From assembly GCA_021792255.1 (NCBI GenBank), contig JAJYUZ010000003.1, positions 64,001-128,000 on the forward strand: DNA of 64,000 nucleotides, in the 5' to 3' direction. A program made the translations under genes and the position numbers. This DNA comes from Thermoplasmata archaeon. Its GTDB lineage: Archaea; Thermoplasmatota; Thermoplasmata; Thermoplasmatales; GCA-001856825. The notes below the pieces were generated by a model, which saw only the letters and a list, made by a program, of their open reading frames with translations, did no database searches and was not told the origin of the DNA. How positions within the stretch are numbered: the first letter of the stretch is position 1; each line of letters starts with the position of its first letter. Below, piece by piece: positions 1 to 64,000 of this stretch.

Positions 1-1
1 A

Positions 2-169
2 ATTCAACTTTATTTGATTCCAGTAGTGGGGGTCGCAGGTGGGGCCTTATTTTTGGGTGAATCTGTGACTGCATACACTATTTTGGGTGGCGCAGTTATG
101 CTAATTGCTGTTGGATTGACTACCGTCAAATCAAAATTTCCTATGATCAAGAGGAAAGCTGCGGAATAG
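2..169 (+). CDS. DMT/EamA family transporter, C-terminal fragment (5'-partial)
   Basis: Own translation: IQLYLIPVVGVAGGALFLGESVTAYTILGGAVMLIAVGLTT...KAAE*. The 'P-V...LFLGE...ILGG' pattern is typical of the EamA C-terminus. Confidence 0.75.
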   Translation: MQLYLIPVVGVAGGALFLGESVTAYTILGGAVMLIAVGLTTVKSKFPMIKRKAAE

Positions 170-196
170 GTTATTGAAAAGATTGAATGGTTTTCG

Positions 197-1399
197 TCAC
201 CTTATCTTCATTATCATTACAAAAACTGCGGAAACCAAGAGGGAAGATAGCATAAGAATTCCAGGAGCAATGAGGCCACCTGACATCGTATAAATTGTTC
301 CGACCAAAAATGGCCCTATGATGCCTGCGGAGTAGAAGAAAATCACTGCAATACCAAACTCTGATCCGATGAATCTGGAAGAGACGATCTGAGGAGGGAT
401 CGCGTTGAGCATCGTGGCCATCATGTAACTCCCGAAACCAATCAGAATACTTAGGACAATAAGCACACTTACGCCTTTCACGAACACGAACAGCATTAAC
501 GATACACCGGTGATCAGAGCTGGATAGACAAAAACTGGTTTGCTCTTCCGGAGTTTGTATGCGAGAAAGCCCGCAGCTAAAGATCCAAATATACCCGCTA
601 TTCCTATGAGTGAAGCAAGAGCGCTCGATAAAACTTCTGAGCTTATTGCCTTGCTGTTCATTAACCAAGCTACCCAATAAGTTGTGACAGACATAAAAGG
701 AATGAATCCAAAAAACAGTGCAAAATCAAATTTCCAAGCGTCCTTGTTTTTTAATACTGTGTTGACAAAGCTGCTTTCTTGAGGAGACTGTGGAGACTCC
801 GATAGCCTTATCTCGTCTCTTACCGGACCAGATTTTACGAGGAGACTAACAACACTGAGACAGACCAACGTTATTATGATTCCAGCAAAGACCGCTGCTC
901 GCCATCCAGCTACGGAGACGATTTCTCCAGCAAGGACTTCTCCCCACGCGACTCCCATCGGCAAACAAGCGCTCCACAATCCCATAGGAATCATTCTCTC
1001 ATTTGGAACAAACCACTGAACCACCGAGGTAGCACCGACTATCCCCACGACAGTGCCTCCGAGTCCAATGACTAATCTATCGACCAAAACCATGGTAAAG
1101 TCCCTAGAGATGAACATCAGTATCCAGCCGAACAGAAGTAGGATTTGCCCCAATATCGCCGCCTTTTTTAGCCCCCATCTATCGGTAATCGCACCAGCAG
1201 GAAAGGCGAAGACCGCTGCCCCAATGAACATCGCAGTAGAAATCAAAGAAGCTCTCGTAACAGATACGCCGAACTGATTCGAAATCGGAACCAAAATGGG
1301 AGAAATTATCGCAAATGCGTATCCAAAACTTCCCATGTACCCAATGATCGCTGCTACCAGGACCACGTACTTGAATCTCGTTGAAGAACTGTCTATCAA
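197..1399 (-). CDS. MFS transporter
   Basis: 400 aa, about 12 hydrophobic segments, motif A-like 'GAITDRWGLKK', 'RLVIGLG'. TTG start. Confidence 0.9.
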   Translation of the reverse strand: MIDSSSTRFKYVVLVAAIIGYMGSFGYAFAIISPILVPISNQFGVSVTRASLISTAMFIGAAVFAFPAGAITDRWGLKKAAILGQILLLFGWILMFISRDFTMVLVDRLVIGLGGTVVGIVGATSVVQWFVPNERMIPMGLWSACLPMGVAWGEVLAGEIVSVAGWRAAVFAGIIITLVCLSVVSLLVKSGPVRDEIRLSESPQSPQESSFVNTVLKNKDAWKFDFALFFGFIPFMSVTTYWVAWLMNSKAISSEVLSSALASLIGIAGIFGSLAAGFLAYKLRKSKPVFVYPALITGVSLMLFVFVKGVSVLIVLSILIGFGSYMMATMLNAIPPQIVSSRFIGSEFGIAVIFFYSAGIIGPFLVGTIYTMSGGLIAPGILMLSSLLVSAVFVMIMKIR

Positions 1400-1906
1400 C
1401 TAGCTCAAACCGCCTTCTAAGTATAAATCGAGATTGACAACACAGAATCCGTAAAGTCGTTGTTTCCAAATTTACTGTTTGCCCTAGTTTCACTCGTTAA
1501 AATCCAGTCGTATTCCAAACTGAGACCTCCTTGTCGGAATTTCTTGCCTGTTTTCAGTGCCTGTGCAATATTTGGACATATAAGCTATCAAGACATACTG
1601 AATGAGTATTTACAAAATTTGTTCAGAAATTAGGATTCATTTTGAAGAGAGAGTGAATGACTACTGTTATTTTGAACAATTAGTCTGTGATTTTGGAAGC
1701 TTAAAGACAGACAGATAAACTTTGTTGCTCATGTATCCTGAGATAGAGACTAGAGCTGGTCATTCCGAGTGGACGGTCAATGGGCAGGACTGTTCTATTC
1801 ATTAAGAACTAAAACTTCAGATTATCTTAAGAGATCGAAATTGACTCCAGCTCTTATTGCGTACCAGATAGGACCAAAGTAAAAAATGGAATCTCTCACT
1901 CGCGGG

Positions 1907-2980
1907 TCAAAGGATCACTTGATTGAAGAGAGGGCCCGTAACTGATCCTTCTTCATCATCGTAGGTAACTATACCATTGGACGTTATCTTGAATAACAAT
2001 GGAACTGGATTGTAGCTCCCGCCGTTCATTTTAATGATAGACAGCTTCCTAGTTTCAGAGTCTGATCCGTTGATTTCCAGTTTGAAGATACCTGATACGA
2101 GTGATTCCTCAATTCCGTACGCGCTTAAGTCACTCTTTCCAATACCGCTAGTTATGAGCGTGTAAGTCTGGGGAATTCCGAGGGCCTTAAAGAATTGAGC
2201 CAGAAAATCGTTGTCTCCGACAATCATCGGAGTAATAGGGTCTATCACAAGTCTAGTCGTTTCGTACTCTGCAACTAGCATTTTTATTTGACCAGTCAAC
2301 GTGCGTATGTAGTTGTTTACTGAGTTGTAGTCAGAAGATAGATTGTCCTTCATTTTCAGAATCCTGTCAGAGAGTTCGAGTACTTGAATAGTTCCCTCTT
2401 TGTAATAAGACCTAAACACGTTGGAGAAAGTTTCGACCTGAGAGATGAAATCCCTACCTGACTGATCTCCCAAGATTATGATTCCTTTTTCTCCACGTTT
2501 TGCACCTTCTATTAAAAATTGTGCACCGGTCACGGTCTTTCCAGATCCCGGTGGACCTGATATCATGTAAATGCTGCCTTTCCTTACCAGTCTACCTATG
2601 TTATCATCCAGTTTCTTTATGCCAAAAATACCCGACTCTTCTATTCCGCTGTCTGTTTTTACAACCGAAATATTGCAGACATTCGCGAGCTTTAGCTCTG
2701 TGCTGTTCAGCTGGTTGTCAACCAATATGGCCTTCATCTGTATGCCACAGTCTCGCGCGATGGCGTTGAACTCCATTATGTCACTAATCAGGTCTTCTGA
2801 TAGGTTTTGCAGTACTGCTACCTTGTTATGCTCATCCTCCCTAGATGTCAAAACGAGATCAAACTTATGCTGCAAGCCGGATTTTCCGGTTAGTTTCACG
2901 TTAGTCCCAAATGTAAAGTCTTCTCCAAAAGCCAATTCATGGGCTATCCTGAAGACATCTACCTGAGATCCAGATAACAT
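1907..2980 (-). CDS. KaiC/RAD55-like ATPase fused to an N-terminal Mrr/PD-(D/E)XK-like domain
   Basis: Walker A GPPGSGKT, Walker B RLVIDPIT, C-terminal 'RKLSIIKMNG'. N-terminal 'GKSGLQHKFDLVL' resembles the archaeal restriction-endonuclease-like domain. Confidence 0.8.
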   Translation of the reverse strand: MLSGSQVDVFRIAHELAFGEDFTFGTNVKLTGKSGLQHKFDLVLTSREDEHNKVAVLQNLSEDLISDIMEFNAIARDCGIQMKAILVDNQLNSTELKLANVCNISVVKTDSGIEESGIFGIKKLDDNIGRLVRKGSIYMISGPPGSGKTVTGAQFLIEGAKRGEKGIIILGDQSGRDFISQVETFSNVFRSYYKEGTIQVLELSDRILKMKDNLSSDYNSVNNYIRTLTGQIKMLVAEYETTRLVIDPITPMIVGDNDFLAQFFKALGIPQTYTLITSGIGKSDLSAYGIEESLVSGIFKLEINGSDSETRKLSIIKMNGGSYNPVPLLFKITSNGIVTYDDEEGSVTGPLFNQVIL

Positions 2981-3277
2981 TTTTTCGTTATCCCTTTGGT
3001 GGGTTTAAATAATCTGTGTATTTAACTGTTCTTAGGTCGTATCCTGTTCTGAAAATGACCAGCTCAGACAAAATAAATCCTACTCTCAAGTTTCCCGAAG
3101 ATTGATGACGAAACTGTGATCCAGCCTTGACCCGCTATGGTGCAAATAGGTGCAGGAATGAAACCGCACTGGGAGAAATCTGTTGTTGACCTTAACGGTT
3201 TCTGACTGCATATCTCCGGCATAAGGTCAATCTCAAACTATAAGTAATATGATTCATCTCAGTTGGCATAGTCAAGT

Positions 3278-3979
3278 ATGCCCGACATAAAGAAGCTGTT
3301 TGAAAAAATAACACGGTATTCCGCCCTAGCGCTCGTGATTCTTCCTTGGATTGTTTTTCTATTGTGTTACTTGCTAAATCCCCAATGGGTGCTGACTCGA
3401 GATGCCCTCAGCAGTTTCGGCGATCCTTCCTTCTCCAAGTTTCCTTTTGTTTACAACGATGGATTGGGTGTCATTGCGATTGTCATCTGGATCATGTCTC
3501 TCGGAATTGTGGTAACTTCAGAGAATAAAATGCAGACCTTCGGTGGGGCCTTTTGGTTCGTGGCTGGATTTTTTCTAGCAATGGTTGGCATTTATCACAG
3601 CGGTACTTACCCACATGATTTCGTTTCCACATACTTCTTTGTTCAGGCGGCGCTTACCATTCTTGTAATGGGAATTGCTTCTTTCACTGCCCATGACTTT
3701 AGGGGTGCTCTCGTACCCATCTCTTTGGCCATCATCATGCCGCTTGGCGATATCTTAATCCCATTCCCATCCTCAGCCACTACAGAGATCTTTGAAATTG
3801 TGATCATCGACGCTTTTGTAATTTTCTCATTGCTTAACACATCTGGCACAGCTAGGATGACCAGAACAGACCGGAAACGTGCGAAGCCGCCATATCCTCG
3901 AATACAGTTAATAGTGGTAGGAGTGTTAGTGGCATTCTTCCTATTATTACTCGGTCTAATAGTCTACGCCGGTATATAG
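3278..3979 (+). CDS. DUF998-like membrane protein
   Basis: Multi-TM, 'NPQW...DALSSFG', 'VGIY...PHDFVS' typical of archaeal DUF998 proteins. Confidence 0.7.
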   Translation: MPDIKKLFEKITRYSALALVILPWIVFLLCYLLNPQWVLTRDALSSFGDPSFSKFPFVYNDGLGVIAIVIWIMSLGIVVTSENKMQTFGGAFWFVAGFFLAMVGIYHSGTYPHDFVSTYFFVQAALTILVMGIASFTAHDFRGALVPISLAIIMPLGDILIPFPSSATTEIFEIVIIDAFVIFSLLNTSGTARMTRTDRKRAKPPYPRIQLIVVGVLVAFFLLLLGLIVYAGI

Positions 3980-4024
3980 AATGTTGAGATCAAGACGACC
4001 AGATTAACTCCTTTTTTCCGAACT

Positions 4025-4186
4025 ATGAAACTTCACCCGAGGGAAACTTTCAAAGAGGTAATAGAAAGACTCGACACAACGGCCAGCTATATTGTGCGAA
4101 ACCAACGGGAGGTCATAGAACACATCCGTGATAAGAATCCCAAATTCTTCAGGGAGGAAAAGATGTTCGAATCACCCCAACCCTGA
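4025..4186 (+). pseudogene. Probable remnant of a small antitoxin-like (RHH-type) gene
   Basis: Own translation MKLHPRETFKEVIERLDTT... The 'K-x-HPRET-[YF]-x-EVIERL' pattern resembles small archaeal antitoxin-like proteins, but the usual N-terminal strand-helix is missing. Confidence 0.35.
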
Positions 4187-4197
4187 ACCTTTCCCGA

Positions 4198-4269
4198 TGG
4201 ACTGGCGGGGATTTGAACCCCGGGCCTCCTCCATGCCAAGGAGGCGATCTTCCACTGATCTACCAGCCC
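4198..4269 (-). tRNA. tRNA-Ala(GGC)
   Basis: Reverse complement GGGCTGG...CCTCC-TT-GGC-AT-GGAGG...GGTTCAAATCC...CCAGTCC-A. G3:U70 alanine identity pair, no encoded CCA. Confidence 0.97.
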
Positions 4270-4351
4270 TTGTCGTTAACTTCACGCAAATATAAAATTA
4301 TTCCTAACTATGAGACCATATTAATTTATAGAAACCGATATTGTAGGCATA

Positions 4352-5248
4352 GTGGGGAACTTCGTCAGCAATTTCATTGTAATGACAAAACCCAGAGTGT
4401 GGATTTTTCTCTTGATAACAGGAATCGCCGGTGAAGTTTTTGCGCTCAGCATTCTTAGAAGCCTGAACGTGAATGGATTCATCTACGTCGCAGTGTACCT
4501 TACCCTCGGATTGATGGGGTCTGAGTCCTTATCCAACTATTTCGATTTATCCATAGACAGGAAGATGAAACGAACGATGAACAGAGCTCTTCCATCGGGC
4601 AAAATGAACCCGTCCGTTGCCCTCTATGGTGGCCTGATTTTGATCGCGATAACTCTCGTTATGGCGATATTTAGATCATTTTTGTCCTTTGCTTTTATGG
4701 CAACTGGCATCTTTGACTACACCATCATATATTCTCTCCTTTCCAAAAAGAGGACGCCCTTGAATATCATTCTGGGAGCTTACTCTGGAGGTGCTCCTTT
4801 GCTCGCGGGATTCTATGCATTCACTTCGACGTACAACGTTGTCGCGATCTTGATGTTCCTTACGATCTTCATATGGACTCCCCTCCACATATGGTCGCTC
4901 TCGATAAAATACAAAGAAGACTATGCGGCTGCGTCAGTCCCCATGCTGCCAGTAAACAGGACCACTAGGGAATCTATGAGAATACTATTCCCTATTGCGT
5001 TATTGGCAGTCGTAACAACTATCCTGACTGGATTCGAGCTGAGATTTTATTTCGCATTCAATGTCGGAATTATCGTCTTTGGGTTCTACTTAATTCTTGG
5101 TCTCTTGCTCTTCGTATCTTATCTCAGAGCTTTCATTGATCCTGAGAGACGGATTATGAAACTATTCGTTTCAACCAACATCTTCATTGGAATCTTTTTT
5201 GTCTTTGTTGCACTATTCTCGCTGCTGATTCCATTTATCGGGGTATGA
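4352..5248 (+). CDS. ctaB: Protoheme IX farnesyltransferase (heme O synthase)
   Basis: 'TKPR', 'IDRKMKRTMNRALPSG', 'KKRTPLNIILG', 'WTPLHIWSL...EDYAAASVPMLP'. Confidence 0.92.
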   Translation: MGNFVSNFIVMTKPRVWIFLLITGIAGEVFALSILRSLNVNGFIYVAVYLTLGLMGSESLSNYFDLSIDRKMKRTMNRALPSGKMNPSVALYGGLILIAITLVMAIFRSFLSFAFMATGIFDYTIIYSLLSKKRTPLNIILGAYSGGAPLLAGFYAFTSTYNVVAILMFLTIFIWTPLHIWSLSIKYKEDYAAASVPMLPVNRTTRESMRILFPIALLAVVTTILTGFELRFYFAFNVGIIVFGFYLILGLLLFVSYLRAFIDPERRIMKLFVSTNIFIGIFFVFVALFSLLIPFIGV

Positions 5249-5949
5249 AAATGAGAACCGTTCAGGTCTATCTAGAAGATTCTTATATCAAAGAACTCGA
5301 CGCAGAGGTCATTGCAGTAGGTGAAGGAGTGTTCTTGGACAGAACAATTTTCTATGCAACTTCCGGAGGACAACCCTGCGATGTGGGATCGATGGTGGGA
5401 AAAGGAACCTACACGGTAAAAGAGGTAATGAAAGAGGAAGACATAGTTCACAAGACGGAACCTCTTCCCTCGGTAGGCGAAAGAGTCAGACTCCGAATTG
5501 ACTGGGAGAGAAGATACAAACTTATGAGGCAACACACCGCAATTCATGTGGTTTCGTCAATTGCGATGAGGGAATTTGGAGCGATGATCACGGGGAACCA
5601 GATCTATGAAGAGTACTCAAGAATAGACTTTAACTTTAAGGATTGGAACAACGATATTTCACGTTCTCTTGAATCTAGAGTGAATACGGAACTCGGAAAG
5701 AACCAAGAGGTCACGGTGTCAACCATGAAAAGGGAGGAGATTCTGAAAATGGAAGGTGCACTGAAGGTGGATTTGAGACTGCTTCCCTCCACTGAAGTCC
5801 TCAGGGTAGTGAAGATCGGAGATGTCGATATCCAGCCGGATGGCGGTACTCACGTCAAGAACACATCAGAGATTGGAGAAATTGAGATATTCAAGATTGA
5901 AAACAAGGGGAAGAACAACAAGAGAGTGTATTTCCGGGCTCATAAATGA
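5245..5949 (+). CDS. alaXM: Alanyl-tRNA editing protein AlaX (AlaXM type)
   Basis: '[13 protein letters not shown]', zinc motif 'RQHTAIH', 'QPDGGTHV'. Confidence 0.9.
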
Positions 5950-7043
5950 AACTGGGAAAAGAAACCTTTCTCCTCTTTGAACTGTTCGAGTAGTTCCTTT
6001 TGCTTCTTACTTACCTTCTTTGGTAAAGATATCTTCGCCTTGAGGATTATGTCTGATTTTCCCCTTCCACTCTTCTTCGGAATACCCTCGCCTTTCAGCA
6101 CTATTCTTTCTTCGGGCTGTGTTCCGGGAGGAATGTCGATCTCCCTGTCGCCCGTCAACAGAGGGACTTTCAGTTTTCCACCGACTATGGCGTCGATGAA
6201 ATTGACCTGAACGTCTTTTTCAAGATCGTCGTTTTGCCTCCTAAATTCCATATAGTCGATATTGAATTGTATTCTCAGATCTCCTGAACCCCCTGGCCTA
6301 AAATTTCCTTTGTCCCTCAGTATGTAGACCTCTTCTTCGTGTACCCCTGGAGGAGGAGAAATCTCTATCTTGTCTTTCTTTCTAGTGTACCCTGATCCGG
6401 AGCAGACGTGGCACACCTTCTCTGGTATTTTTCCTCTGCCGTTGCAGCTCCTGCAGACTTCAGTAGTTCTGAAAAGTATGAACCCCTGATTCGTAGCTCT
6501 TTCGACGTACCCCCTGCCTCTACAGGTTTGGCAAGTCAGCAGTTTCTTAGTGGAAGAGCCAGTTCCGTTGCACTCTTCACATTTCATCTCCCTGAAATAG
6601 TAAACCTCAATCTTTTCGTTCCTTGCAATTCTCCTTATATCTATCGGTATCTCAGCGAGTACATCCGCACCTCTCAGTTCTCTCTGCTGGGTTGAAAATC
6701 CACCGAATGGATTACCAAAACCTCCGCCGCCGAACCCAAACTGCGAAAAGATGTCTCCAAAAATGTCCTGAATGTCCTGGTAGTGATGGAACTGATTCCA
6801 GTCAAAGCCTCCCTGGAACCTGACCCCTTCCTCACCATACTGATCAAATCGTGCTCTCTTCTGGTCGTCCATCAGCACTTCATACGCTTCACTGATGCTC
6901 TTGAATTTTTCCTCTGCTTCCTTCTTGTTCTCGGGGTTGAGGTCCGGATGGTACTTCTTTGCAAGATCCCTGTACGCTTTCTTGATATCGTCTTTCGATG
7001 CCTTTTTGTCTACTCCCAGAACGGCATAATAGTCCTTTCCCAT
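5940..7043 (-). CDS. dnaJ: Chaperone DnaJ
   Basis: J domain with HPD, G/F-rich linker, four CxxCxGxG repeats. Confidence 0.97.
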
Positions 7044-7056
7044 TTAAATCGGAAGT

Positions 7057-8907
7057 TCATTGTTCCTTATTTTCTTTATCTTCGTGAATCTCCGTCTCGT
7101 TTGGACCCTTTTCTGAGGAGGTTTCGTTCGGTTCCTGAGTTTGCTGCTGCTCTTCGGGCTTGACGTTCTTGTACATGTATTCCCCTATCTTCTGAATCTC
7201 TTTTGTCAGGACATCCATCTTTTCTTTTATTCCATCGACGTTCTTGTTTTGTATTTCGTCTTTGAGTTCTTTCAGCTTTCCGTTTATGTTGTCTTTGATG
7301 TCCTGCGGTATCTTCTCTCCATAATCAGCGAGGGTCTTTTCCGTTGAATAGGCTAGCGATTCTCCACCATTTATGGTTTCAATCTCTTCCTTCTTCTTCT
7401 TGTCTTCTTCTTCGTACTTTTTGGCCTCTTCCTTCATGCGGTTTATTTCTTCCTTGCTCAGCTTCGTACTGGAAGTAATCGTAATACCCCGCTGCTTGTT
7501 TGTGGCGAGATCCTTTGCATTGACGTTAAGAATTCCGTTTGAGTCTATATCGAAGGAAACTTCGATCTGTGGCATTCCTCTGGGTGCAGGAGGGATCCCG
7601 TCCAGCATGAACCTTCCGAGTGAAGTATTATCCTTGGCCATCGGTCTCTCGCCTTGGACAATTATTATTTCCACAGCGGTCTGATTGTCCGCTGCAGTGG
7701 AGAAGACCTGAGACTTCTTAGTGGGGATGGTCGTATTCGCAGAAATAAGGGGAGTAGCTACACCCCCGAGCGTTTCTATGCTGAGCGTAAGAGGGGTCAC
7801 GTCCAGGAGCACTATACCCTTCACTTCTCCGGCCAATACTGCAGCCTGGATCGATGCCCCAATCGCCACGCATTCCATCGGATCTACGCCGCTCTCCACT
7901 TTCTTGCCCATTATGTCCTCAACGAATTTCTTTACAATGGGCATTCTCGTTGGACCACCAACAAGAATTACTTTGCTGATGTCCGAAGAAGAAAGTTTTG
8001 CTCCCTTGAGTGCTTCGTCCACAGGTCTCTTTGCCCGGTCAATCGTTGGCCTGACAAGATTCTCCAAGTCCGCCCTCGTCATGGAGATCAGGAGATGCTT
8101 CGGGCCATCCGCACCACTCGTGATGTATGGTAAATTGACTTCGGTTGAGAGAGAAGTCGATAATTCTATCTTTGCCTTTTCCGCTGCATCCTTTAACCTG
8201 ATGTATGCATTCTTGTCTTTCCTGAGATCGATACCATTCTCCTGCTGGAATTTTGATGCGAGATGGTTTATCACTGCCTCGTCCATATCGGTTCCACCAA
8301 GTTTCGTATCTCCTGAGGTTGATAGCACTTCATACACTCCAGAGCTGAATTCCATGATCGTGACATCCAGAGTCCCTCCACCAAGATCGAACACCATTAT
8401 CCTGTGTTCTCCTTCCGTCTTATCGAGCCCATAGGCAAGTGCAGCTGCGGTTGGTTCGTTAATAATTCTTACCACATCCAGTCCAGCTATTGCACCAGCA
8501 TCTTTGGTCGCCTGTCTCTGGTTGTCGTTAAAATAGGCTGGTACCGTAATCACTGCCTTTGTAACCTTCTCTCCTAAGTATTTCTCGGAATCATCCTTGA
8601 TTTTCTGCAGCAGAAAAGCAGACACCTGCTGAGGGGTGTACTCCTTTCCTCTAATCTTGTACTTGTAACTTTCTCCCATCTTCCTCTTGAAAGCATATAT
8701 TGTCCCTTCTGGATTAGTAAGGGCTTGCCTTCTTGCCGGTTCTCCTACCAGCAGCTCTCCGTTCTTTGTAAATGCAACATAACTCGGAAATGCTTTACCT
8801 CCAATTGTTGTTCCTTCAGAGCTTGGCAGCACGACTGGCTTGCCAGCTATCATGACCGCAGCTTGTGAATTGCTTGTCCCTAGATCTATACCTAATATTT
8901 TTTCCAT
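7057..8907 (-). CDS. dnaK: Chaperone DnaK (Hsp70)
   Basis: [34 protein letters not shown] at 8907 follows a GGTGA SD. Confidence 0.98.
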
Positions 8908-8908
8908 T

Positions 8909-9391
8909 TTACTCACCTTTATTGAGAATTACCAATTCTGGTCTTATTACTCTGCCTCCAAGTACGTATCCCTTCCTCACCACTTTTTTGATTGTGTTAG
9001 GCTCTCCGCCATCTTCTATTCCAATTGCTTCATGCCTGTTGGGATCGAACTTCGTGTTATCTTCTATTGCGCTGAGCCCTTCCTTCTGCAGAATTACATC
9101 TATCTGTTTTTTAATGGCCAAGGTTCCTTCGTCTCTAGCGTTGTCCAGACCGTCAAGTACAGGAAGAAGTTCTTTGATTATCCTCTCCGAAGCATAGCCT
9201 ACAAGTTTTAAAGATTCCTCGCCTATTCTCTTTTGAAAATTCTCGAGGTCTGCAGAGAATCTGAGGTTTTGCTCACGTAGCTCCTGAATTGTTTTCTCTT
9301 TCTGACCAACGCTTTCCTGTAGTAACTTTAGCTTCTCCGAACACTCGGCAATAGATTGCTTAAGAGACCGATAATAGGAGACAGATGGCAC
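8909..9391 (-). CDS. grpE: Nucleotide exchange factor GrpE
   Basis: 'ADLENFQKR', 'LLPVLD', 'FDPNRHEA', '[12 protein letters not shown]'. Upstream of dnaK. Confidence 0.95.
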
Positions 9392-9577
9392 TTTCCCTAA
9401 TTTTGCACTTCTATAATAACGTTACTACAGCTGGTAGCGTGTCAAGCAATTGAATACTACATTCTTAACGGCCAACAATAGAGTTCTTTCTTGTCTCAAG
9501 ACATTCTGTTTTCAGCCATTGCTGCGGAGATGAAGCTTGGACAAAATTTAGTTATATGGATTGCAAATAAGCATCAA

Positions 9578-10261
9578 ATGGTGAACATTCTCCTCTCTGG
9601 AGGTGGAGGAAGGGCCGACGTTGCCCTAGTGAAACTTTTGGTCAAATCCATCCCAGAAAATGGTAGGTTGCTTTACATTCCCGTAGCAGTTCCATTGTCA
9701 AGATTTAGCTATGGGCAATGCTATGACTGGATCACCTCTGTGCACGGACAGAACGGTCTTAAGATGATAGATATGTGGACTGACCTTAAAGACAGGAGCT
9801 ATGAAGAACTTGCGAGATATTCAGCCGTCTTCATAGGCGGTGGGAATACGTTCAACCTGCTTAAACAGGTAAGGGAGACAGGATTTGATCGCTTGCTTCT
9901 CGAATACATTAAGAATGGTTTGCCAGTATACGGTGGAAGCGCTGGTGCGATAATCCTTGGGAAAGATATAGGAACTGCATATTTTGGGGGAGACGCAGAC
10001 AAGAATGAGGTCGGACTGAAAGACCTTAAAGGATTGGATGCTGCACGAGGATATTCGATTGCCTGCCATCACAATGGTCTGAAATATGATCATTTAGCAG
10101 CTGGGTACTCACAGGCGACGGGAATACCCACCATTGCGCTGAGAGATGGTACCGGGATACAGGTGAAAAATACCAAAATACTGGTCATTGGACCAAGCCC
10201 AGCCAAGGTCTTCGAGGGAAAGAATTCGACTATCTTCAAGAAAGGATCTGTCGTGGAATGA
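9578..10261 (+). CDS. Peptidase E (S51) family / class I GATase-like protein
   Basis: 'FIGGGNTFNLL', nucleophile motif 'GGSAGA', downstream His in 'IACHH'. Start chosen at ATG 9578. Confidence 0.85.
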   Translation: MVNILLSGGGGRADVALVKLLVKSIPENGRLLYIPVAVPLSRFSYGQCYDWITSVHGQNGLKMIDMWTDLKDRSYEELARYSAVFIGGGNTFNLLKQVRETGFDRLLLEYIKNGLPVYGGSAGAIILGKDIGTAYFGGDADKNEVGLKDLKGLDAARGYSIACHHNGLKYDHLAAGYSQATGIPTIALRDGTGIQVKNTKILVIGPSPAKVFEGKNSTIFKKGSVVE

Positions 10262-10360
10262 TACAGTTTTACACCACAGTATGATGAGATATCCCTGGTC
10301 GATTTTTGGTACTCTGGACCTATGGAAAGGGCCAAATATCAATTTTATAGTAGTGAATAT

Positions 10361-10987
10361 ATGAATGAAAAAAATGGAACTGGTATACCGGTGACAATAG
10401 TTCTTGTTGCTGTAATAGTCGTACTAGTGGTAGCATTTGCCTTCTCTTATTCATCAATGCACTCGGAAATAAATACAATGAATCAGAAAATTTCTAATCT
10501 CAATGGTAAGATTTCCACACAGAATACTACAATTCTTGATATGAAATCGAACGAGACAAATATGTCTCAAATTATTGCATCTCTCACAGGAGAATTGGAC
10601 ATAGCAGGTGGTAATTACGCTAAACTCAATCTGCTTTTTTCTTGGGTAGATCAAATTTATGGAATCCACACCAATTTTCTCGCATATAACGCTACTGCTA
10701 CGGTCTCAGCCAAACAATATCAAGAAATCGTACAGGAAATCACCCCCTCTAACAATACAACGATTGTCTTTTTGACCCAGGCCCCAAATCGGGGATTTAT
10801 GAGTGGCAATGGTACTAGTACTCTTCAAAATATCACTTACTTAATGGACGCAACTGGACCACAATTGGGTGAGGTCAATGCAATGTGGGGACCTATCATT
10901 CTACCAAATTTCAGTCTATGGTTCTATAATACGGGCAATGTGTCTACAACTTTCAATTTTACCATTATAGAGATATGGAGTTCTTGA
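10361..10987 (+). CDS. Hypothetical membrane-anchored, coiled-coil, probably N-glycosylated surface protein
   Basis: N-terminal TM helix, heptad-like stalk, many N-x-S/T sequons. Confidence 0.7.
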   Translation: MNEKNGTGIPVTIVLVAVIVVLVVAFAFSYSSMHSEINTMNQKISNLNGKISTQNTTILDMKSNETNMSQIIASLTGELDIAGGNYAKLNLLFSWVDQIYGIHTNFLAYNATATVSAKQYQEIVQEITPSNNTTIVFLTQAPNRGFMSGNGTSTLQNITYLMDATGPQLGEVNAMWGPIILPNFSLWFYNTGNVSTTFNFTIIEIWSS

Positions 10988-11095
10988 TAAGTACGCGACG
11001 TTCAAAGGAATGAATACTACTTATGTGGATCCCGTTTAATATATGAGCGTGTGCATGTTGCCCAACCATTACAAGGCTAGAAGGAGAGAGCATAA

Positions 11096-11269
11096 ATGTC
11101 TAAAATGATCCGGTGCCCAAACTGCGGATTCGAGTTCGCAAAACCAAAGATAGCATCAAAAGTCACCGTCGGATTCACCTTTACTTTTTTCCCCGGACCC
11201 CTCGCCGGAAAGATAAGATGCCCTCAATGCGGGAAAGAAGAGATGACATACAATTACCTGAAAGTCTAG
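11096..11269 (+). CDS. Small zinc-ribbon protein (57 aa, two CPxCG knuckles)
   Basis: Own translation MSKMIRCPNCGFEFAKPKIASKVTVGFTFTFFPGPLAGKIRCPQCGKEEMTYNYLKV*, preceded by AAGGAG. Below the ORF-track size cut-off. Confidence 0.8.
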   Translation: MSKMIRCPNCGFEFAKPKIASKVTVGFTFTFFPGPLAGKIRCPQCGKEEMTYNYLKV

Positions 11270-11499
11270 ATGGGAGTGTACCCGCTCCAATTATAGGAGA
11301 TTCAGGATCAGCGACGGATACAGCGGTTCACGAATTTCAACTTATAGTCTTATTGAGAGATGGAGAATAATTCATTCTGTCTGAAATGTCAAAGAATAAT
11401 ACGGAAAAATCGACGCTCTTAAAACGCATTTCCTGTACTTAAATTTGGCATTAATCCAAACGAAAGAATAATTTATTAGGTCGCCGGAAATCGTTTGAA

Positions 11500-12420
11500 A
11501 TGATATATGCCGAGGGACTCACCAAGGTTTTTGGGGATTTCACTGCGGTTGAGAACCTTACCTTTCAGGTTACAGACGGTGAGATTTTTGGTCTTCTGGG
11601 CCCGAACGGTGCAGGGAAGACATCTACCCTGAGGATGCTCTCCTGTTTGATCTCCAAAACAAGCGGGGAGGCAAGAATAGGTGACTTGTCCATAGGCAAC
11701 AAAGAAGATTCAATAAAAATAAGAAGAATTATAGGACTGGTTGCAGAAAATGTGGGACTTTATGAAGAACTCAGCGCATACAAGAATCTTGACTTTTACG
11801 GGAAACTATATGGCCTATCGGAAACTCAAAGGAAGGAAAATTTAAAAAATCTACTTGAGGAATTTGACCTCTGGGAGGTCAGGGATAAACCCGTGGCAAC
11901 GTTCTCTAAAGGAATGAAACAAAAGGTGGCAATTGCCAGGGCTCTATCTCACGATCCAAAAGTTCTATTTTTGGATGAGCCGACCGCCAACCTAGACCCT
12001 GAGGCTGCCAAAATGGTAAGAGATTCGATCTTGAATTTAAAAAAGGAAGGTAAGACTATTTTCCTAAACACCCATAACCTGGACGAAGCCCAGAGGATAT
12101 GTGATAGGGTAGGTATATTGAAGACGAAGCTTATCGCACTCGGGTCGCCGGAACAGCTCAAGGAATCTTTGAAGGGGGACAAGACGATCATAGACCTCGA
12201 GGAGATAAACGATAAAATCCTTGGAGCTATTAAGACCGTTTCATCTTCTGAAATCGAGATAGACGGGAAGAGATTAATCATCGATGTCAGGAATCCTCAG
12301 GCTGAAAATCCTATCCTAATCAAGGCAATTACTTCCGCAGGAGGAAACATCGTTGCGGTAAGCCAACTCTCCCCTACCATGGAGGAGGTTTACATTAAAG
12401 CAGTGAGGGAGAAAAAATGA
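11500..12420 (+). CDS. ABC-2 type exporter ATP-binding protein
   Basis: GPNGAGKT, FSKGMKQ, LFLDEP, H-loop 'THNL'. Confidence 0.95.
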   Translation: MIYAEGLTKVFGDFTAVENLTFQVTDGEIFGLLGPNGAGKTSTLRMLSCLISKTSGEARIGDLSIGNKEDSIKIRRIIGLVAENVGLYEELSAYKNLDFYGKLYGLSETQRKENLKNLLEEFDLWEVRDKPVATFSKGMKQKVAIARALSHDPKVLFLDEPTANLDPEAAKMVRDSILNLKKEGKTIFLNTHNLDEAQRICDRVGILKTKLIALGSPEQLKESLKGDKTIIDLEEINDKILGAIKTVSSSEIEIDGKRLIIDVRNPQAENPILIKAITSAGGNIVAVSQLSPTMEEVYIKAVREKK

Positions 12421-13160
12421 GCTTCAAGAACGCGTGGATAGTTACTCAGAAGGAGTTCTCAATAGTAAGATTGAGGAAGACCCTGATTTATTTCTACGTG
12501 GCTATTCCGCTCGTACTGTCGATTGGTCTTCCATTGCTGGTCTTGCACATAATATCAGGTTCATCTATCAAAGCTTCAGATGTCCAATATGTGACGGGGC
12601 TGATGGACGCATTTGAGTTCTTCTTCGCGATCATTGCAGTAATCTTGTCCTCGTACACCTCAGCTTACAGCATAGTTGGCGAAAAGATACAGAAGAGTCT
12701 CGAGCCACTGCTTTCTACACCTATTTCTGATGGAGAGATTCTGCTCGGCAAGGCACTTTCCGCTTTTATTCCTTCATTCGTCGCAGTACTAATGGGAGAC
12801 TCGATCTACATGACGATGATGGATAAGGTCACCTTCCATCTCCTTGGGTATTCATATTATCCAAACTTGTCAGTGGCGATCGTGCTCCTACTTCTCGTAC
12901 CAGTCACCATAGTCTTTTCCATTGAAGTCAGCACAGTGGCATCATCGCGAGTCAGCGATCCGAGAAGTTCGTACCAGCTATCCATGGCAGGGTTCATTCC
13001 GTTCTTCATCGTCTATGTCTTGACTGAGGTCGGAGTGATCACCCTTACAAACACAACCCTACTGAGTATCTCAGGGTTAGTAGCCGTAGCTGACGTCCTG
13101 ATGTACACCGCGGTGATTAAGACATTCAACAGAGACAAGATTCTGACCACCTGGAAGTGA
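12417..13160 (+). CDS. ABC-2 type exporter permease
   Basis: About 6 TM, 'SIVGEKIQKSLEPLLSTP...ILLGK'. ATGA overlap with the ATPase gene. Confidence 0.9.
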   Translation: MSFKNAWIVTQKEFSIVRLRKTLIYFYVAIPLVLSIGLPLLVLHIISGSSIKASDVQYVTGLMDAFEFFFAIIAVILSSYTSAYSIVGEKIQKSLEPLLSTPISDGEILLGKALSAFIPSFVAVLMGDSIYMTMMDKVTFHLLGYSYYPNLSVAIVLLLLVPVTIVFSIEVSTVASSRVSDPRSSYQLSMAGFIPFFIVYVLTEVGVITLTNTTLLSISGLVAVADVLMYTAVIKTFNRDKILTTWK

Positions 13161-13283
13161 GACTCAGGGGAAGAACGAGTTGAAGGTGACCATAAAAAGT
13201 GCTTCCATGTCTTGAAAAGCAACGCTCCAGAACGACGGAATCTTGGTGTGCTATAGGAACGTGCACCTTCCATAGTCTAGCTG

Positions 13284-13820
13284 TTATTTCTTGACCTGTC
13301 TCCTGATGAACATTTCTTCAGTTACAGTCCAGTTCTTGCCTGAATCGTTGCTGCTTTCTGCTCTCCATTTGAATGAGTCCTTCCTCTTTTCGAAGTATAT
13401 CCACTTCATGATCTTTCGCTTAGTTTCCCTCGACTCGAGTACGACGGTCTTACCTATCTTTTTACCGACGAACTCCCGTATGGTAGCTTGGTTAGGGGAT
13501 ATCCACATGCTGCTCCACGAGTCTGACTCTAAATCATAATAGTGAATCGTTGTCCCACCAGTATCATTAATGCCGTCATCTGTGGACAACCACACATCCT
13601 GTACGGCTGTTCCTCCGAGTATCCATCCCGAGTGGACCTCGCCCTTGGAACTTTTCCAAGAACCATCTTGCTGCAGACTATGGGCTTCGACTATATCCCA
13701 GTCGCCCACGAATTGACCGAGCAACATTAATTTGTCCTTTAGAGGTCCGTACGGACCCTGAGCGTGCAGGTACTTTATAGGATGGATGACTCCGTCTTGC
13801 ATCGTCTTTTTTCTAGACAC
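13284..13820 (-). CDS. Hypothetical protein, DUF1579-like beta-barrel
   Basis: 'GQFVGDWD...WILGGTAVQDVW...SFKWRAESSNDSGKNW' Trp-rich pattern. Confidence 0.6.
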   Translation of the reverse strand: MSRKKTMQDGVIHPIKYLHAQGPYGPLKDKLMLLGQFVGDWDIVEAHSLQQDGSWKSSKGEVHSGWILGGTAVQDVWLSTDDGINDTGGTTIHYYDLESDSWSSMWISPNQATIREFVGKKIGKTVVLESRETKRKIMKWIYFEKRKDSFKWRAESSNDSGKNWTVTEEMFIRRQVKK

Positions 13821-13985
13821 ATCTTTCTTAAGCGAAAACCAAGTATTTCAATATCTCGTAGCTGTTTCTTCAATATCCTAGCGCCAATTTTCGACTCCGC
13901 ATCGTTAGACTTTGTACTGATAAATTATCAAAAGGAAAATCATATATTGTGAACTCGATACCAGTTCTCATTAAATTGAAGGAGA

Positions 13986-14891
13986 ATGGAGCAACAAATG
14001 ACGGATAAACGCGAGTTCCCTGCCGCACAGATTACCAGCCTTGCCTTGTTCATATTGTCATCCGTTTTTGCGGTCTATCTTGCAAGGATTGCTGTGGCAG
14101 TCGAACCATCAATCTCTGCAAGCAGTCCCACGTCGGGATTTGGGTACGTGATATACTATTTTGTCGCGGCCATCGTGTTCTCTGCGCTGCTCATATACTT
14201 CGCAAGAAAGTACAAGCTGAACTTTCTCAAATGGCTCTTCATAGCTGCCATCGGACTAATGGTCTTCTACATCTGGAATTATCTTGGCTTGGTTATAGCC
14301 AATACGTATGATCAATATTATGCCATTATAATCGCAGCTCCCGTGATAATGGTACTCGCCTTGATACTCAACAACAAGTGGTACGTAGTCAACATAGCTG
14401 GTTTCTTTCTATGCTCAGGAATGGCATTTGTACTGGGCCTGTTGCTCGGCATTTGGGCTGCCACGATCTTCTTGGCCGTTTTCGCAATATACGATTATGT
14501 ATCGGTCTATAAAACGAAGCACATGATAGGATTGGCAAAGATTGCAATTGATAGGGATCTTCCGATGCTCTTCGTGTTCCCCACCAATTTTTCAACAGAC
14601 GTTGGGAAGATAGAGATTACTGAGAATGGCATTGCCGAACACACAGCGATGGCGCTGGGCTTTGGAGATGTAGCCTTCCCTGGAATAATGGTCGTAGCAT
14701 CGGCAATCTTCGGTATGAAGATCGGCCACTTCTTGCCGTTTTTTGTGCTGCCTCTTCTGGGAGGAATTGCGGGCATGATCTACCTCGTGCTGGGCAATGT
14801 CAAAAAGCCAGCACCTGGCCTTCCGTTCCTGAACACCGGAGTGATCGCTGGCATGCTCATTTCTTACCTGATTTTCGTTTTGATTCTGTAG
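13986..14891 (+). CDS. Presenilin-family intramembrane aspartyl protease (PSH)
   Basis: Catalytic 'YD' (AIYDYVSV), 'LGFGD', C-terminal 'PAPGLP', multi-TM. Confidence 0.93.
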   Translation: MEQQMTDKREFPAAQITSLALFILSSVFAVYLARIAVAVEPSISASSPTSGFGYVIYYFVAAIVFSALLIYFARKYKLNFLKWLFIAAIGLMVFYIWNYLGLVIANTYDQYYAIIIAAPVIMVLALILNNKWYVVNIAGFFLCSGMAFVLGLLLGIWAATIFLAVFAIYDYVSVYKTKHMIGLAKIAIDRDLPMLFVFPTNFSTDVGKIEITENGIAEHTAMALGFGDVAFPGIMVVASAIFGMKIGHFLPFFVLPLLGGIAGMIYLVLGNVKKPAPGLPFLNTGVIAGMLISYLIFVLIL

Positions 14892-14995
14892 AATTCTGAC
14901 CCCTAATTTTCTGTTGAATGGGTCGAGCGATATCACCAGACTTCTCTGTCAGTCCTTCTGGAAATCCTTAATAGCAATCTTGTCACTGACTATCG

Positions 14996-15463
14996 ATGAA
15001 ATGGATTACTAGGGAAAAGGCCAGAGTAGATAGGATTGCTTGTCCGTGGCTCATCCAAAAATTCGTGGACCCGCAGGCTGTTTTCCTCTTTGTCCCAAAG
15101 GATAGGGTAATGGAAGAGGCAAAGAAGACTGGAGCAATTCCATTCGATGCCCCTGGTGCAGAGCTCTATCACTACAAGGAAGGAGGATCGGAGTTCGTGT
15201 CGTTCGATTCCGTCATAAAGAAGTATCATCTCACCGATCATGCACTTTTAGAACTTGCCAAGATAGTAAGAGGAGCCGATGCGACCATCGCGGATACTCC
15301 GCCGGAATCACCGGGGCTCGAAGCCGCTGCCAATGGATTCAATAGAATGACAAAGGACGATTTCGAAAATATGAGGCTTCAGTTTCCTCTATACGATGCC
15401 CTCTACGAATACTGCAAGGCAAAGGTCACTGAGGGAAAGGTAATTGAGCACTCCCTAAAGTGA
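14996..15463 (+). CDS. Chromate-resistance ChrB-domain protein
   Basis: 'MKWITRE...VDRIACPWLI.KFVD...GAIPFD...LAKIVRGAD...PLYDALY'. Confidence 0.88.
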   Translation: MKWITREKARVDRIACPWLIQKFVDPQAVFLFVPKDRVMEEAKKTGAIPFDAPGAELYHYKEGGSEFVSFDSVIKKYHLTDHALLELAKIVRGADATIADTPPESPGLEAAANGFNRMTKDDFENMRLQFPLYDALYEYCKAKVTEGKVIEHSLK

Positions 15464-15487
15464 AGACTCGCTTCTATTCGACTCTCT

Positions 15488-16924
15488 CTAAATGGGACCT
15501 GCAGGCATTCTTGCCTTAGCTTCGTCTATGATTGATATGACCGTCTTTTTGAACTGGGGGAACTCTCCAGGAGACTTTGGATAGTCTGCGTAGATTCCGT
15601 TCAGCTCTTTCATTCTCTGGGTAGTCCAGAGCAAGTTCTTGAATGCCTTGAGCGCTCCGACTCCCTTGACGAGTTTGGCGACTTTCTTTGTCAGGGACAG
15701 TTCGGGTATCCTCCCATAGGTGATTTCCACTGCTTCCTCATAAGTGATGAAGCTCTTCATTCCATAGTCTATGTCTTCATTGGTCAGCGACTGAAGGAAT
15801 ATCCTGAATACTTCCATTCCGGCCATGCTTTTACCATAATGATTCACGTAATCTACGTTGTAATTCCACAGGCCTTCAAGACCGTTGTTCCCAGATTCTA
15901 CTGCGATTGCTGCGGTCTTTCCTGCAAAGATTCCTCCAATCAGAGCTGGACCTATTCCACCTGCGCTGAGTGGGTTCGCAGAAGCCATCGAATCGCCTGC
16001 TCCAATGTAACCTGGATAGACCATTCCCTCCATTTGCCTCCTGACGCTGACGCTCCAGTATCCTTCTCCGTTCTTGTCTGAGTTATCGAGTTGATAGTTC
16101 TTGAAGAGCGGATTCCACTTTACGTACTTCTCAATTAGCGACTTCAGGTTGTCGTTCGTACCGAGTTTCTTATTCCTCATTTCCAGACTCTTGTGTTGAA
16201 CTCCCAGACCCACGTTGACTCTGCCTCCCGTTTTTGGGAACACCCATCCGTAGCCTCCAGGAGCCATCTGCTGGTTCAGATGGATCAGAGCATTCTTCTT
16301 GTCGTAGTACCTTTGATCGCCAAACGAGCCGTCTGTCTTATAAATGAATCTTCCAGTCAGTTCCAGATCTTCATAGTCTATCTCCTTGTCAATGTACTGA
16401 TTTTCCGGAAGCTTCCTTCTCAAAAGAGATGCGATTCCGAGAGAGTCTATTGTGATCTTTGCCCTTATCTTCTCCTCTTCTCCCTTCTCATTTTTCCCGA
16501 ACACTCCCACGACCTTGTTGTCTTCAATGAGTGGTCCTTCAACGCTGAATTTCCCTCTGAACTCTGCTCCATTCTTTATCGCTTCGTCAAAGAGAGACTT
16601 CGCGAAGACCGGTCTCTCAAGACTGTACCCTTCTCCTTCGAAGGGTAATTTATAACCGAGATCCGGAGAGAGGGCCATGACCCCATCAACCTTCAGACCC
16701 AGTGCACTTTCACTGAACGTATTGCCCAGATTCTTTTGAACGAATGAAATGTGTGATTGGGCAACGGCATCGCCGCAAACCCATCCCCAGACAGTCTTCT
16801 TTCCTGGTTCCAGAGCAGAGTTTCTGTCGAGTAGAAGAACGCTCTTACCCAATTTTCCTGTCATAGCTGCGGCTGTAGCACCGGACACGCCAGCACCTGC
16901 AACTATTACATCGTAATCTGCCAT
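15488..16924 (-). CDS. Geranylgeranyl reductase family protein (digeranylgeranylglycerophospholipid reductase-like)
   Basis: GAGVSG FAD motif, 'APGGYGWVFP', 'GDS...NPLSAGGI'. True start MADYDV at 16924 with a TATA box about 20-25 bp upstream. Confidence 0.85.
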   Translation of the reverse strand: MADYDVIVAGAGVSGATAAAMTGKLGKSVLLLDRNSALEPGKKTVWGWVCGDAVAQSHISFVQKNLGNTFSESALGLKVDGVMALSPDLGYKLPFEGEGYSLERPVFAKSLFDEAIKNGAEFRGKFSVEGPLIEDNKVVGVFGKNEKGEEEKIRAKITIDSLGIASLLRRKLPENQYIDKEIDYEDLELTGRFIYKTDGSFGDQRYYDKKNALIHLNQQMAPGGYGWVFPKTGGRVNVGLGVQHKSLEMRNKKLGTNDNLKSLIEKYVKWNPLFKNYQLDNSDKNGEGYWSVSVRRQMEGMVYPGYIGAGDSMASANPLSAGGIGPALIGGIFAGKTAAIAVESGNNGLEGLWNYNVDYVNHYGKSMAGMEVFRIFLQSLTNEDIDYGMKSFITYEEAVEITYGRIPELSLTKKVAKLVKGVGALKAFKNLLWTTQRMKELNGIYADYPKSPGEFPQFKKTVISIIDEAKARMPAGPI

Positions 16925-16954
16925 GCTGGTGAAACATGATGTCTTATAAAAATG

Positions 16955-17038
16955 ATAGGTAGCTGTTCCAGTTTCACTGACTCCTCCCCCAAACCAGGGC
17001 AGGGGAGCTTCACCACTTTCCCCGAGTCCACAACCTAT
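16955..17038 (-). other. GC-rich structured 84-bp element resembling an IS200/IS605 right end / omegaRNA 3' module
   Basis: Minus strand GAAGCTCCCCTGCCCTGGTTTGGGGGAGGAGTCAG, compared with the bona fide right end at 45.7 kb (GAACCTCCAACCCTTCAGGATGGAGAGGATGTCAG). Nested inverted repeats ATAGGT/ACCTAT, GACTC/GAGTC, GGGGA/TCCCC. Confidence 0.45.
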
Positions 17039-18741
17039 GCATAGAGCTGTTTGTACTGCGGCAGACCTGGAGGAATGTAAAAGATTATCAGGACCTCCCA
17101 CGGACTGTATCGATTCAGTAACACTATTCCTGAGGCTTGAGTCAGATTGAAGAATTCAATGGAAATATTGATCGGCCTGTTCTGAGGTATCTCCAGGAAC
17201 GTTGCATTTCCATACGTTCCAAAACCGTAGGTTCCATTGATGTAAAAATAGGACGATCCGTTGAACTTGTATACCTCAAATAGGGAAGCTGGGCCGGTAT
17301 TACTAAGGCTCACGTTTACATCCGTCTTGTTGGAGTAGAAGGGGTTTCGGTTGTTGGCCGTGAGGTTGGAGTCTAGTGCGACTACTGTCACGTTCCTGTC
17401 ATAGTTTCTCTCCGTGTCGGATGCCTTTGCGTTAATGGTAAAATTGTACGTTCCTAGAGTCGTGCCGTTGTAGGGCCATACCGTTATGTTGTAACTGCGC
17501 TTTTCCAGAGGCGCCATTGTATGGTTAAACGAAGGAGTCGAGGCTAGACCTTCCGGTACCTTAATCATCACGCTGAGTAAAATTGTATAGTTGTTGAGAT
17601 TGTTCACGGTCAACGACATGCTATCATTATTGAATACCGGATTGCCATATATTGCGAAATAATTTCCCTGCGATAGTTCCACCGTAGCTTGGTTGTGCGT
17701 CAATACCTGCTCGGCAAAGGGGACTGGAGAAAAGCATAGTGCGACCAGACCTATCGCAATGATGCCGACCATGATTTCTTTCTTCCCAGGCTTTGAAATG
17801 TCGTTCAGCGGAGGAGGATGAGTAAGACCTAGAATTATGATGATTATCGCAAAAAGGATCCACGAGACATAGTATATTCCAAGTACAACAAGCAGAATGA
17901 TGAAGGCGTAACTGAAGTACTTTGCATTTTTGCCCAGAAGACCCCTCGCTACGTGTCCTCCATCCAGTTGCCCTATCGGAAATAGGTTGATAGCTGTGAC
18001 AAGGAATCCGACCCACGCAGCAAATGCGACCGGATGGACGTTTTGAGTCTGAATGGCGGGGAAGATGTAGTAGATTACTGGTAGTGAAATGAGGTAGGAA
18101 ACCTGGGAACTGGTGACCACAACTGGTTTCTGAACTGTTCCAAGATAAGCACCTATCACCCCGACGATGATGCTCATGATGAATCCAGCAATTGGACCCG
18201 CGGCGCCTATCTTGATCAGCGTTTTCCTATCAGGAAGCGGGTCTCTGAGAGAAATAAAGGCACCAAGCGTGCCCAGAAGAGTAAAGGGAGCCGGGATAAA
18301 AAAAGGCAGGGATGCGGTGACCCCGCTCCTCCTTGCCATAAAAAAGTGGCCAAATTCGTGCGTACCGAGGATAATGAGGAGTGGAAGTGAAAAGTAGAGG
18401 AAACCGTAGAAATAGAGCATCCAGGAGAATTTAGTAATGTCGAAATACCCCGCGTAGAGGCCTTCCCCCACATAGATCGTTGATATCAGAGTAGCTACCA
18501 AGAGCACTATGTTCACCCAAATTCCAAAGGGACGGGATTTACGTCTCTTTATGACGGAAATGACATAATCAGACCCCGGCTCTTTCCCCTTGCCGATCAC
18601 GGGGATGTAACCCATTTCCTTAAGGTCAGAGACCAGTTTCTTGAAATCGCCTTCGAGATTTGGATCTACCAGCGTGTGGAACTCGTACACTCCATCCTGG
18701 ATTCTAACCTCACTCGTAACTGCAAAGTATCTCTTGACCAC
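17035..18741 (-). CDS. Site-2 protease (M50) with a long C-terminal extracytoplasmic extension
   Basis: HEFGH, 'GAAGP', 'NLFPIGQLDGGH'. The last ~220 aa are beta-rich with many N-x-S/T sequons. Confidence 0.92.
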   Translation of the reverse strand: MVKRYFAVTSEVRIQDGVYEFHTLVDPNLEGDFKKLVSDLKEMGYIPVIGKGKEPGSDYVISVIKRRKSRPFGIWVNIVLLVATLISTIYVGEGLYAGYFDITKFSWMLYFYGFLYFSLPLLIILGTHEFGHFFMARRSGVTASLPFFIPAPFTLLGTLGAFISLRDPLPDRKTLIKIGAAGPIAGFIMSIIVGVIGAYLGTVQKPVVVTSSQVSYLISLPVIYYIFPAIQTQNVHPVAFAAWVGFLVTAINLFPIGQLDGGHVARGLLGKNAKYFSYAFIILLVVLGIYYVSWILFAIIIIILGLTHPPPLNDISKPGKKEIMVGIIAIGLVALCFSPVPFAEQVLTHNQATVELSQGNYFAIYGNPVFNNDSMSLTVNNLNNYTILLSVMIKVPEGLASTPSFNHTMAPLEKRSYNITVWPYNGTTLGTYNFTINAKASDTERNYDRNVTVVALDSNLTANNRNPFYSNKTDVNVSLSNTGPASLFEVYKFNGSSYFYINGTYGFGTYGNATFLEIPQNRPINISIEFFNLTQASGIVLLNRYSPWEVLIIFYIPPGLPQYKQLYA

Positions 18742-18760
18742 GGATCTGATAGTTAGAAGA

Positions 18761-21346
18761 TCATCTGTTGTGATTGGAGATCGCCTCTTCCACGTCTTTT
18801 ATAGACAAATTTTCCTTTAAAACTTTCCCCTGCGAATAAGTGTCATTCCCCCCTCCTTTGACAAATCCATTCGCTTCTAGAATGTGCATTACGTCCAGGG
18901 CTGATATTTCTGGAAAAGAAGATGCGATCCTTATCTTGTCCTTCGAGAGCACAATGCCCGATGAGGACGACAAACTCTTAGAGACCGATTCTGCAATGGA
19001 TTCACTCACTTCGATAATTTTAAGCTCTTTGTTCTTGAACTTGACCTTGGAATACTCAAATCCAGATTCAATCGCCTTCTTGGTCTCTTCCATGCTCTGG
19101 GTCAGGGATTCGAGGACCTTAATTGGGTTTTCTCCCATCTTCTCTCTCATCTCATTAAGTTGGTTGCTTTGAGCGTTTGAAAACTCAACGGCAGATTTGC
19201 CAGCAGCAAAGCTGAACCGGATTATTCCGTCCTGGATTCTTTCCACCTTCACTACCTTGATGTACCCGACTTCACCTGTGAAATCGAGGTGTGTTCCTCC
19301 GCACCCCTCTGCATCGATTCCTGGAATTTCGACGAGCCTGAGCTTGTTCCCATTCGGGATTCCTCCCTGGTACAGGGTGAACCCAAAATTCGCCTCTGCG
19401 TCGTTCCTGTTGACGAACTCCTTGTGCAGGGGGAGGTTCAGTCTTATTATCCCGTTGGCTCTCTCTTCGATCTGGAAAATTTCGTCCTGCAAAATGTCCT
19501 TGAAATGGGTAACATCAAGCCGGCTAACTCTCTCATCCTTTTGAGCGCCTGCCTGCCATATGTGTGGTCCTAGCACGTCTCTGATTGAGGAGAGTAGGAT
19601 GTGGGTAGCGGTGTGGTTCTGCATAAGCCTCCACCGCCTGTCCGTAGATACTATTCCGTGAACAGTCTGTCCTATAGAAATGCCATCAGCATCATCTACT
19701 TCGTGAATGATCGTACCATCGACTATCTTCACGGCCTTCACGTCTACCTTCTTCCCGGAGGCAATCAGTACACCTTGATCTGACGGCTGCCCACCCCCTT
19801 CCGGATAAAAGTAGGTGTCTTCCAGGACTACCGAGCTTCCCTCTAACCCTATGACCTTGCTGTTGAATTCGAATATTCTTTCGTTTTCGTAATACGCCTT
19901 CCCAGTTTCTGGGTATTTCTTCTGCAAGATGTGCTCTTTTTCTTTAGGCTCTTTCCGGATGTTGGAAAACCCTTTGTTCTTCTCAAGCTTCTCCGGAAAT
20001 TTAATTTTTAGAGCGTCACACCTCTCCTTGACATATTCGATCGGCAACCCGTTAGATTCAAAGAGGAGAAGGACGTTTTCAGCACTTATCGCTCCACCCT
20101 TCGCATATTTTTTTATCATCCCGTCGCCTTTGCTTAGGAGTTCGTCAAATCGTTCTACTTCCAGCTTGACTATCTCTCTCGCTGAACTTTCGAGCCTGGT
20201 ATCGAGGATGTCCTTGAATCTTTCCTTCTGTCGATCGATCAGATCCCACAATTCCGTTTCTATCCCCAACTTTTTTCTTGAGAGCAGGGCCCGCCTTATC
20301 AGCATCCTTAGTACGTATCCAGCTTTCGAGTTGGATGGTACCAAACCGTCGAAGAGAAGAATGGTGATAGCGCGGGTGTGGTCTGCGAGGATGTACGTGT
20401 TCGACAGCTTATCTAGACTCTTTCGCTCGTTAGCATCGAGCGATCTCATAAATTCAACTTCGGAGCCATCTTCCATTGAATATGCATTTATGAACTCCCG
20501 GAGGAAATCCGGTCTGCCGAGCTTGATCTCGTGCAACAGGTCGGTCAACATCTTGGGATAGAGGGCTTCGTAAACGGTGTCTGTCCCCTGTGACAACCAC
20601 GTGAGCCTTTCTATGCCATATCCAGTATCCACGATCCTGTTGTCCATTTTCCTGTATCTTATTCCATCTATCTCGATGTCTCCTTCGGGGGTCTCGACCA
20701 TGTCCATAAAGACCAGAGTTGCTACCTCAAGCCCCCTCAACATGACCTCGAGGGAGGAGCCAGCATTCCCTCCTCCCGCCCAAGGTTTTTCCTTGAAGAC
20801 TATCTCTTCCTTCTTTACTCCCAAGTGTTGAAGAAATTTCACAGAAAGTTCGACCGTCTTGTCCTTCCAGTAGATCTCCTTTCCGGGAAAGTTAAAGGAC
20901 TTTGCACCTCCCATCTCAAATACGGATAGGTGCCGACCGGTCTTACCCACATTATCCAGATCGACGGTCCTTATGCAAGGCTGCGAGACTACTAGAGGAT
21001 TTCCCGGCGGGGGGACCTTCCCAGAAGTCACGTGAGGCTGGAAGTCGTAGATACTAGCGTTCACTAGGTAGACGTCCTCCCTCCATCTAGCGACTATTGG
21101 GTACCTCTTTATCCTCTTGTGACCCTGCTTCTCGAAGAATGAGAGAAACTCTTCCCTCATTTCCTCTAGTGAATACTTCTTTGAGGTCGGAGGATTGCCG
21201 ATGAACGAATAAGGATCGCAGGGAATCTCACCGCACGTCTCCCTCTTTTTATCTAGAGTCCAGAAAACCTTTCCACAACGAATGCAAGTTTTCCTCTGAT
21301 AATCGTTATCCTTTAAGTATTTGATAACCTCTTCTCGAGCTGGCAC
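18761..21346 (-). CDS. alaS: Alanine--tRNA ligase (archaeal type)
   Basis: N-terminal CxxC, 'ASIYDFQP', 'DTGYGIER', 'ADHTR', editing 'HTATH...CGGTH', C-terminal 'GGG'. Confidence 0.97.
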   Translation of the reverse strand: MPAREEVIKYLKDNDYQRKTCIRCGKVFWTLDKKRETCGEIPCDPYSFIGNPPTSKKYSLEEMREEFLSFFEKQGHKRIKRYPIVARWREDVYLVNASIYDFQPHVTSGKVPPPGNPLVVSQPCIRTVDLDNVGKTGRHLSVFEMGGAKSFNFPGKEIYWKDKTVELSVKFLQHLGVKKEEIVFKEKPWAGGGNAGSSLEVMLRGLEVATLVFMDMVETPEGDIEIDGIRYRKMDNRIVDTGYGIERLTWLSQGTDTVYEALYPKMLTDLLHEIKLGRPDFLREFINAYSMEDGSEVEFMRSLDANERKSLDKLSNTYILADHTRAITILLFDGLVPSNSKAGYVLRMLIRRALLSRKKLGIETELWDLIDRQKERFKDILDTRLESSAREIVKLEVERFDELLSKGDGMIKKYAKGGAISAENVLLLFESNGLPIEYVKERCDALKIKFPEKLEKNKGFSNIRKEPKEKEHILQKKYPETGKAYYENERIFEFNSKVIGLEGSSVVLEDTYFYPEGGGQPSDQGVLIASGKKVDVKAVKIVDGTIIHEVDDADGISIGQTVHGIVSTDRRWRLMQNHTATHILLSSIRDVLGPHIWQAGAQKDERVSRLDVTHFKDILQDEIFQIEERANGIIRLNLPLHKEFVNRNDAEANFGFTLYQGGIPNGNKLRLVEIPGIDAEGCGGTHLDFTGEVGYIKVVKVERIQDGIIRFSFAAGKSAVEFSNAQSNQLNEMREKMGENPIKVLESLTQSMEETKKAIESGFEYSKVKFKNKELKIIEVSESIAESVSKSLSSSSGIVLSKDKIRIASSFPEISALDVMHILEANGFVKGGGNDTYSQGKVLKENLSIKDVEEAISNHNR

Positions 21347-21392
21347 AAGAGTGGAGGATAATCTATTTTAAATTCTTTATTCTGCTCTATTT

Positions 21393-22115
21393 GTGCTAAT
21401 CACTCTTTACAACGACAGGGAACTTTACTCCTTCTCAAACAAGGCGGGCCTAATTTATGTTAGGGAGTTAGGAAACATAGAGACCGGTAAGTTCTCCGTA
21501 TCGTCGGAGGAACTGGAGATAGGGTCGAGAAAGTTCAGGACTAGGAAATCCTCTCTTGGCGACGTTTCGTCGTCCATAGAGAGAGGGCCTCAGATAGTTC
21601 TACCCAAAGATGTGAACCAGATCGGATTTGATCTGGACTTGCCGCTCAGTTCGAAATTACTCGAGATCGGAGGAGGTGCGGGAGGCTTTTCCATACTCGC
21701 AGCCCTCATGTACAAAGTGAAGATAGTGAGTTATGAACTCGATGAACAGTACTACACACTCCTGAAGAAAAACATCAACAGGTTTGAGGTAGGCGATTTG
21801 ATAGAGGCAAAGAATAGAGATGGCAGGGAGGCAGATTTCGATGAGTATGAAAGCATATTCATAGACAACCCCGAACCTTGGAATTTTTTGGACATCAAGC
21901 TTACTGGGGCAAAGAGAATCGCATCCATTCTGCCTACCTATTCGCAGGCAGAGAATTTTTCGCGTTTCCTCATAAAAAAGAATTTTTTAGTAAGTGTTCA
22001 TCAACTCATCGACGTCCCTATCAAGCTTAGCGCGATGGGAATGAGACCCGAAACATCGTTTCTGTATCACACCGGATTCATCGTTTCGGGGGTAGGTGTT
22101 GGATTGAATGGATGA
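21393..22115 (+). CDS. trmI: tRNA (adenine-N1)-methyltransferase TrmI-like
   Basis: 'RGPQIVLPKD', SAM motif 'LEIGGGAG', 'DNPEPW', 'HTGFIV'. Confidence 0.75.
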   Translation: MLITLYNDRELYSFSNKAGLIYVRELGNIETGKFSVSSEELEIGSRKFRTRKSSLGDVSSSIERGPQIVLPKDVNQIGFDLDLPLSSKLLEIGGGAGGFSILAALMYKVKIVSYELDEQYYTLLKKNINRFEVGDLIEAKNRDGREADFDEYESIFIDNPEPWNFLDIKLTGAKRIASILPTYSQAENFSRFLIKKNFLVSVHQLIDVPIKLSAMGMRPETSFLYHTGFIVSGVGVGLNG

Positions 22116-23046
22116 GGTTAAGAAGAAGGCATTAGAGAAACAGGGGTACAAGATAGTCGGAAACCATTCCGGTGTCAAACTATGCCACTGGATGAGGCAG
22201 TCCCTGTACTACAACAGGCCATGCTACAAGCAGACTTTCTACGGAATAGAGAGCCACAAGTGCGTGCAGATGACCCCATCTGTTGACTGGTGCTCCGAAA
22301 ACTGCACTTTTTGCTGGAGGGCTCAGGGATGGGAAGGGGCAAGAATTCCTCAGGAAGATGAAGCGGAGGATATCTTGGAAGGATCGATACAAGCTCAGAG
22401 ACTATTGCTCACAGGTTTCAAGGGGGATTCGAGGACCGACATGAAGAAGTGGCTCGACGCTCAGCAACCGAAGCACATGGCAATCTCTCTTACCGGAGAA
22501 CCGACGCTTTACGGTAAACTTGACGACCTGTTGAGCGAGGCAAAGAAGAGGGGAATTTCGACCTTCGTTGTGACGAATGGAACTGATCCGACTGCACTGG
22601 AAAAATTGAAGGTCCTCCCCACTCAACTCTACGTCACTGTCGCTGCTCCAAACAAGAAGTTGTTCAATGAGATCCTGAACCCGATCTACAAGGATGGCTG
22701 GGAAAGGCTAAACCAAACTCTGGAACTTCTGCCCTCTCTGAAGACCAGGACCGTGATAAGGCACACTCTCGTCAAGTCGTTCAACCTGGGATACATCGAA
22801 GAGTATTACAGACTTGACAAGAAAGCAGATCCTGATTTCATAGAGAATAAAGGATACGTTCACGTAGGAGGCTCAAGGAGCAGACTCACCATCAACAACA
22901 TGCCTTCCCACGAAGAGATAAGGGACTTCTCCTTTAGACTGAATGGTTACCTGAACTACGATTTTGGTGGGGAGAGGCAAGACTCGAGGATAGTTCTCCT
23001 GAGCAAAGACGTGAAGAAGAACATGATAGATTTCTCTGCAGTCTGA
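22108..23046 (+). CDS. taw1: 4-demethylwyosine synthase (radical SAM) Taw1
   Basis: 'HSGVKLCHW', 'CYKQTFYGIESHKC', CxxxCxxC (CSENCTFCWR), 'ISLTGEPTLY'. Confidence 0.96.
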   Translation: MDEVKKKALEKQGYKIVGNHSGVKLCHWMRQSLYYNRPCYKQTFYGIESHKCVQMTPSVDWCSENCTFCWRAQGWEGARIPQEDEAEDILEGSIQAQRLLLTGFKGDSRTDMKKWLDAQQPKHMAISLTGEPTLYGKLDDLLSEAKKRGISTFVVTNGTDPTALEKLKVLPTQLYVTVAAPNKKLFNEILNPIYKDGWERLNQTLELLPSLKTRTVIRHTLVKSFNLGYIEEYYRLDKKADPDFIENKGYVHVGGSRSRLTINNMPSHEEIRDFSFRLNGYLNYDFGGERQDSRIVLLSKDVKKNMIDFSAV

Positions 23047-23160
23047 ATCCGAATTTGGTTGTGCAAAAATTTTATGTGGTATACTAAATAGTCTCAACTA
23101 CGCTAAAGATTTATATCGTTTCAATCATTGAACCGACAACTAAGCGCACTGATGAGGTAT

Positions 23161-24876
23161 ATGAGTTCTGAGTATGTTAAACACGAAACGGATGTTCTCA
23201 TAATAGGGGCAGGAGGGGCAGGCATGAGAGCCGCAATCGCTGCGTTCGATTCTGGATCGAGCGTGACTATTCTCTCCAAGTCTCTACTGGGAAAAGCTCA
23301 CACCGTAATGGCTGAGGGAGGAATTGCAGCAGCACTCGCAAACGTGGATTCGAAAGACAATTGGGAGGTCCATTTTGCTGATACCATTGAGGAGGGAGTC
23401 TACATCTCAAATTATAGAATGGCCGAGATACTTGCAAAAGAGGCACCGGATAGGGTCAGAGAGCTGGAGGAATATGGTGCTCTCTTTGACAGGACTCCCG
23501 ATGGCACCATAATGCAGAGAGCTTTCGGTGCACACACCTATAGGAGACTGTGTCACGTCGGTGACAGGACCGGCCTCGAGATCATCAAGACGCTCGAAGA
23601 TCAGATCCTCCACAGGGACGTGAAGTTCTTCGACGAGATGTACGTCACCAAACTCCTGAAGGATGGAGATAGGGTAGTCGGAGCCATCGGTCTCAAACTC
23701 AATAACGGAGAATTTCACGTCTTCAATGCAAAGGCAGTGATTATCGCAACGGGAGGATGCGGGAGAGTGTACAAGGTCACCTCCAACTCCTGGGAATCCA
23801 CCGGAGATGGTCTTGGACTGGCATACGACGCCGGAACAGAACTCATGGACATGGAGATGATCCAGTTCCACCCTACCGGCATGGTTTTCCCACCCGGAGT
23901 CAAGGGACTACTGGTGACGGAAGGAGTCAGAGGAGAAGGGGGAATCCTGCTCAACGCAAAGGGAGAGAGGTTTATGGAACGTTACTCTCCGAAGAAAATG
24001 GAGCTGGATGCGAGAGACGTGGTTGCAAGGGCAAATTATGCAGAGATAATGGCGGGAAGAGGTACGGTTCATGGGGGCGTCTACCTTGACATCACTCACA
24101 AGGGAGCTGACTTCGTAAAGAAAAAGTTACCGAGCATGTACAAGCAGTACATGGATTTCGCAGGCGTCGACATTACTAAGGAAAAAATGGAAGTTGCACC
24201 GACGGTGCACTACCAAATGGGAGGAATACGCGTGGATCCGGAGACGACCTCGACAAATGTCCCGGGACTCTTTTCTTCTGGAGAAGTCGCGAGCGGACTT
24301 CACGGAGCTAACAGGCTCGGTGGAAATTCTCTGGCAGACATCCTGGTGTTCGGAAGGAGGAGCGGTGAAGGATCTTCAAGTTATGCCAAGAAAGCATCTT
24401 TCGGAAAACTGGACGAACCAACGATTATGTCGGAAATCCAGAGGGTCAAATCTTTCCTCGGGAAGAGTGGAACTAACCCCTACGACGTTGCATCGAAGCT
24501 GGAGGAAAACATGAGCGAAGGCGTCGGCATAATTCGCAACGAGGAGAGTCTCAAGAAGGTACTGGACGCGATTCTGGAACTGAGGCAGTCGGCAAAGCAG
24601 GTGAAGGTTCCGGGGACCCTAAAGTACAACAAGGGACTGTTGCAGGCACTCGAACTTCCGTTCATGCTGACCGCAGCCGAAGCAATCGTAAGAGGAGCTA
24701 TCGAAAGGAAAGAGAGCAGGGGAGCGCACGCAAGGAGCGACTATCCAAAGAAGAACCCCGCATTGAGAAAGAACATAATCTATTCAAAGGGCGAGAGTGG
24801 CATGAAAGTAGTGTGGAGAGATGTTCCGGTAATGCCAGAGAATTTGAGGAAACTGGTAAAGGAGGAGGATTACTGA
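23161..24876 (+). CDS. sdhA: Succinate dehydrogenase/fumarate reductase flavoprotein, mycobacterial Sdh1 (type F)-like
   Basis: Covalent-FAD motif 'GKAHTVMAEGG', 'HVGDRTGLE', 'QFHPTG', 'HGANRLGGNSL', 'ESRGAH'. Confidence 0.93.
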   Translation: MSSEYVKHETDVLIIGAGGAGMRAAIAAFDSGSSVTILSKSLLGKAHTVMAEGGIAAALANVDSKDNWEVHFADTIEEGVYISNYRMAEILAKEAPDRVRELEEYGALFDRTPDGTIMQRAFGAHTYRRLCHVGDRTGLEIIKTLEDQILHRDVKFFDEMYVTKLLKDGDRVVGAIGLKLNNGEFHVFNAKAVIIATGGCGRVYKVTSNSWESTGDGLGLAYDAGTELMDMEMIQFHPTGMVFPPGVKGLLVTEGVRGEGGILLNAKGERFMERYSPKKMELDARDVVARANYAEIMAGRGTVHGGVYLDITHKGADFVKKKLPSMYKQYMDFAGVDITKEKMEVAPTVHYQMGGIRVDPETTSTNVPGLFSSGEVASGLHGANRLGGNSLADILVFGRRSGEGSSSYAKKASFGKLDEPTIMSEIQRVKSFLGKSGTNPYDVASKLEENMSEGVGIIRNEESLKKVLDAILELRQSAKQVKVPGTLKYNKGLLQALELPFMLTAAEAIVRGAIERKESRGAHARSDYPKKNPALRKNIIYSKGESGMKVVWRDVPVMPENLRKLVKEEDY

Positions 24877-25625
24877 TGGATACAATCACGGTGAGTGTGT
24901 ACAGGCACGATCCCTCTTCAGAAAAGGAGGGGAGATTTGTGGATTACGACGTCCCAGTCGAAGAAGGAATGGTCGTCCTGGATGCGATGAAGTACATCGA
25001 AAGGCACATAGATCCCAGCCTTTCACTGAGGTGGAATTGCATGGCAGGAAAGTGTGGTTCGTGTTCTGCAGAGATCAATTACAAACCTTCCCTAATGTGC
25101 AAGGCCAGGGTTGATTCATTCAAGGGTGCAAAGATCAGGGTCACCCCCATGGCAGCTTTCCCACTGATAAAAGATCTAGCGACTGACGTCTCCGAAAATT
25201 GGGAACTCCTGAAGAAGATCCCAAAATTCACCCCGAAAGAAGGGTTAGAGAAACCGTGGAAGATATCTCAACAGGACATAGAGAGGTCTAAGGAATTCAA
25301 GAAGTGCATCGAGTGTTTTCTGTGCCAGGACGTGTGTCACGTTATTAGAGAGCACCATTCCGGTTACTTTGGGCCACGACACGTGGTCAAGGCCGCTTCA
25401 TTGGACATGCACCCGCTCGATGCTCTCAACAGAGCTGAGTTCATGAACAAGGACGCCGGACTCGGCTACTGTAACATCACCAAGTGCTGTACAGAAGTCT
25501 GTCCGGAGGAGATTCACATAACAGATAATGCAATAATTCCCGAGAAGGAGAGAGCGGTCAACTTATTCTACGATCCTCTTGCGATTCTCGTGAGATCGAG
25601 GAGAAACAGGAGTGGGAAGAAATGA
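24876..25625 (+). CDS. sdhB: Succinate dehydrogenase iron-sulfur subunit, Sdh1 (type F)-like
   Basis: 'RWNCMAGKCGSCSAEIN', 'CIECFLCQDVCHV', 'GLGYCNITKCCTEVCP...ITDNAIIP'. TGATG overlap with sdhA. Confidence 0.92.
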   Translation: MDTITVSVYRHDPSSEKEGRFVDYDVPVEEGMVVLDAMKYIERHIDPSLSLRWNCMAGKCGSCSAEINYKPSLMCKARVDSFKGAKIRVTPMAAFPLIKDLATDVSENWELLKKIPKFTPKEGLEKPWKISQQDIERSKEFKKCIECFLCQDVCHVIREHHSGYFGPRHVVKAASLDMHPLDALNRAEFMNKDAGLGYCNITKCCTEVCPEEIHITDNAIIPEKERAVNLFYDPLAILVRSRRNRSGKK

Positions 25626-26341
25626 GGGCCGCAAGCGAATCTACTCTCAAGCACATAATACCGCCAGAATTTCTTGAACCAAACTGGAGGTTCTGGTCAT
25701 TCGTTTTCATTTCAATCCTCGGTTCGATACTGATTGTGCTGTACAAAGTCCCCGTATACGATGGACTGACTGATCCATTCTACACTCCCACTGTCTTGAT
25801 CCTCCCACTGGTGGTACTGTTCAGATTGACTTGCTATGCTTACAGGAAGGACTATCACAGGCACCTATTCCACCATCCGAACAGCTGCACTACCGATGTT
25901 CGTTTGGACACAAACAAGAGAGGATACAGCGGAGAAACTGGATTCTTTAGAATTGAGAATGCACACAGATACTTCATGTACACGGCGTGGTTCATTCTGC
26001 CGTTCTTCTATTACGATATCTATTACTCAATCGTTTACACCGGCGCAATCACCTTGAGTCTGGGAACGATAATCCTTACGGTAAATGCACTTGCTGTGAC
26101 TGCGTATACTTTCTCGTGCCACTCGGTCAGGCATTTGATCGGTGGATACAAAGACTGCGTGAACTGTCCTGCGAACAATAACAAGAAGAATTCTCTTTAC
26201 CGGTTCCAATCAAAGCTCAACGGACATCACGAACAGATAGCCTGGACAAGTCTGATTATGTTTGTGTTTGTGGATCTATTCATTAGAGGGATGATAGCTG
26301 GAATCGTTCCGAACATCATTCTCCTTCACGGAGGGCTGTAA
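25622..26341 (+). CDS. Type F SDH membrane anchor (Rv0249c-like, predicted Rieske-type [2Fe-2S])
   Basis: 'PFY', 'FRLTCYAYRK', 'YSGET', 'ENAHRYF', 'SCHSVRH', 'LNGHHEQIAW'. Translationally coupled to sdhB. Confidence 0.85.
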   Translation: MRAASESTLKHIIPPEFLEPNWRFWSFVFISILGSILIVLYKVPVYDGLTDPFYTPTVLILPLVVLFRLTCYAYRKDYHRHLFHHPNSCTTDVRLDTNKRGYSGETGFFRIENAHRYFMYTAWFILPFFYYDIYYSIVYTGAITLSLGTIILTVNALAVTAYTFSCHSVRHLIGGYKDCVNCPANNNKKNSLYRFQSKLNGHHEQIAWTSLIMFVFVDLFIRGMIAGIVPNIILLHGGL

Positions 26342-26344
26342 CCG

Positions 26345-26515
26345 ATGATGAAAATTCTGCCGACTCGTTACAAATATCCTCTCTTCTTTCTAGGGATCCT
26401 TATGATGGAAATCGCAGGAGTACTCTTCAAAGTGACAGACGTAGGAAGAGTTGGAATCGAAAGCATCGTCGTAGTAGGGTTCATAGTGTTCGCTTTTTCG
26501 ATCATTGCCACCTGA
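26345..26515 (+). CDS. Small two-TM membrane protein (56 aa)
   Basis: Own translation MMKILPTRYKYPLFFLGILMMEIAGVLFKVTDVGRVGIESIVVVGFIVFAFSIIAT*. GGAGG SD, starts 3 bp after the anchor stop. Confidence 0.7.
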   Translation: MMKILPTRYKYPLFFLGILMMEIAGVLFKVTDVGRVGIESIVVVGFIVFAFSIIAT

Positions 26516-26642
26516 TCCGGATCAGATGAGGGAGAATTTGACTATTTTTCATTAAAAATATAATTTAAGCGTACTTAATTCCATTCTTCTATAAAAACTG
26601 AGAATTTTTATAGCGTCATGAACTTCCTTATTGGAGATCTAT

Positions 26643-28358
26643 TTGGTCGAAGTCTTTGATTACGATTTAGTGATAGTAGGTTCCGGACTGGCGGGTCTTC
26701 GAGCCGCGATCGAAGCAGCCAGAATTGGCAAGGGAAAGTTACGGATTGCCATAATTGCAAAAAACCAACTGATGCGACCCCACTCTATTTCTGCAGAAGG
26801 AGGGTCTGCTGCAGTTCTCTACATGGATGAAGGTGATTCTTTCGACCTTCACGCTTACGATACGATAAAAGGGTCAGACTATTTGTGCGACCAGGACGTC
26901 GTAGAATTTTTTGTTCGGCAGTGTCCGATAGATATTCTAGAGCTTGAACACTGGGGAATTCCGTGGGCAAGGAGAAATGACGGAAGAATCGCACAACGAC
27001 CATTCGGAGGACACTCGTACCCGAGAGCGACTTTTGCAGCTGACAGGACTGGATTCTACGAAATTCACACTCTGTACGACACTCTTCTGAAATATGATAA
27101 TGTAGACAAATTTCACGAACAATTCGTGTACGATTTCCTGATCGAAAACAACAGGTTTAGAGGAGTTGTAGCGTTCGATATTCCGACCGGACAGATCCGA
27201 ATTTTCAAAGCAAGAGCTGGAATCGTTGCGACAGGTGGTCTTGGAAGACTGTATGGATACACCACCTATTCTCACCTAGTCACGGGAGATGGGTTGGCAA
27301 TAGCTCTCAGAAGAGGTATGAAACTGAAGGATATAGAATTCGTTCAGTTCCATCCAACCGGACTGGTACCATCCGGAATTCTGATCACAGAAGGAGTCAG
27401 GGGCGACGGTGGCATACTAAGGAACGCGAAAGGAGAAAGATTCATGGAAAAGTATGCGCCTACCAAGAAAGACCTCGCACCAAGGGACATCGTTTCCAGA
27501 AGTATGATGACAGAGATACTTGAAGGAAGAGGATTCAAGGGACCGGGTGGACTTGACTACCTCTTATTGGATTTCTCACCAATTGGTGCCGAGAAGATAA
27601 AGGAAAAACTCTCTCAAGTAAGGGAAATAGGGGCCCACTACGTCGGGATAGATCCCCTAGATTCGCCGCTTCCCGTTAGACCTTCTGCACACTACACAAT
27701 GGGTGGAATAGACGTGACTCATACTGGATTCACTGGAGTCACCGGTCTGTGGGCAGCAGGCGAGACCGCGTGCCTTTCCATTCACGGATCGAACAGACTC
27801 GGTGCGAATTCCACCAGCGAGTGCGTCGTCTTCGGAAAGGTTGCAGGTGAAGATTCAGCAAAGTGGCTCTTGACCAATAGCAACTCGGTCGATCTTTCAG
27901 AAGGGGACAAAAAATATGCGGAGAATTTTCTTGCCGACGCTTACAGAGACAAAGGAGACTACGATCCATACGAGATAAAGAGAGAGTTGTGGACAACGAT
28001 GGACAAGGACGCATACGTTTTCAGAAACGAAAATGGACTTACTGAGGGATTGAAAATTATTCGGGGTTTAATCGAGAAGAGTGGAAAAATATCGATCTCA
28101 GAGAAGGGGAATGTGTACAACCAGAATCTGATCGCATCCTTAGAAATGAAAAATCTCGTCGAGCTTGCGGAAGTAGTGGTGAAGGGTGCTCTCGAGAGAA
28201 AAGAGAGCAGGGGCTCTCACTTCAGAACCGACTATCCAACGAGGGATGACGACAATTACCTCAAGCACACAATTGCCCGGAGAGCGGATGGTGCATTGAA
28301 TATCAGTTACGTTCCAGTCACGTTAACAAAGTGGAAACCGGAACCGAGGGTATATTGA
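26643..28358 (+). CDS. sdhA: Succinate dehydrogenase flavoprotein (second, archaeal heme-b type complex)
   Basis: '[11 protein letters not shown]', 'QFHPTG', 'HYTMGG', '[10 protein letters not shown]', ends 'EPRVY'. TTG start after GGAG. Confidence 0.95.
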
Positions 28359-28367
28359 GGTGAAAAG

Positions 28368-28817
28368 ATGACGATCGAAAATAAGAAAGGGTGGATTTCG
28401 TGGTTCAACCCGTTCAAGTACGGGACGGACAGGTGGATGTACGCCCTCCACAGACTCACCGGAATCGTGCTTGGAGTTTACCTGATGTTCCACGTAGTAG
28501 AGACCTCTAGAATCCTGGAAGGTGCTGTTACCTGGAACAGCCTAATGGTCTGGCTCGATTATCCTTTTGGTCCTCACTTCGGTCCGTTGATACTCTCCGC
28601 AGTTCTGCTGGCAGCCGTATATCACGCACTTAATGGCCTGCGCCTTACGATAGTCGAGAACGGTCTGATGCTTCCGAAACCTTACAGGCCGGAATATCCT
28701 TACAAGCCCAGATCACTAAGAGGATTGAACAATTTCCTAAAGATCTTCCTCGGATTCTTCATGATCGCAATCAGTGCAGTCGGCATAATCTACATCTTTA
28801 CGGGGGCGATTCTGTGA
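28368..28817 (+). CDS. sdhC: Succinate dehydrogenase cytochrome b subunit C
   Basis: 'LHRLTG', 'FHVV', 'YHALNGLR' heme-ligand motifs, 3 TM. Confidence 0.9.
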   Translation: MTIENKKGWISWFNPFKYGTDRWMYALHRLTGIVLGVYLMFHVVETSRILEGAVTWNSLMVWLDYPFGPHFGPLILSAVLLAAVYHALNGLRLTIVENGLMLPKPYRPEYPYKPRSLRGLNNFLKIFLGFFMIAISAVGIIYIFTGAIL

Positions 28818-29215
28818 GAGAGTCTCAGATAATGTTCATTCAGTACATGACCGGATTACTCATCCTGGTATTCGGTTCGTTCCATTTTCTACTGATAAGC
28901 GCTCTTGCCCCTACCACAGATAAAGTTCTTTACAGCTACACCTACCTTAACGGCATCCGCACCCTTGCCGGAGGAACTCTGTACTATTCCACCGTGAAGG
29001 CCGTGTATACTTCACTGATGTGGGGATCCGTTTTCGAACTGCTCCTCACTTTTCTTGTATTCCATATATTCAACGGATTCAGAGTAATACTATCCGAACA
29101 GTTTCCCGGAAGCAAGGCTGAGAAGATCATCACCTATTCGGTGCTGATCGCTGCGATGATAGTTTTCATCTGGGGATCAAGGACGATTGTACTAATGTTG
29201 AATGGAGGTCTCTAA
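28814..29215 (+). CDS. sdhD: Succinate dehydrogenase membrane anchor subunit D
   Basis: 'QYMTG', 'FHF', 'FHIFNGFRVIL.E', 3 TM. Confidence 0.88.
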   Translation: MRESQIMFIQYMTGLLILVFGSFHFLLISALAPTTDKVLYSYTYLNGIRTLAGGTLYYSTVKAVYTSLMWGSVFELLLTFLVFHIFNGFRVILSEQFPGSKAEKIITYSVLIAAMIVFIWGSRTIVLMLNGGL

Positions 29216-29216
29216 T

Positions 29217-30020
29217 ATGCAGGAAATCGCACTGAAAGGATTTGGAGAGGTTGTCAAGACTGTCACGTTCAGAGTCAAGAGATACAGCCCCGAAAATGCG
29301 GATATGCCGAGGTACATGGAATACAAAGTCCCGGTCCAGAGGGGAATGACCATACTCGACGGAATACTCTACATCAAGGAACATCTGGACCACTCACTTT
29401 CGGCCCGTTACTCCTGCAGAATGGGAATCTGCGGATCGTGCGGCATGATCATAAACGGAAAGGAGAAACTTGCGTGCCAGACCCAGATACTCGAGCTCGG
29501 CAAGGATCTGATCAAGGTGGATCCTATGGGAAACTACGAAATTGTGAAGGATCTGGTCCCCGATCTCTCGAAACTCTTCAGAAACCATCAAAAGGTAAAA
29601 CCATACGTGCTGAGGGAGGAGGAATCTCCAACCAGTGAATACCTTCAAACTCCAGAACAGCGGGAAGAATATGCGATGTTTACCGATTGCATTCTCTGTG
29701 GAATGTGCCTGTCGGCATGCCCTACGAACGCAGCCGACGAGCTCTACCTCGGTCCGCAAGCTCTCGCTCAGGGATTCAGGTACATCTCAGACAACAGAGA
29801 CCTGGGATTCGAGGAGAGGTTGAACGTTCTGGATTCAAAACACGGCGTCTGGAGATGCCACTTTTCTGGAGCCTGTTCAGAGGTATGCCCCAAGGGAGTA
29901 GACCCAGCACTGGGCATTCAACTGCTGCGGCAACTCCTGACTGAAAACATATTCGTCAAACATAAACAGAAGGGTACGACAAGAGGTCCGGAGAGAAAGT
30001 CGGCATCGGGAGTTTCCTGA
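29217..30020 (+). CDS. sdhB: Succinate dehydrogenase iron-sulfur subunit (second)
   Basis: 'SCRMGICGSCGM...LAC', 'CILCGMCLSACP', 'CHFSGACSEVCP'. Confidence 0.95.
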   Translation: MQEIALKGFGEVVKTVTFRVKRYSPENADMPRYMEYKVPVQRGMTILDGILYIKEHLDHSLSARYSCRMGICGSCGMIINGKEKLACQTQILELGKDLIKVDPMGNYEIVKDLVPDLSKLFRNHQKVKPYVLREEESPTSEYLQTPEQREEYAMFTDCILCGMCLSACPTNAADELYLGPQALAQGFRYISDNRDLGFEERLNVLDSKHGVWRCHFSGACSEVCPKGVDPALGIQLLRQLLTENIFVKHKQKGTTRGPERKSASGVS

Positions 30021-30051
30021 TGTTTCGTAAGCGCGATGCAATTCTAAAAAA

Positions 30052-30060
30052 TTATAAATT
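30052..30060 (+). promoter_or_regulatory. Putative TATA box of the nuo operon (near-leaderless)
   Basis: TTATAAATT preceded by an A-run, about 25 bp upstream of the nuoA ATG. Confidence 0.55.
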
Positions 30061-30081
30061 TGATGATTCGCTTGAGGATAG

Positions 30082-30453
30082 ATGAGCATGACCCCTGAGT
30101 TGGCTGCCCTTGCTCTGGCAGTCATTATTGTACCTATAATCATTGCGATACTGCTCGGAACTGCGCACCACTTTTCTCCAAAGTCTTACGGAAAATATAC
30201 TCACGACAATTACGAGTGCGGTGAAGTAGCTTTGGGTGACTTCCAGTCGCCTTTGCCTCTGCAGTATTTCTTCTTCATGATGGCTTTCGTCGTTTTCGAC
30301 GTTGACTTCATTCTTCTTCTTCCCTGGGCAGGATACGTCAAGGCGCTTGGGACTGGAGTCTTCCTCGATGTGGTTCTGTTTATCGCCATAATGCTTGGTG
30401 GACTGTTCTACGCATCGAAGAAAGGATACATGAGGTGGTCGAGTGTCGGATAA
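30082..30453 (+). CDS. nuoA: Complex I-like subunit A
   Basis: 'YECGE', 'FVVFDVD...LLPWA', 3 TM. Confidence 0.93.
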
Positions 30454-30901
30454 TATTCTGGTCACAACTCTGGATGAAGCACTCAAGTGGGGAACCGGAA
30501 AATCGCTGTGGCCTTTTACGTTCGGACTTGCCTGCTGTGCTATAGAAATGATGAGTGCAATGGGTTCGGATTATGACTGGGCGAGATTTGGTTCTGACGT
30601 TTTCAGGGATTCACCAAGGCACTCAGACCTCATGATCGTTTCAGGAACCGTCACCAAAAAAATGGCTCCAAGAATCCGGAGACTTTATGATCAAATGGCC
30701 TTTCCAAAGTTCGTTATCTCTATGGGAGCTTGCGCTTCCGCAGGTGGCCCCTACGTCAGAGGATATTCTGTTGTGGATGGAGTAGATCAGGTCGTGCCGG
30801 TCGATGTGTACGTGTTCGGTTGCCCCCCGAGACCTGAAGCACTGATACAGGCCCTCAAGATGCTTCAGGACAGAATCGTTGCGGGGAAGGTGAAACATTG
30901 A
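30443..30901 (+). CDS. nuoB: Complex I-like subunit B
   Basis: 'GLACCAIEM', 'SMGACA', 'GCPPRPEA'. Confidence 0.96.
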
Positions 30902-31353
30902 TACAAATCGAAAGCGAATCCTCGACCAAGAACGGGACAAGGATCGTTTACGTTTCAAAGGACAACGTTTTACCCTTCTTGAAGGAGAAAAAGGAGGAAG
31001 GTTTCGATACCCTCCTGATGGTATCCGGGGTCGATTATAAGGATCATCTAGAGGTGATCTATCACCTCCTCTCTTCAACAAACAACTCCAGACTGATAGT
31101 CAAGGCAAAGACGGACGATGAGGTCGAGTCCGTTACCTCTCTCTGGAAGGGAGCAAACTGGCACGAGAGAGAAACCTGGGACCTAGTGGGAATCAAGTTC
31201 AAGAATCATCCCAACCTGACAAGAATACTTCTCGCAGAGGGATGGGTCGGTCACCCTTTGAGGAAGAATTATCCTATGGAGAAGAAGCAGTTCGTCAACC
31301 TGGCAGAAGACGGTGAAGACAGAGTCTCTTTTGAAAATACGGAGGGGTACTGA
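30898..31353 (+). CDS. nuoC: Complex I-like subunit C
   Basis: '[13 protein letters not shown]...HPNL.RILL...GHPLRK'. Confidence 0.94.
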
Positions 31354-31354
31354 A

Positions 31355-32461
31355 ATGGAAGACAAGATTATCGAAGTGAACTTTGGGCCCCAGCATCCTT
31401 CCACACATGGTGTACTTAGAATCAAGGTGAAACTGGACGGCGAAATAATAGTAGAAGCTCAGCCAATTATAGGATACCTTCACAGAAATGCAGAGAAGCT
31501 TGCAGAAATGGGAGCATATCCGAAAGGGATGGTCTATATCGACAGACTGGACTACGTAGCTGCCCTCAATATGGAACTTGGTCACGTATTGTCCATAGAG
31601 AACCTGATGGACGTCCAGGTACCAGAGAGAGCACTCTGGATCAGGATTCTCATGGTAGAACTGAACAGGATTGCCTCGCACCTCATATGGCTCGGAACTC
31701 ACGGGTTGGACATGGGAATGCTCACCCCTTTCTTCTACTGTTTCAGGGAGAGGGAGAGAATACTGAGAATCTTCGACGAGATAACGGGTAGCAGACTCCT
31801 CTACAACTACTTTGCAATAGGGGGGGTTTACTCCGATGTCACCCCAAAATCTATCGAAATGATCAAGGAATGGACTGAAGATTTCGTCGATAAGTTGGAA
31901 GAAATACAGGCGATCCTCGGCAAGAGCTACATTTACGTCAGCAGGACGAGAGGGGTAGGAAAATTATCTCCCGAGGATGTGCTGTCGTACGGAGTCACTG
32001 GCCCGATGCAGAGGGCCTCTGGCATAAAGAGAGACCTCAGAAAGGATTCTCCTTACTTATTCTATGAAAAGATAAATTTTGAAATTCCCACCAGAACCGA
32101 GGGAGACGTGTACGCGAGATTCCTCGTCAGAGTGGAAGAGATGAGACAGAGCGCGAGAATAGTGAAACAAGTGCTCGAGAAGTTACCCCAAGGGGATTTC
32201 TACAACAAGAAGTATTCTAAACCGATGCTCGTGAGGCTCAAAGCAACTGGTGAGTCATACGTTCCGACGGAGTCTCCAAAAGGAGAGTTCGGCATCTACC
32301 TAATCGGCGACGGCTCCTCCATCCCGTACAGAGTAAGGATTAGGAGTCCGAGCTTTGCAAACCTTTCCTCAATACCCACGATGCTCAAGGGATACAAGAT
32401 AGCGGACCTTACGGCAGCCGTCAGTTCGGCAGATCCGGTGTTCGGTGAGGTGGATAGATGA
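31355..32461 (+). CDS. nuoD: Complex I-like subunit D
   Basis: 'GPQHPSTHGVLR', 'DRLDY', ends 'GEVDR'. No NiFe CxxC motifs. Confidence 0.96.
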   Translation: MEDKIIEVNFGPQHPSTHGVLRIKVKLDGEIIVEAQPIIGYLHRNAEKLAEMGAYPKGMVYIDRLDYVAALNMELGHVLSIENLMDVQVPERALWIRILMVELNRIASHLIWLGTHGLDMGMLTPFFYCFRERERILRIFDEITGSRLLYNYFAIGGVYSDVTPKSIEMIKEWTEDFVDKLEEIQAILGKSYIYVSRTRGVGKLSPEDVLSYGVTGPMQRASGIKRDLRKDSPYLFYEKINFEIPTRTEGDVYARFLVRVEEMRQSARIVKQVLEKLPQGDFYNKKYSKPMLVRLKATGESYVPTESPKGEFGIYLIGDGSSIPYRVRIRSPSFANLSSIPTMLKGYKIADLTAAVSSADPVFGEVDR

Positions 32462-33537
32462 ACCTATTCTTCTTCCTGATGAGTATCCTGTATGGAATAG
32501 TGAAGTTCCTTCACATCAATTTTATTCCCTTCACTTATCAGGGAGTGCCCGTAGGAATCTGGATTGCTTATTTCATCGTAGCTACGATCGAAGTGGTTCT
32601 CGTATTCGCGTTCGCAATGCTGGCAGTAATCGTGATCATCTATGTCTTCAGAAAATACATGGCCGACGCGCAGAACAGAATAGGCCCGAACAGGGTTGGG
32701 CCCTGGGGTACGCTACAACTGATAGCAGATGTGTTCAAACTCATCCAGAAGCAGGATATAATTCCAACCGCCGCGGACAGAACTGCGTTCTTGGTCGCAC
32801 CATATCTTGTGTTCACTCCTGTCGTTCTTGGTTTCATCCTCATCCCGTTCGGCAGTGTTTCGATACTGAATCTGATGGTCGTGAATTTCAACTATACTAT
32901 TCTCTTTTTGATCGCTTTTATGACGATTGCACCGGTCGGTGAGATAATCGGAGGGCTTGCGTCTCACAACAAATTCTCCCTGTACGGTGCACTGAGATCG
33001 GCAGCACAGGACGTCGGTTTTGAAGTTCCAATGCTGATATCGCTCATTTCCGTCATAGTGCTCGCAGGAAGCTATAATGCAAACGACATAGTGACTGCGC
33101 AGAGAATAGTTCCATTTATCGTTCCGGAGATCCTGGGATTCATCGTTTTCTTCTTGGCAATGATAGGAAGACAGTCGATCCCCCCGTTCGACCTACCAGA
33201 AAGCGGAAGCGAACTGGTGAGTGGATTTTCGACGGAGTACAGCGGGATGAGGTACGGAATATTCTACATGGCAAATTTTGGCTTCATGGCGCTGGCTTCC
33301 TTTGTGGTAGCCGTTATCTACCTAGGAGGGTGGGAGGGACCCATATTTCCCGGAACCATCTGGCTTGTAATCAAGGGAGCAGTTTTCATTTTCATATTCC
33401 TATTGACGTGGATATCTCTGGGTAGAGTGAGGATAGATCACCTGCTCAATATCGGGTGGAAGTATCTTCTTCCGCTTAGCATAATCAACCTGCTGATAAG
33501 TGCGGGCATTGCGCTATACTTTGGAGGTGTATTTTAA
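32458..33537 (+). CDS. nuoH: Complex I-like subunit H
   Basis: 'QNRIGPNRVGP.G.LQ.IAD..K', 'PFDLPE...ELVSGF.TEYSG'. Confidence 0.95.
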   Translation: MNLFFFLMSILYGIVKFLHINFIPFTYQGVPVGIWIAYFIVATIEVVLVFAFAMLAVIVIIYVFRKYMADAQNRIGPNRVGPWGTLQLIADVFKLIQKQDIIPTAADRTAFLVAPYLVFTPVVLGFILIPFGSVSILNLMVVNFNYTILFLIAFMTIAPVGEIIGGLASHNKFSLYGALRSAAQDVGFEVPMLISLISVIVLAGSYNANDIVTAQRIVPFIVPEILGFIVFFLAMIGRQSIPPFDLPESGSELVSGFSTEYSGMRYGIFYMANFGFMALASFVVAVIYLGGWEGPIFPGTIWLVIKGAVFIFIFLLTWISLGRVRIDHLLNIGWKYLLPLSIINLLISAGIALYFGGVF

Positions 33538-34011
33538 GTGTCAGATGCAGAAAAAATCCCAGGACCCATACAAGGAATTGCTGGGATTGTGAAGGGCATC
33601 TGGACCGTGTTCATGGAAGGCTTCAAACCGAAGGTGACGAGGCAGGTCCCGGAAGAGAAGTTGGAATATCCGGCCAGGACGACGGGGAGAGTTTTCCTGA
33701 ACGTTGAGAGCTGCATAGGCTGTACTCTCTGTGAGCAGATTTGCCCCAACGGTACAATCAGGATGGTGGATTTCCATCACGACAAGAAACAGGAATTCGA
33801 AAAGAAATATCCCAACAGGCGGGAGATCTATCCGAGCGTGGACGTGTCTACTTGCATCCACTGCAACCTGTGCGAAGAGATATGCCCTACTGGAGCAATA
33901 ACTCTCGAGGCAGATGTGGAAGAGGTTCACTTCAAGAGAAAAAATACTAGGTACACGCCCGAACAACTTCAAAAGAAAGAAGTTGAGCTATGGGGGGAGG
34001 AGAGGGAGTGA
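33538..34011 (+). CDS. nuoI: Complex I-like subunit I
   Basis: Two CxxCxxCxxxCP motifs. Confidence 0.93.
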   Translation: MSDAEKIPGPIQGIAGIVKGIWTVFMEGFKPKVTRQVPEEKLEYPARTTGRVFLNVESCIGCTLCEQICPNGTIRMVDFHHDKKQEFEKKYPNRREIYPSVDVSTCIHCNLCEEICPTGAITLEADVEEVHFKRKNTRYTPEQLQKKEVELWGEERE

Positions 34012-34250
34012 TCGTCTTTTACATTCTTTCAATTTTGGCTATTGCTGCAGCAATGTTAGCTGCCTCCAGCAAGAATCTCCTTCACTCGACCCTGTGGTTG
34101 ACCTTCCTCGTGGTCGATGTAGCAGGCATATTCTTCTATCTCGAGAACTACTTTATTTCTGCAATTCAAGTGCTGGTCTACGCAGGTGCGATTATAACCC
34201 TGATTCTAACGTCTGTAATGCTCTCAAGGAGGTATCAAGATGAGGAGTAA
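34008..34250 (+). CDS. nuoJ: Complex I-like subunit J, N-terminal half (split NuoJ)
   Basis: 'NLLHS.L.L', 'IQVLVYAGAI'. GTG start after GGAGG. Confidence 0.88.
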   Translation: MIVFYILSILAIAAAMLAASSKNLLHSTLWLTFLVVDVAGIFFYLENYFISAIQVLVYAGAIITLILTSVMLSRRYQDEE

Positions 34251-34479
34251 GTTTGCTGTCGTGCTTTCGATCCTGCTCTTCCTTATCATGATAACGTTCA
34301 TACAGTTCGGCTCATTCCCGAACGGAACCATTCCCGTTAACACCGGAACTCCTGGAAGTCCCGGAATAACCCAGTCGCTGTTCACCATCTACCTGCTTCC
34401 ATTCGAGATCGTCACTTTCCTTCTGGTAGCGGCCATGCTTGGTGCGATGTATCTGGGTGAGAGGGGTGAGAACAGATGA
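34240..34479 (+). CDS. nuoJ: Complex I-like subunit J, C-terminal half (split NuoJ)
   Basis: 'LFTIYLLPFEI...LLVAAMLGA'. Own GGAGGT SD. Confidence 0.88.
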   Translation: MRSKFAVVLSILLFLIMITFIQFGSFPNGTIPVNTGTPGSPGITQSLFTIYLLPFEIVTFLLVAAMLGAMYLGERGENR

Positions 34480-34805
34480 ATCTTTCGAGCTTAATCTCCG
34501 CTCCCATGAACATAGGAGTCGTCGAATTTCTATCGATAGCAATACTTGCCATCGGCATCTATTCATTCCTGAGCTCGAGGACTGTCGTCAAGGCCCTTAT
34601 CTCCGTCGAGATCATGGTGAACGCCGGACTGATCAACCTGATCGGCGCTTCTAGCTACTACGGTAACGCAGCCGGTGCAGACATGACCCTGTTCGTTCTC
34701 GTAATCGCCGCAGCAGAAACCGTCGTCGCAATGGCACTGTTTGTCGCCGTCTTCCGTAAAAAGGGATCGGCCGGACTAGACGTCCTTAAACTCTTGAGGT
34801 GGTAA
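34476..34805 (+). CDS. nuoK: Complex I-like subunit K
   Basis: 'SVEIMVNA', 'IAAAETVV', ends 'LLRW'. Confidence 0.93.
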   Translation: MNLSSLISAPMNIGVVEFLSIAILAIGIYSFLSSRTVVKALISVEIMVNAGLINLIGASSYYGNAAGADMTLFVLVIAAAETVVAMALFVAVFRKKGSAGLDVLKLLRW

Positions 34806-34807
34806 AA

Positions 34808-36658
34808 ATGGATCTATCTGTTCTTCTGACCTTTCTGATCTTTGGACTTCCTTTGATCGGTTTTCCGTTCGTGATAGGCATTGGGTATATCAAGAAAAAT
34901 TACTCAATGTATCTCGGGACTTCTCTCATTTTCCTTTCTTTCCTGATCTCCGTCTACGTTTTCTTCACATATACCGTTAAGGGAATTGCGATACTGTACA
35001 ACTTCAACTGGCTTCCCTCCCTCCCGGCCGTAATACCTGTAGGAGTCTATGCGGACAATCTGTCGATGATAATGGCCCTGATGGTATCGTTCGTCGGCTT
35101 CCTGATCATCTTGTTCTCAGTGGGTTACATGAAAGAGGATCCCAACAGGCACGTTTTCTTCGGTGAAATGGTCCTCTTCACTTCGTCGATGCTCGGACTG
35201 GTCCTGGCTTCTTCTCTCATTATGCTGTTCATATTCTGGGAGCTCGTTGGTCTCTGTTCTTACCTGTTGATAGGCTTCTGGTACTACAAGCCGAATGCTG
35301 CTTCCGCCGCAAAAAAGGCGTTCATCGTCACGAGAGTAGGAGACGTGTTCTTTATAGCAGGAATAGGCGCCGCTATCCTCTATTCTTCGGGCGGAGCTCT
35401 CTCCGTCGCGGGGTTGAGCTCGATCCATCTGGTTTGGCAGAAGACGATAGTCTCTCTTCTATTATTCGGAGGAGCCATAGGCAAGAGCGCTCAGTTCCCG
35501 TTGCACGTCTGGATCCCGGATGCCATGGAAGGGCCCACGACAGTTTCGGCCCTCATCCACGCTGCGACCATGGTCACCGCTGGAGTGTACCTGATAGCTA
35601 GGACTTACAGCCTCTTCACTCCAACCTCGCTGACCGTGGTGCTTTACGTGGGTGCATTCACCATCATTCTGTCCGGTTTGATTGGCATAGTGGTGAACGA
35701 TATCAAGCGTATACTCGCATACTCGACTATCAGCCAGATAGGATACATGGTCGCTGCACTTGGACTCGGGTTGGGTGCTACCAGCATTGGTCTCTCGATA
35801 TACCAGCTGGAGGCTCACGCCTTCTTCAAAGCGCTTCTCTTCCTCTCAGCGGGTTCAATTCTACACGCAATTCTGAACGTCAGGGATATCAACAAGATGG
35901 GTGGACTGTGGAAGAAGATGCCAATAACAGTCACTTCGATGTTCATCGGTGCTCTCGCACTCTCTGGATTTCCTCTCACCGCGGGTTTCTTCAGCAAGGA
36001 CGTCATAATCTCCACGAGCTATGGTGTTTCTATACTCGCGTGGATACTGCTTGCAATCGGCGGCTTCCTGACCGCACTCTACTCTTTCAGAATGTTTTTC
36101 AGGGTCGCTCTTGGAAAGCCAAGGAGCAACCCCGCGGAGCACGCACACGAATCGAGTACGATCATGCTCATCCCCATCCTGATACTCGCCGTGTTCAGTC
36201 TGATATTTGGAGTATTCCAGGGAGGGTTTTACACGTTCCTTGGAGGCAGCCCCGTATCCTTGTCGACCATGGACATCGTCCCGGTCGTCTTGATGCTAGG
36301 AGGTATGGGATTAGCCTACTTCGCGTGGGGAAGGAATTCCACCATCCCAGAAAAAGTTGCCAACGGAGCAAGGGATTTCTACCTCTTGGTTAAGAACAAA
36401 TTCTTTATCGACGCTTTCTTCACGAACGTCATTGCGGAACGAGGAATTCTTGGTCTTTCGGCGGTTTCTGATGGCTTTGAAAGGAAGGCAATAGAGGGTC
36501 TCGTTGATGCCTCGGGAAAACTCTTCCAGAATTCTGGTAAGGTCTTGCGGAAGTTCCAGACCGGGCTCGCGAGACAGTACGCTCTCATTATCCTGATCGG
36601 ACTGATCCTGGCACTAGTACTCCTGAGAATATTCATCTTGACGGGGGTGATACATTGA
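34808..36658 (+). CDS. nuoL: Complex I-like subunit L
   Basis: 'WELVGLCSYLLIGFW', 'GKSAQFPLHVWIPDAMEGPT', 'HAFFKALLF'. Confidence 0.96.
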   Translation: MDLSVLLTFLIFGLPLIGFPFVIGIGYIKKNYSMYLGTSLIFLSFLISVYVFFTYTVKGIAILYNFNWLPSLPAVIPVGVYADNLSMIMALMVSFVGFLIILFSVGYMKEDPNRHVFFGEMVLFTSSMLGLVLASSLIMLFIFWELVGLCSYLLIGFWYYKPNAASAAKKAFIVTRVGDVFFIAGIGAAILYSSGGALSVAGLSSIHLVWQKTIVSLLLFGGAIGKSAQFPLHVWIPDAMEGPTTVSALIHAATMVTAGVYLIARTYSLFTPTSLTVVLYVGAFTIILSGLIGIVVNDIKRILAYSTISQIGYMVAALGLGLGATSIGLSIYQLEAHAFFKALLFLSAGSILHAILNVRDINKMGGLWKKMPITVTSMFIGALALSGFPLTAGFFSKDVIISTSYGVSILAWILLAIGGFLTALYSFRMFFRVALGKPRSNPAEHAHESSTIMLIPILILAVFSLIFGVFQGGFYTFLGGSPVSLSTMDIVPVVLMLGGMGLAYFAWGRNSTIPEKVANGARDFYLLVKNKFFIDAFFTNVIAERGILGLSAVSDGFERKAIEGLVDASGKLFQNSGKVLRKFQTGLARQYALIILIGLILALVLLRIFILTGVIH

Positions 36659-38109
36659 TCTTCCAGCTTAGCTATCTCCTTCTGATCCTGGTCTTAGTTA
36701 TCCTGGCCTCGATAATCGCAAGGGGAAAGGTTCCAAGATACCTCACGATCCTGTTCTCCTCCATAGTTTTCTTCTTCGTGGTTCTAAACGACATGACCTT
36801 GACGAAGTTTGACTATGGAACCCTGTCAATTCTGTCACTCTCATTCCAGCTGAACTTTGTGAGTTCGGTATTACTCATACTCGTATCCTTCGTTGGGGTA
36901 TTCGTGGCGTTAAGGTACAGAAGTTCGCCTGGATTCTTCATACTACTCCAGTTTCTGTTCTTCTCCCTGATAGGTCTCTTCACCTCGAGAGACTTCATCG
37001 TCTTCTACATATTCTGGGAAATGGTCCTCATCCCCTCGTTCTTCGTCATAGGAATATGGGGAGGTAAGAACAAGAATTACGCAGCAATGAAGTTCTTCAT
37101 CTACACTCACGTCGGATCGGTTTTCATGCTTCTGGCAATATTCACGATGTTCTTTACGGAAGGTGCTTCCAACTTTTCTATGGTCACTCTGACATCCGGA
37201 TTCAGGCTCGTTCCCGCACCTTACCAGGCTTTCGTAATATTCGGCTTCCTATTCGCCTTCCTGATAAAACTCCCAACCGCTCCACTACACTCGTGGTTGC
37301 CTGATGCATACGTGGAAGCTCCCTCAGAGGGAACTGTGTTCATCTCTTCGCTCCTTTCGAAGATGGGTGCCTTTGGGTTGCTGGTCATATTCACCCCAAT
37401 TTTCCTGACATCTTCATTTTCTGGCAATTCCGCTGTTCCGATCGTGATCATTGCTCTCGGAATCTTCTCGTTGATTTACTCCGCTCTGGTCGCGCTATAC
37501 CAGAAGGACCTGAAGAGGATGATGAGCTACACCAGCATCGGTCACATGTCCTTCATCACTATAGCCGTCGGAGGGTTCCTCTATCTGAACGGGTCAAATC
37601 CACTAGCCTCTCAGCTTCTCTACTACGGTGCCGTGTTCCAGCTCATATCTCACGGAATCATAATAGCGATGATATTCGCCCTAGTCGATACGCTGGAAAA
37701 AGCCGCCGGGACTAGGCAGATACCCTCACTTGGTGGACTGGCAAGAAAACTGCCAGTTCTTTCGTTCCTCATCCTGGCTGCTTTCCTGGCTTCCGTCGCA
37801 ATTCCTGGGTTCTCAGGTTTTGTGGGGGAAATCTCCATTCTCCTAGGAGCCTACGCCGTCCTGAAGTACTACCTGATATTCGTGCTGATTGGAGTGGTGT
37901 TGACAGCATCCTATCACGTGTTCGCGCTTCAGAGGACTATTTTCGGACCCTATAACGAATTTCTCGGAAACATCAGCGCGAAGAGGGAAGAACTCATAGT
38001 GTCGATACTGCCACTGGCGTTGATCTTCATCCTCGGCATATACCCCGCGTTAATCTTCCACATATTCAACATTCAAGTGATCCAATTTTCTGGAGGGATT
38101 CATCCATGA
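36655..38109 (+). CDS. nuoM: Complex I-like subunit M
   Basis: 'FYIFWE', 'PLHSWLPDAYVEAP', 'KMGAFG', 'SHG', 'PGFSGFVGE'. Confidence 0.95.
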   Translation: MIFQLSYLLLILVLVILASIIARGKVPRYLTILFSSIVFFFVVLNDMTLTKFDYGTLSILSLSFQLNFVSSVLLILVSFVGVFVALRYRSSPGFFILLQFLFFSLIGLFTSRDFIVFYIFWEMVLIPSFFVIGIWGGKNKNYAAMKFFIYTHVGSVFMLLAIFTMFFTEGASNFSMVTLTSGFRLVPAPYQAFVIFGFLFAFLIKLPTAPLHSWLPDAYVEAPSEGTVFISSLLSKMGAFGLLVIFTPIFLTSSFSGNSAVPIVIIALGIFSLIYSALVALYQKDLKRMMSYTSIGHMSFITIAVGGFLYLNGSNPLASQLLYYGAVFQLISHGIIIAMIFALVDTLEKAAGTRQIPSLGGLARKLPVLSFLILAAFLASVAIPGFSGFVGEISILLGAYAVLKYYLIFVLIGVVLTASYHVFALQRTIFGPYNEFLGNISAKREELIVSILPLALIFILGIYPALIFHIFNIQVIQFSGGIHP

Positions 38110-39518
38110 CAATATTGGGAAACTACGACTACCTTTGGAACGTGTTCATCCTGTTTATAGGCGCATTCGTTGTCCTGTTTACTAGTCTCGTTACCGAGAA
38201 GAGAGCCGTGTTGGTGACTATGGGAGCTGCGTTTGCTGTCGTCTCACTGATGCTGACGTTCGCTCAGTATTACGGTGGCGTTCCGATCGGAGGCACCCTG
38301 ATCTTCTTGACGGGTTACTCGAAACTATTTTTCATAGCAATCCTGATCCCCGGACTCCTGTCACTAATCGGTATCCTCAGGTCTCCCTCGAGCGCAAAAC
38401 CGGGTCTGATGATATTCATCTTTCTCGTGTCACTGGGATTCATGCTCCTGGCCATTTCTTCCTTCAATCTGTTGTTCATATTCGTCGCATTCGAAGGCGT
38501 TTCCATTCCCACTTACGTGCTCGCTGCTTACGGAAAATCTGAGAGCGAGCTTGAGGCCGCAATCAAGTACTTCATCATAGGTGCGTTCTCCACGGGACTC
38601 ATCATCTTCGGTATATCCCTCTATTACATTGCTACCGGTACCCTGCAGCTCGGAGCCGTCCCTAACTTCCACAGCATCTACTTCCTCTCAATGGGTCTGC
38701 TGATATTCGGACTTGGATTCAAGCTCGCGATATTCCCCCTGCACGGATGGGCCATAGACACTTACACTGGTACCTCCAATTCCATCTCTTCGTACCTGAG
38801 CACCAGCTCAAAGATCATGACGCTCATAGTCTTGCTTAACGTCCTCTTCACTTCCCCCCTCTTCTTTAGCTACCTGAAGATTATCTTTGCAATCATCGCA
38901 ATTCTCACGATGACTTTCGGCAACGTGGTCGCGATATCCCAGAACAACGTAAAGAGGATGCTGGCTTATTCATCGATTGCACAGGCCGGTTACCTTTCCG
39001 TAGTGTTTCTGGTCGCCGGTACAGGCGCCATAAATCTGGCACTAATCAGCCTCTTCATGTACGCACTTGCTTATGGGTTCATGAAGGGAGGATCCTTCCT
39101 CGCCCTGGACAGCTTGGGCAACTACGATATCGAGAACTTTTCAGGAATGTGGAAGAGGAACCCCGCTTACGCGGTATCTTTCGCGATACTCCTGCTCTCT
39201 CTGGCCGGCTTCCCGGGTACCCTGGGTTTCATAGGAAAATACTTCCTGTTCCTCTCGGTTCTATCTACCAAAACGGCCCTGGCATTTCTGGTCGTGATCA
39301 TTTCTGTCATCAATTCGGTTGCTTCCTTTTACTACTATGGCAGGGTGATAATGTACATGTTCTGGAGGAAGGGCACAGAAGAAAAGGTTCCGAACAATTA
39401 CATTCTTTATGCTTCCGCACTGTTCACCGTTCTTTTGGGAGTCCTTTATTTCGTCGTGTTTTCGTACGCGCAGAGCATCCTTCCTGCGATAACGACATTC
39501 CTATCTGGAGGGCTATAG
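38106..39518 (+). CDS. nuoN: Complex I-like subunit N
   Basis: 'EAAIKYF', 'GFKLAIFPLHGW', 'KRMLAYSSIAQAG', 'LSLAGFP'. Confidence 0.95.
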   Translation: MTILGNYDYLWNVFILFIGAFVVLFTSLVTEKRAVLVTMGAAFAVVSLMLTFAQYYGGVPIGGTLIFLTGYSKLFFIAILIPGLLSLIGILRSPSSAKPGLMIFIFLVSLGFMLLAISSFNLLFIFVAFEGVSIPTYVLAAYGKSESELEAAIKYFIIGAFSTGLIIFGISLYYIATGTLQLGAVPNFHSIYFLSMGLLIFGLGFKLAIFPLHGWAIDTYTGTSNSISSYLSTSSKIMTLIVLLNVLFTSPLFFSYLKIIFAIIAILTMTFGNVVAISQNNVKRMLAYSSIAQAGYLSVVFLVAGTGAINLALISLFMYALAYGFMKGGSFLALDSLGNYDIENFSGMWKRNPAYAVSFAILLLSLAGFPGTLGFIGKYFLFLSVLSTKTALAFLVVIISVINSVASFYYYGRVIMYMFWRKGTEEKVPNNYILYASALFTVLLGVLYFVVFSYAQSILPAITTFLSGGL

Positions 39519-39818
39519 ATGTTGGAACAGGCGTACTTCCAGATGTACGAGACAGAGATGATCGGAGGAGAGATCAAGAGAGCCGTTCACTTCCTGGAGA
39601 GAGCCTCAAAAGGCAAGGGTTTCTATTCTCAGGTCTCGCAAGTATTCCTCGATGCGCTGAAGAACCACACCGAACCGGAGGAAGTCAAGCAGAAGGTTAT
39701 GGACATCCAAGGCGATGAGGAAGAGAAACTCGCGATATACCTTAGATTCCTCTATTCGGTCAACAGGTACGACGTATCGTATCCAAAGTACGATTCAAAG
39801 AGGTGCGACGACAGATGA
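39519..39818 (+). CDS. Hypothetical protein (99 aa), translationally coupled to nuoN
   Basis: ATG directly follows the nuoN stop, GGAGG SD. No recognised motif. Confidence 0.75.
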   Translation: MLEQAYFQMYETEMIGGEIKRAVHFLERASKGKGFYSQVSQVFLDALKNHTEPEEVKQKVMDIQGDEEEKLAIYLRFLYSVNRYDVSYPKYDSKRCDDR

Positions 39819-40024
39819 CTGAGGATTTCGAGCTGCTGCGCAAACTCAAGTTGGAAGGACAGGAGATCGTATTCTCTCAGGAGAAGAAAAGGATGATACT
39901 GCTGAGCGAATTGTGGGACAGCTCCAAGACCAAGATCATGGAAGAACTCTCCCAGAAATATGGCATAGAGAGCAGAGAGAAATTTCAGGAATTCAAGGAA
40001 AAGTACAACCTTACTGACTACTGA
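39815..40024 (+). CDS. Hypothetical charged helical protein (69 aa)
   Basis: ATGA overlap with the previous ORF, GAGGTG SD. Confidence 0.7.
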   Translation: MTEDFELLRKLKLEGQEIVFSQEKKRMILLSELWDSSKTKIMEELSQKYGIESREKFQEFKEKYNLTDY

Positions 40025-40217
40025 ACGACTCGAGTGTCCTGCGAGTCTCATTGTATGGAATCTTCTTGTTGCCGGAGTGCATGTTTCCTTCCATCCAGGA
40101 ATCAAGATCCTCCTCGTTTCGAAGTCTAATCCTCTTTATTTCCCACAAGCAGTCATGACAATACAATCCAGAGACGACCACGCTACCGCATATTAAACAG
40201 TGGGAAGAAACCATCAT
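40011..40217 (-). CDS. Small hypothetical zinc-binding protein
   Basis: CLICG and CHDC pairs near the N-terminus. Confidence 0.55.
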   Translation of the reverse strand: MMVSSHCLICGSVVVSGLYCHDCLWEIKRIRLRNEEDLDSWMEGNMHSGNKKIPYNETRRTLESFSSQ

Positions 40218-40322
40218 GAGAAAAGGATGGACCGTTAATAAATTTTGTCTATCTCCTTTGAAGGAATGTCAAAAAAAATCATGCGTTAGCATTAATTTGA
40301 GAACGTAAAATGGACGCTCGAC

Positions 40323-40874
40323 TCAATCGCCCCATCTCTTTATCAGTTTATTTTCTACACCGATTATATCGAACACCCTTGAAGTCACGAAGCTCAACAG
40401 ATCCTCCAGCTTAGCCGGTCCGTGATAGAATCCTGGACTGGCAGGGAGGATGTAAGCACCGGCTTCTGAGAGGGTGAGGAGATTTCTCAGGTGTATCGTA
40501 CTTAGTGGCATTTCTCTGAACACAATCACCAATTTCCTCCTCTCTTTCAGAGCTATCGATGCCACTCTCGTAACTAGATTGTCTGAAATTCCAGCTGCTA
40601 TTTTGCCGATGGTGTTCATAGAAGCGGGAGCTATGATGAGCGCATCGTACTTGTGAGAACCTGATGCCACTGGTGACCCAAAATCGTCTTCGTCGTACGA
40701 TTCGTCTGCGTAACTCTTCAGGGTCTTTTCGTTAACTCTTCCTTTCAGTTCATATCTTGCAACTTCTAGCGCACCATTTGATATTATCAGGACCTTCTTA
40801 GAAGGAAGCTTCTTTAAAATATCCACTCCGTATGCTAAGCCAGATGCGCCCGTTATGGCCAAGACGTATTCCAT
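40323..40874 (-). CDS. ubiX: Flavin prenyltransferase UbiX
   Basis: 'AITGASG', 'ASGS', 'LKERRKL', 'REMP', 'PGFYH'. Confidence 0.94.
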   Translation of the reverse strand: MEYVLAITGASGLAYGVDILKKLPSKKVLIISNGALEVARYELKGRVNEKTLKSYADESYDEDDFGSPVASGSHKYDALIIAPASMNTIGKIAAGISDNLVTRVASIALKERRKLVIVFREMPLSTIHLRNLLTLSEAGAYILPASPGFYHGPAKLEDLLSFVTSRVFDIIGVENKLIKRWGD

Positions 40875-40893
40875 GGTCGACTATCAACAAAGC

Positions 40894-41793
40894 CTATAGA
40901 TATTTTCTCAAGTCTTCTTCGTCGAAATACGCCGCTATTATTTTCTTGATGTAGTTGATTTTTTCGAATTCTGAGAGCGCCTGAATCGCATCTCTGACAT
41001 GTTGTAACATCATCTGAATAGATCTTTCGATTGCGTTCTTCTTGCTTTCCCCTTCATTTTCGAGAATCGACACTATGTTTGGCCTATTGAAAGCCTTGTC
41101 ATCGTTTCCCGGCCTCCTGCCGAGTTCGAAAGAGCCTATCGAGTTGATTACATCGTCCCTGACCTGGAATGCGATGCCTAGCGACTCCCCCGCCCTGGAA
41201 AGCCCACCGATTACACCTTCGCCCATTTTTTCGCTGACCGCTGCGATGCTTATGGAAGCGGAAATTAGAGATGCCGTTTTCTTCTTTGCGATCTCCATGT
41301 AATTTTCGTGCGTCATATTGATGCTCTTCCTCTGAGTGCAGAAGTCCATGGATTCCCCGTCGCACATGAGAAAAGCGGCTTCGGCTATCCTCTTGACTAC
41401 ATTCTCCCCATATGGAGCGGAAAGAGCAACTGCCCTCGAGATCAGAGCGTCGCCTGCAAGTATCGCATTTTCAATCCCATATCTCTTATGAACTGTTTCT
41501 ATTCCGCGTCTTGTGTCATCCTTGTCAATTATGTCATCATGGACCAGTGATGAGATATGGAGGTACTCAATCGCTATTGCTAGATTGACAAATTTCATAG
41601 AATTAAGTCCGACAGACTCGGCACCGACAAAAACCAACGTAGGTCTAAGTAGCTTCCCATTCACATTCAATAGGTGAAAGGTCGACTTTTCAAGGTTTTT
41701 GCTGGAAAAACTCCAGTAAAACTTTCCGCTTAGGTCATTCTTAACCTCTTGAAGTGCAACCATGGAATTTTCGCTTATGTGAAGCATATTCAT
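40894..41793 (-). CDS. Polyprenyl diphosphate synthase (probably long-chain)
   Basis: 'GKLLRP', FARM 'SLVHDDIID...RRG', 'KKTA', second motif 'FQVRDDVIN'. Confidence 0.88.
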   Translation of the reverse strand: MNMLHISENSMVALQEVKNDLSGKFYWSFSSKNLEKSTFHLLNVNGKLLRPTLVFVGAESVGLNSMKFVNLAIAIEYLHISSLVHDDIIDKDDTRRGIETVHKRYGIENAILAGDALISRAVALSAPYGENVVKRIAEAAFLMCDGESMDFCTQRKSINMTHENYMEIAKKKTASLISASISIAAVSEKMGEGVIGGLSRAGESLGIAFQVRDDVINSIGSFELGRRPGNDDKAFNRPNIVSILENEGESKKNAIERSIQMMLQHVRDAIQALSEFEKINYIKKIIAAYFDEEDLRKYL

Positions 41794-41839
41794 GGACACC
41801 CCAATATCACAATAAAATAGTTAAATATTGTCTGATTAG

Positions 41840-42649
41840 GTGCCTGAAACAATAATGGCTATAGAAGTCAAGAAATTAGAAGGATGGTTCGAAAAGCAGA
41901 AGCTGATGAAAATCCTGAAAAACGACTATGATAACTTCTATATGCTATTTGACCTGGACAATTTCAATTTCCTACTGGGAAACAGCTCCTTTCTCTATTC
42001 AAAGGTGAATAATGAGATCACAGGCGTTCTTCTAAACTACTACCATTCGTCTGGCTTCAAGGACATTTGGCTCTATGGGGACATTGAGTCGACCTCGAGC
42101 CTGCTCGGCTACGTGGATAAGAGTTCATCTGTCATCCACGTAAGGTTTAACGACAACCTCAAAATCTTTGACGGCTCGCCGAAGGTTTACAGAGAATACT
42201 GTATGGTGAACGAGAGACCTGCTGGTAATCGTGACGAAAACGTAAAGCTTCTCACACAGGACAAGTATGTCCAGTACTCAAAGCTGATTTCTCAATGGTC
42301 AAATACTCGTTTCAAGACGATGGAACAAGACGAGTATCGCAATCTCTTGAATTATAGCACAATCTATGGCTATTTTATAGACGGCGATCTGGTAAGTGTC
42401 GCCACTCTGGGAGCGGTATGGAAGGACTGGTTTGTCGTATCCTCTGTTTTCACTGATCCCAGCTGCAGAAACAAGGGATATGTCCAAAAATTAATCTCAT
42501 CGATGCTTGAGCATTACAGCAATCTGGACAAGGCAATTCTTTTCGTCAATAAGGAAAATGCACCTGCAGTCAAGGCTTATACGAACCTTGGTTTTCGTAT
42601 ATATTCGGAGGATCTGTGGGTCGATTATGCAACGGGACTCGTTCCTTGA
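41840..42649 (+). CDS. GNAT family acetyltransferase
   Basis: C-terminal 'VFTDPSCRNKGY', 'NAPAVKAYTNLGF'. Confidence 0.85.
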   Translation: MPETIMAIEVKKLEGWFEKQKLMKILKNDYDNFYMLFDLDNFNFLLGNSSFLYSKVNNEITGVLLNYYHSSGFKDIWLYGDIESTSSLLGYVDKSSSVIHVRFNDNLKIFDGSPKVYREYCMVNERPAGNRDENVKLLTQDKYVQYSKLISQWSNTRFKTMEQDEYRNLLNYSTIYGYFIDGDLVSVATLGAVWKDWFVVSSVFTDPSCRNKGYVQKLISSMLEHYSNLDKAILFVNKENAPAVKAYTNLGFRIYSEDLWVDYATGLVP

Positions 42650-42939
42650 CACTTGATCCTGAACTCGGTTACTGCCCATTGTCGTGCTTGAAGAAATATT
42701 CTACTTTGTGTCTTCCGCTAATGGCTGTACAATTTCTTCCACAGGAGTAGGATCACTGCACCGGGCTTGTGAATAGAAGTATGAAGAGATAGAAGATAGT
42801 TCATCGGTTAGGAACTTCTCCTCGCAAACCGGGCGGACATTCATTATCTTTTCAATCGAAGTTGCGTTGTAAAGTTGTTGTTCTTTTGCAAATTAATGGC
42901 AAGAAGAAAGTCAATATACTCTTAGCCAATTGAAGGCGA

Positions 42940-43024
42940 GCGGAGGTTGCCGAGCCAGGTCAAAGGTGACAGATTTAGGGTCTGTTCCCGCAGGGGTTCG
43001 CCGGTTCGAATCCGGCCCTCCGCA
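42940..43024 (+). tRNA. tRNA-Leu(TAG)
   Basis: GCGGAGG...ACAGA-TT-TAG-GG-TCTGT, long variable arm, GGTTCGAATCC, CCTCCGC-A. No encoded CCA. Confidence 0.97.
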
Positions 43025-43428
43025 CTTTTCTGTGTCGTCATTATTATGTAGCTGATCTGCTAGGCCGAAAATTGTGACACTTTCCCCCATGAAAGCAAGG
43101 AGAATCCTGGACTATATACGACAAATCTCGGTGGCTGAAAGCTGTGTACCTCCTTTCATGTTATTATAAGGAGTGGCTAAATGACTGGAAGAGAAGAAGT
43201 CAGAAGTGATAGCAGAAAAAGGCGGGGAAGTAATTGGGAAAGTGGCACAGAAAGGTGTCGGATCGCATCTATCTTTTGTTGGCTTCGTACCTGGTCTTAA
43301 GTTGAATGGCATATCTGGCAATGTTCTGCGTGTTTAGGTGTCCAATAGAAATTTGGATCAACTTTTTGTATGAAAAATAAAACTGCAGTATCATGATTGA
43401 TACAAAGTGTCAATGAGTCAGACTCGAC

Positions 43429-44895
43429 TCACTGACCCTGCCCAAGAGAATAGCCTGGTACCCCATCAAATGTATAAAGACCCTCTGTTTTGATAGGTGG
43501 CAATCCCGAACCGACCAATTTTGAAAGAAGATCAATAAAATCCTCGTGCTTAATGGAAGCCTCACGACCGGATGCCTGAAAACGACATCTCCAGTGATCC
43601 ACGCAGAACGTTTCAGGTAAGCCACCTGGATAGACCTTTGTTCCTCTGTTTGTTATCATGATAAGCTTCAGATTGCCACTGGTAATTTTTTCAAGCTTTT
43701 TTCCAAGTTCGTTTGGGTCTCCATCCCAGTCCAGGAAAACATCCATTCCTACAAGTTCCTTCTTTTCCTTTGGCTTACTTTTCAGTACAACCTTAATCGG
43801 CTCAGATCTGGACGGGTAGTCAACGGGTTTGAGCACTGAAGGTTTCAATCCCAGCCTTTCAATCACTGCATCTCCAAATTCATTGGTGCCGACTTTCTTT
43901 TTTGATGTTTCCTGGTTGTATACGTCATATGTGTGTATTCCATCTTCGATTGTCTTTAGCCACGCATTATGAACTCTTGATGCAACATCCCCCTGGCCGA
44001 TGTGCACAAGCATTTGCACTGCTGCTAGGAGCAGTCCTGATGGGTTCGCAACGTTTTGTCCAGCCCGTCTTGGAGCAGAGCCATGTATTGCCTCGAACAT
44101 TGCTACATTATTGCCTATATTAGCACTGCCTGCCAGTCCTACTGAACCAGCTATCTGCGCAGCAACATCTGACAGAATATCACCATATAGGTTAGGAAGC
44201 ACTATCACATCGAAATCCTCTGGCTTATCCGCCAGTTTTGCTGCCCCAATGTCCACAATCCAGTGTTCGCTCTGAATATCTGGATATTCCTTTGCCACCT
44301 CATCGAAAACTTTGTGGAACAGACCGTCGGTCATCTTCATGATGTTATCCTTGGTGAAGCAGGTGACCTTGTGCCTGCCATATCTCTTGGCATACTCAAA
44401 GCCATATCTTATGAGCCTTTCCGATCCGGGTCTGGAAATAAGCTTCAGGCACTGCACAACATCTCCTGTCTGCCTGTGCTCAATCCCACCATACAGATCT
44501 TCCTCATTTTCCCTCACTATTACTACATCCATTTTCGGATGCTTGGTGCTCACGAAAGGATAATAAGAGGGGCAATGTCTCACATTTGCGTATAATCCAA
44601 GTGTCTTCCGTACGGTGACGTTCAGGCTCTTGTAACCGCCGCCTTCCGGGGTGGTTATGGGTGCCTTCAGGAATACGCGAGTCCTCCTAAGCGACTCCCA
44701 TGCGGATGGTTCTATTCCGGACGAGATACCTCTCTTGTATACCTCCTCGCCCACCTGAATTTCCTCAATCTTTAGCCTGGCCCCGGCAGCAGAAATTATC
44801 TTCAGCGTTGCCTTCATTATTTCTGGGCCAATGCCATCCCCATATGCGACTGTAATTGGAACTCCACTTCCAGAATCTTTTTCCCAGCTCATCAT
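43429..44895 (-). CDS. icd: Isocitrate dehydrogenase, bacterial ~480-aa type with C-terminal extension
   Basis: 'GDGIGPEI', 'KAPITTP.GGGYKSLNV', 'RENEEDLY', 'HGSAP', ends 'GYSLGQGQ'. Confidence 0.92.
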   Translation of the reverse strand: MMSWEKDSGSGVPITVAYGDGIGPEIMKATLKIISAAGARLKIEEIQVGEEVYKRGISSGIEPSAWESLRRTRVFLKAPITTPEGGGYKSLNVTVRKTLGLYANVRHCPSYYPFVSTKHPKMDVVIVRENEEDLYGGIEHRQTGDVVQCLKLISRPGSERLIRYGFEYAKRYGRHKVTCFTKDNIMKMTDGLFHKVFDEVAKEYPDIQSEHWIVDIGAAKLADKPEDFDVIVLPNLYGDILSDVAAQIAGSVGLAGSANIGNNVAMFEAIHGSAPRRAGQNVANPSGLLLAAVQMLVHIGQGDVASRVHNAWLKTIEDGIHTYDVYNQETSKKKVGTNEFGDAVIERLGLKPSVLKPVDYPSRSEPIKVVLKSKPKEKKELVGMDVFLDWDGDPNELGKKLEKITSGNLKLIMITNRGTKVYPGGLPETFCVDHWRCRFQASGREASIKHEDFIDLLSKLVGSGLPPIKTEGLYTFDGVPGYSLGQGQ

Positions 44896-45124
44896 TATAC
44901 CATATCATTCATCTAACTTGAAATTAATTGAACCAAATTCAGAGAACGAAATATCAATTTCTCAGATGATGGATATTCTGAAATTTAATAAATGACCGTT
45001 CTGATAAGGTGTTTCCCACCTATTTGTGCTTCCTGAGTTTTGAATCTTTACCTTCGGGTATCCGTCAACACATAATTGAATGAGACCGGTAACACATATA
45101 AAGGCAATGATGAAGAACGATAGA

Positions 45125-45419
45125 CATTAATGTCGAATAATATGCTTCAAAAATCATGTCCGCGTTTTTGTAGCCTTATTGAAGTCCGGTTCAGCAACGA
45201 TATTTCCTTCAATCTTTTTCTCGTCATTGATCAATCCCTTGCTTTCGAGAAATTTTTAGTAAATCGAATGCCTGACTTTCAGACTTTAAAAGCAAATCTT
45301 TGGTCAAATCATTGAGAAACCTCCCGAATGCCCTTTGATGCCATAGTCGTCGCAAGCTCGGTTCCCATAACTCTAGCACCAATTATCGAGGTCTAATTTA
45401 TTTCATTAGAAGAGACCAT
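45125..45419 (-). pseudogene. Decayed 3-hydroxyacyl-CoA dehydrogenase (N-terminal Rossmann region)
   Basis: Own translation across frameshifts: MVSSNEIN*TSIIGARVMGTELATTMASKGI / FLNDLTKDLL / FLESKGLI...IVAEPDFNKATK / NADMIFEA. One in-frame stop and three frameshifts. Confidence 0.65.
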
Positions 45420-45476
45420 TATTTCACAATTTTTTATGTTTGTTCGTTATTAAACCTTTTCTTGGTCGATCGGAAC

Positions 45477-45695
45477 TCATAGGATCTCTAAAATCTCTCG
45501 AAGGTCATCAACAGTGTACGTAGGATCAACGTTAGTCGGCAAAGGTTCTTTGTATCTGTTTACCCAGATTGTTTTCAGACCCATTTCCGATGCGGGAATA
45601 ATGTCGTGGTAAATGCTCCCCGCAATGTGGATTACCGCTTTCGTGCTCAGACCATAAGTTCTTAACATCTCAAGCCAGTGTGCCTTTTGAGGTTT
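45477..45695 (-). pseudogene. HAD-family (haloacid dehalogenase type II-like) gene, C-terminal part after IS insertion
   Basis: KPQKAHW...HIAGSIYHDIIPA...GLKTIWVNR. Joins in frame with 46990-47424. Confidence 0.9.
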
Positions 45696-46989
45696 CTGAC
45701 ATCCTCTCCATCCTGAAGGGTTGGAGGTTCCTGATTCATAGAGTGGCAACTCGTAGACCTCCTTTTGAGAGTTCCGCCGCCGTAGCACTTTCCACAGGCG
45801 TGAATTCGGGAATGCCCTTCCCTACTTTTATCAGTCCGATATTACGGATGTTTATTGCTGCATTCAGGTCCCTGTCGATGACAAGACCGCATGTATTGCA
45901 GTGATACGTTCTATCTGAAAGCTTCAGGTCATGTTTTATACTTCCGCACCTTGAACACATCTTCGATGACGGATCGAATCTCCCTATCTCTATCAGTTCC
46001 CCGTTTCTCCACTGCAATTTGTATTTCAGCATTGTCCTGAACTGATACCATCCCTGGTCCGTTATGCTCTTTGCGATGTGGTAATTTCTCTGCATGCCTT
46101 GAACGTTCAGGTCTTCAATCACAACTGTGCCGTAGTGCTTGGCTATCGCAGTCGATACCTTGTGGTTGAAGTCCGTCCGCATATCCCTGATGTGTTGGTA
46201 TATCCTCTTGACCCTTACGACTTGCTTCATCCTGTTTTCTGAGCCTTTTGTTTTCCTTGACAGTTTCTTCTGTTGTCTCTTCAGACTTTTCTCTTTCTTT
46301 CTGAGTGCATTCAGTGGTTCTACCTGCAACCCATCTGATGCCGTGATGAATGCCTTTACGCCCATGTCTATTCCTATTGTACCCTTCCCTCTTTCCGGAT
46401 TTTCTTTTGTTTCAAACTGTACTGATGCATAGTATCGGTCAACGTCCTTTGTCACAACAATCTGCTTGATCTTATCTGGAATCACGGATTCATCTCTGTA
46501 TTCAATACCTTCCATAAATTTTGGAATAACGAGCTTGCTTCCTTTATCTTTAAAACCAGACGGCACAATGAAATATTGATTGCCCTTCTTTGACCTGAAG
46601 TTGGGATAATCCGTATTCTTCCTGAAGAACGACTTGAATGCCTTGTCTAGTTCCACCAGAGAGTGCTGGAGGCTCTGTGAATTTATTTCGTTTAGCCATG
46701 TCGTCTTTTTCTTCAACTGTGTGAGCATCTTCATGGTGTCGAATGCATTCAGTCCCTTCTTCTTGTCACTTTTGTGTTCGGCATAATACTTGTTCCTGAT
46801 ATCAAGGAAATGGTTGTACACGAATCTACACGACCCTAAGTGCTTCTCAAGAAGAATTTTCTGTTGATTATTTGGATACAACCGCACTTTAAGGGTCTTT
46901 ATCACAATTTACACAATCCCTTCGTTTTGAATAAAGCTTTCACATTCATCCACCTCGCAAGCTCAGTGGCTTTCTCGCTCAAACATTTC
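45696..46989 (-). mobile_element. IS200/IS605-family element, tnpB only (IS1341-like), 1294 bp
   Basis: Inserted 3' of TTAT with no target duplication. Left-end hairpin CCAC...GTGG, right-end hairpin CTCCA...TGGAG ending GATGTCAG. Removal restores the HAD frame. Confidence 0.9.
45736..46905 (-). CDS. tnpB: RNA-guided endonuclease TnpB
   Basis: N-terminal 'KVRLYP', RuvC-I GIDMG, RuvC-II IEDL, zinc finger CSRCG/CNTCG, RuvC-III DRDLNAA. Confidence 0.96.
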   Translation of the reverse strand: MIKTLKVRLYPNNQQKILLEKHLGSCRFVYNHFLDIRNKYYAEHKSDKKKGLNAFDTMKMLTQLKKKTTWLNEINSQSLQHSLVELDKAFKSFFRKNTDYPNFRSKKGNQYFIVPSGFKDKGSKLVIPKFMEGIEYRDESVIPDKIKQIVVTKDVDRYYASVQFETKENPERGKGTIGIDMGVKAFITASDGLQVEPLNALRKKEKSLKRQQKKLSRKTKGSENRMKQVVRVKRIYQHIRDMRTDFNHKVSTAIAKHYGTVVIEDLNVQGMQRNYHIAKSITDQGWYQFRTMLKYKLQWRNGELIEIGRFDPSSKMCSRCGSIKHDLKLSDRTYHCNTCGLVIDRDLNAAINIRNIGLIKVGKGIPEFTPVESATAAELSKGGLRVATL

Positions 46990-47424
46990 ATAAGACCTTA
47001 CTTCCTCTGCAGTAATGGATCCGTCCACCTCAAGTTCGCTGTTTTCAATGGTTCTTTTGAGAAGAATTCTGTCAATATTTGAAAGAATTATAATTTGATA
47101 TCCTTTCTTCCCCAGCGATTTTAGCGTCAGCGAAGTGTCCTCAAAAGCTGGCCAAAGCGTTATACTATCTGCAAATCCATCAGCATCTTGTTTGGATGGG
47201 TCAAGACTGAGCTGATGCGCCATTTCCAAAAAAGTCGTCGCGAGTATTTGCCTGTAAGAGGAGTAGTTGTTCTCGAGTCTTGATTCGATCGCCACGTAGT
47301 TCTTGAATATGTCATATTTTCCTTGATCCCCAAACTTCGCAAAATTCTTGAAGTTATCCTCTATCCCTTTTTTCCAGTCTATCAAAGTTCCGTAACAATC
47401 GAAGGTCAGATATCTCAAGGTCAT
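46990..47424 (-). pseudogene. HAD-family gene, N-terminal part interrupted by the IS
   Basis: 'FDCYGTLIDW', 'LSNID', 'ITAEEVRSY|'. Confidence 0.9.
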
Positions 47425-47546
47425 TTCTTGGATTAGGATAATTGTACTCTATTTAAGAATCAATAGTTGGCAGATTGTGCTTTTTAAATTGAGTTGGTTT
47501 TTTTGCTGAAGATATGCTTAAATAAAACAATGCATCCATCTATTGA

Positions 47547-48554
47547 ATGGCAAGTGATCAGAGTAATTTCAAGGATCTGCTTTCGAAGAAGCCCCTCATA
47601 TTTACCGTCATTCCTCTGAGAGACAACAAGACGGGAGACGCAGTACGCGACGCTAAAATACTCAAGAATCTCGATAGCAGAAAGGAGGAGCTTGGAATAG
47701 CCCTCAGTTCTTTTTCCAGACTTAATGCTATTAGTGTTCCGGAACTCGTCGAAGAAAATCACGAGGGAAGACCGCGTTACAACAGCATATACACCAGAGC
47801 GCTTGCGAGAGGAACGGCTGACATTCTTCACATTGATGCTCTCGTCAACAAAGTCGTAGCACACATTGAAGACTATGAAAAATTTGTTGAGTGGATTAAA
47901 GAGACTCATTCCCTTGGGATCAGTAATTTAATTTTCGTAGGTGGAAATACCAGACATCACAGGTACCCTGGTCCAAGCGTTTCAGAAGCAAATGTCATCG
48001 GAAGAAGGCTGTGGAAGGAATTTCATCAGGAAGAGATTACGATCGGAAACATATCTCTCCCAGAGCGCAGAGACGAGGCGAAGAGGATGCTTTTCAAGAC
48101 TCTGGCAGGGGCAGAATTCTTTACAACTCAGCTCCTCTTTGACAGTGCACAGGAAGTCAACATCTTGACGGAATACTACAGACAATGCACGGTTGCAGGA
48201 GTCAAACCAGCGACGGTTCTTTTCAGCTTTGGCCCAGTCAGAAGCATCGCAGATCTTAACTTGCTTGATTTTCTCGCGGTGGAATTACCTGACAGGGCAA
48301 AGGACTACATCTTGGAAAATAATGATCTTTCCGAAGCGTCAAAACGTTCGACCTTTAATTCACTCAGGGTGTACAGTGAAATCCTATCTGCTATTGAAGA
48401 TCGGGGAATAAAGGTACCAATCGGAGTCAATGTCGAGCAATTGACAAAATCAAATCTCCAGTCGTCGCTTACGATGCTAGAAAATTTCGAAAAGGTAATT
48501 GACCTTTCTGGAGCAGAAGTGCTAGAACATCTAGAGAGAACGAGGGGCAACTAG
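47547..48554 (+). CDS. Methylenetetrahydrofolate reductase-like protein, mycobacterial (flavin-independent Mfr)-type fold
   Basis: 'LIFVGG', 'PERRDEAKRMLFKTLAGAEFFTTQLLFD', 'VLFSFGPV', 'PIGVNVE' parallel the Rv2172c-type MTHFR motifs as recalled. Confidence 0.65.
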   Translation: MASDQSNFKDLLSKKPLIFTVIPLRDNKTGDAVRDAKILKNLDSRKEELGIALSSFSRLNAISVPELVEENHEGRPRYNSIYTRALARGTADILHIDALVNKVVAHIEDYEKFVEWIKETHSLGISNLIFVGGNTRHHRYPGPSVSEANVIGRRLWKEFHQEEITIGNISLPERRDEAKRMLFKTLAGAEFFTTQLLFDSAQEVNILTEYYRQCTVAGVKPATVLFSFGPVRSIADLNLLDFLAVELPDRAKDYILENNDLSEASKRSTFNSLRVYSEILSAIEDRGIKVPIGVNVEQLTKSNLQSSLTMLENFEKVIDLSGAEVLEHLERTRGN

Positions 48555-48567
48555 GTTCTTCTGTTTA

Positions 48568-48897
48568 CTAATATCTCTTACCTTGCTCATCGCCCAGGAT
48601 ATCATCTATTCGCGAGTTCATTCGGCACATTTCCACCGTTATCTTGAGACTCCTCAAATTTTCTTCCATTCGGGGATTTAGATGAACACAGATTACTTTA
48701 TTCACCTTATTGTCTGTTAACATCTTCAGTACACTTCCGTGTCCAGCCTGTTCGTTTGTCATCTTGTTGTGTGGGTTCTCGACCAAATTCTTCACAATCT
48801 GATTGTCATCCTCCAGTCTTGCAATCATGAAATCTCTAGATCTTCCAAAATGTTCACTGACGGTTACACCGTCGTCGGTAGGTATTCCAACTATCAA
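48568..48897 (-). CDS. NifB/NifX (FeMo-cofactor-binding) family small protein
   Basis: 'IPTDDG.TVSEHFGRS..F', 'ENPH'. Confidence 0.85.
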   Translation of the reverse strand: MIVGIPTDDGVTVSEHFGRSRDFMIARLEDDNQIVKNLVENPHNKMTNEQAGHGSVLKMLTDNKVNKVICVHLNPRMEENLRSLKITVEMCRMNSRIDDILGDEQGKRY

Positions 48898-49138
48898 CTT
48901 AGATCACCATTCGAATCGAGATCACTTATTCCGAGATTATCATTTCTGTATTTTGTCACAGAGTGCTGTGCAGGGATTGCTCATTTCCTGGTGTTTACAC
49001 CTTCAGTCTTCATAGGGATCCGTACTTCAACTGATAAGAGAATCAAACTTTCTGGCTTTATCTAACTTTCCCGATAATTGAAAGAACATTCTGCCGTATA
49101 GTGAGATAAATTTTTATAAAGTGGAATTCTCAGTTTTT

Positions 49139-49927
49139 ATGAGAGGTCTCGCTGGTAAAGTTGCAATAGTCACAGCGGCTAGTTCTGGTATCGGGAAGGG
49201 TATCGCGAAGGTTCTGGCTTCCGAAGGATGCGTTGTCCACATTTCTTCTAGAGATGAGGTAAAATTGAGGAAAAGTGCAGAAGAGATAATGAAAGAAACT
49301 GGAAAGGAGGTACATCTCAGTCCCTGCGATTTGACCAAACCATCCGACGTCAGGAAAATGCTTTCCGAGGTTAAGAGCAAGTCAGGAAGCGTAGACTTTT
49401 TGGTGATAAATTTTGGGGATCCGAAAGTCGCACCTTTCATGGACATAACCGAAGAAGACTGGGATTCCGCAATCAACATGTTCCTAAAGAGCACCGTGAT
49501 AATGACGAGGAGTATCCTTCCAGAAATGGCAAAGAAGGGAGAGGGAAGATTCGTTTTCATCACCTCTCTGACGACCAAGCAGGTTCTAGAAAATTTCGCC
49601 ATATCTGCTTCACTCAGAGCTGCCGTGGTCAGTCTCTCTAAAGTTCTTTCGATCGAGTACGCTCAAAAAGGCATTACCTTCAACAGTATTTCACAGGGGT
49701 ACATCCAAACTCCAAGATTGGAAAATATAGCAAAAAGGAATGCAGAGAAAATGAACATCTCTGTTGAACAAGCGTACGATGCTATACGACAGGGGATTCC
49801 CGCAAAAAGGTTTGGAAAACCTGAAGAGATAGGGTACCTAGTTTCGTTCCTCTGTTCGAGCGATTCGGCGTATATAAACGGAACAAACATACAGATTGAT
49901 GGAGGACTTGTCAAGTTTCCATTCTAA
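49139..49927 (+). CDS. SDR family oxidoreductase
   Basis: 'VTAASSGIG', 'IPAKRFGKPEE', 'IDGG'. Atypical active site (S-x3-R in place of YxxxK). Confidence 0.9.
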   Translation: MRGLAGKVAIVTAASSGIGKGIAKVLASEGCVVHISSRDEVKLRKSAEEIMKETGKEVHLSPCDLTKPSDVRKMLSEVKSKSGSVDFLVINFGDPKVAPFMDITEEDWDSAINMFLKSTVIMTRSILPEMAKKGEGRFVFITSLTTKQVLENFAISASLRAAVVSLSKVLSIEYAQKGITFNSISQGYIQTPRLENIAKRNAEKMNISVEQAYDAIRQGIPAKRFGKPEEIGYLVSFLCSSDSAYINGTNIQIDGGLVKFPF

Positions 49928-50036
49928 AGAAAGTTTGGAATTTTTAGAAGGAATGGTGTCAACAAGTTAATGCACCATTCACATTTTATCTCTCGTCAAG
50001 AGATAATATATATTTTTGAAAATACTATCATTAATC

Positions 50037-51407
50037 ATGATTGTCAAGAACAAGTATAGTGGCGATCAATTTATCGAACTAAAAGATACGAACCTAGTAG
50101 ACGCAGAGACAACCTTGAACAGAGCTAAAAAGGCATTTCAAGAGATGAAAGAGCTTCCCTCTTTTGAGCGATATGAAGCCCTCTTAAGAGTATCAAAAGA
50201 GTTAGAAAACAGAAGAGAGGAGTTTGCGAAAATAATCTCAAACGAAGCGGGAAAGCCGATTAAATACTCTAGGGGAGAGGCAAGAAGAGCATCTATTACT
50301 ATGCTTTTTTCAGCGGAAGAATCTAAGAGGATTTACGGAGAGACTATTCCTATGGATGTAGAGTCTCGCGGAAAGAACAGATATGCCTATTACAACAGGG
50401 TCCCGATAGGTCCCGTCTTTGCAATCACGCCTTTTAATGATCCCTTGAACCTGGTCGCACACAAGGTAGGACCTGCACTTGCTGCGGGTAACTCGATAGT
50501 GAACAAACCCGCCTCCTTGACTCCTTACTCTGGTTATAGACTCAATGAAATAGTCAACAACTCTGGACTTCCGGAATATGCAATGCAGACCGTCGTTGGA
50601 TCTGGCGGAGGGGAAGTGACGAACTACTTCTTGAATTCTGAAGATGTCAAAATGGTGACCTTCACGGGAGGAGTTGAGGCTGCTGACAGACTGATCAAGA
50701 AAGCGGGGATCAAGAAATATTCTATGGAATTAGGGAGTAACTCACCAGTCATAGTCTGGAACGATGCGGATCTTGAGCTTGCCACCGATGCAATAGTGGA
50801 CGCTGCAATGGAATCGCAGGGGCAGAACTGTATCCACTCTCAAAGAATACTTATCCACAGGGAAATATATGACGATCTGTCCAAGAGACTGGTAGAGAAA
50901 GTAGCCAAACTAAAGGTGGGCGATCCCTTGGACGATTCGACCGATATTGGACCGATGATTGCAGAAAGTGAAGCCATACGAGTGGAGAAGGAAGTCAATA
51001 ACGCGGTAACTCACGGGGCGGAAGTACTGATTGGCGGTAAGAGGAATGGAAGATTTTACCAACCGACGCTAATGGCGAAAGTGAGCCACGACATGGGACT
51101 GTGGCATAACGAGATATTTGGTCCCGTCTCGATTCTTCAGCCCATCGAGGATTTTGAAGATGCGATCACCATGGCCAATGATGTCCCATATGGTTTGCAG
51201 GCGGGAATCTATACCAACAACCTGGATATCGCAATGAAGGCGATCCAGAAACTAGATTTTGGAGCCGTACTCATCAATGACACCTCAGATTTTAGAGTGG
51301 ACGTCATGCCCTTTGGTGGTATGAAACTGAGTGGACTCGGCAGAGAGGGCATCAGATTTGCCATCGAAGAAATGACCGAGATAAAACTCGCAATCTTCAG
51401 GAAGTGA
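50037..51407 (+). CDS. Aldehyde dehydrogenase
   Basis: 'ITPFND', 'FTGG', 'MELGSN', catalytic 'GQNC', 'EIFGP', 'PFGG.K.SG.GREG'. Confidence 0.94.
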   Translation: MIVKNKYSGDQFIELKDTNLVDAETTLNRAKKAFQEMKELPSFERYEALLRVSKELENRREEFAKIISNEAGKPIKYSRGEARRASITMLFSAEESKRIYGETIPMDVESRGKNRYAYYNRVPIGPVFAITPFNDPLNLVAHKVGPALAAGNSIVNKPASLTPYSGYRLNEIVNNSGLPEYAMQTVVGSGGGEVTNYFLNSEDVKMVTFTGGVEAADRLIKKAGIKKYSMELGSNSPVIVWNDADLELATDAIVDAAMESQGQNCIHSQRILIHREIYDDLSKRLVEKVAKLKVGDPLDDSTDIGPMIAESEAIRVEKEVNNAVTHGAEVLIGGKRNGRFYQPTLMAKVSHDMGLWHNEIFGPVSILQPIEDFEDAITMANDVPYGLQAGIYTNNLDIAMKAIQKLDFGAVLINDTSDFRVDVMPFGGMKLSGLGREGIRFAIEEMTEIKLAIFRK

Positions 51408-51614
51408 AACGTAGAAAAATAACATCTTTCGGCAAGAAACGACTGTCATTTGAGAGGAGAAAGGAGGAACGTGTCAGAAGACATTAGAGTTTGAAAAAGT
51501 GATGGAGCACCCGGACCAATAATTGCTAGAACGCTTGACTTCATCCTGATCGGTAGTAACAAGGAACAATTTAGCCCTAGTATGAAAATTCTAACTAATC
51601 TTTCTAGAGGAGAT

Positions 51615-52754
51615 CTAAGACATCGAGACTAGATACATTTGAATTGCATCAAGTCCAGTATCAATAGCTTCTAATGATCCCGAGAATGATATTCGAATGT
51701 GTCCTTCTCCCGTTTTCCCAAATGCAATTCCTGGCAGTACTGCGACCTGATACTTATCCAATAGTCCCTTTGCCAAGTCCTCTGATTTCATCTTAACTTC
51801 GTACGATGGAAAAGCATAGAATGCTCCTTCGATGGGATAAGTCTTTAACTTCCCTATTTCAGAGAGCCTCTTTTCTACGTGTATCTTCTTTTTCCTAAAG
51901 TCTTCCCTGAATTCACTTATGAAACGATCCCCACTTCTTAACGCGTATGCAGACGCCTTCTGAATGAATGGAGGCGAACAGGTATAGGTATGTTCAATGA
52001 CCCTCGCAATATTGGTTATCACATCTCGATGTGCGATCGTATAGCCGGCCCTCCAGCCGGTCATCGAATAGCTCTTTGACAGACTGAAAATTGTTATAAC
52101 CAAGTCTGGGTGGTCCTCAAGAGATCCGATCGAGAAGTGTTCCTTCTCATAGACAAGATCTTCGTAAGCCTCATCACTTATTATTTTGATTCCTTTGGAC
52201 TTGCAGGCTTCGTACAACTCTTTGAGATCCTTCTTGTCCAGGATTCTTCCGGTGGGATTACCTGGTGAATTTATCATGACAGCAGCAGTCTTGTCGTCAA
52301 GCATCGAAGTGACATTTGAGATGCTGAAAGAGAGATCGCTTCTGAGAGGGTACCTAACTGGAGTCAAACCTGCAAGAAGCGCTGGTTCGGTATAGAAATA
52401 GCCTGGATCGGGAATCAGTATCTTTGGTCTCCTCCCAGCAATTGCCATCATCGCGGCGTAGATGCTTTGCTTAGCCGTTATGAAAACTGTGTTTTCTAAA
52501 GTCGCTTTGATGTTATTTTTTCTGTTGACCTTTTCCACTATTGCGTCCCTGACATCCTTTATTCCGTACGATGAAGTGTAGTGCGTTTCCCCCTCATTCA
52601 TGCTCTTGTACGCAACCTCTATTATTTCTTTTGGAGTTTTGAAAATGGGCTCACCTATCGCAAGAGAAGTAACTTTTTCACCTCTTGCGAGTTTTTGAAG
52701 TACCGTGTTTACGACTTCAAGAGATGGAGAACCTTCTAACTCGCTAATGAACAT
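51615..52754 (-). CDS. PLP-dependent aminotransferase class I/II (AspC-like)
   Basis: 'NSPGNPTG', 'SDEAY', 'SLSKSYSMTGWRAG'. Start placed at the second Met. Confidence 0.92.
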   Translation of the reverse strand: MFISELEGSPSLEVVNTVLQKLARGEKVTSLAIGEPIFKTPKEIIEVAYKSMNEGETHYTSSYGIKDVRDAIVEKVNRKNNIKATLENTVFITAKQSIYAAMMAIAGRRPKILIPDPGYFYTEPALLAGLTPVRYPLRSDLSFSISNVTSMLDDKTAAVMINSPGNPTGRILDKKDLKELYEACKSKGIKIISDEAYEDLVYEKEHFSIGSLEDHPDLVITIFSLSKSYSMTGWRAGYTIAHRDVITNIARVIEHTYTCSPPFIQKASAYALRSGDRFISEFREDFRKKKIHVEKRLSEIGKLKTYPIEGAFYAFPSYEVKMKSEDLAKGLLDKYQVAVLPGIAFGKTGEGHIRISFSGSLEAIDTGLDAIQMYLVSMS

Positions 52755-52894
52755 GACAAGAAATCTCTGACTCATATAAAAGGAATGATTCTAATCTGTT
52801 CTTTCACCCAAATGTGACATAATTGGTATTCAAATTGGACCCTCTGTTGAGGTTCTCACGACAAGCTCTAAATATAGGTCACCGTTGCAATTAT

Positions 52895-53260
52895 ATGGTC
52901 GATCTAAAGAAACTATCTTGGTCAGAAGTCAAGTCAGAGAAGCTTACCGAACTGCTTTCCAGAAAGCTGATCTATGGAGACAGAGTGATGCTCGCAGAGG
53001 TCAGGTTGAAGAAAGGAACTGTTGTGCCAGAACATCACCACGAGAGTGAACAACTTACGTGGATAACGAAGGGAGGACTCCTGTTTGAAATAGACGGAAA
53101 GACAATCAAAGTTATGGAAGGAGAAGTTCTGGTGATTCCATCAAACAAGCCTCACAAGGCCACCGCTCTAGAAGACACAATAGACATGGACATCTTTAGC
53201 CCGATAAGAGAGGACTGGCTGACCGGAAATGACCAATACCTCAGAGGCGGAAAGAGTTAG
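52895..53260 (+). CDS. Cupin domain protein
   Basis: 'PEHHHESEQ', 'IPSNKPH', 'DIFSPIREDW'. Confidence 0.9.
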   Translation: MVDLKKLSWSEVKSEKLTELLSRKLIYGDRVMLAEVRLKKGTVVPEHHHESEQLTWITKGGLLFEIDGKTIKVMEGEVLVIPSNKPHKATALEDTIDMDIFSPIREDWLTGNDQYLRGGKS

Positions 53261-53760
53261 ACCTGAACTACTTCGGTCTTAACTCCGTGCGAGACTATGT
53301 AGAGCGCAGGACACTTAGTGGAATTCTTGATTATCTCTCTTATGTCCTTGTCAGCCTCTATCTCGATCTTCAGTTCCTTTACAAGAGGAAAGTCACTTGG
53401 TTGAAGCATCGGACCTATGTCATAAAAAAGATGAGCCTTGAGCTTGAGCTTGCTTAGTTTCACGCCCTTGAGAGAAGCAGAAAGAACTATGGAAGAGGAA
53501 TAGCAGGACATTACACCCAACAAAAGATAATTGAGTGGACTCGTATATACTCCCTTCCCGCCAAGAACTGTAGGCTCGTCAACGCCCATATTGAAGGTAG
53601 CAAAGTTAGAGGACAATGTCGCTGTGAACATCGGACTACCATCGAAGTGAAACTCTCCTTCCACGTGCTTTTCGACAGCGAAGTGTCCGCCATCGGCTTC
53701 CACTTTCTTCTTGGTCTCCCTTACTACGCTTAGATCCAGATTATTTACAATTTCGGGCAT
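53257..53760 (-). CDS. OsmC-family protein
   Basis: 'DEPTVLGG...SP..YLL.G..SC' and a second Cys in 'KCP'. Confidence 0.82.
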   Translation of the reverse strand: MPEIVNNLDLSVVRETKKKVEADGGHFAVEKHVEGEFHFDGSPMFTATLSSNFATFNMGVDEPTVLGGKGVYTSPLNYLLLGVMSCYSSSIVLSASLKGVKLSKLKLKAHLFYDIGPMLQPSDFPLVKELKIEIEADKDIREIIKNSTKCPALYIVSHGVKTEVVQV

Positions 53761-54045
53761 AATATATCGCCATTTACACAGCCCTCGTGTCTATTTATAA
53801 TTTTGTCGGTTCGTTCCGAAGTTCATACTACCTTATCTTCTTCACAACGCTGAATCTGCCTTAGTCGAGATACTAGCTCCTGGGGTGTAACTTTTCGATT
53901 AAAAAAGAGAGCAGACCGGTCAATCATACTTAGAAAATTCTGGAAGATGTTTCTCAGATTATTTCCGGTCAAAGTGGAAAGAGTCGGTTAGACCATATCT
54001 TTAGTCGTGGCCTGACCCATTTCCATGGGTCTACAGAGACCAGGC

Positions 54046-54079
54046 AAAAGAAGAAGGCACCTTCGACATCTGAAGGTGC
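54046..54079 (-). terminator. Stem-loop plus pyrimidine tract after the aminotransferase stop
   Basis: Minus strand GCACCTTC-agatgtc-GAAGGTGC-CTTCTTCTTTT. A second hairpin (GACCCAT/ATGGGTC) follows. Confidence 0.55.
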
Positions 54080-55281
54080 TACTTACCTGCAGTCTCGAAT
54101 ACCTTGCCCAATCTCTTGATGCCCTCTACTATATTTTCGTCGCTACTGTAAGTGTAATTGAGCCTCATCGATTCGTGGTTGTCGCCATCAGGATAGAACT
54201 CTGATCCTACAACGTAGAGAACTTTCTTCTTTATCGCCTCTTGGAGCATTTTATCCGTATTGGCCCCCTTCTTGGTCACCCAGATGAACATTCCACCGTC
54301 TGGTCTGGTAAACTCGACACCATTCGGAAGATATTCTTCAAGGGACTCTATCATTAAGTCTCTTTTCCGTCTGTACAGTTCTATAACATTTGGAATCCAT
54401 CTATCGATGTACCCACCGGATACGTAAGCTTCAGCCAAGTATTCGGATATTGTACTGGAAGCTAGATCTAGGGCCTGTTTGACCATCTTCAGTTTGTCCA
54501 CCAGATCGTGGGAAGTGATTACATATCCCAGCCTGAATCCGGGAGCCAGTACCTTTGAAAACGTCCCGAGAAAAGTCACAATGTTGTTCTTATCCAGTGC
54601 CTTGAGAGGAGGTAGCTGAGTACCTGAGAACCTCAAACTTCCATAGGGATCATCTTCCATCACCAATATTCCATTTTCCGAGGCAATCTCTAGAAGTTCC
54701 TTTCTCCTTTCCAGGTTCATTGAAATACCTGTGGGGTTCTGGAAGTTTGGCAACACGTACATGAACTTCGGGTTTGGATACTTCTTTAGCGTCTGTCTCA
54801 GGGAATCCATCTTCATCCCATTTCTGTCAATTTCCACGCCGACCATTCTCACCCCCGAAGCTTTGAAGGCAGTTATTGCCCCGAGATACGTTGGTGCCTC
54901 CGAGATAACATAGTCGCCTGGATTTGCCAATATTTTTCCCAGTAAATATAGGGCTTCCTGAGAACCCGCAGTCTGAACAATATCTGTTGGATCGCACTCT
55001 ATTCCCTGCTGTTGTTTCATCCTCTTGGCCAGTGCAACGCTCAGTGTGTTCAACCCTTCCGTCGAACCGTACTGCAGCATTTTCCTGCCGCTCTTTGTGA
55101 TTAGCTCATCGAATATTTTCTTCACATCATCTACCGGAAACGATTCCGGATTCGGAAGGCCCCCTCCAAAAGATATCATTTCTGGGTCTCCTATCGCTTT
55201 AAGAATAGATTCGATTGCAGAGGGTTTCATCGAATTTACTATCGTTGAGAACTCTCTCTTAACTGACAAATTCGTGACCAT
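54079..55281 (-). CDS. PLP-dependent aminotransferase (LysN/kynurenine/aromatic type)
   Basis: 'ISFGGGLP', 'GSQEAL', 'FQNPTG', 'EDDPY', 'TFSKVLAPGFRLG', 'GGMFIW'. Confidence 0.92.
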   Translation of the reverse strand: MVTNLSVKREFSTIVNSMKPSAIESILKAIGDPEMISFGGGLPNPESFPVDDVKKIFDELITKSGRKMLQYGSTEGLNTLSVALAKRMKQQQGIECDPTDIVQTAGSQEALYLLGKILANPGDYVISEAPTYLGAITAFKASGVRMVGVEIDRNGMKMDSLRQTLKKYPNPKFMYVLPNFQNPTGISMNLERRKELLEIASENGILVMEDDPYGSLRFSGTQLPPLKALDKNNIVTFLGTFSKVLAPGFRLGYVITSHDLVDKLKMVKQALDLASSTISEYLAEAYVSGGYIDRWIPNVIELYRRKRDLMIESLEEYLPNGVEFTRPDGGMFIWVTKKGANTDKMLQEAIKKKVLYVVGSEFYPDGDNHESMRLNYTYSSDENIVEGIKRLGKVFETAGK

Positions 55282-55574
55282 GGAATTTGATGTGATTTGA
55301 CAGTAAAAATATTTCTACGGTTTTTTGAGAGATGGGGGACCAAAATGCATAAATGATATCACACTCAGTAGGACAAACTAGAATATCTCCATCTTCTCAG
55401 ATCAAATGTCAGCAGACCATCTGAAAAACGACGCCCAGAAATAGTCTTTCTCTATTCATGCTTCTCAGCCCTCAGCGACTGTGTACGTGCGAACCATTTC
55501 AGCAAAGTGGAGTGAATGAAAATCGGGAAAAGAAATTAAAAGGAAAAAAATAAAAAAACTACCTATTTCCGTTC

Positions 55575-57200
55575 CTATTGGGTAATGTCTTCGACGCCCT
55601 TGAAATGACTGCTTCCCTTCACGCCAGAGTAGACCCCGATGTAGTAGAACACGATTGTGACTATGATGAACACGACCGTATCCCAGGGGAAAGGCACCAA
55701 ATTGATTCCGGCGAAGAACGAGCTGCCTATGTACGAGAATCCAAGGATGAATAGCATGAAGACTGGCATCCATATTCCATACAGGAGCCCCTTTCCGCTT
55801 GTCTTGTTGTATCTGTTATAAACAAGCAGGAGCAGTATCCCAGCGAGGTCTAGCGGTATCACGATTTCTATTGCCTTGAACCCAGACCAAAAGACCATCA
55901 GGTTTGTGACGACGAATGCAAACGGTGCAAGCACACCCGCCATGGGAAGTTTGTACGGCCTCTTTGCATTGGGTGCCGTTTTCCTGAATACAGATAAACT
56001 GATAATTCCTGGCGCGTACGATAGGAGGAAAGCATCGACCATCAATCCGATGATGGTTGCAAGGGACCTTCCCAGAGCGACGAGTACCAGAGATACTATC
56101 ACCACGAGGATTACGGAGTAAGTCGGAACTCCGCGTCCACTTACGTGACCCATAGTTTTCGGAAAGTATTTGTCTTCCCTTCCCAGTATTTGACCTACTC
56201 TTGCTGCGCCACCATAGTAGATGATACCGTCTTTGAATGTTGCCAAGAGAGCGACCACTACTGCTACAATCACTATCGCAGGAATCACAAGCACTTGGGC
56301 TTCAGATGCATACGGAGAACCAAAGCTTAGGAAATCGGACCACTGGCTTACCCCGAATGCTCCAAAGTTTGCCGCACCCACGAATATGAATGCAAGAAGG
56401 GCGTATATGACTCCAGAAATTACTATAGAGAGCACAACTGCCTTCGGTATGCTCTTTCCTGGGTTTTTCACTTCCTCAGCATAGTCTATCGGCTGTCTGA
56501 ATCCTCCGTACCCGAATATCGTAAGGGTGATTGCCGTGAAGAAGCCTACGGCACCGTATGGAGCTATTCCTCCAAGTGCACTCGAATTGAAGTTAGATCC
56601 GTGGAAGAAGAATCCAAGTCCTATTACCAGTGCTGCAATGAGAACGACCGTGACGACGGTCAACCAGTTGTTTATTGCACCCATATGCTTGATTCTTAGC
56701 ATGTTGATCAAGAAGACCGCAACGAGCACTATCTCAGAAACAGCTATACCCTCAAGCGAAAGGAATCCCCCAGAATACATTGACGGATAATAGAAGCTCA
56801 AATACTCTACGAAGGAGAATACCACCACAGGTGAAACCAGGAGATATCCTACGAAGGCGGACCATCCATTGATTGCACCCACAAGTGGACCATTACTTCT
56901 CGATGGATAGTATGCAACTCCACCTGCTTTTGGCCACGTTGTCCCGAGTTCCGAGTATGCAAGTCCTACGGGTATGAGCATAGCCATTGCTACAAACCAC
57001 GACAGGATCCCGAGGGGTCCTGCAAAGGCAACTGTAAACACTGGTGCGAAGGCCACTGCGGGACCCAGAATCGCCCCCAGAGCGAGAAATACGACACTCC
57101 AAGTCCCCAAATCCTTTCTGTATCCAGACACTTTCGGAGCTTCGGTTCCAGGTTCTTTCGAACCTGAAGGAAGCCCCCCACTTTTCACTTGTTCACTCAT
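55575..57200 (-). CDS. APC-family amino acid/polyamine permease (copy 1)
   Basis: 'GAILG', 'YSELGTTWPKAGG', 'GFRQPIDYAEE', 'RPYKLP'. Followed by a T-rich terminator. Confidence 0.92.
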   Translation of the reverse strand: MSEQVKSGGLPSGSKEPGTEAPKVSGYRKDLGTWSVVFLALGAILGPAVAFAPVFTVAFAGPLGILSWFVAMAMLIPVGLAYSELGTTWPKAGGVAYYPSRSNGPLVGAINGWSAFVGYLLVSPVVVFSFVEYLSFYYPSMYSGGFLSLEGIAVSEIVLVAVFLINMLRIKHMGAINNWLTVVTVVLIAALVIGLGFFFHGSNFNSSALGGIAPYGAVGFFTAITLTIFGYGGFRQPIDYAEEVKNPGKSIPKAVVLSIVISGVIYALLAFIFVGAANFGAFGVSQWSDFLSFGSPYASEAQVLVIPAIVIVAVVVALLATFKDGIIYYGGAARVGQILGREDKYFPKTMGHVSGRGVPTYSVILVVIVSLVLVALGRSLATIIGLMVDAFLLSYAPGIISLSVFRKTAPNAKRPYKLPMAGVLAPFAFVVTNLMVFWSGFKAIEIVIPLDLAGILLLLVYNRYNKTSGKGLLYGIWMPVFMLFILGFSYIGSSFFAGINLVPFPWDTVVFIIVTIVFYYIGVYSGVKGSSHFKGVEDITQ

Positions 57201-57212
57201 TTTTTTTACACC

Positions 57213-57866
57213 TCAATAAACGTCCATGGCTACGACCCTCGCCATGGCTCCACTCGCTTTAAAAATCTTGAGCGGAAGAGCGGCAATTAGGTATTTTTTT
57301 CCTTCCTTGAGCTGGTCCAAGCCTGCTAGATCTTCGATGAAGGCAAATCCGTGCGACAGAAGCGCTTTATGAACCTTAAAGTCCGCATGACTGTAAGGCT
57401 CTATCCCGAGCGTGTCTATTCCGATTAGCTTTGGCTTGTGTTTTATTAGAAAATCGACCGTATCTAGTGCAAGCCCCGGGAACTCGTACTGAAACTCCCT
57501 GGTAAATCCCCTCTTCTTGTCCCATCCCGTATTGATGAGTACTATTTTTCCGTCATACTCATCCTTCCACTTATTTTTCAGGTGTTTCAGAGTAATTTCA
57601 GTTCCGTCAGTTTTGGGTCTGATCACATAGCCTTCTCCGACTAGTTGCTTCAGGGGGAGATCGTCTACTGTCGTCATGGTTTCAATCATGTGGTATGGTG
57701 CGTCGATGTGGGTACCGCTGTGTGTGACAGAAGAATAAGACTCCACATTGTAACCATCTCGAGCCGCGATGCCTATTGGAGCCACACTCAAAAGAGGATT
57801 TGTTGGCCACAAAGGCATATAGGTTTTGAGGGTTACGCTCAGGTCGAAAATACCCCTAATTTCCAT
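57213..57866 (-). CDS. Cyclase family metal hydrolase (kynurenine formamidase/isatin hydrolase-like), copy 1
   Basis: HxGTHxDxPxH motif 'HSGTHIDAPYH', 'GIDT', 'LPLK'. Confidence 0.92.
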   Translation of the reverse strand: MEIRGIFDLSVTLKTYMPLWPTNPLLSVAPIGIAARDGYNVESYSSVTHSGTHIDAPYHMIETMTTVDDLPLKQLVGEGYVIRPKTDGTEITLKHLKNKWKDEYDGKIVLINTGWDKKRGFTREFQYEFPGLALDTVDFLIKHKPKLIGIDTLGIEPYSHADFKVHKALLSHGFAFIEDLAGLDQLKEGKKYLIAALPLKIFKASGAMARVVAMDVY

Positions 57867-58117
57867 CAAGACAAATAATTTAACGATGTATTAAGTTTAT
57901 CGGTAAGCGCTTGATTTCTCGCACTGGACAACATCTGAAGACATTCGTCTTCGAGACAATCTTCCTCACAAAGCTTCCTTGACAATCAAAATTCTCCAGT
58001 AAAGAACAATCATCCAAATTGATGATGCTATTTTTAACCAAGTCGACTATAGTTCTAAGAGCAGGAAAGTTAGGCTGAATTTTAAAAAATCGAAAACATT
58101 TTGGACTTATAAACAAG

Positions 58118-58131
58118 TTAATATATATTAA
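58118..58131. promoter_or_regulatory. Perfect 14-bp AT palindrome / TATA element in the divergent intergenic region
   Basis: TTAATATATATTAA, 33 bp upstream of the permease ATG at 58165. Confidence 0.45.
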
Positions 58132-58164
58132 AATTCATAACACAGATGGGGGTTTTAGCATAAC

Positions 58165-59760
58165 ATGACTCAAACGGAAGAAGCAGCAATTAAACCTACA
58201 CAGGTGGAAAAGAGAGAATACAGAAAGGAGCTAAATTTTTGGCATATTGTGTTCTTGACAGTAGGAGCAATTTTTGGATCCGCTGTTGCTTTTGTCCCTG
58301 TCTATGTATTAGCATATGGGGGGCCAGCAGGTATATTGGCATGGCCTATCGCCTTCCTGCTCATTTTGCCGATAGCTTTCCTGTATGTAGAATTAGGAAC
58401 TATGTGGCCTAGATCAGGTGGAATCGCTTATTATCCTGCGCGTAGCCACGGCAGCGTCGTCGGCTTGATGAACGGATGGAGTACCTACATTGGCTACACA
58501 CTTGCGCTGCCGACAGAAGTCGCAGTCGTCGTGGAATATTTCGGGTTCTACTATGCTCCACTGTATTCAAACGGATCTATTACAGCACTCGGAATTCTTT
58601 TGGGAGTAGTAATACTTGCATTGATATTTATCGTAGAAATACGACACGTAAAGGTCATTGGAAATGTAAACAATGGTTTTACAATCGCAAAAGTCCTGCT
58701 GATGGTAATAATAGCACTCGCACTCATATCATTCTTCAACGGTAAGAATCTCACCGCCTTTGGGGGCTTCGCACCCTTTGGATTTCCCGGTATCTTCCTG
58801 GCCATCTCAGCCACCATATTCGCTTATGCTGGCTTCAGGCAGCCAGTAGACTATGCCGAAGAAATCAAAGAGCCAGGCAAGGTTCTCCCGAAAGCAATTG
58901 GAATCTCTTTAGTCATCGTAATGATCTTGTACATCCTTGAAAGCGTCGCCTTCGTGGGAACAATTAACTGGACAAAGCTCAGTCTTCCTAGCGGTGGATG
59001 GGCAAACCTATTCAGTCTGAGCTCTCCATATACGAGCGCCTCGGTCAATGTAGGATTGGTCGCGTTCGGAGTCTTAGCCGTGATCGTGATCATAATTGCG
59101 TCGTTCAGTGATGGAATCGTTTACTGGGGTGGGGCTGCCCGAGTCGGCAATACCCTCTCTAGATACGACAGATATTTCCCGGATTTCTTCTCCAACCTTA
59201 GCAAGAGAGGGATTCCATTCAATTCGGTAGTTGTCGTATTCCTGATTGCGGTTTTCTATCTGATCCTTCTTCCGTCTTTTGCATCTCTAATTGGTGTCTT
59301 CATAGATGCTGTCGTTATCTCCTATGCGCAGTCAGCAATTAGTCTTGCCATATTCAGGAAAAAGTTTCCTAACGAAAACAGACCATACAAGTTACCATTT
59401 TACAGAGTCATGGCTCCGCTGGCGTATGTCATTGCCGGACTCTTGGTGTACTGGTCGGGTTTCCACGCGATAATGATCGCGATCCCATCCGTCTTTGTTG
59501 GACTGCTATTCTTGATCATCGCAAGGAAAAAGAACAATTTCGGCATGGCAGACCTGAAGGCAGGTATTTGGCTACCAATATATCTCGTCGTGATAGTGGC
59601 TCTATCCTACCTCGGGAGTTCGTATTTTTACGGCACAAACCTGATACCGTTCCCGTGGGATAATGTACTGTTCGCTATCGTTACCTTGGTCTTCTATTAT
59701 TGGGGATACTACTCTGGAATGAAGTACGAGGGAAAAGGAGTCGTTGACGCACCCGCTTGA
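58165..59760 (+). CDS. APC-family permease (copy 2)
   Basis: 'GAIFG', 'ELGTMWPRSGG', 'GFRQPVDYAEE', 'PFPWD'. Clear paralogue of 55575-57200. Confidence 0.92.
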   Translation: MTQTEEAAIKPTQVEKREYRKELNFWHIVFLTVGAIFGSAVAFVPVYVLAYGGPAGILAWPIAFLLILPIAFLYVELGTMWPRSGGIAYYPARSHGSVVGLMNGWSTYIGYTLALPTEVAVVVEYFGFYYAPLYSNGSITALGILLGVVILALIFIVEIRHVKVIGNVNNGFTIAKVLLMVIIALALISFFNGKNLTAFGGFAPFGFPGIFLAISATIFAYAGFRQPVDYAEEIKEPGKVLPKAIGISLVIVMILYILESVAFVGTINWTKLSLPSGGWANLFSLSSPYTSASVNVGLVAFGVLAVIVIIIASFSDGIVYWGGAARVGNTLSRYDRYFPDFFSNLSKRGIPFNSVVVVFLIAVFYLILLPSFASLIGVFIDAVVISYAQSAISLAIFRKKFPNENRPYKLPFYRVMAPLAYVIAGLLVYWSGFHAIMIAIPSVFVGLLFLIIARKKNNFGMADLKAGIWLPIYLVVIVALSYLGSSYFYGTNLIPFPWDNVLFAIVTLVFYYWGYYSGMKYEGKGVVDAPA

Positions 59761-59805
59761 TCTTTTTATTTTTCTTTTTTCTTTACCCTATTTTCCCATT
59801 TTTTT
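59761..59805 (+). terminator. Oligo-T archaeal terminator
   Basis: Long T-rich tract directly after the stop codon. Confidence 0.6.
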
Positions 59806-59932
59806 AAAATTAATCTCCACAGTTAACGAATATGCATTTCCCAAAATTTATGCCAATAATTTGCTACTGTGTGATCGGCTGTCTGATTTAAGTGCAGATA
59901 GTTTAAAGTAAAAGAATCAGATTGAATCCCAT

Positions 59933-60583
59933 ATGAAAGTTAGAGCAATATACGATCTAAGCGTGACAATCGAACCAGGGATGGCGACATGGCCGACAAA
60001 TCCAGAGGTTGTACTGAACCAGGAATGGACCTATGAGAAAGATGGATACAAAGAAGAAATGTACTCCTCTTCAACTCACACCGGAACACACTTTGATGCT
60101 CCAATCCACATGTTCAAGGAAGGCCAGTCTGTTGACCAACTTGATCTGCGAATGCTTGTTTCGGAAGGATACTGCATTCGCCCGAAATTCTCGGGGACCG
60201 AAATTCATCTCGACGATATCAAAAAAGTGTGGAATGAAAACTACGACGGCAAAACGATTTTGATAAATACGGGCTGGGACAAGAAGCGCTCAAAGAGCGA
60301 AGAATGGCAGTACAAGTTTCCGGGACTCGCTGAAGACACAATCGACTTCTTCGGCGAAAAGAAGATCAAATTAATAGGAATAGACACACTTGGAATTGAA
60401 GCAGCAGATCATACGACCTTCCCAGTGCACATCGGTCTTGAGAAGTACGGGATTACGTTTATAGAGGACATGCGAAATCTTGATCAGCTTCAAGCGGGAA
60501 AACCCTATCTCGTGGCGGCGCTGCCACTGAAACTAAAAGGCGCTAGCGGATCCATGTGTCGCACGGTGGCAATTGAACTGTAA
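59933..60583 (+). CDS. Cyclase family metal hydrolase, copy 2
   Basis: 'HTGTHFDAPIH', 'WPTNP', 'LINTGWDKKR' shared with copy 1. Confidence 0.92.
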   Translation: MKVRAIYDLSVTIEPGMATWPTNPEVVLNQEWTYEKDGYKEEMYSSSTHTGTHFDAPIHMFKEGQSVDQLDLRMLVSEGYCIRPKFSGTEIHLDDIKKVWNENYDGKTILINTGWDKKRSKSEEWQYKFPGLAEDTIDFFGEKKIKLIGIDTLGIEAADHTTFPVHIGLEKYGITFIEDMRNLDQLQAGKPYLVAALPLKLKGASGSMCRTVAIEL

Positions 60584-60763
60584 AGTGCAATGTTGGTACA
60601 AAAGACTCTACATGCTGGATGCTTTGATACCGCTGCCTATCCTGAAATCCGTATCACAGATTGGATGTGAAGATTGAGTAAAGTGCAGAGGTATTTCTGA
60701 CGATGTGAATTCCTCTGAACACGAGCAAATCCGATCCTTTTTCCTCCCAACAGATGAATTATC

Positions 60764-61717
60764 CTATCGCAATATGGTCACGAGGTCAGTAAGCGCAGCT
60801 TGAGCTGTCTGGATCTTTCCCGCTCCAGGTCCCATGCTGTATATCTTTCCCATCGTGTCTGTCTCAATCTCTATTGCATTCATAACACCACTTACTCCTG
60901 ACAGAATATCGTCCTTGGAGAGCTGCATAGGTCTCACATAGGCCGTCGATCTATCGGCATATGCAACGAGTTTTGTTTTCGCCTTTGCCTGCTCAGGTGT
61001 CACATTTCTGATTCCTTCAATCTTTAGGTCTGCGAATTCGTGTTTCCATCCCAAGATGTGGGAGATTATTGTGATCTTGGAAGCGGTATCGTACCCGTCA
61101 ACATCGTTCGTTGGGTCCGCTTCTGCGTAACCAAGTTCCTGGGCTTCTTTTAGTGCTACTGAAAAATTCTTTCCCTGCTCCATAGAGGTGAGAATGTAAT
61201 TGGTTGTCCCGTTCATGACACCCCTGACGCTTTTCACTTCTGCCCCTGGAAGCAAATCTAGGATATTGAATGACGGAGTGCCTGCCATTACAGTTCCTTT
61301 CATCAGGAATTTTACACCCTTCTTCTTTGCGAGTTCCGTCAGTTCCTTGTATTTGAGCGCAGAAGGTCCTTTGTTCGTGGTTATCACATGTTTACCTAAT
61401 TCCAGCGCAGTCCTGACGTGCGAATATGCTGGTTCCGCAGTCTTAAGGTTCAGCCAAGTGAACTCACATACTATATCCGCGTCCGATTCCTTGATTGTTG
61501 AAATGACATCCTTCTGTGGAAAAATTTTACCACTGGCAATCTCTCTTATGATGTCTTGTTTAGGGTTGATTATGTGACCGTACTTCATGTCGACTATTTC
61601 GCTTATCGAAACATTGTTCAATCCCAGGGAGTCTTTCTTTCTTGAGAATAAATCGAAAAATCCCTGCCCAACTGTTCCAAAACCTAGTATCAAAATCTTG
61701 GACTTTTTCGAGGTCAT
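60764..61717 (-). CDS. hom: Homoserine dehydrogenase
   Basis: 'GFGTVG', 'HVITTNKGP', 'NGTTNYIL', 'GYAEADP..DVDG.D', 'GPGAG'. Confidence 0.93.
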   Translation of the reverse strand: MTSKKSKILILGFGTVGQGFFDLFSRKKDSLGLNNVSISEIVDMKYGHIINPKQDIIREIASGKIFPQKDVISTIKESDADIVCEFTWLNLKTAEPAYSHVRTALELGKHVITTNKGPSALKYKELTELAKKKGVKFLMKGTVMAGTPSFNILDLLPGAEVKSVRGVMNGTTNYILTSMEQGKNFSVALKEAQELGYAEADPTNDVDGYDTASKITIISHILGWKHEFADLKIEGIRNVTPEQAKAKTKLVAYADRSTAYVRPMQLSKDDILSGVSGVMNAIEIETDTMGKIYSMGPGAGKIQTAQAALTDLVTILR

Positions 61718-61848
61718 GTCGAATCATCGTTTGCGAATAGTTAAAGATTCTGGTGAGGACAAGAAAACGCCGCAGAATGTGGAAGGAGTTTGGGTCTAAA
61801 CGAGGGATATTTTAGTGGGGCTGAGACCTAAATATTGGTTTGAACCGG

Positions 61849-62730
61849 CTATCCAAATTTTTTTAGCCAGAATCTCGCAATTTCCTCTCTCGTAGCTATC
61901 CAGAGTTTTTCCTTATTCTTGACATATTTAAGAAATCCTTCAAGTGCAGGCAGTCTCCCGGCCCTCCCTGTTACTCTGATGTGAAATGCCGCAGACATCA
62001 TCTTTGAATTCCTATCAGACTCCCGGTAGAGCGTGTCGAACGAATCTTTCAGATACGAGAGGAAATCAGAGCTGTTGGAGAATCTGTTCATCGGATTTTG
62101 AAAGTGGAAATCATTAGAGTCTGGTGCGTATGGAACTATCAGCATACCCGTCCCCTTGTCAAAGTAAGGTATGTCGTCTGCATATGAATCAGAGTCGTAA
62201 ATGAAATTCTTGGACTCCTTCAGGAGTTCCAAAGTGTTGGGGCTGGGTTCTCTTGCGTAAAAACCTACAGGCCTCTTTCCCGTTATTTCAGTTATCAGAT
62301 CGACGGACTTCTTTATCTCCTTCCTCTCTTCTTCTTTCGTCATCCTGTATAGTTCTGTCCAAGAAAATCCATGGTCGCATATCTCGTGACCTTCTTTGAT
62401 TATTGCCTTCGCGGCCTCCCTGTTGGCATCCAGAGATCTGGCCGTCGCATAGAACGTTGCTCTAACGTTGTATTTTCCAAGTAGGTCTAATATCCTCCAT
62501 ATTCCAACTCGTTGTCCGTACTCATAGACGGACTCCATACCTACATCCCTGACCTTGACATCCACTGGCCCGAATTCACCTATAGTTTCGACAGTGTTGT
62601 CCGTTGCGACCGAATGTTCGCTCCCTTCCTCATAGTTGAAAACGAGAGATAGGGCAAGTGTTTTTCCTCCTGGCCATTTGAACTTTGGAGGAAACCGCCC
62701 GTAACCGACATAGTCTCTTGAGTTTTCCAT
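61849..62730 (-). CDS. Polysaccharide deacetylase-fold hydrolase, PuuE allantoinase-like
   Basis: 'RDYVGYG..PP...WPGG', 'NYEEGSE', 'MES.YEYG.RVG.WR', 'YDSDSYADDIPY', 'WIATREEIA'. Confidence 0.85.
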   Translation of the reverse strand: MENSRDYVGYGRFPPKFKWPGGKTLALSLVFNYEEGSEHSVATDNTVETIGEFGPVDVKVRDVGMESVYEYGQRVGIWRILDLLGKYNVRATFYATARSLDANREAAKAIIKEGHEICDHGFSWTELYRMTKEEERKEIKKSVDLITEITGKRPVGFYAREPSPNTLELLKESKNFIYDSDSYADDIPYFDKGTGMLIVPYAPDSNDFHFQNPMNRFSNSSDFLSYLKDSFDTLYRESDRNSKMMSAAFHIRVTGRAGRLPALEGFLKYVKNKEKLWIATREEIARFWLKKFG

Positions 62731-62841
62731 TCAATATATTATACGCTGCTTAGAGAAAAAAGTAACTATGCCCTCCCAGTGGACGCTGGAAAAAACTGTA
62801 TCGTGCGGTTGCAGAAATGGCATGAACATCGGCATCTTTAC

Positions 62842-63999
62842 TCAAAGTTTCTTGAGTTCCTGTATTACCTTCGAAATGGATTCTTGCGCATCGCCGTAAA
62901 GCATCTTTGTCTTGTCCATATAGAAGAGATCGTTTTCAATCCCTGCAAATCCCTTTCCCGCACCTCTCTTTAGTACCACCACGTTCTTCGATTTGTCAAC
63001 ATCGAGAATCGGCATTCCATAGAGAGCGGTACCGGGAATTCTCGCAGCGGGATTGACTACGTCATTTGCTCCGATTACCAGCGAGACGTCAACGTCCTGG
63101 AATGCTCTGTTCGCCTCATCCCGATCTTCTAGGAGATCGTAAGGCACTCCGGCTTCTGCCAGAAGAACGTTCATGTGCCCGGGCATCCTTCCGGCAACCG
63201 GATGGATTGCGAAGAATACCTTTATTCCTTTCGCTATAAGCATATCGGAGAGATCTCTGACCTTGAATTGTGCCTGTGCCGAAGCCATCCCAAATCCCGG
63301 GACTATTGCCACTGTCGAAGCGTACGCAAGCATCACCGCGACATCCTCGCTGCTTATGGGTTTCAGATTTCCAGATACCGTCCTGCTTTCTTCCTGCACC
63401 TTTCCAAATCCCCCTGCCAGTATCGCTACGACCGATCTGTTCATTGCCGTAGCCATCGCAAGAGTCAGAATGGTGCCTGCTGCTCCAACCAGTATTCCTG
63501 CTACTACCATAGCGTAGTTTGATATCGCAAACCCTTCCAGTCCAACTGCTATACCTGTCATTGCATTGTACAGAGAGATGAGAACTGGCATATCTGCCCC
63601 ACCGATCGGGAGGGCCATAAGGAAACCGTATCCTATAGTCAGAATGAAGAAAGGAATCAGCGCCGATCTGTAGGAAATCAGAAGGCTGTGGTGAGTGAGA
63701 AATAGTATTCCAAATAGCACACCCACTGCTACGACTATTAGGTTAGCGGCTTGCTGGAGGGTGAAGATTATAGGCTTCTGTCTTATCCATCCCTGAAGTT
63801 TGAGGAAAGCTATCACACTCCCCGCTATAGACACATTGCCAATTATCGCCCCCACCAAAGCGATCGTGAGATTGAATGAAGATGTACCGAATCGTATCAA
63901 CTCGATTGCTGCTATGCTGGATGCCGCGCCAGCCCCCATTCCGTTGTATATGGCAACCATCTGGGGCATGTCTACTATTGCGACTTTCCTGGCGGCAAT
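62842..63999 (-). CDS. pntB: NAD(P) transhydrogenase subunit beta (5'-partial)
   Basis: 'MPQMVAIYNG', 'PIGGADMPV', 'AMNRS', 'HPVAGRMPGHMNVLLAEA', 'GANDVVNP'. Frame is open to the window end. Confidence 0.96.
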   Translation of the reverse strand: MAARKVAIVDMPQMVAIYNGMGAGAASSIAAIELIRFGTSSFNLTIALVGAIIGNVSIAGSVIAFLKLQGWIRQKPIIFTLQQAANLIVVAVGVLFGILFLTHHSLLISYRSALIPFFILTIGYGFLMALPIGGADMPVLISLYNAMTGIAVGLEGFAISNYAMVVAGILVGAAGTILTLAMATAMNRSVVAILAGGFGKVQEESRTVSGNLKPISSEDVAVMLAYASTVAIVPGFGMASAQAQFKVRDLSDMLIAKGIKVFFAIHPVAGRMPGHMNVLLAEAGVPYDLLEDRDEANRAFQDVDVSLVIGANDVVNPAARIPGTALYGMPILDVDKSKNVVVLKRGAGKGFAGIENDLFYMDKTKMLYGDAQESISKVIQELKKL

Positions 64000-64000
64000 G

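Follow-up and report, generated by a model that had tools for sequence, protein, structure and literature searches.

Four overlapping or abutting genes of a Thermoplasmata archaeon (23128/23161-26515 of the window, by which we mean the whole stretch of 64,000 nucleotides that was analysed) very probably encode a heme-free type F complex II, of the succinate:quinone oxidoreductase family. The assignment is based on the homology of three subunits to Sdh1 of Mycobacterium smegmatis, on a matching anchor fold, and on conserved ligand positions and Fe-S cysteine motifs. The archaeal version is a distinct sub-family of type F, with the gene order A-B-anchor, a shorter anchor and a clade-specific ORF of 56 aa with two helices. 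In the proposed enzyme, succinate would be oxidised at the FAD of SdhA, and SdhB, with its [2Fe-2S], [4Fe-4S] and [3Fe-4S] clusters, would relay the electrons to a Rieske-type [2Fe-2S] cluster in the five-helix anchor. The putative ligands of this cluster are H115, H203 and two invariant cysteines, for which C71 and C166 are the likeliest pair. The final acceptor would be a quinone that sits between helix III, at its start, and the C-terminal Tyr conserved in SdhB (YDP). In this scheme we infer the binding of the cofactors, the catalytic direction and the identity of the quinone.

Table 1. Features of the type F locus and of the complex II operon that follows it.
Feature	Coordinates	Strand	Remarks
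TATA-like box, tttatat	23110..23116	+	upstream of sdhA; sequence reading
SdhA, type F flavoprotein	23128..24876	+	longest ORF 582 aa; likely start 23152 or 23161
SdhB, iron-sulfur subunit, 249 aa	24876..25625	+	NF009052, 7d6v_B
Type F membrane anchor, SdhC-like, 239 aa, five predicted transmembrane helices	25622..26341	+	7d6v_C, AF2, Foldseek
Conserved small ORF, 56 aa, two hydrophobic helices	26345..26515	+	HMM, dN/dS
Intergenic spacer, T-run and TATA-like boxes	26516..26630	+	sequence reading
Second complex II, sdhA2-C2-D2-B2, heme-type anchor	26631..30020	+	Pfam Sdh_cyt; context, outside the type F enzyme
sdhA2	26631-28358	+	best PDB match 6lum_A
sdhC2	28368-28817	+	Pfam Sdh_cyt; sole PDB match 6lum_C, E 1.7e-5, three His aligned
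sdhD2	28814-29215	+	Pfam Sdh_cyt
sdhB2	29202-30020	+	gene of the second operon

By ORF reading, the segment 23128/23161-26341 of the plus strand holds sdhA, sdhB and the gene of the 239-aa membrane protein. The ATG of sdhB overlaps the sdhA stop by 1 nt, the anchor gene starts with an ATGA that overlaps the sdhB stop, and the small ORF begins 3 nt after the anchor stop. The tttatat sequence upstream of sdhA, which from archaeal promoter geometry we take to be a TATA-like box, suggests that translation starts at ATG 23152 or 23161 and not at TTG 23128. The ATG at 23161, residue 12 of the longest ORF, was the start given in an earlier note on this DNA. That note described an operon of three genes in the order A-B-anchor. 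The three genes and their order are real, and all motifs and positions it quoted are present in the sequence as stated, but the fourth gene at 26345-26515 had been missed. Judging from its T-run and TATA-like boxes, the spacer behind the small ORF is probably where the type F operon gives way to its neighbour.

Neighbours of the type F operon are a complex II operon of heme type (type A-like) and a nuo cluster of the 11-subunit type. SdhD2 of this second complex II had no match in the PDB. Having a type F and a type A-like operon side by side, the cell is equipped with two complex II enzymes, like mycobacteria.

SdhA has the Pfam domains FAD_binding_2 and Succ_DH_flav_C, and contains the motifs GKAHTVMAEGG and HVGDRTGLE. 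Its best NCBIfam model is NF005866, matched in two stretches with 754 bits; the cut-off being 819, it is not an equivalog by the NCBI rule. Second comes the archaeal thiol:fumarate reductase TfrA (649 bits). Its best relative in the PDB is 7d6v_A (574 bits, E 2e-171), followed by 6lum_A (442 bits). SdhB, in which the motifs RWNCMAGKCGSCSAEIN and GLGYCNITKCCTEVCP are present, scores above the NF009052 cut-off (325 bits versus 256), which was passed in 0 of 14 control genomes. For this subunit, 7d6v_B is the best PDB relative (272 bits, E 3.4e-80) and the second scores 88 bits. Alignment with 7d6v_B shows that the Fe-S cluster motifs are kept, as is the Tyr equivalent to Tyr-B236, within the YDP motif. 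NF009052, the type F clade of the tree (see below) and the PDB ranking thus agree in placing SdhA and SdhB in the Sdh1 lineage.

The anchor belongs to no Pfam or NCBIfam family. It gave no Pfam match at E <= 0.01, and none to Sdh_cyt, the family matched by both SdhC2 and SdhD2 of the next operon. A type A/C heme-anchored complex II was rejected as its identity on the lack of an Sdh_cyt match in the 239-aa protein. Residues 52-232 of the anchor match 7d6v_C (E 4.1e-23), and the matches of anchor, SdhA and SdhB to the 7d6v chains are together far beyond chance. The AlphaFold (AF2) model of the anchor (pLDDT 83, pTM 0.80) has helices at 22-40, 60-82, 111-138, 147-173 and 203-225, with low pLDDT (54-72) in the loops that carry C89, C179 and C182. 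When PDB chains were searched with this model by Foldseek at E <= 0.001, only 7d6v_C was found (E 1.1e-8, TM 0.70/0.64). The type F, Sdh1-like identity claimed in the earlier note therefore stands, M. smegmatis Sdh1 chains coming first for all three subunits.

Anchors of the window type were present in 174 stretches of species-representative genomes. The best 80 of these 174 come almost all from acidophilic archaea (Thermoplasmatota, Micrarchaeota, Marsarchaeota, Nitrososphaerota). Of 80 external archaeal loci, 69 have the order A-B-anchor; none of the 159 bacterial loci has it, and 143 of them read anchor-A-B. In addition, a second, bacterial-like type F lineage, with the order anchor-A-B and without the small ORF, was matched in 104 of 301 sampled Thermoplasmatota genomes, and is common in other families of this phylum than the window's. 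To present the locus as a singular archaeal case was thus an overstatement. Some of the window-type anchors have already been named 'succinate dehydrogenase' by NCBI.

The small ORF has the motifs RYPLFF.G and GF..F..S, and no Pfam family. All of its 65 named database relatives are called 'hypothetical protein' or similar, and its median dN/dS is 0.14 (33 computable pairs of 66). When the 80 external archaeal loci were searched with an HMM built on it, 78 had a match directly behind the anchor and in the same orientation; in the other two, the available sequence stops 61 and 44 nt beyond the anchor match. Linkage is complete in all informative loci, which cover at least five archaeal phyla. 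Beyond the window, its predicted start lies at most about 25 nt from the anchor stop. It also stays by the anchor in seven loci where sdhAB are not adjacent, and in two where sdhAB are divergent. Four of those seven genomes were checked: all four have a type F SdhB above cut-off elsewhere, and SdhA adjoins that SdhB in five of six loci fetched from them.

On this pattern, the chances are about even that the small ORF encodes a fourth, structural subunit of the membrane module, its tie to the complex being gene linkage alone. We give slightly less than an even chance to its being no subunit at all: the product could be a small membrane protein without relation to the complex, or a factor for assembly or stability, whose gene merely travels with that of the anchor. 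No Cys or His is conserved in the small-ORF family, which speaks against a role in cofactor binding; three subunits suffice for the solved enzyme of M. smegmatis; and no homolog was found by the HMM in the 159 bacterial loci or in 19 archaeal loci of anchor-A-B order. Linkage that is complete across phyla, that persists where sdhAB have moved off and that keeps the two genes within about 25 nt of each other argues for a subunit instead, and SdhF of M. smegmatis Sdh2 offers a precedent for a small extra anchor subunit. If the ORF does encode a subunit, a broader picture can be tentatively drawn, which we hold to be possible, if short of even: an acidophile-archaeal, four-subunit sub-class, in which anchor and 56-aa subunit would make seven helices and a further metal or redox site of the invariant H85, C89, C179 and C182, one that the sole solved structure lacks, may form in the cytoplasmic loops. 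The membrane pair would then be a module separable from sdhAB, as in the Nitrososphaerota-labelled genomes, and laterally spread among unrelated acidophilic archaea.

In SdhA+SdhB trees, the window falls in the type F clade (100% SH-aLRT), far from the genome's own second complex II, the branch between the two measuring 2.5-2.6. The tree is in this respect what the earlier Sdh1-like reading of the two subunits would predict. Within type F, the window's clade branches deep, at the basal polytomy and outside every bacterial group, and the bacterial-like Thermoplasmatota sequences nest inside the main bacterial clade. A single clade for all archaeal type F sequences was rejected (p-AU 0.000256). 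Type F in archaea thus consists of at least two separate lineages. A probable acquisition from bacteria, also put forward in the earlier note, was not borne out for the window's clade, given its place in the deep polytomy.

It is doubtful, all the same, that the A-B-anchor clade is an old archaeal type F lineage, even one near the origin of the class, rather than a recent bacterial import. Its place at the base of type F, inside no bacterial group, is what such an age would give, and the clade covers several archaeal phyla; the archaeal TfrA as second NCBIfam match of SdhA points the same way. However, all anchors of the clade are at least about 48% identical, and a library at 50% identity contains only one full-length representative (P0029) above 42% identity, so that the clade looks young. 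Its phyla are intermixed, and in the window's own order it is patchy, being found in 14 of 40 relatives and in none of several 99%-complete genomes. Mixed phyla and patchy distribution together suggest lateral spread. Bacterial type F diversity is moreover far larger (659 representatives at 50% identity), and the root of type F depends on one long-branched outgroup.

Another reading, which we consider unlikely, is that the type F enzyme works in vivo in the direction of quinol:fumarate reduction and that the heme-type complex II next to it serves the TCA cycle as succinate dehydrogenase. Two complex II operons side by side do suggest a division of labour. The residue that follows Ala in the HTVMAEGG-type motif is Glu in E. 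coli fumarate reductase and Gln in its succinate dehydrogenase. SdhA has Glu here, but so has SdhA2, so that this position has no power to separate the two. Some carriers, Micrarchaeota among them, have been described as living microaerobically or anaerobically. Against this, the activity assayed for the sole type F enzyme so far characterised was succinate:quinone reduction (Zhou et al. 2021, PMC8054011), and a 2026 paper, citing earlier work, states that mycobacterial Sdh1 and Sdh2 had no fumarate reductase activity under hypoxia. Direction of catalysis is in any case not fixed by sequence alone.

The proposed succinate:quinone oxidoreductase would depend on a membrane cluster, for which the earlier note had named four ligands: C71 (FRLTCY), H115 (NAHRY), C166 (SCHS) and H203 (NGHHE). 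In the alignment, H115 pairs with residue 155 of 7d6v_C and H203 with residue 240. According to Zhou et al. [quoted passage not shown] The two His were thus correctly named. C71 and C166 are indeed invariant, yet so is C89. All three family-invariant Cys being kept in the window anchor, whichever pair serves as ligands is present. In one alignment (A2, 44 sequences), R68, C71, E105, H115, R116, C166 and H203 are invariant, and in another (A3, 64 sequences) the same set plus C89. Among 85 diverse representatives, C71 is found in 78, H115 in 80, C166 in 80 and H203 in 64 (12 have gaps at this position). Across fetched sequences from every sampled lineage, the sole deviant at the ligand positions was one with masked bases. 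It is highly improbable that the anchor is a degenerate relative without a Rieske cluster, carrying no cofactor or another such as heme and serving only as a membrane dock: complex II anchors vary widely in cofactor content, as a review has it, but all 118 archaeal-like sequences retain both His positions (H115, H203) and the three Cys (C71, C89, C166), an invariance unexpected for an empty site.

[quoted passage not shown] 2021, PMC8054011). Of the four anchor contacts only Phe147 is identical in the window (F108); in the 7d6v_C alignment, Leu151 is replaced by Ile, Ile154 by Ala and Ile150 by Arg110.

No class of complex II has been studied less than type F, with one structure and an interest confined to mycobacteria. 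The class is very widespread, with at least 600 matches for either of two bacterial-type anchor scans of genomes, and includes archaea. In earlier genome papers on archaea of acid mines, succinate dehydrogenase anchor genes are given as missing or doubtful, and E-plasma is said to be without SdhD (Yelton 2013). The full four-gene set is present in E-plasma (L060), and the anchor and the small ORF probably fill part of this gap. For annotation, it matters that Pfam and NCBIfam have no model for the anchor and none for the small ORF. A heme-free anchor may matter to small, dependent archaea such as Micrarchaeota. Both the predicted Rieske centre and the candidate small subunit are open to direct test, since carriers are in culture: Oxyplasma meridianum, Thermogymnomonas acidicola and a Micrarchaeum co-culture.

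The closest known system is M. smegmatis Sdh1 (7D6V, 7D6X; PMC8054011), to which SdhA, SdhB and the anchor of the window are each homologous and in which each finds its best PDB match. The two enzymes agree at both His positions and at the three invariant Cys of the anchor, and in SdhB they share the cluster motifs as well as the Tyr of the quinone site. The predicted anchor model has the same fold, with five helices, the number described by Zhou et al. The window anchor is shorter (239 aa versus 283), with a reduced N-terminus and helix I-II loop, and its SdhA is shorter by about 50 residues, NF005866 being matched in two pieces. H85 and a CxxC (C179, C182) are invariant in anchors of the window type and missing from the mycobacterial chain, which has instead a second Cys in SCHSC; to this is added the Ile150 to Arg change at the quinone contact. 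The mycobacterial enzyme has three subunits and the order anchor-A-B, and the window operon has A-B-anchor followed by the extra 56-aa membrane ORF. Three-subunit make-up and anchor-A-B order, which the window operon does not share, are rather traits of the solved example than a definition of the class.

The bacterial-like Thermoplasmatota loci (L249-L266, L268) belong to the window's phylum. Their SdhA, SdhB and anchor are likewise of type F, and none of the four ligand positions has been lost. They differ by the order anchor-A-B, by the lack of the small ORF, and by anchors of 256-312 aa with 33-41% identity. M. smegmatis Sdh2 (type A, 6LUM) resembles the second operon of the window, through SdhA2 and 6lum_A and through SdhC2 and 6lum_C. 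Window and mycobacteria both pair a type F with a type A-like enzyme, and in the window the two operons are adjacent. Type A anchors consist of two three-helix, heme-binding subunits. SdhF, the precedent for a very small extra membrane subunit in Sdh2, is a single-pass protein of 3 kDa, and no relation between it and the 56-aa ORF was detected. The 'non-classical' type E enzymes of Sulfolobales (SdhABEF) are also archaeal, with a heme-free anchor in which, according to a review, iron-sulfur and metal centres replace heme, as in type F. Their anchors are described there as amphipathic and peripheral, with Zn and a [4Fe-4S] cluster and no structure reported, whereas the window anchor is an integral, five-helix homolog of 7d6v_C.

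Four closely packed genes are read on the plus strand from 23128 to 26515: sdhA, sdhB, a gene for a membrane anchor, and a small ORF. The ORF coordinates confirm the A-B-anchor order described in the earlier note, whose anatomy of the locus is sound: the motifs and residue numbers quoted there are all correct when checked in the sequence, and the identity of the three genes holds. The fourth gene went unreported; at 56 aa, it also fell below the 60 aa threshold of our first ORF listing. Because of the TATA-like box upstream of sdhA, to which we presume that archaeal promoter geometry applies, either of the two alternative ATG codons is a likelier start for sdhA than the TTG of the longest ORF. 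The longest sdhB ORF begins with a GTG inside sdhA (24813); homologs, as well as the PDB and NCBIfam alignments, favour the ATG at 24876.

Features in and around the type F complex II operon (window positions)
Feature	Position	Strand	Remarks
861-aa ORF	18761-21346	minus	upstream of sdhA
Radical-SAM wyosine-formation gene	22108-23046		upstream of sdhA; Pfam Wyosine_form and Radical_SAM
TATA-like box	23110-23116	plus	tttatat
sdhA	23128-24876	plus	longest ORF, TTG at 23128; alternative ATGs at 23152 and 23161
sdhB	24876-25625	plus	one-base overlap between its ATG and the sdhA stop
Anchor gene	25622-26341	plus	239 aa; ATGA overlap onto sdhB
Small ORF	26345-26515	plus	56 aa; three bases past the anchor gene
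sdhA2-C2-D2-B2	26631-30020		second complete complex II, directly downstream; Sdh_cyt-type (heme-type) anchors
nuo cluster	30082-39518		nuoA, B, C, D, H, I, then a 0.8-kb stretch, then three antiporter-like (Proton_antipo_M) subunits

SdhA and SdhB were recognised by Pfam and NCBIfam, and the anchor matched no family in either. Among all PDB sequences, its sole significant match was chain C of the M. smegmatis Sdh1 structure (7d6v_C, E 4.1e-23, residues 52-232 against 94-269). The same structure provided the top PDB matches of SdhA (7d6v_A, 574 bits; runner-up 442) and SdhB (7d6v_B, 272 bits; runner-up 88). SdhB exceeded the cut-off of the NCBIfam family NF009052 (325 versus 256), which was reached in none of 14 control genomes. 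The top NCBIfam family of SdhA, NF005866, matched in two separate stretches and stayed under its cut-off (754 versus 819). A single-sequence AlphaFold model of the anchor was unusable (mean pLDDT 50.9), and a model based on a 64-sequence alignment was used instead; it has five long helices (pLDDT 83, pTM 0.80), and a Foldseek search of the PDB at E ≤ 0.001 returned 7d6v_C alone (TM 0.70/0.64). With 7D6V chains as the best PDB relatives of all three proteins, the assignment to an Sdh1-like (type F) enzyme was right.

[quoted passage not shown] 2021, PMC8054011). Counted along the 7d6v_C alignment, these His correspond to H115 and H203 of the window anchor. The His half of the four-ligand proposal thus stands, since both residues align with named ligands; its Cys pair, C71 and C166, has to be chosen among three Cys that are invariant across the anchor family, C71, C89 and C166. 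C71 and C166, which both sit in helices, would be the likelier pair. C71, H115, C166 and H203 are present in 118 of 118 archaeal-like full-length anchors, and among 85 diverse representatives of the anchor they are found in 78, 80, 80 and 64, respectively, with 12 alignment gaps at H203. In SdhB, the cluster motifs and the quinone-contacting Tyr of the solved structure are both conserved. At the ubiquinone-1 site, one of four anchor residues is identical to Sdh1, two are conservative replacements, and Ile150 is replaced by Arg.

Four further residues, H85, C89, C179 and C182 (window about 25874-26167), are also invariant in the 118 archaeal-like anchors, and may form an extra metal or disulfide site, the loops that carry them being modelled with low confidence. 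The M. smegmatis Sdh1 anchor, in contrast, lacks the CxxC and has a Cys two residues past the conserved His (SCHSC). The idea of an essential second metal site is weakened by the wider family, where C179 and C182 occur in about half of the representatives (43/85 and 36/85) and the CxxC is variable in distant Thermoplasmatota anchors too. It is weakened further by position 85, which varies outside the archaeal clade, and by C89, which is near-universal with or without the CxxC.

A scan covering one genome per species found anchor relatives encoded in 174 stretches, so that the archaeal case, for which the earlier note knew of no characterised example, is not a singular one. The best 80 of these 174 loci comprise 78 with archaeal labels (33 Thermoplasmatota, 26 Micrarchaeota, 6 Nitrososphaerota, 5 Marsarchaeota and 8 others) and two with bacterial labels, both on short contigs (5.2 and 2.6 kb). 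Cultured carriers include Oxyplasma meridianum and a Micrarchaeum co-culture strain, found in the genome scan, and Thermogymnomonas acidicola, found by protein search; the latter also showed that some window-type anchors are already named 'succinate dehydrogenase' by NCBI. Within the order of the window the gene is patchy: it occurs in 14 of 40 relatives, 11 of them among the 17 from the window's genus, and it was not found in several 99%-complete genomes of that order. The wider anchor family counts 659 representatives at 50% identity, with bacterial carriers across many phyla, including Actinomycetota, Rokubacteria, Methylomirabilota, Dormibacterota, Chloroflexota and Acidobacteriota. In this library, the only full-length representative of the archaeal group above 42% identity is P0029 (60%), other high-identity entries being short fragments. 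Our literature search found no paper giving the archaeal distribution of type F, although such a range may already be in print.

Labels and gene content appear to clash at four of the fetched loci (L015, L040, L020 and L191). Among them are the archaeal four-gene layout on two short bacterially labelled contigs, a Micrarchaeota-like operon in a 'Methanothrix' bin, and a Rokubacteria-like anchor, 73% identical to library representative P0158, in a 'Nitrosotalea' bin. Binning errors probably explain these cases, transfers being the alternative.

Gene order separates the archaeal loci from the bacterial ones. The A-B-anchor order was found in 69 of 80 external archaeal loci (the best 80 of 174) and in none of the 159 bacterial loci compared, of which 143 were anchor-A-B and 16 incomplete. 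The remaining archaeal loci either end at contig ends (2/80), carry the anchor without adjacent sdhAB (7/80; L043, L065, L067, L070, L071, L073 and L075), or have sdhAB divergent from anchor and small ORF (2/80; L064 and L072). The split or divergent loci belong to Nitrososphaerota-labelled and unclassified archaeal genomes. In four of the seven genomes where the anchor stands apart, we looked for a type F SdhB: it was present above cut-off elsewhere in all four, and of six such loci retrieved, five have SdhA adjoining it.

Wherever the anchor is separated from sdhAB, the small ORF remains with it. An HMM built from archaeal homologs of the small ORF matched in 78 of the external archaeal loci (again the best 80 of 174), in each case immediately behind the anchor and on the same strand; in the two others the contig ends 61 and 44 nt past the anchor match. 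No match was found in the 159 bacterial loci. From this gene linkage, we propose that the anchor and the small protein would make up a single membrane module. The small protein has two hydrophobic stretches and the motifs RYPLFF.G and GF..F..S, contains no conserved Cys or His, and matches no Pfam family. Every named source among its 65 database relatives is archaeal; they are labelled 'hypothetical protein', or DUF1212 in two JGI entries. The median dN/dS was 0.14 in the 33 computable of 66 close-relative pairs, synonymous sites being saturated in half of the pairs; this shows that the small ORF encodes a protein and is kept by purifying selection. Complex predictions with the anchor (alignment A1) and the small ORF (A4), folded without controls, gave run scores of 0.47, 0.04 and 0.01.

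A second type F lineage exists in archaea. Searching 301 Thermoplasmatota genomes for the anchor gave matches in 116: 10 close relatives (the window's genome included), 104 distant ones (31-44% identity) and two weak ones that are probably spurious. The distant anchor is near-universal in some families (47/47, 22/23, 8/8 and 7/8) and was not found in others (0/15 and 0/12). All 19 distant loci fetched (L249-L266 and L268) are anchor-A-B and without the small ORF, and all keep the four ligand positions except one, which has masked bases. The distant Thermoplasmatota operon is a bacterial-like type F.

Two trees of SdhA plus SdhB, 59 rows each, were built by a quick IQ-TREE search, with the genome's second complex II as the sole outgroup, on a long branch whose join was flagged by the tool. 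In both, type F forms one clade with 100% support, set apart from the second complex II by 2.5-2.6 changes per column, which agrees with the identity assigned earlier. The A-B-anchor archaea cluster together, though weakly supported (80, then 56), and their group meets Dormibacterota and Armatimonadota sequences as well as the main bacterial clade in an unresolved polytomy; the anchor-A-B Thermoplasmatota are nested within that bacterial clade (nodes 96 and 100). A constraint that unites all archaeal rows lowers the log-likelihood by 104.3 units and is rejected (p-AU 0.000256, in a test chosen after the tree was seen). This rejection and the separate placements imply that archaeal type F has two or more separate histories and has crossed between domains at least once. 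That the window enzyme itself was acquired from bacteria, as had been proposed, is unproven, both trees leaving the base of type F unresolved. Within the window's clade, phyla are intermixed, and the patchy, phylum-crossing spread in acidophiles suggests that the genes moved laterally from one archaeon to another.

The window holds a respiratory gene island. Three RNA sequencing runs were listed in a search with the window, and almost none of its sequence words occurred in them. The second complex II begins 290 nt past the stop of the type F anchor and 115 nt past the small ORF, and is followed by the nuo cluster, in the examined part of which no nuoEFG-like genes were seen. The tandem of both complexes is common only to the loci nearest to the window's own, L001-L012 and L027; in five other Thermoplasmata loci (L016, L017, L028, L031 and L045), the second complex II is of another kind, in A-B-C order, and lies upstream instead. 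On the other side, the wyosine-formation gene is of a kind typical of archaea, and the 861-aa ORF reads like an alanyl-tRNA synthetase.

Chains of M. smegmatis Sdh2 (6LUM, type A) are the best PDB match of SdhA2 and the only one of SdhC2. Mycobacteria are described as carrying a type F and type A pair at separate loci (PMC13332983); the window has the same pairing, with a type A-like partner, but in adjacent operons. Compared with the solved Sdh1, the novelty lies in an archaeal sub-family that has an operon layout of its own and a candidate for a fourth subunit.
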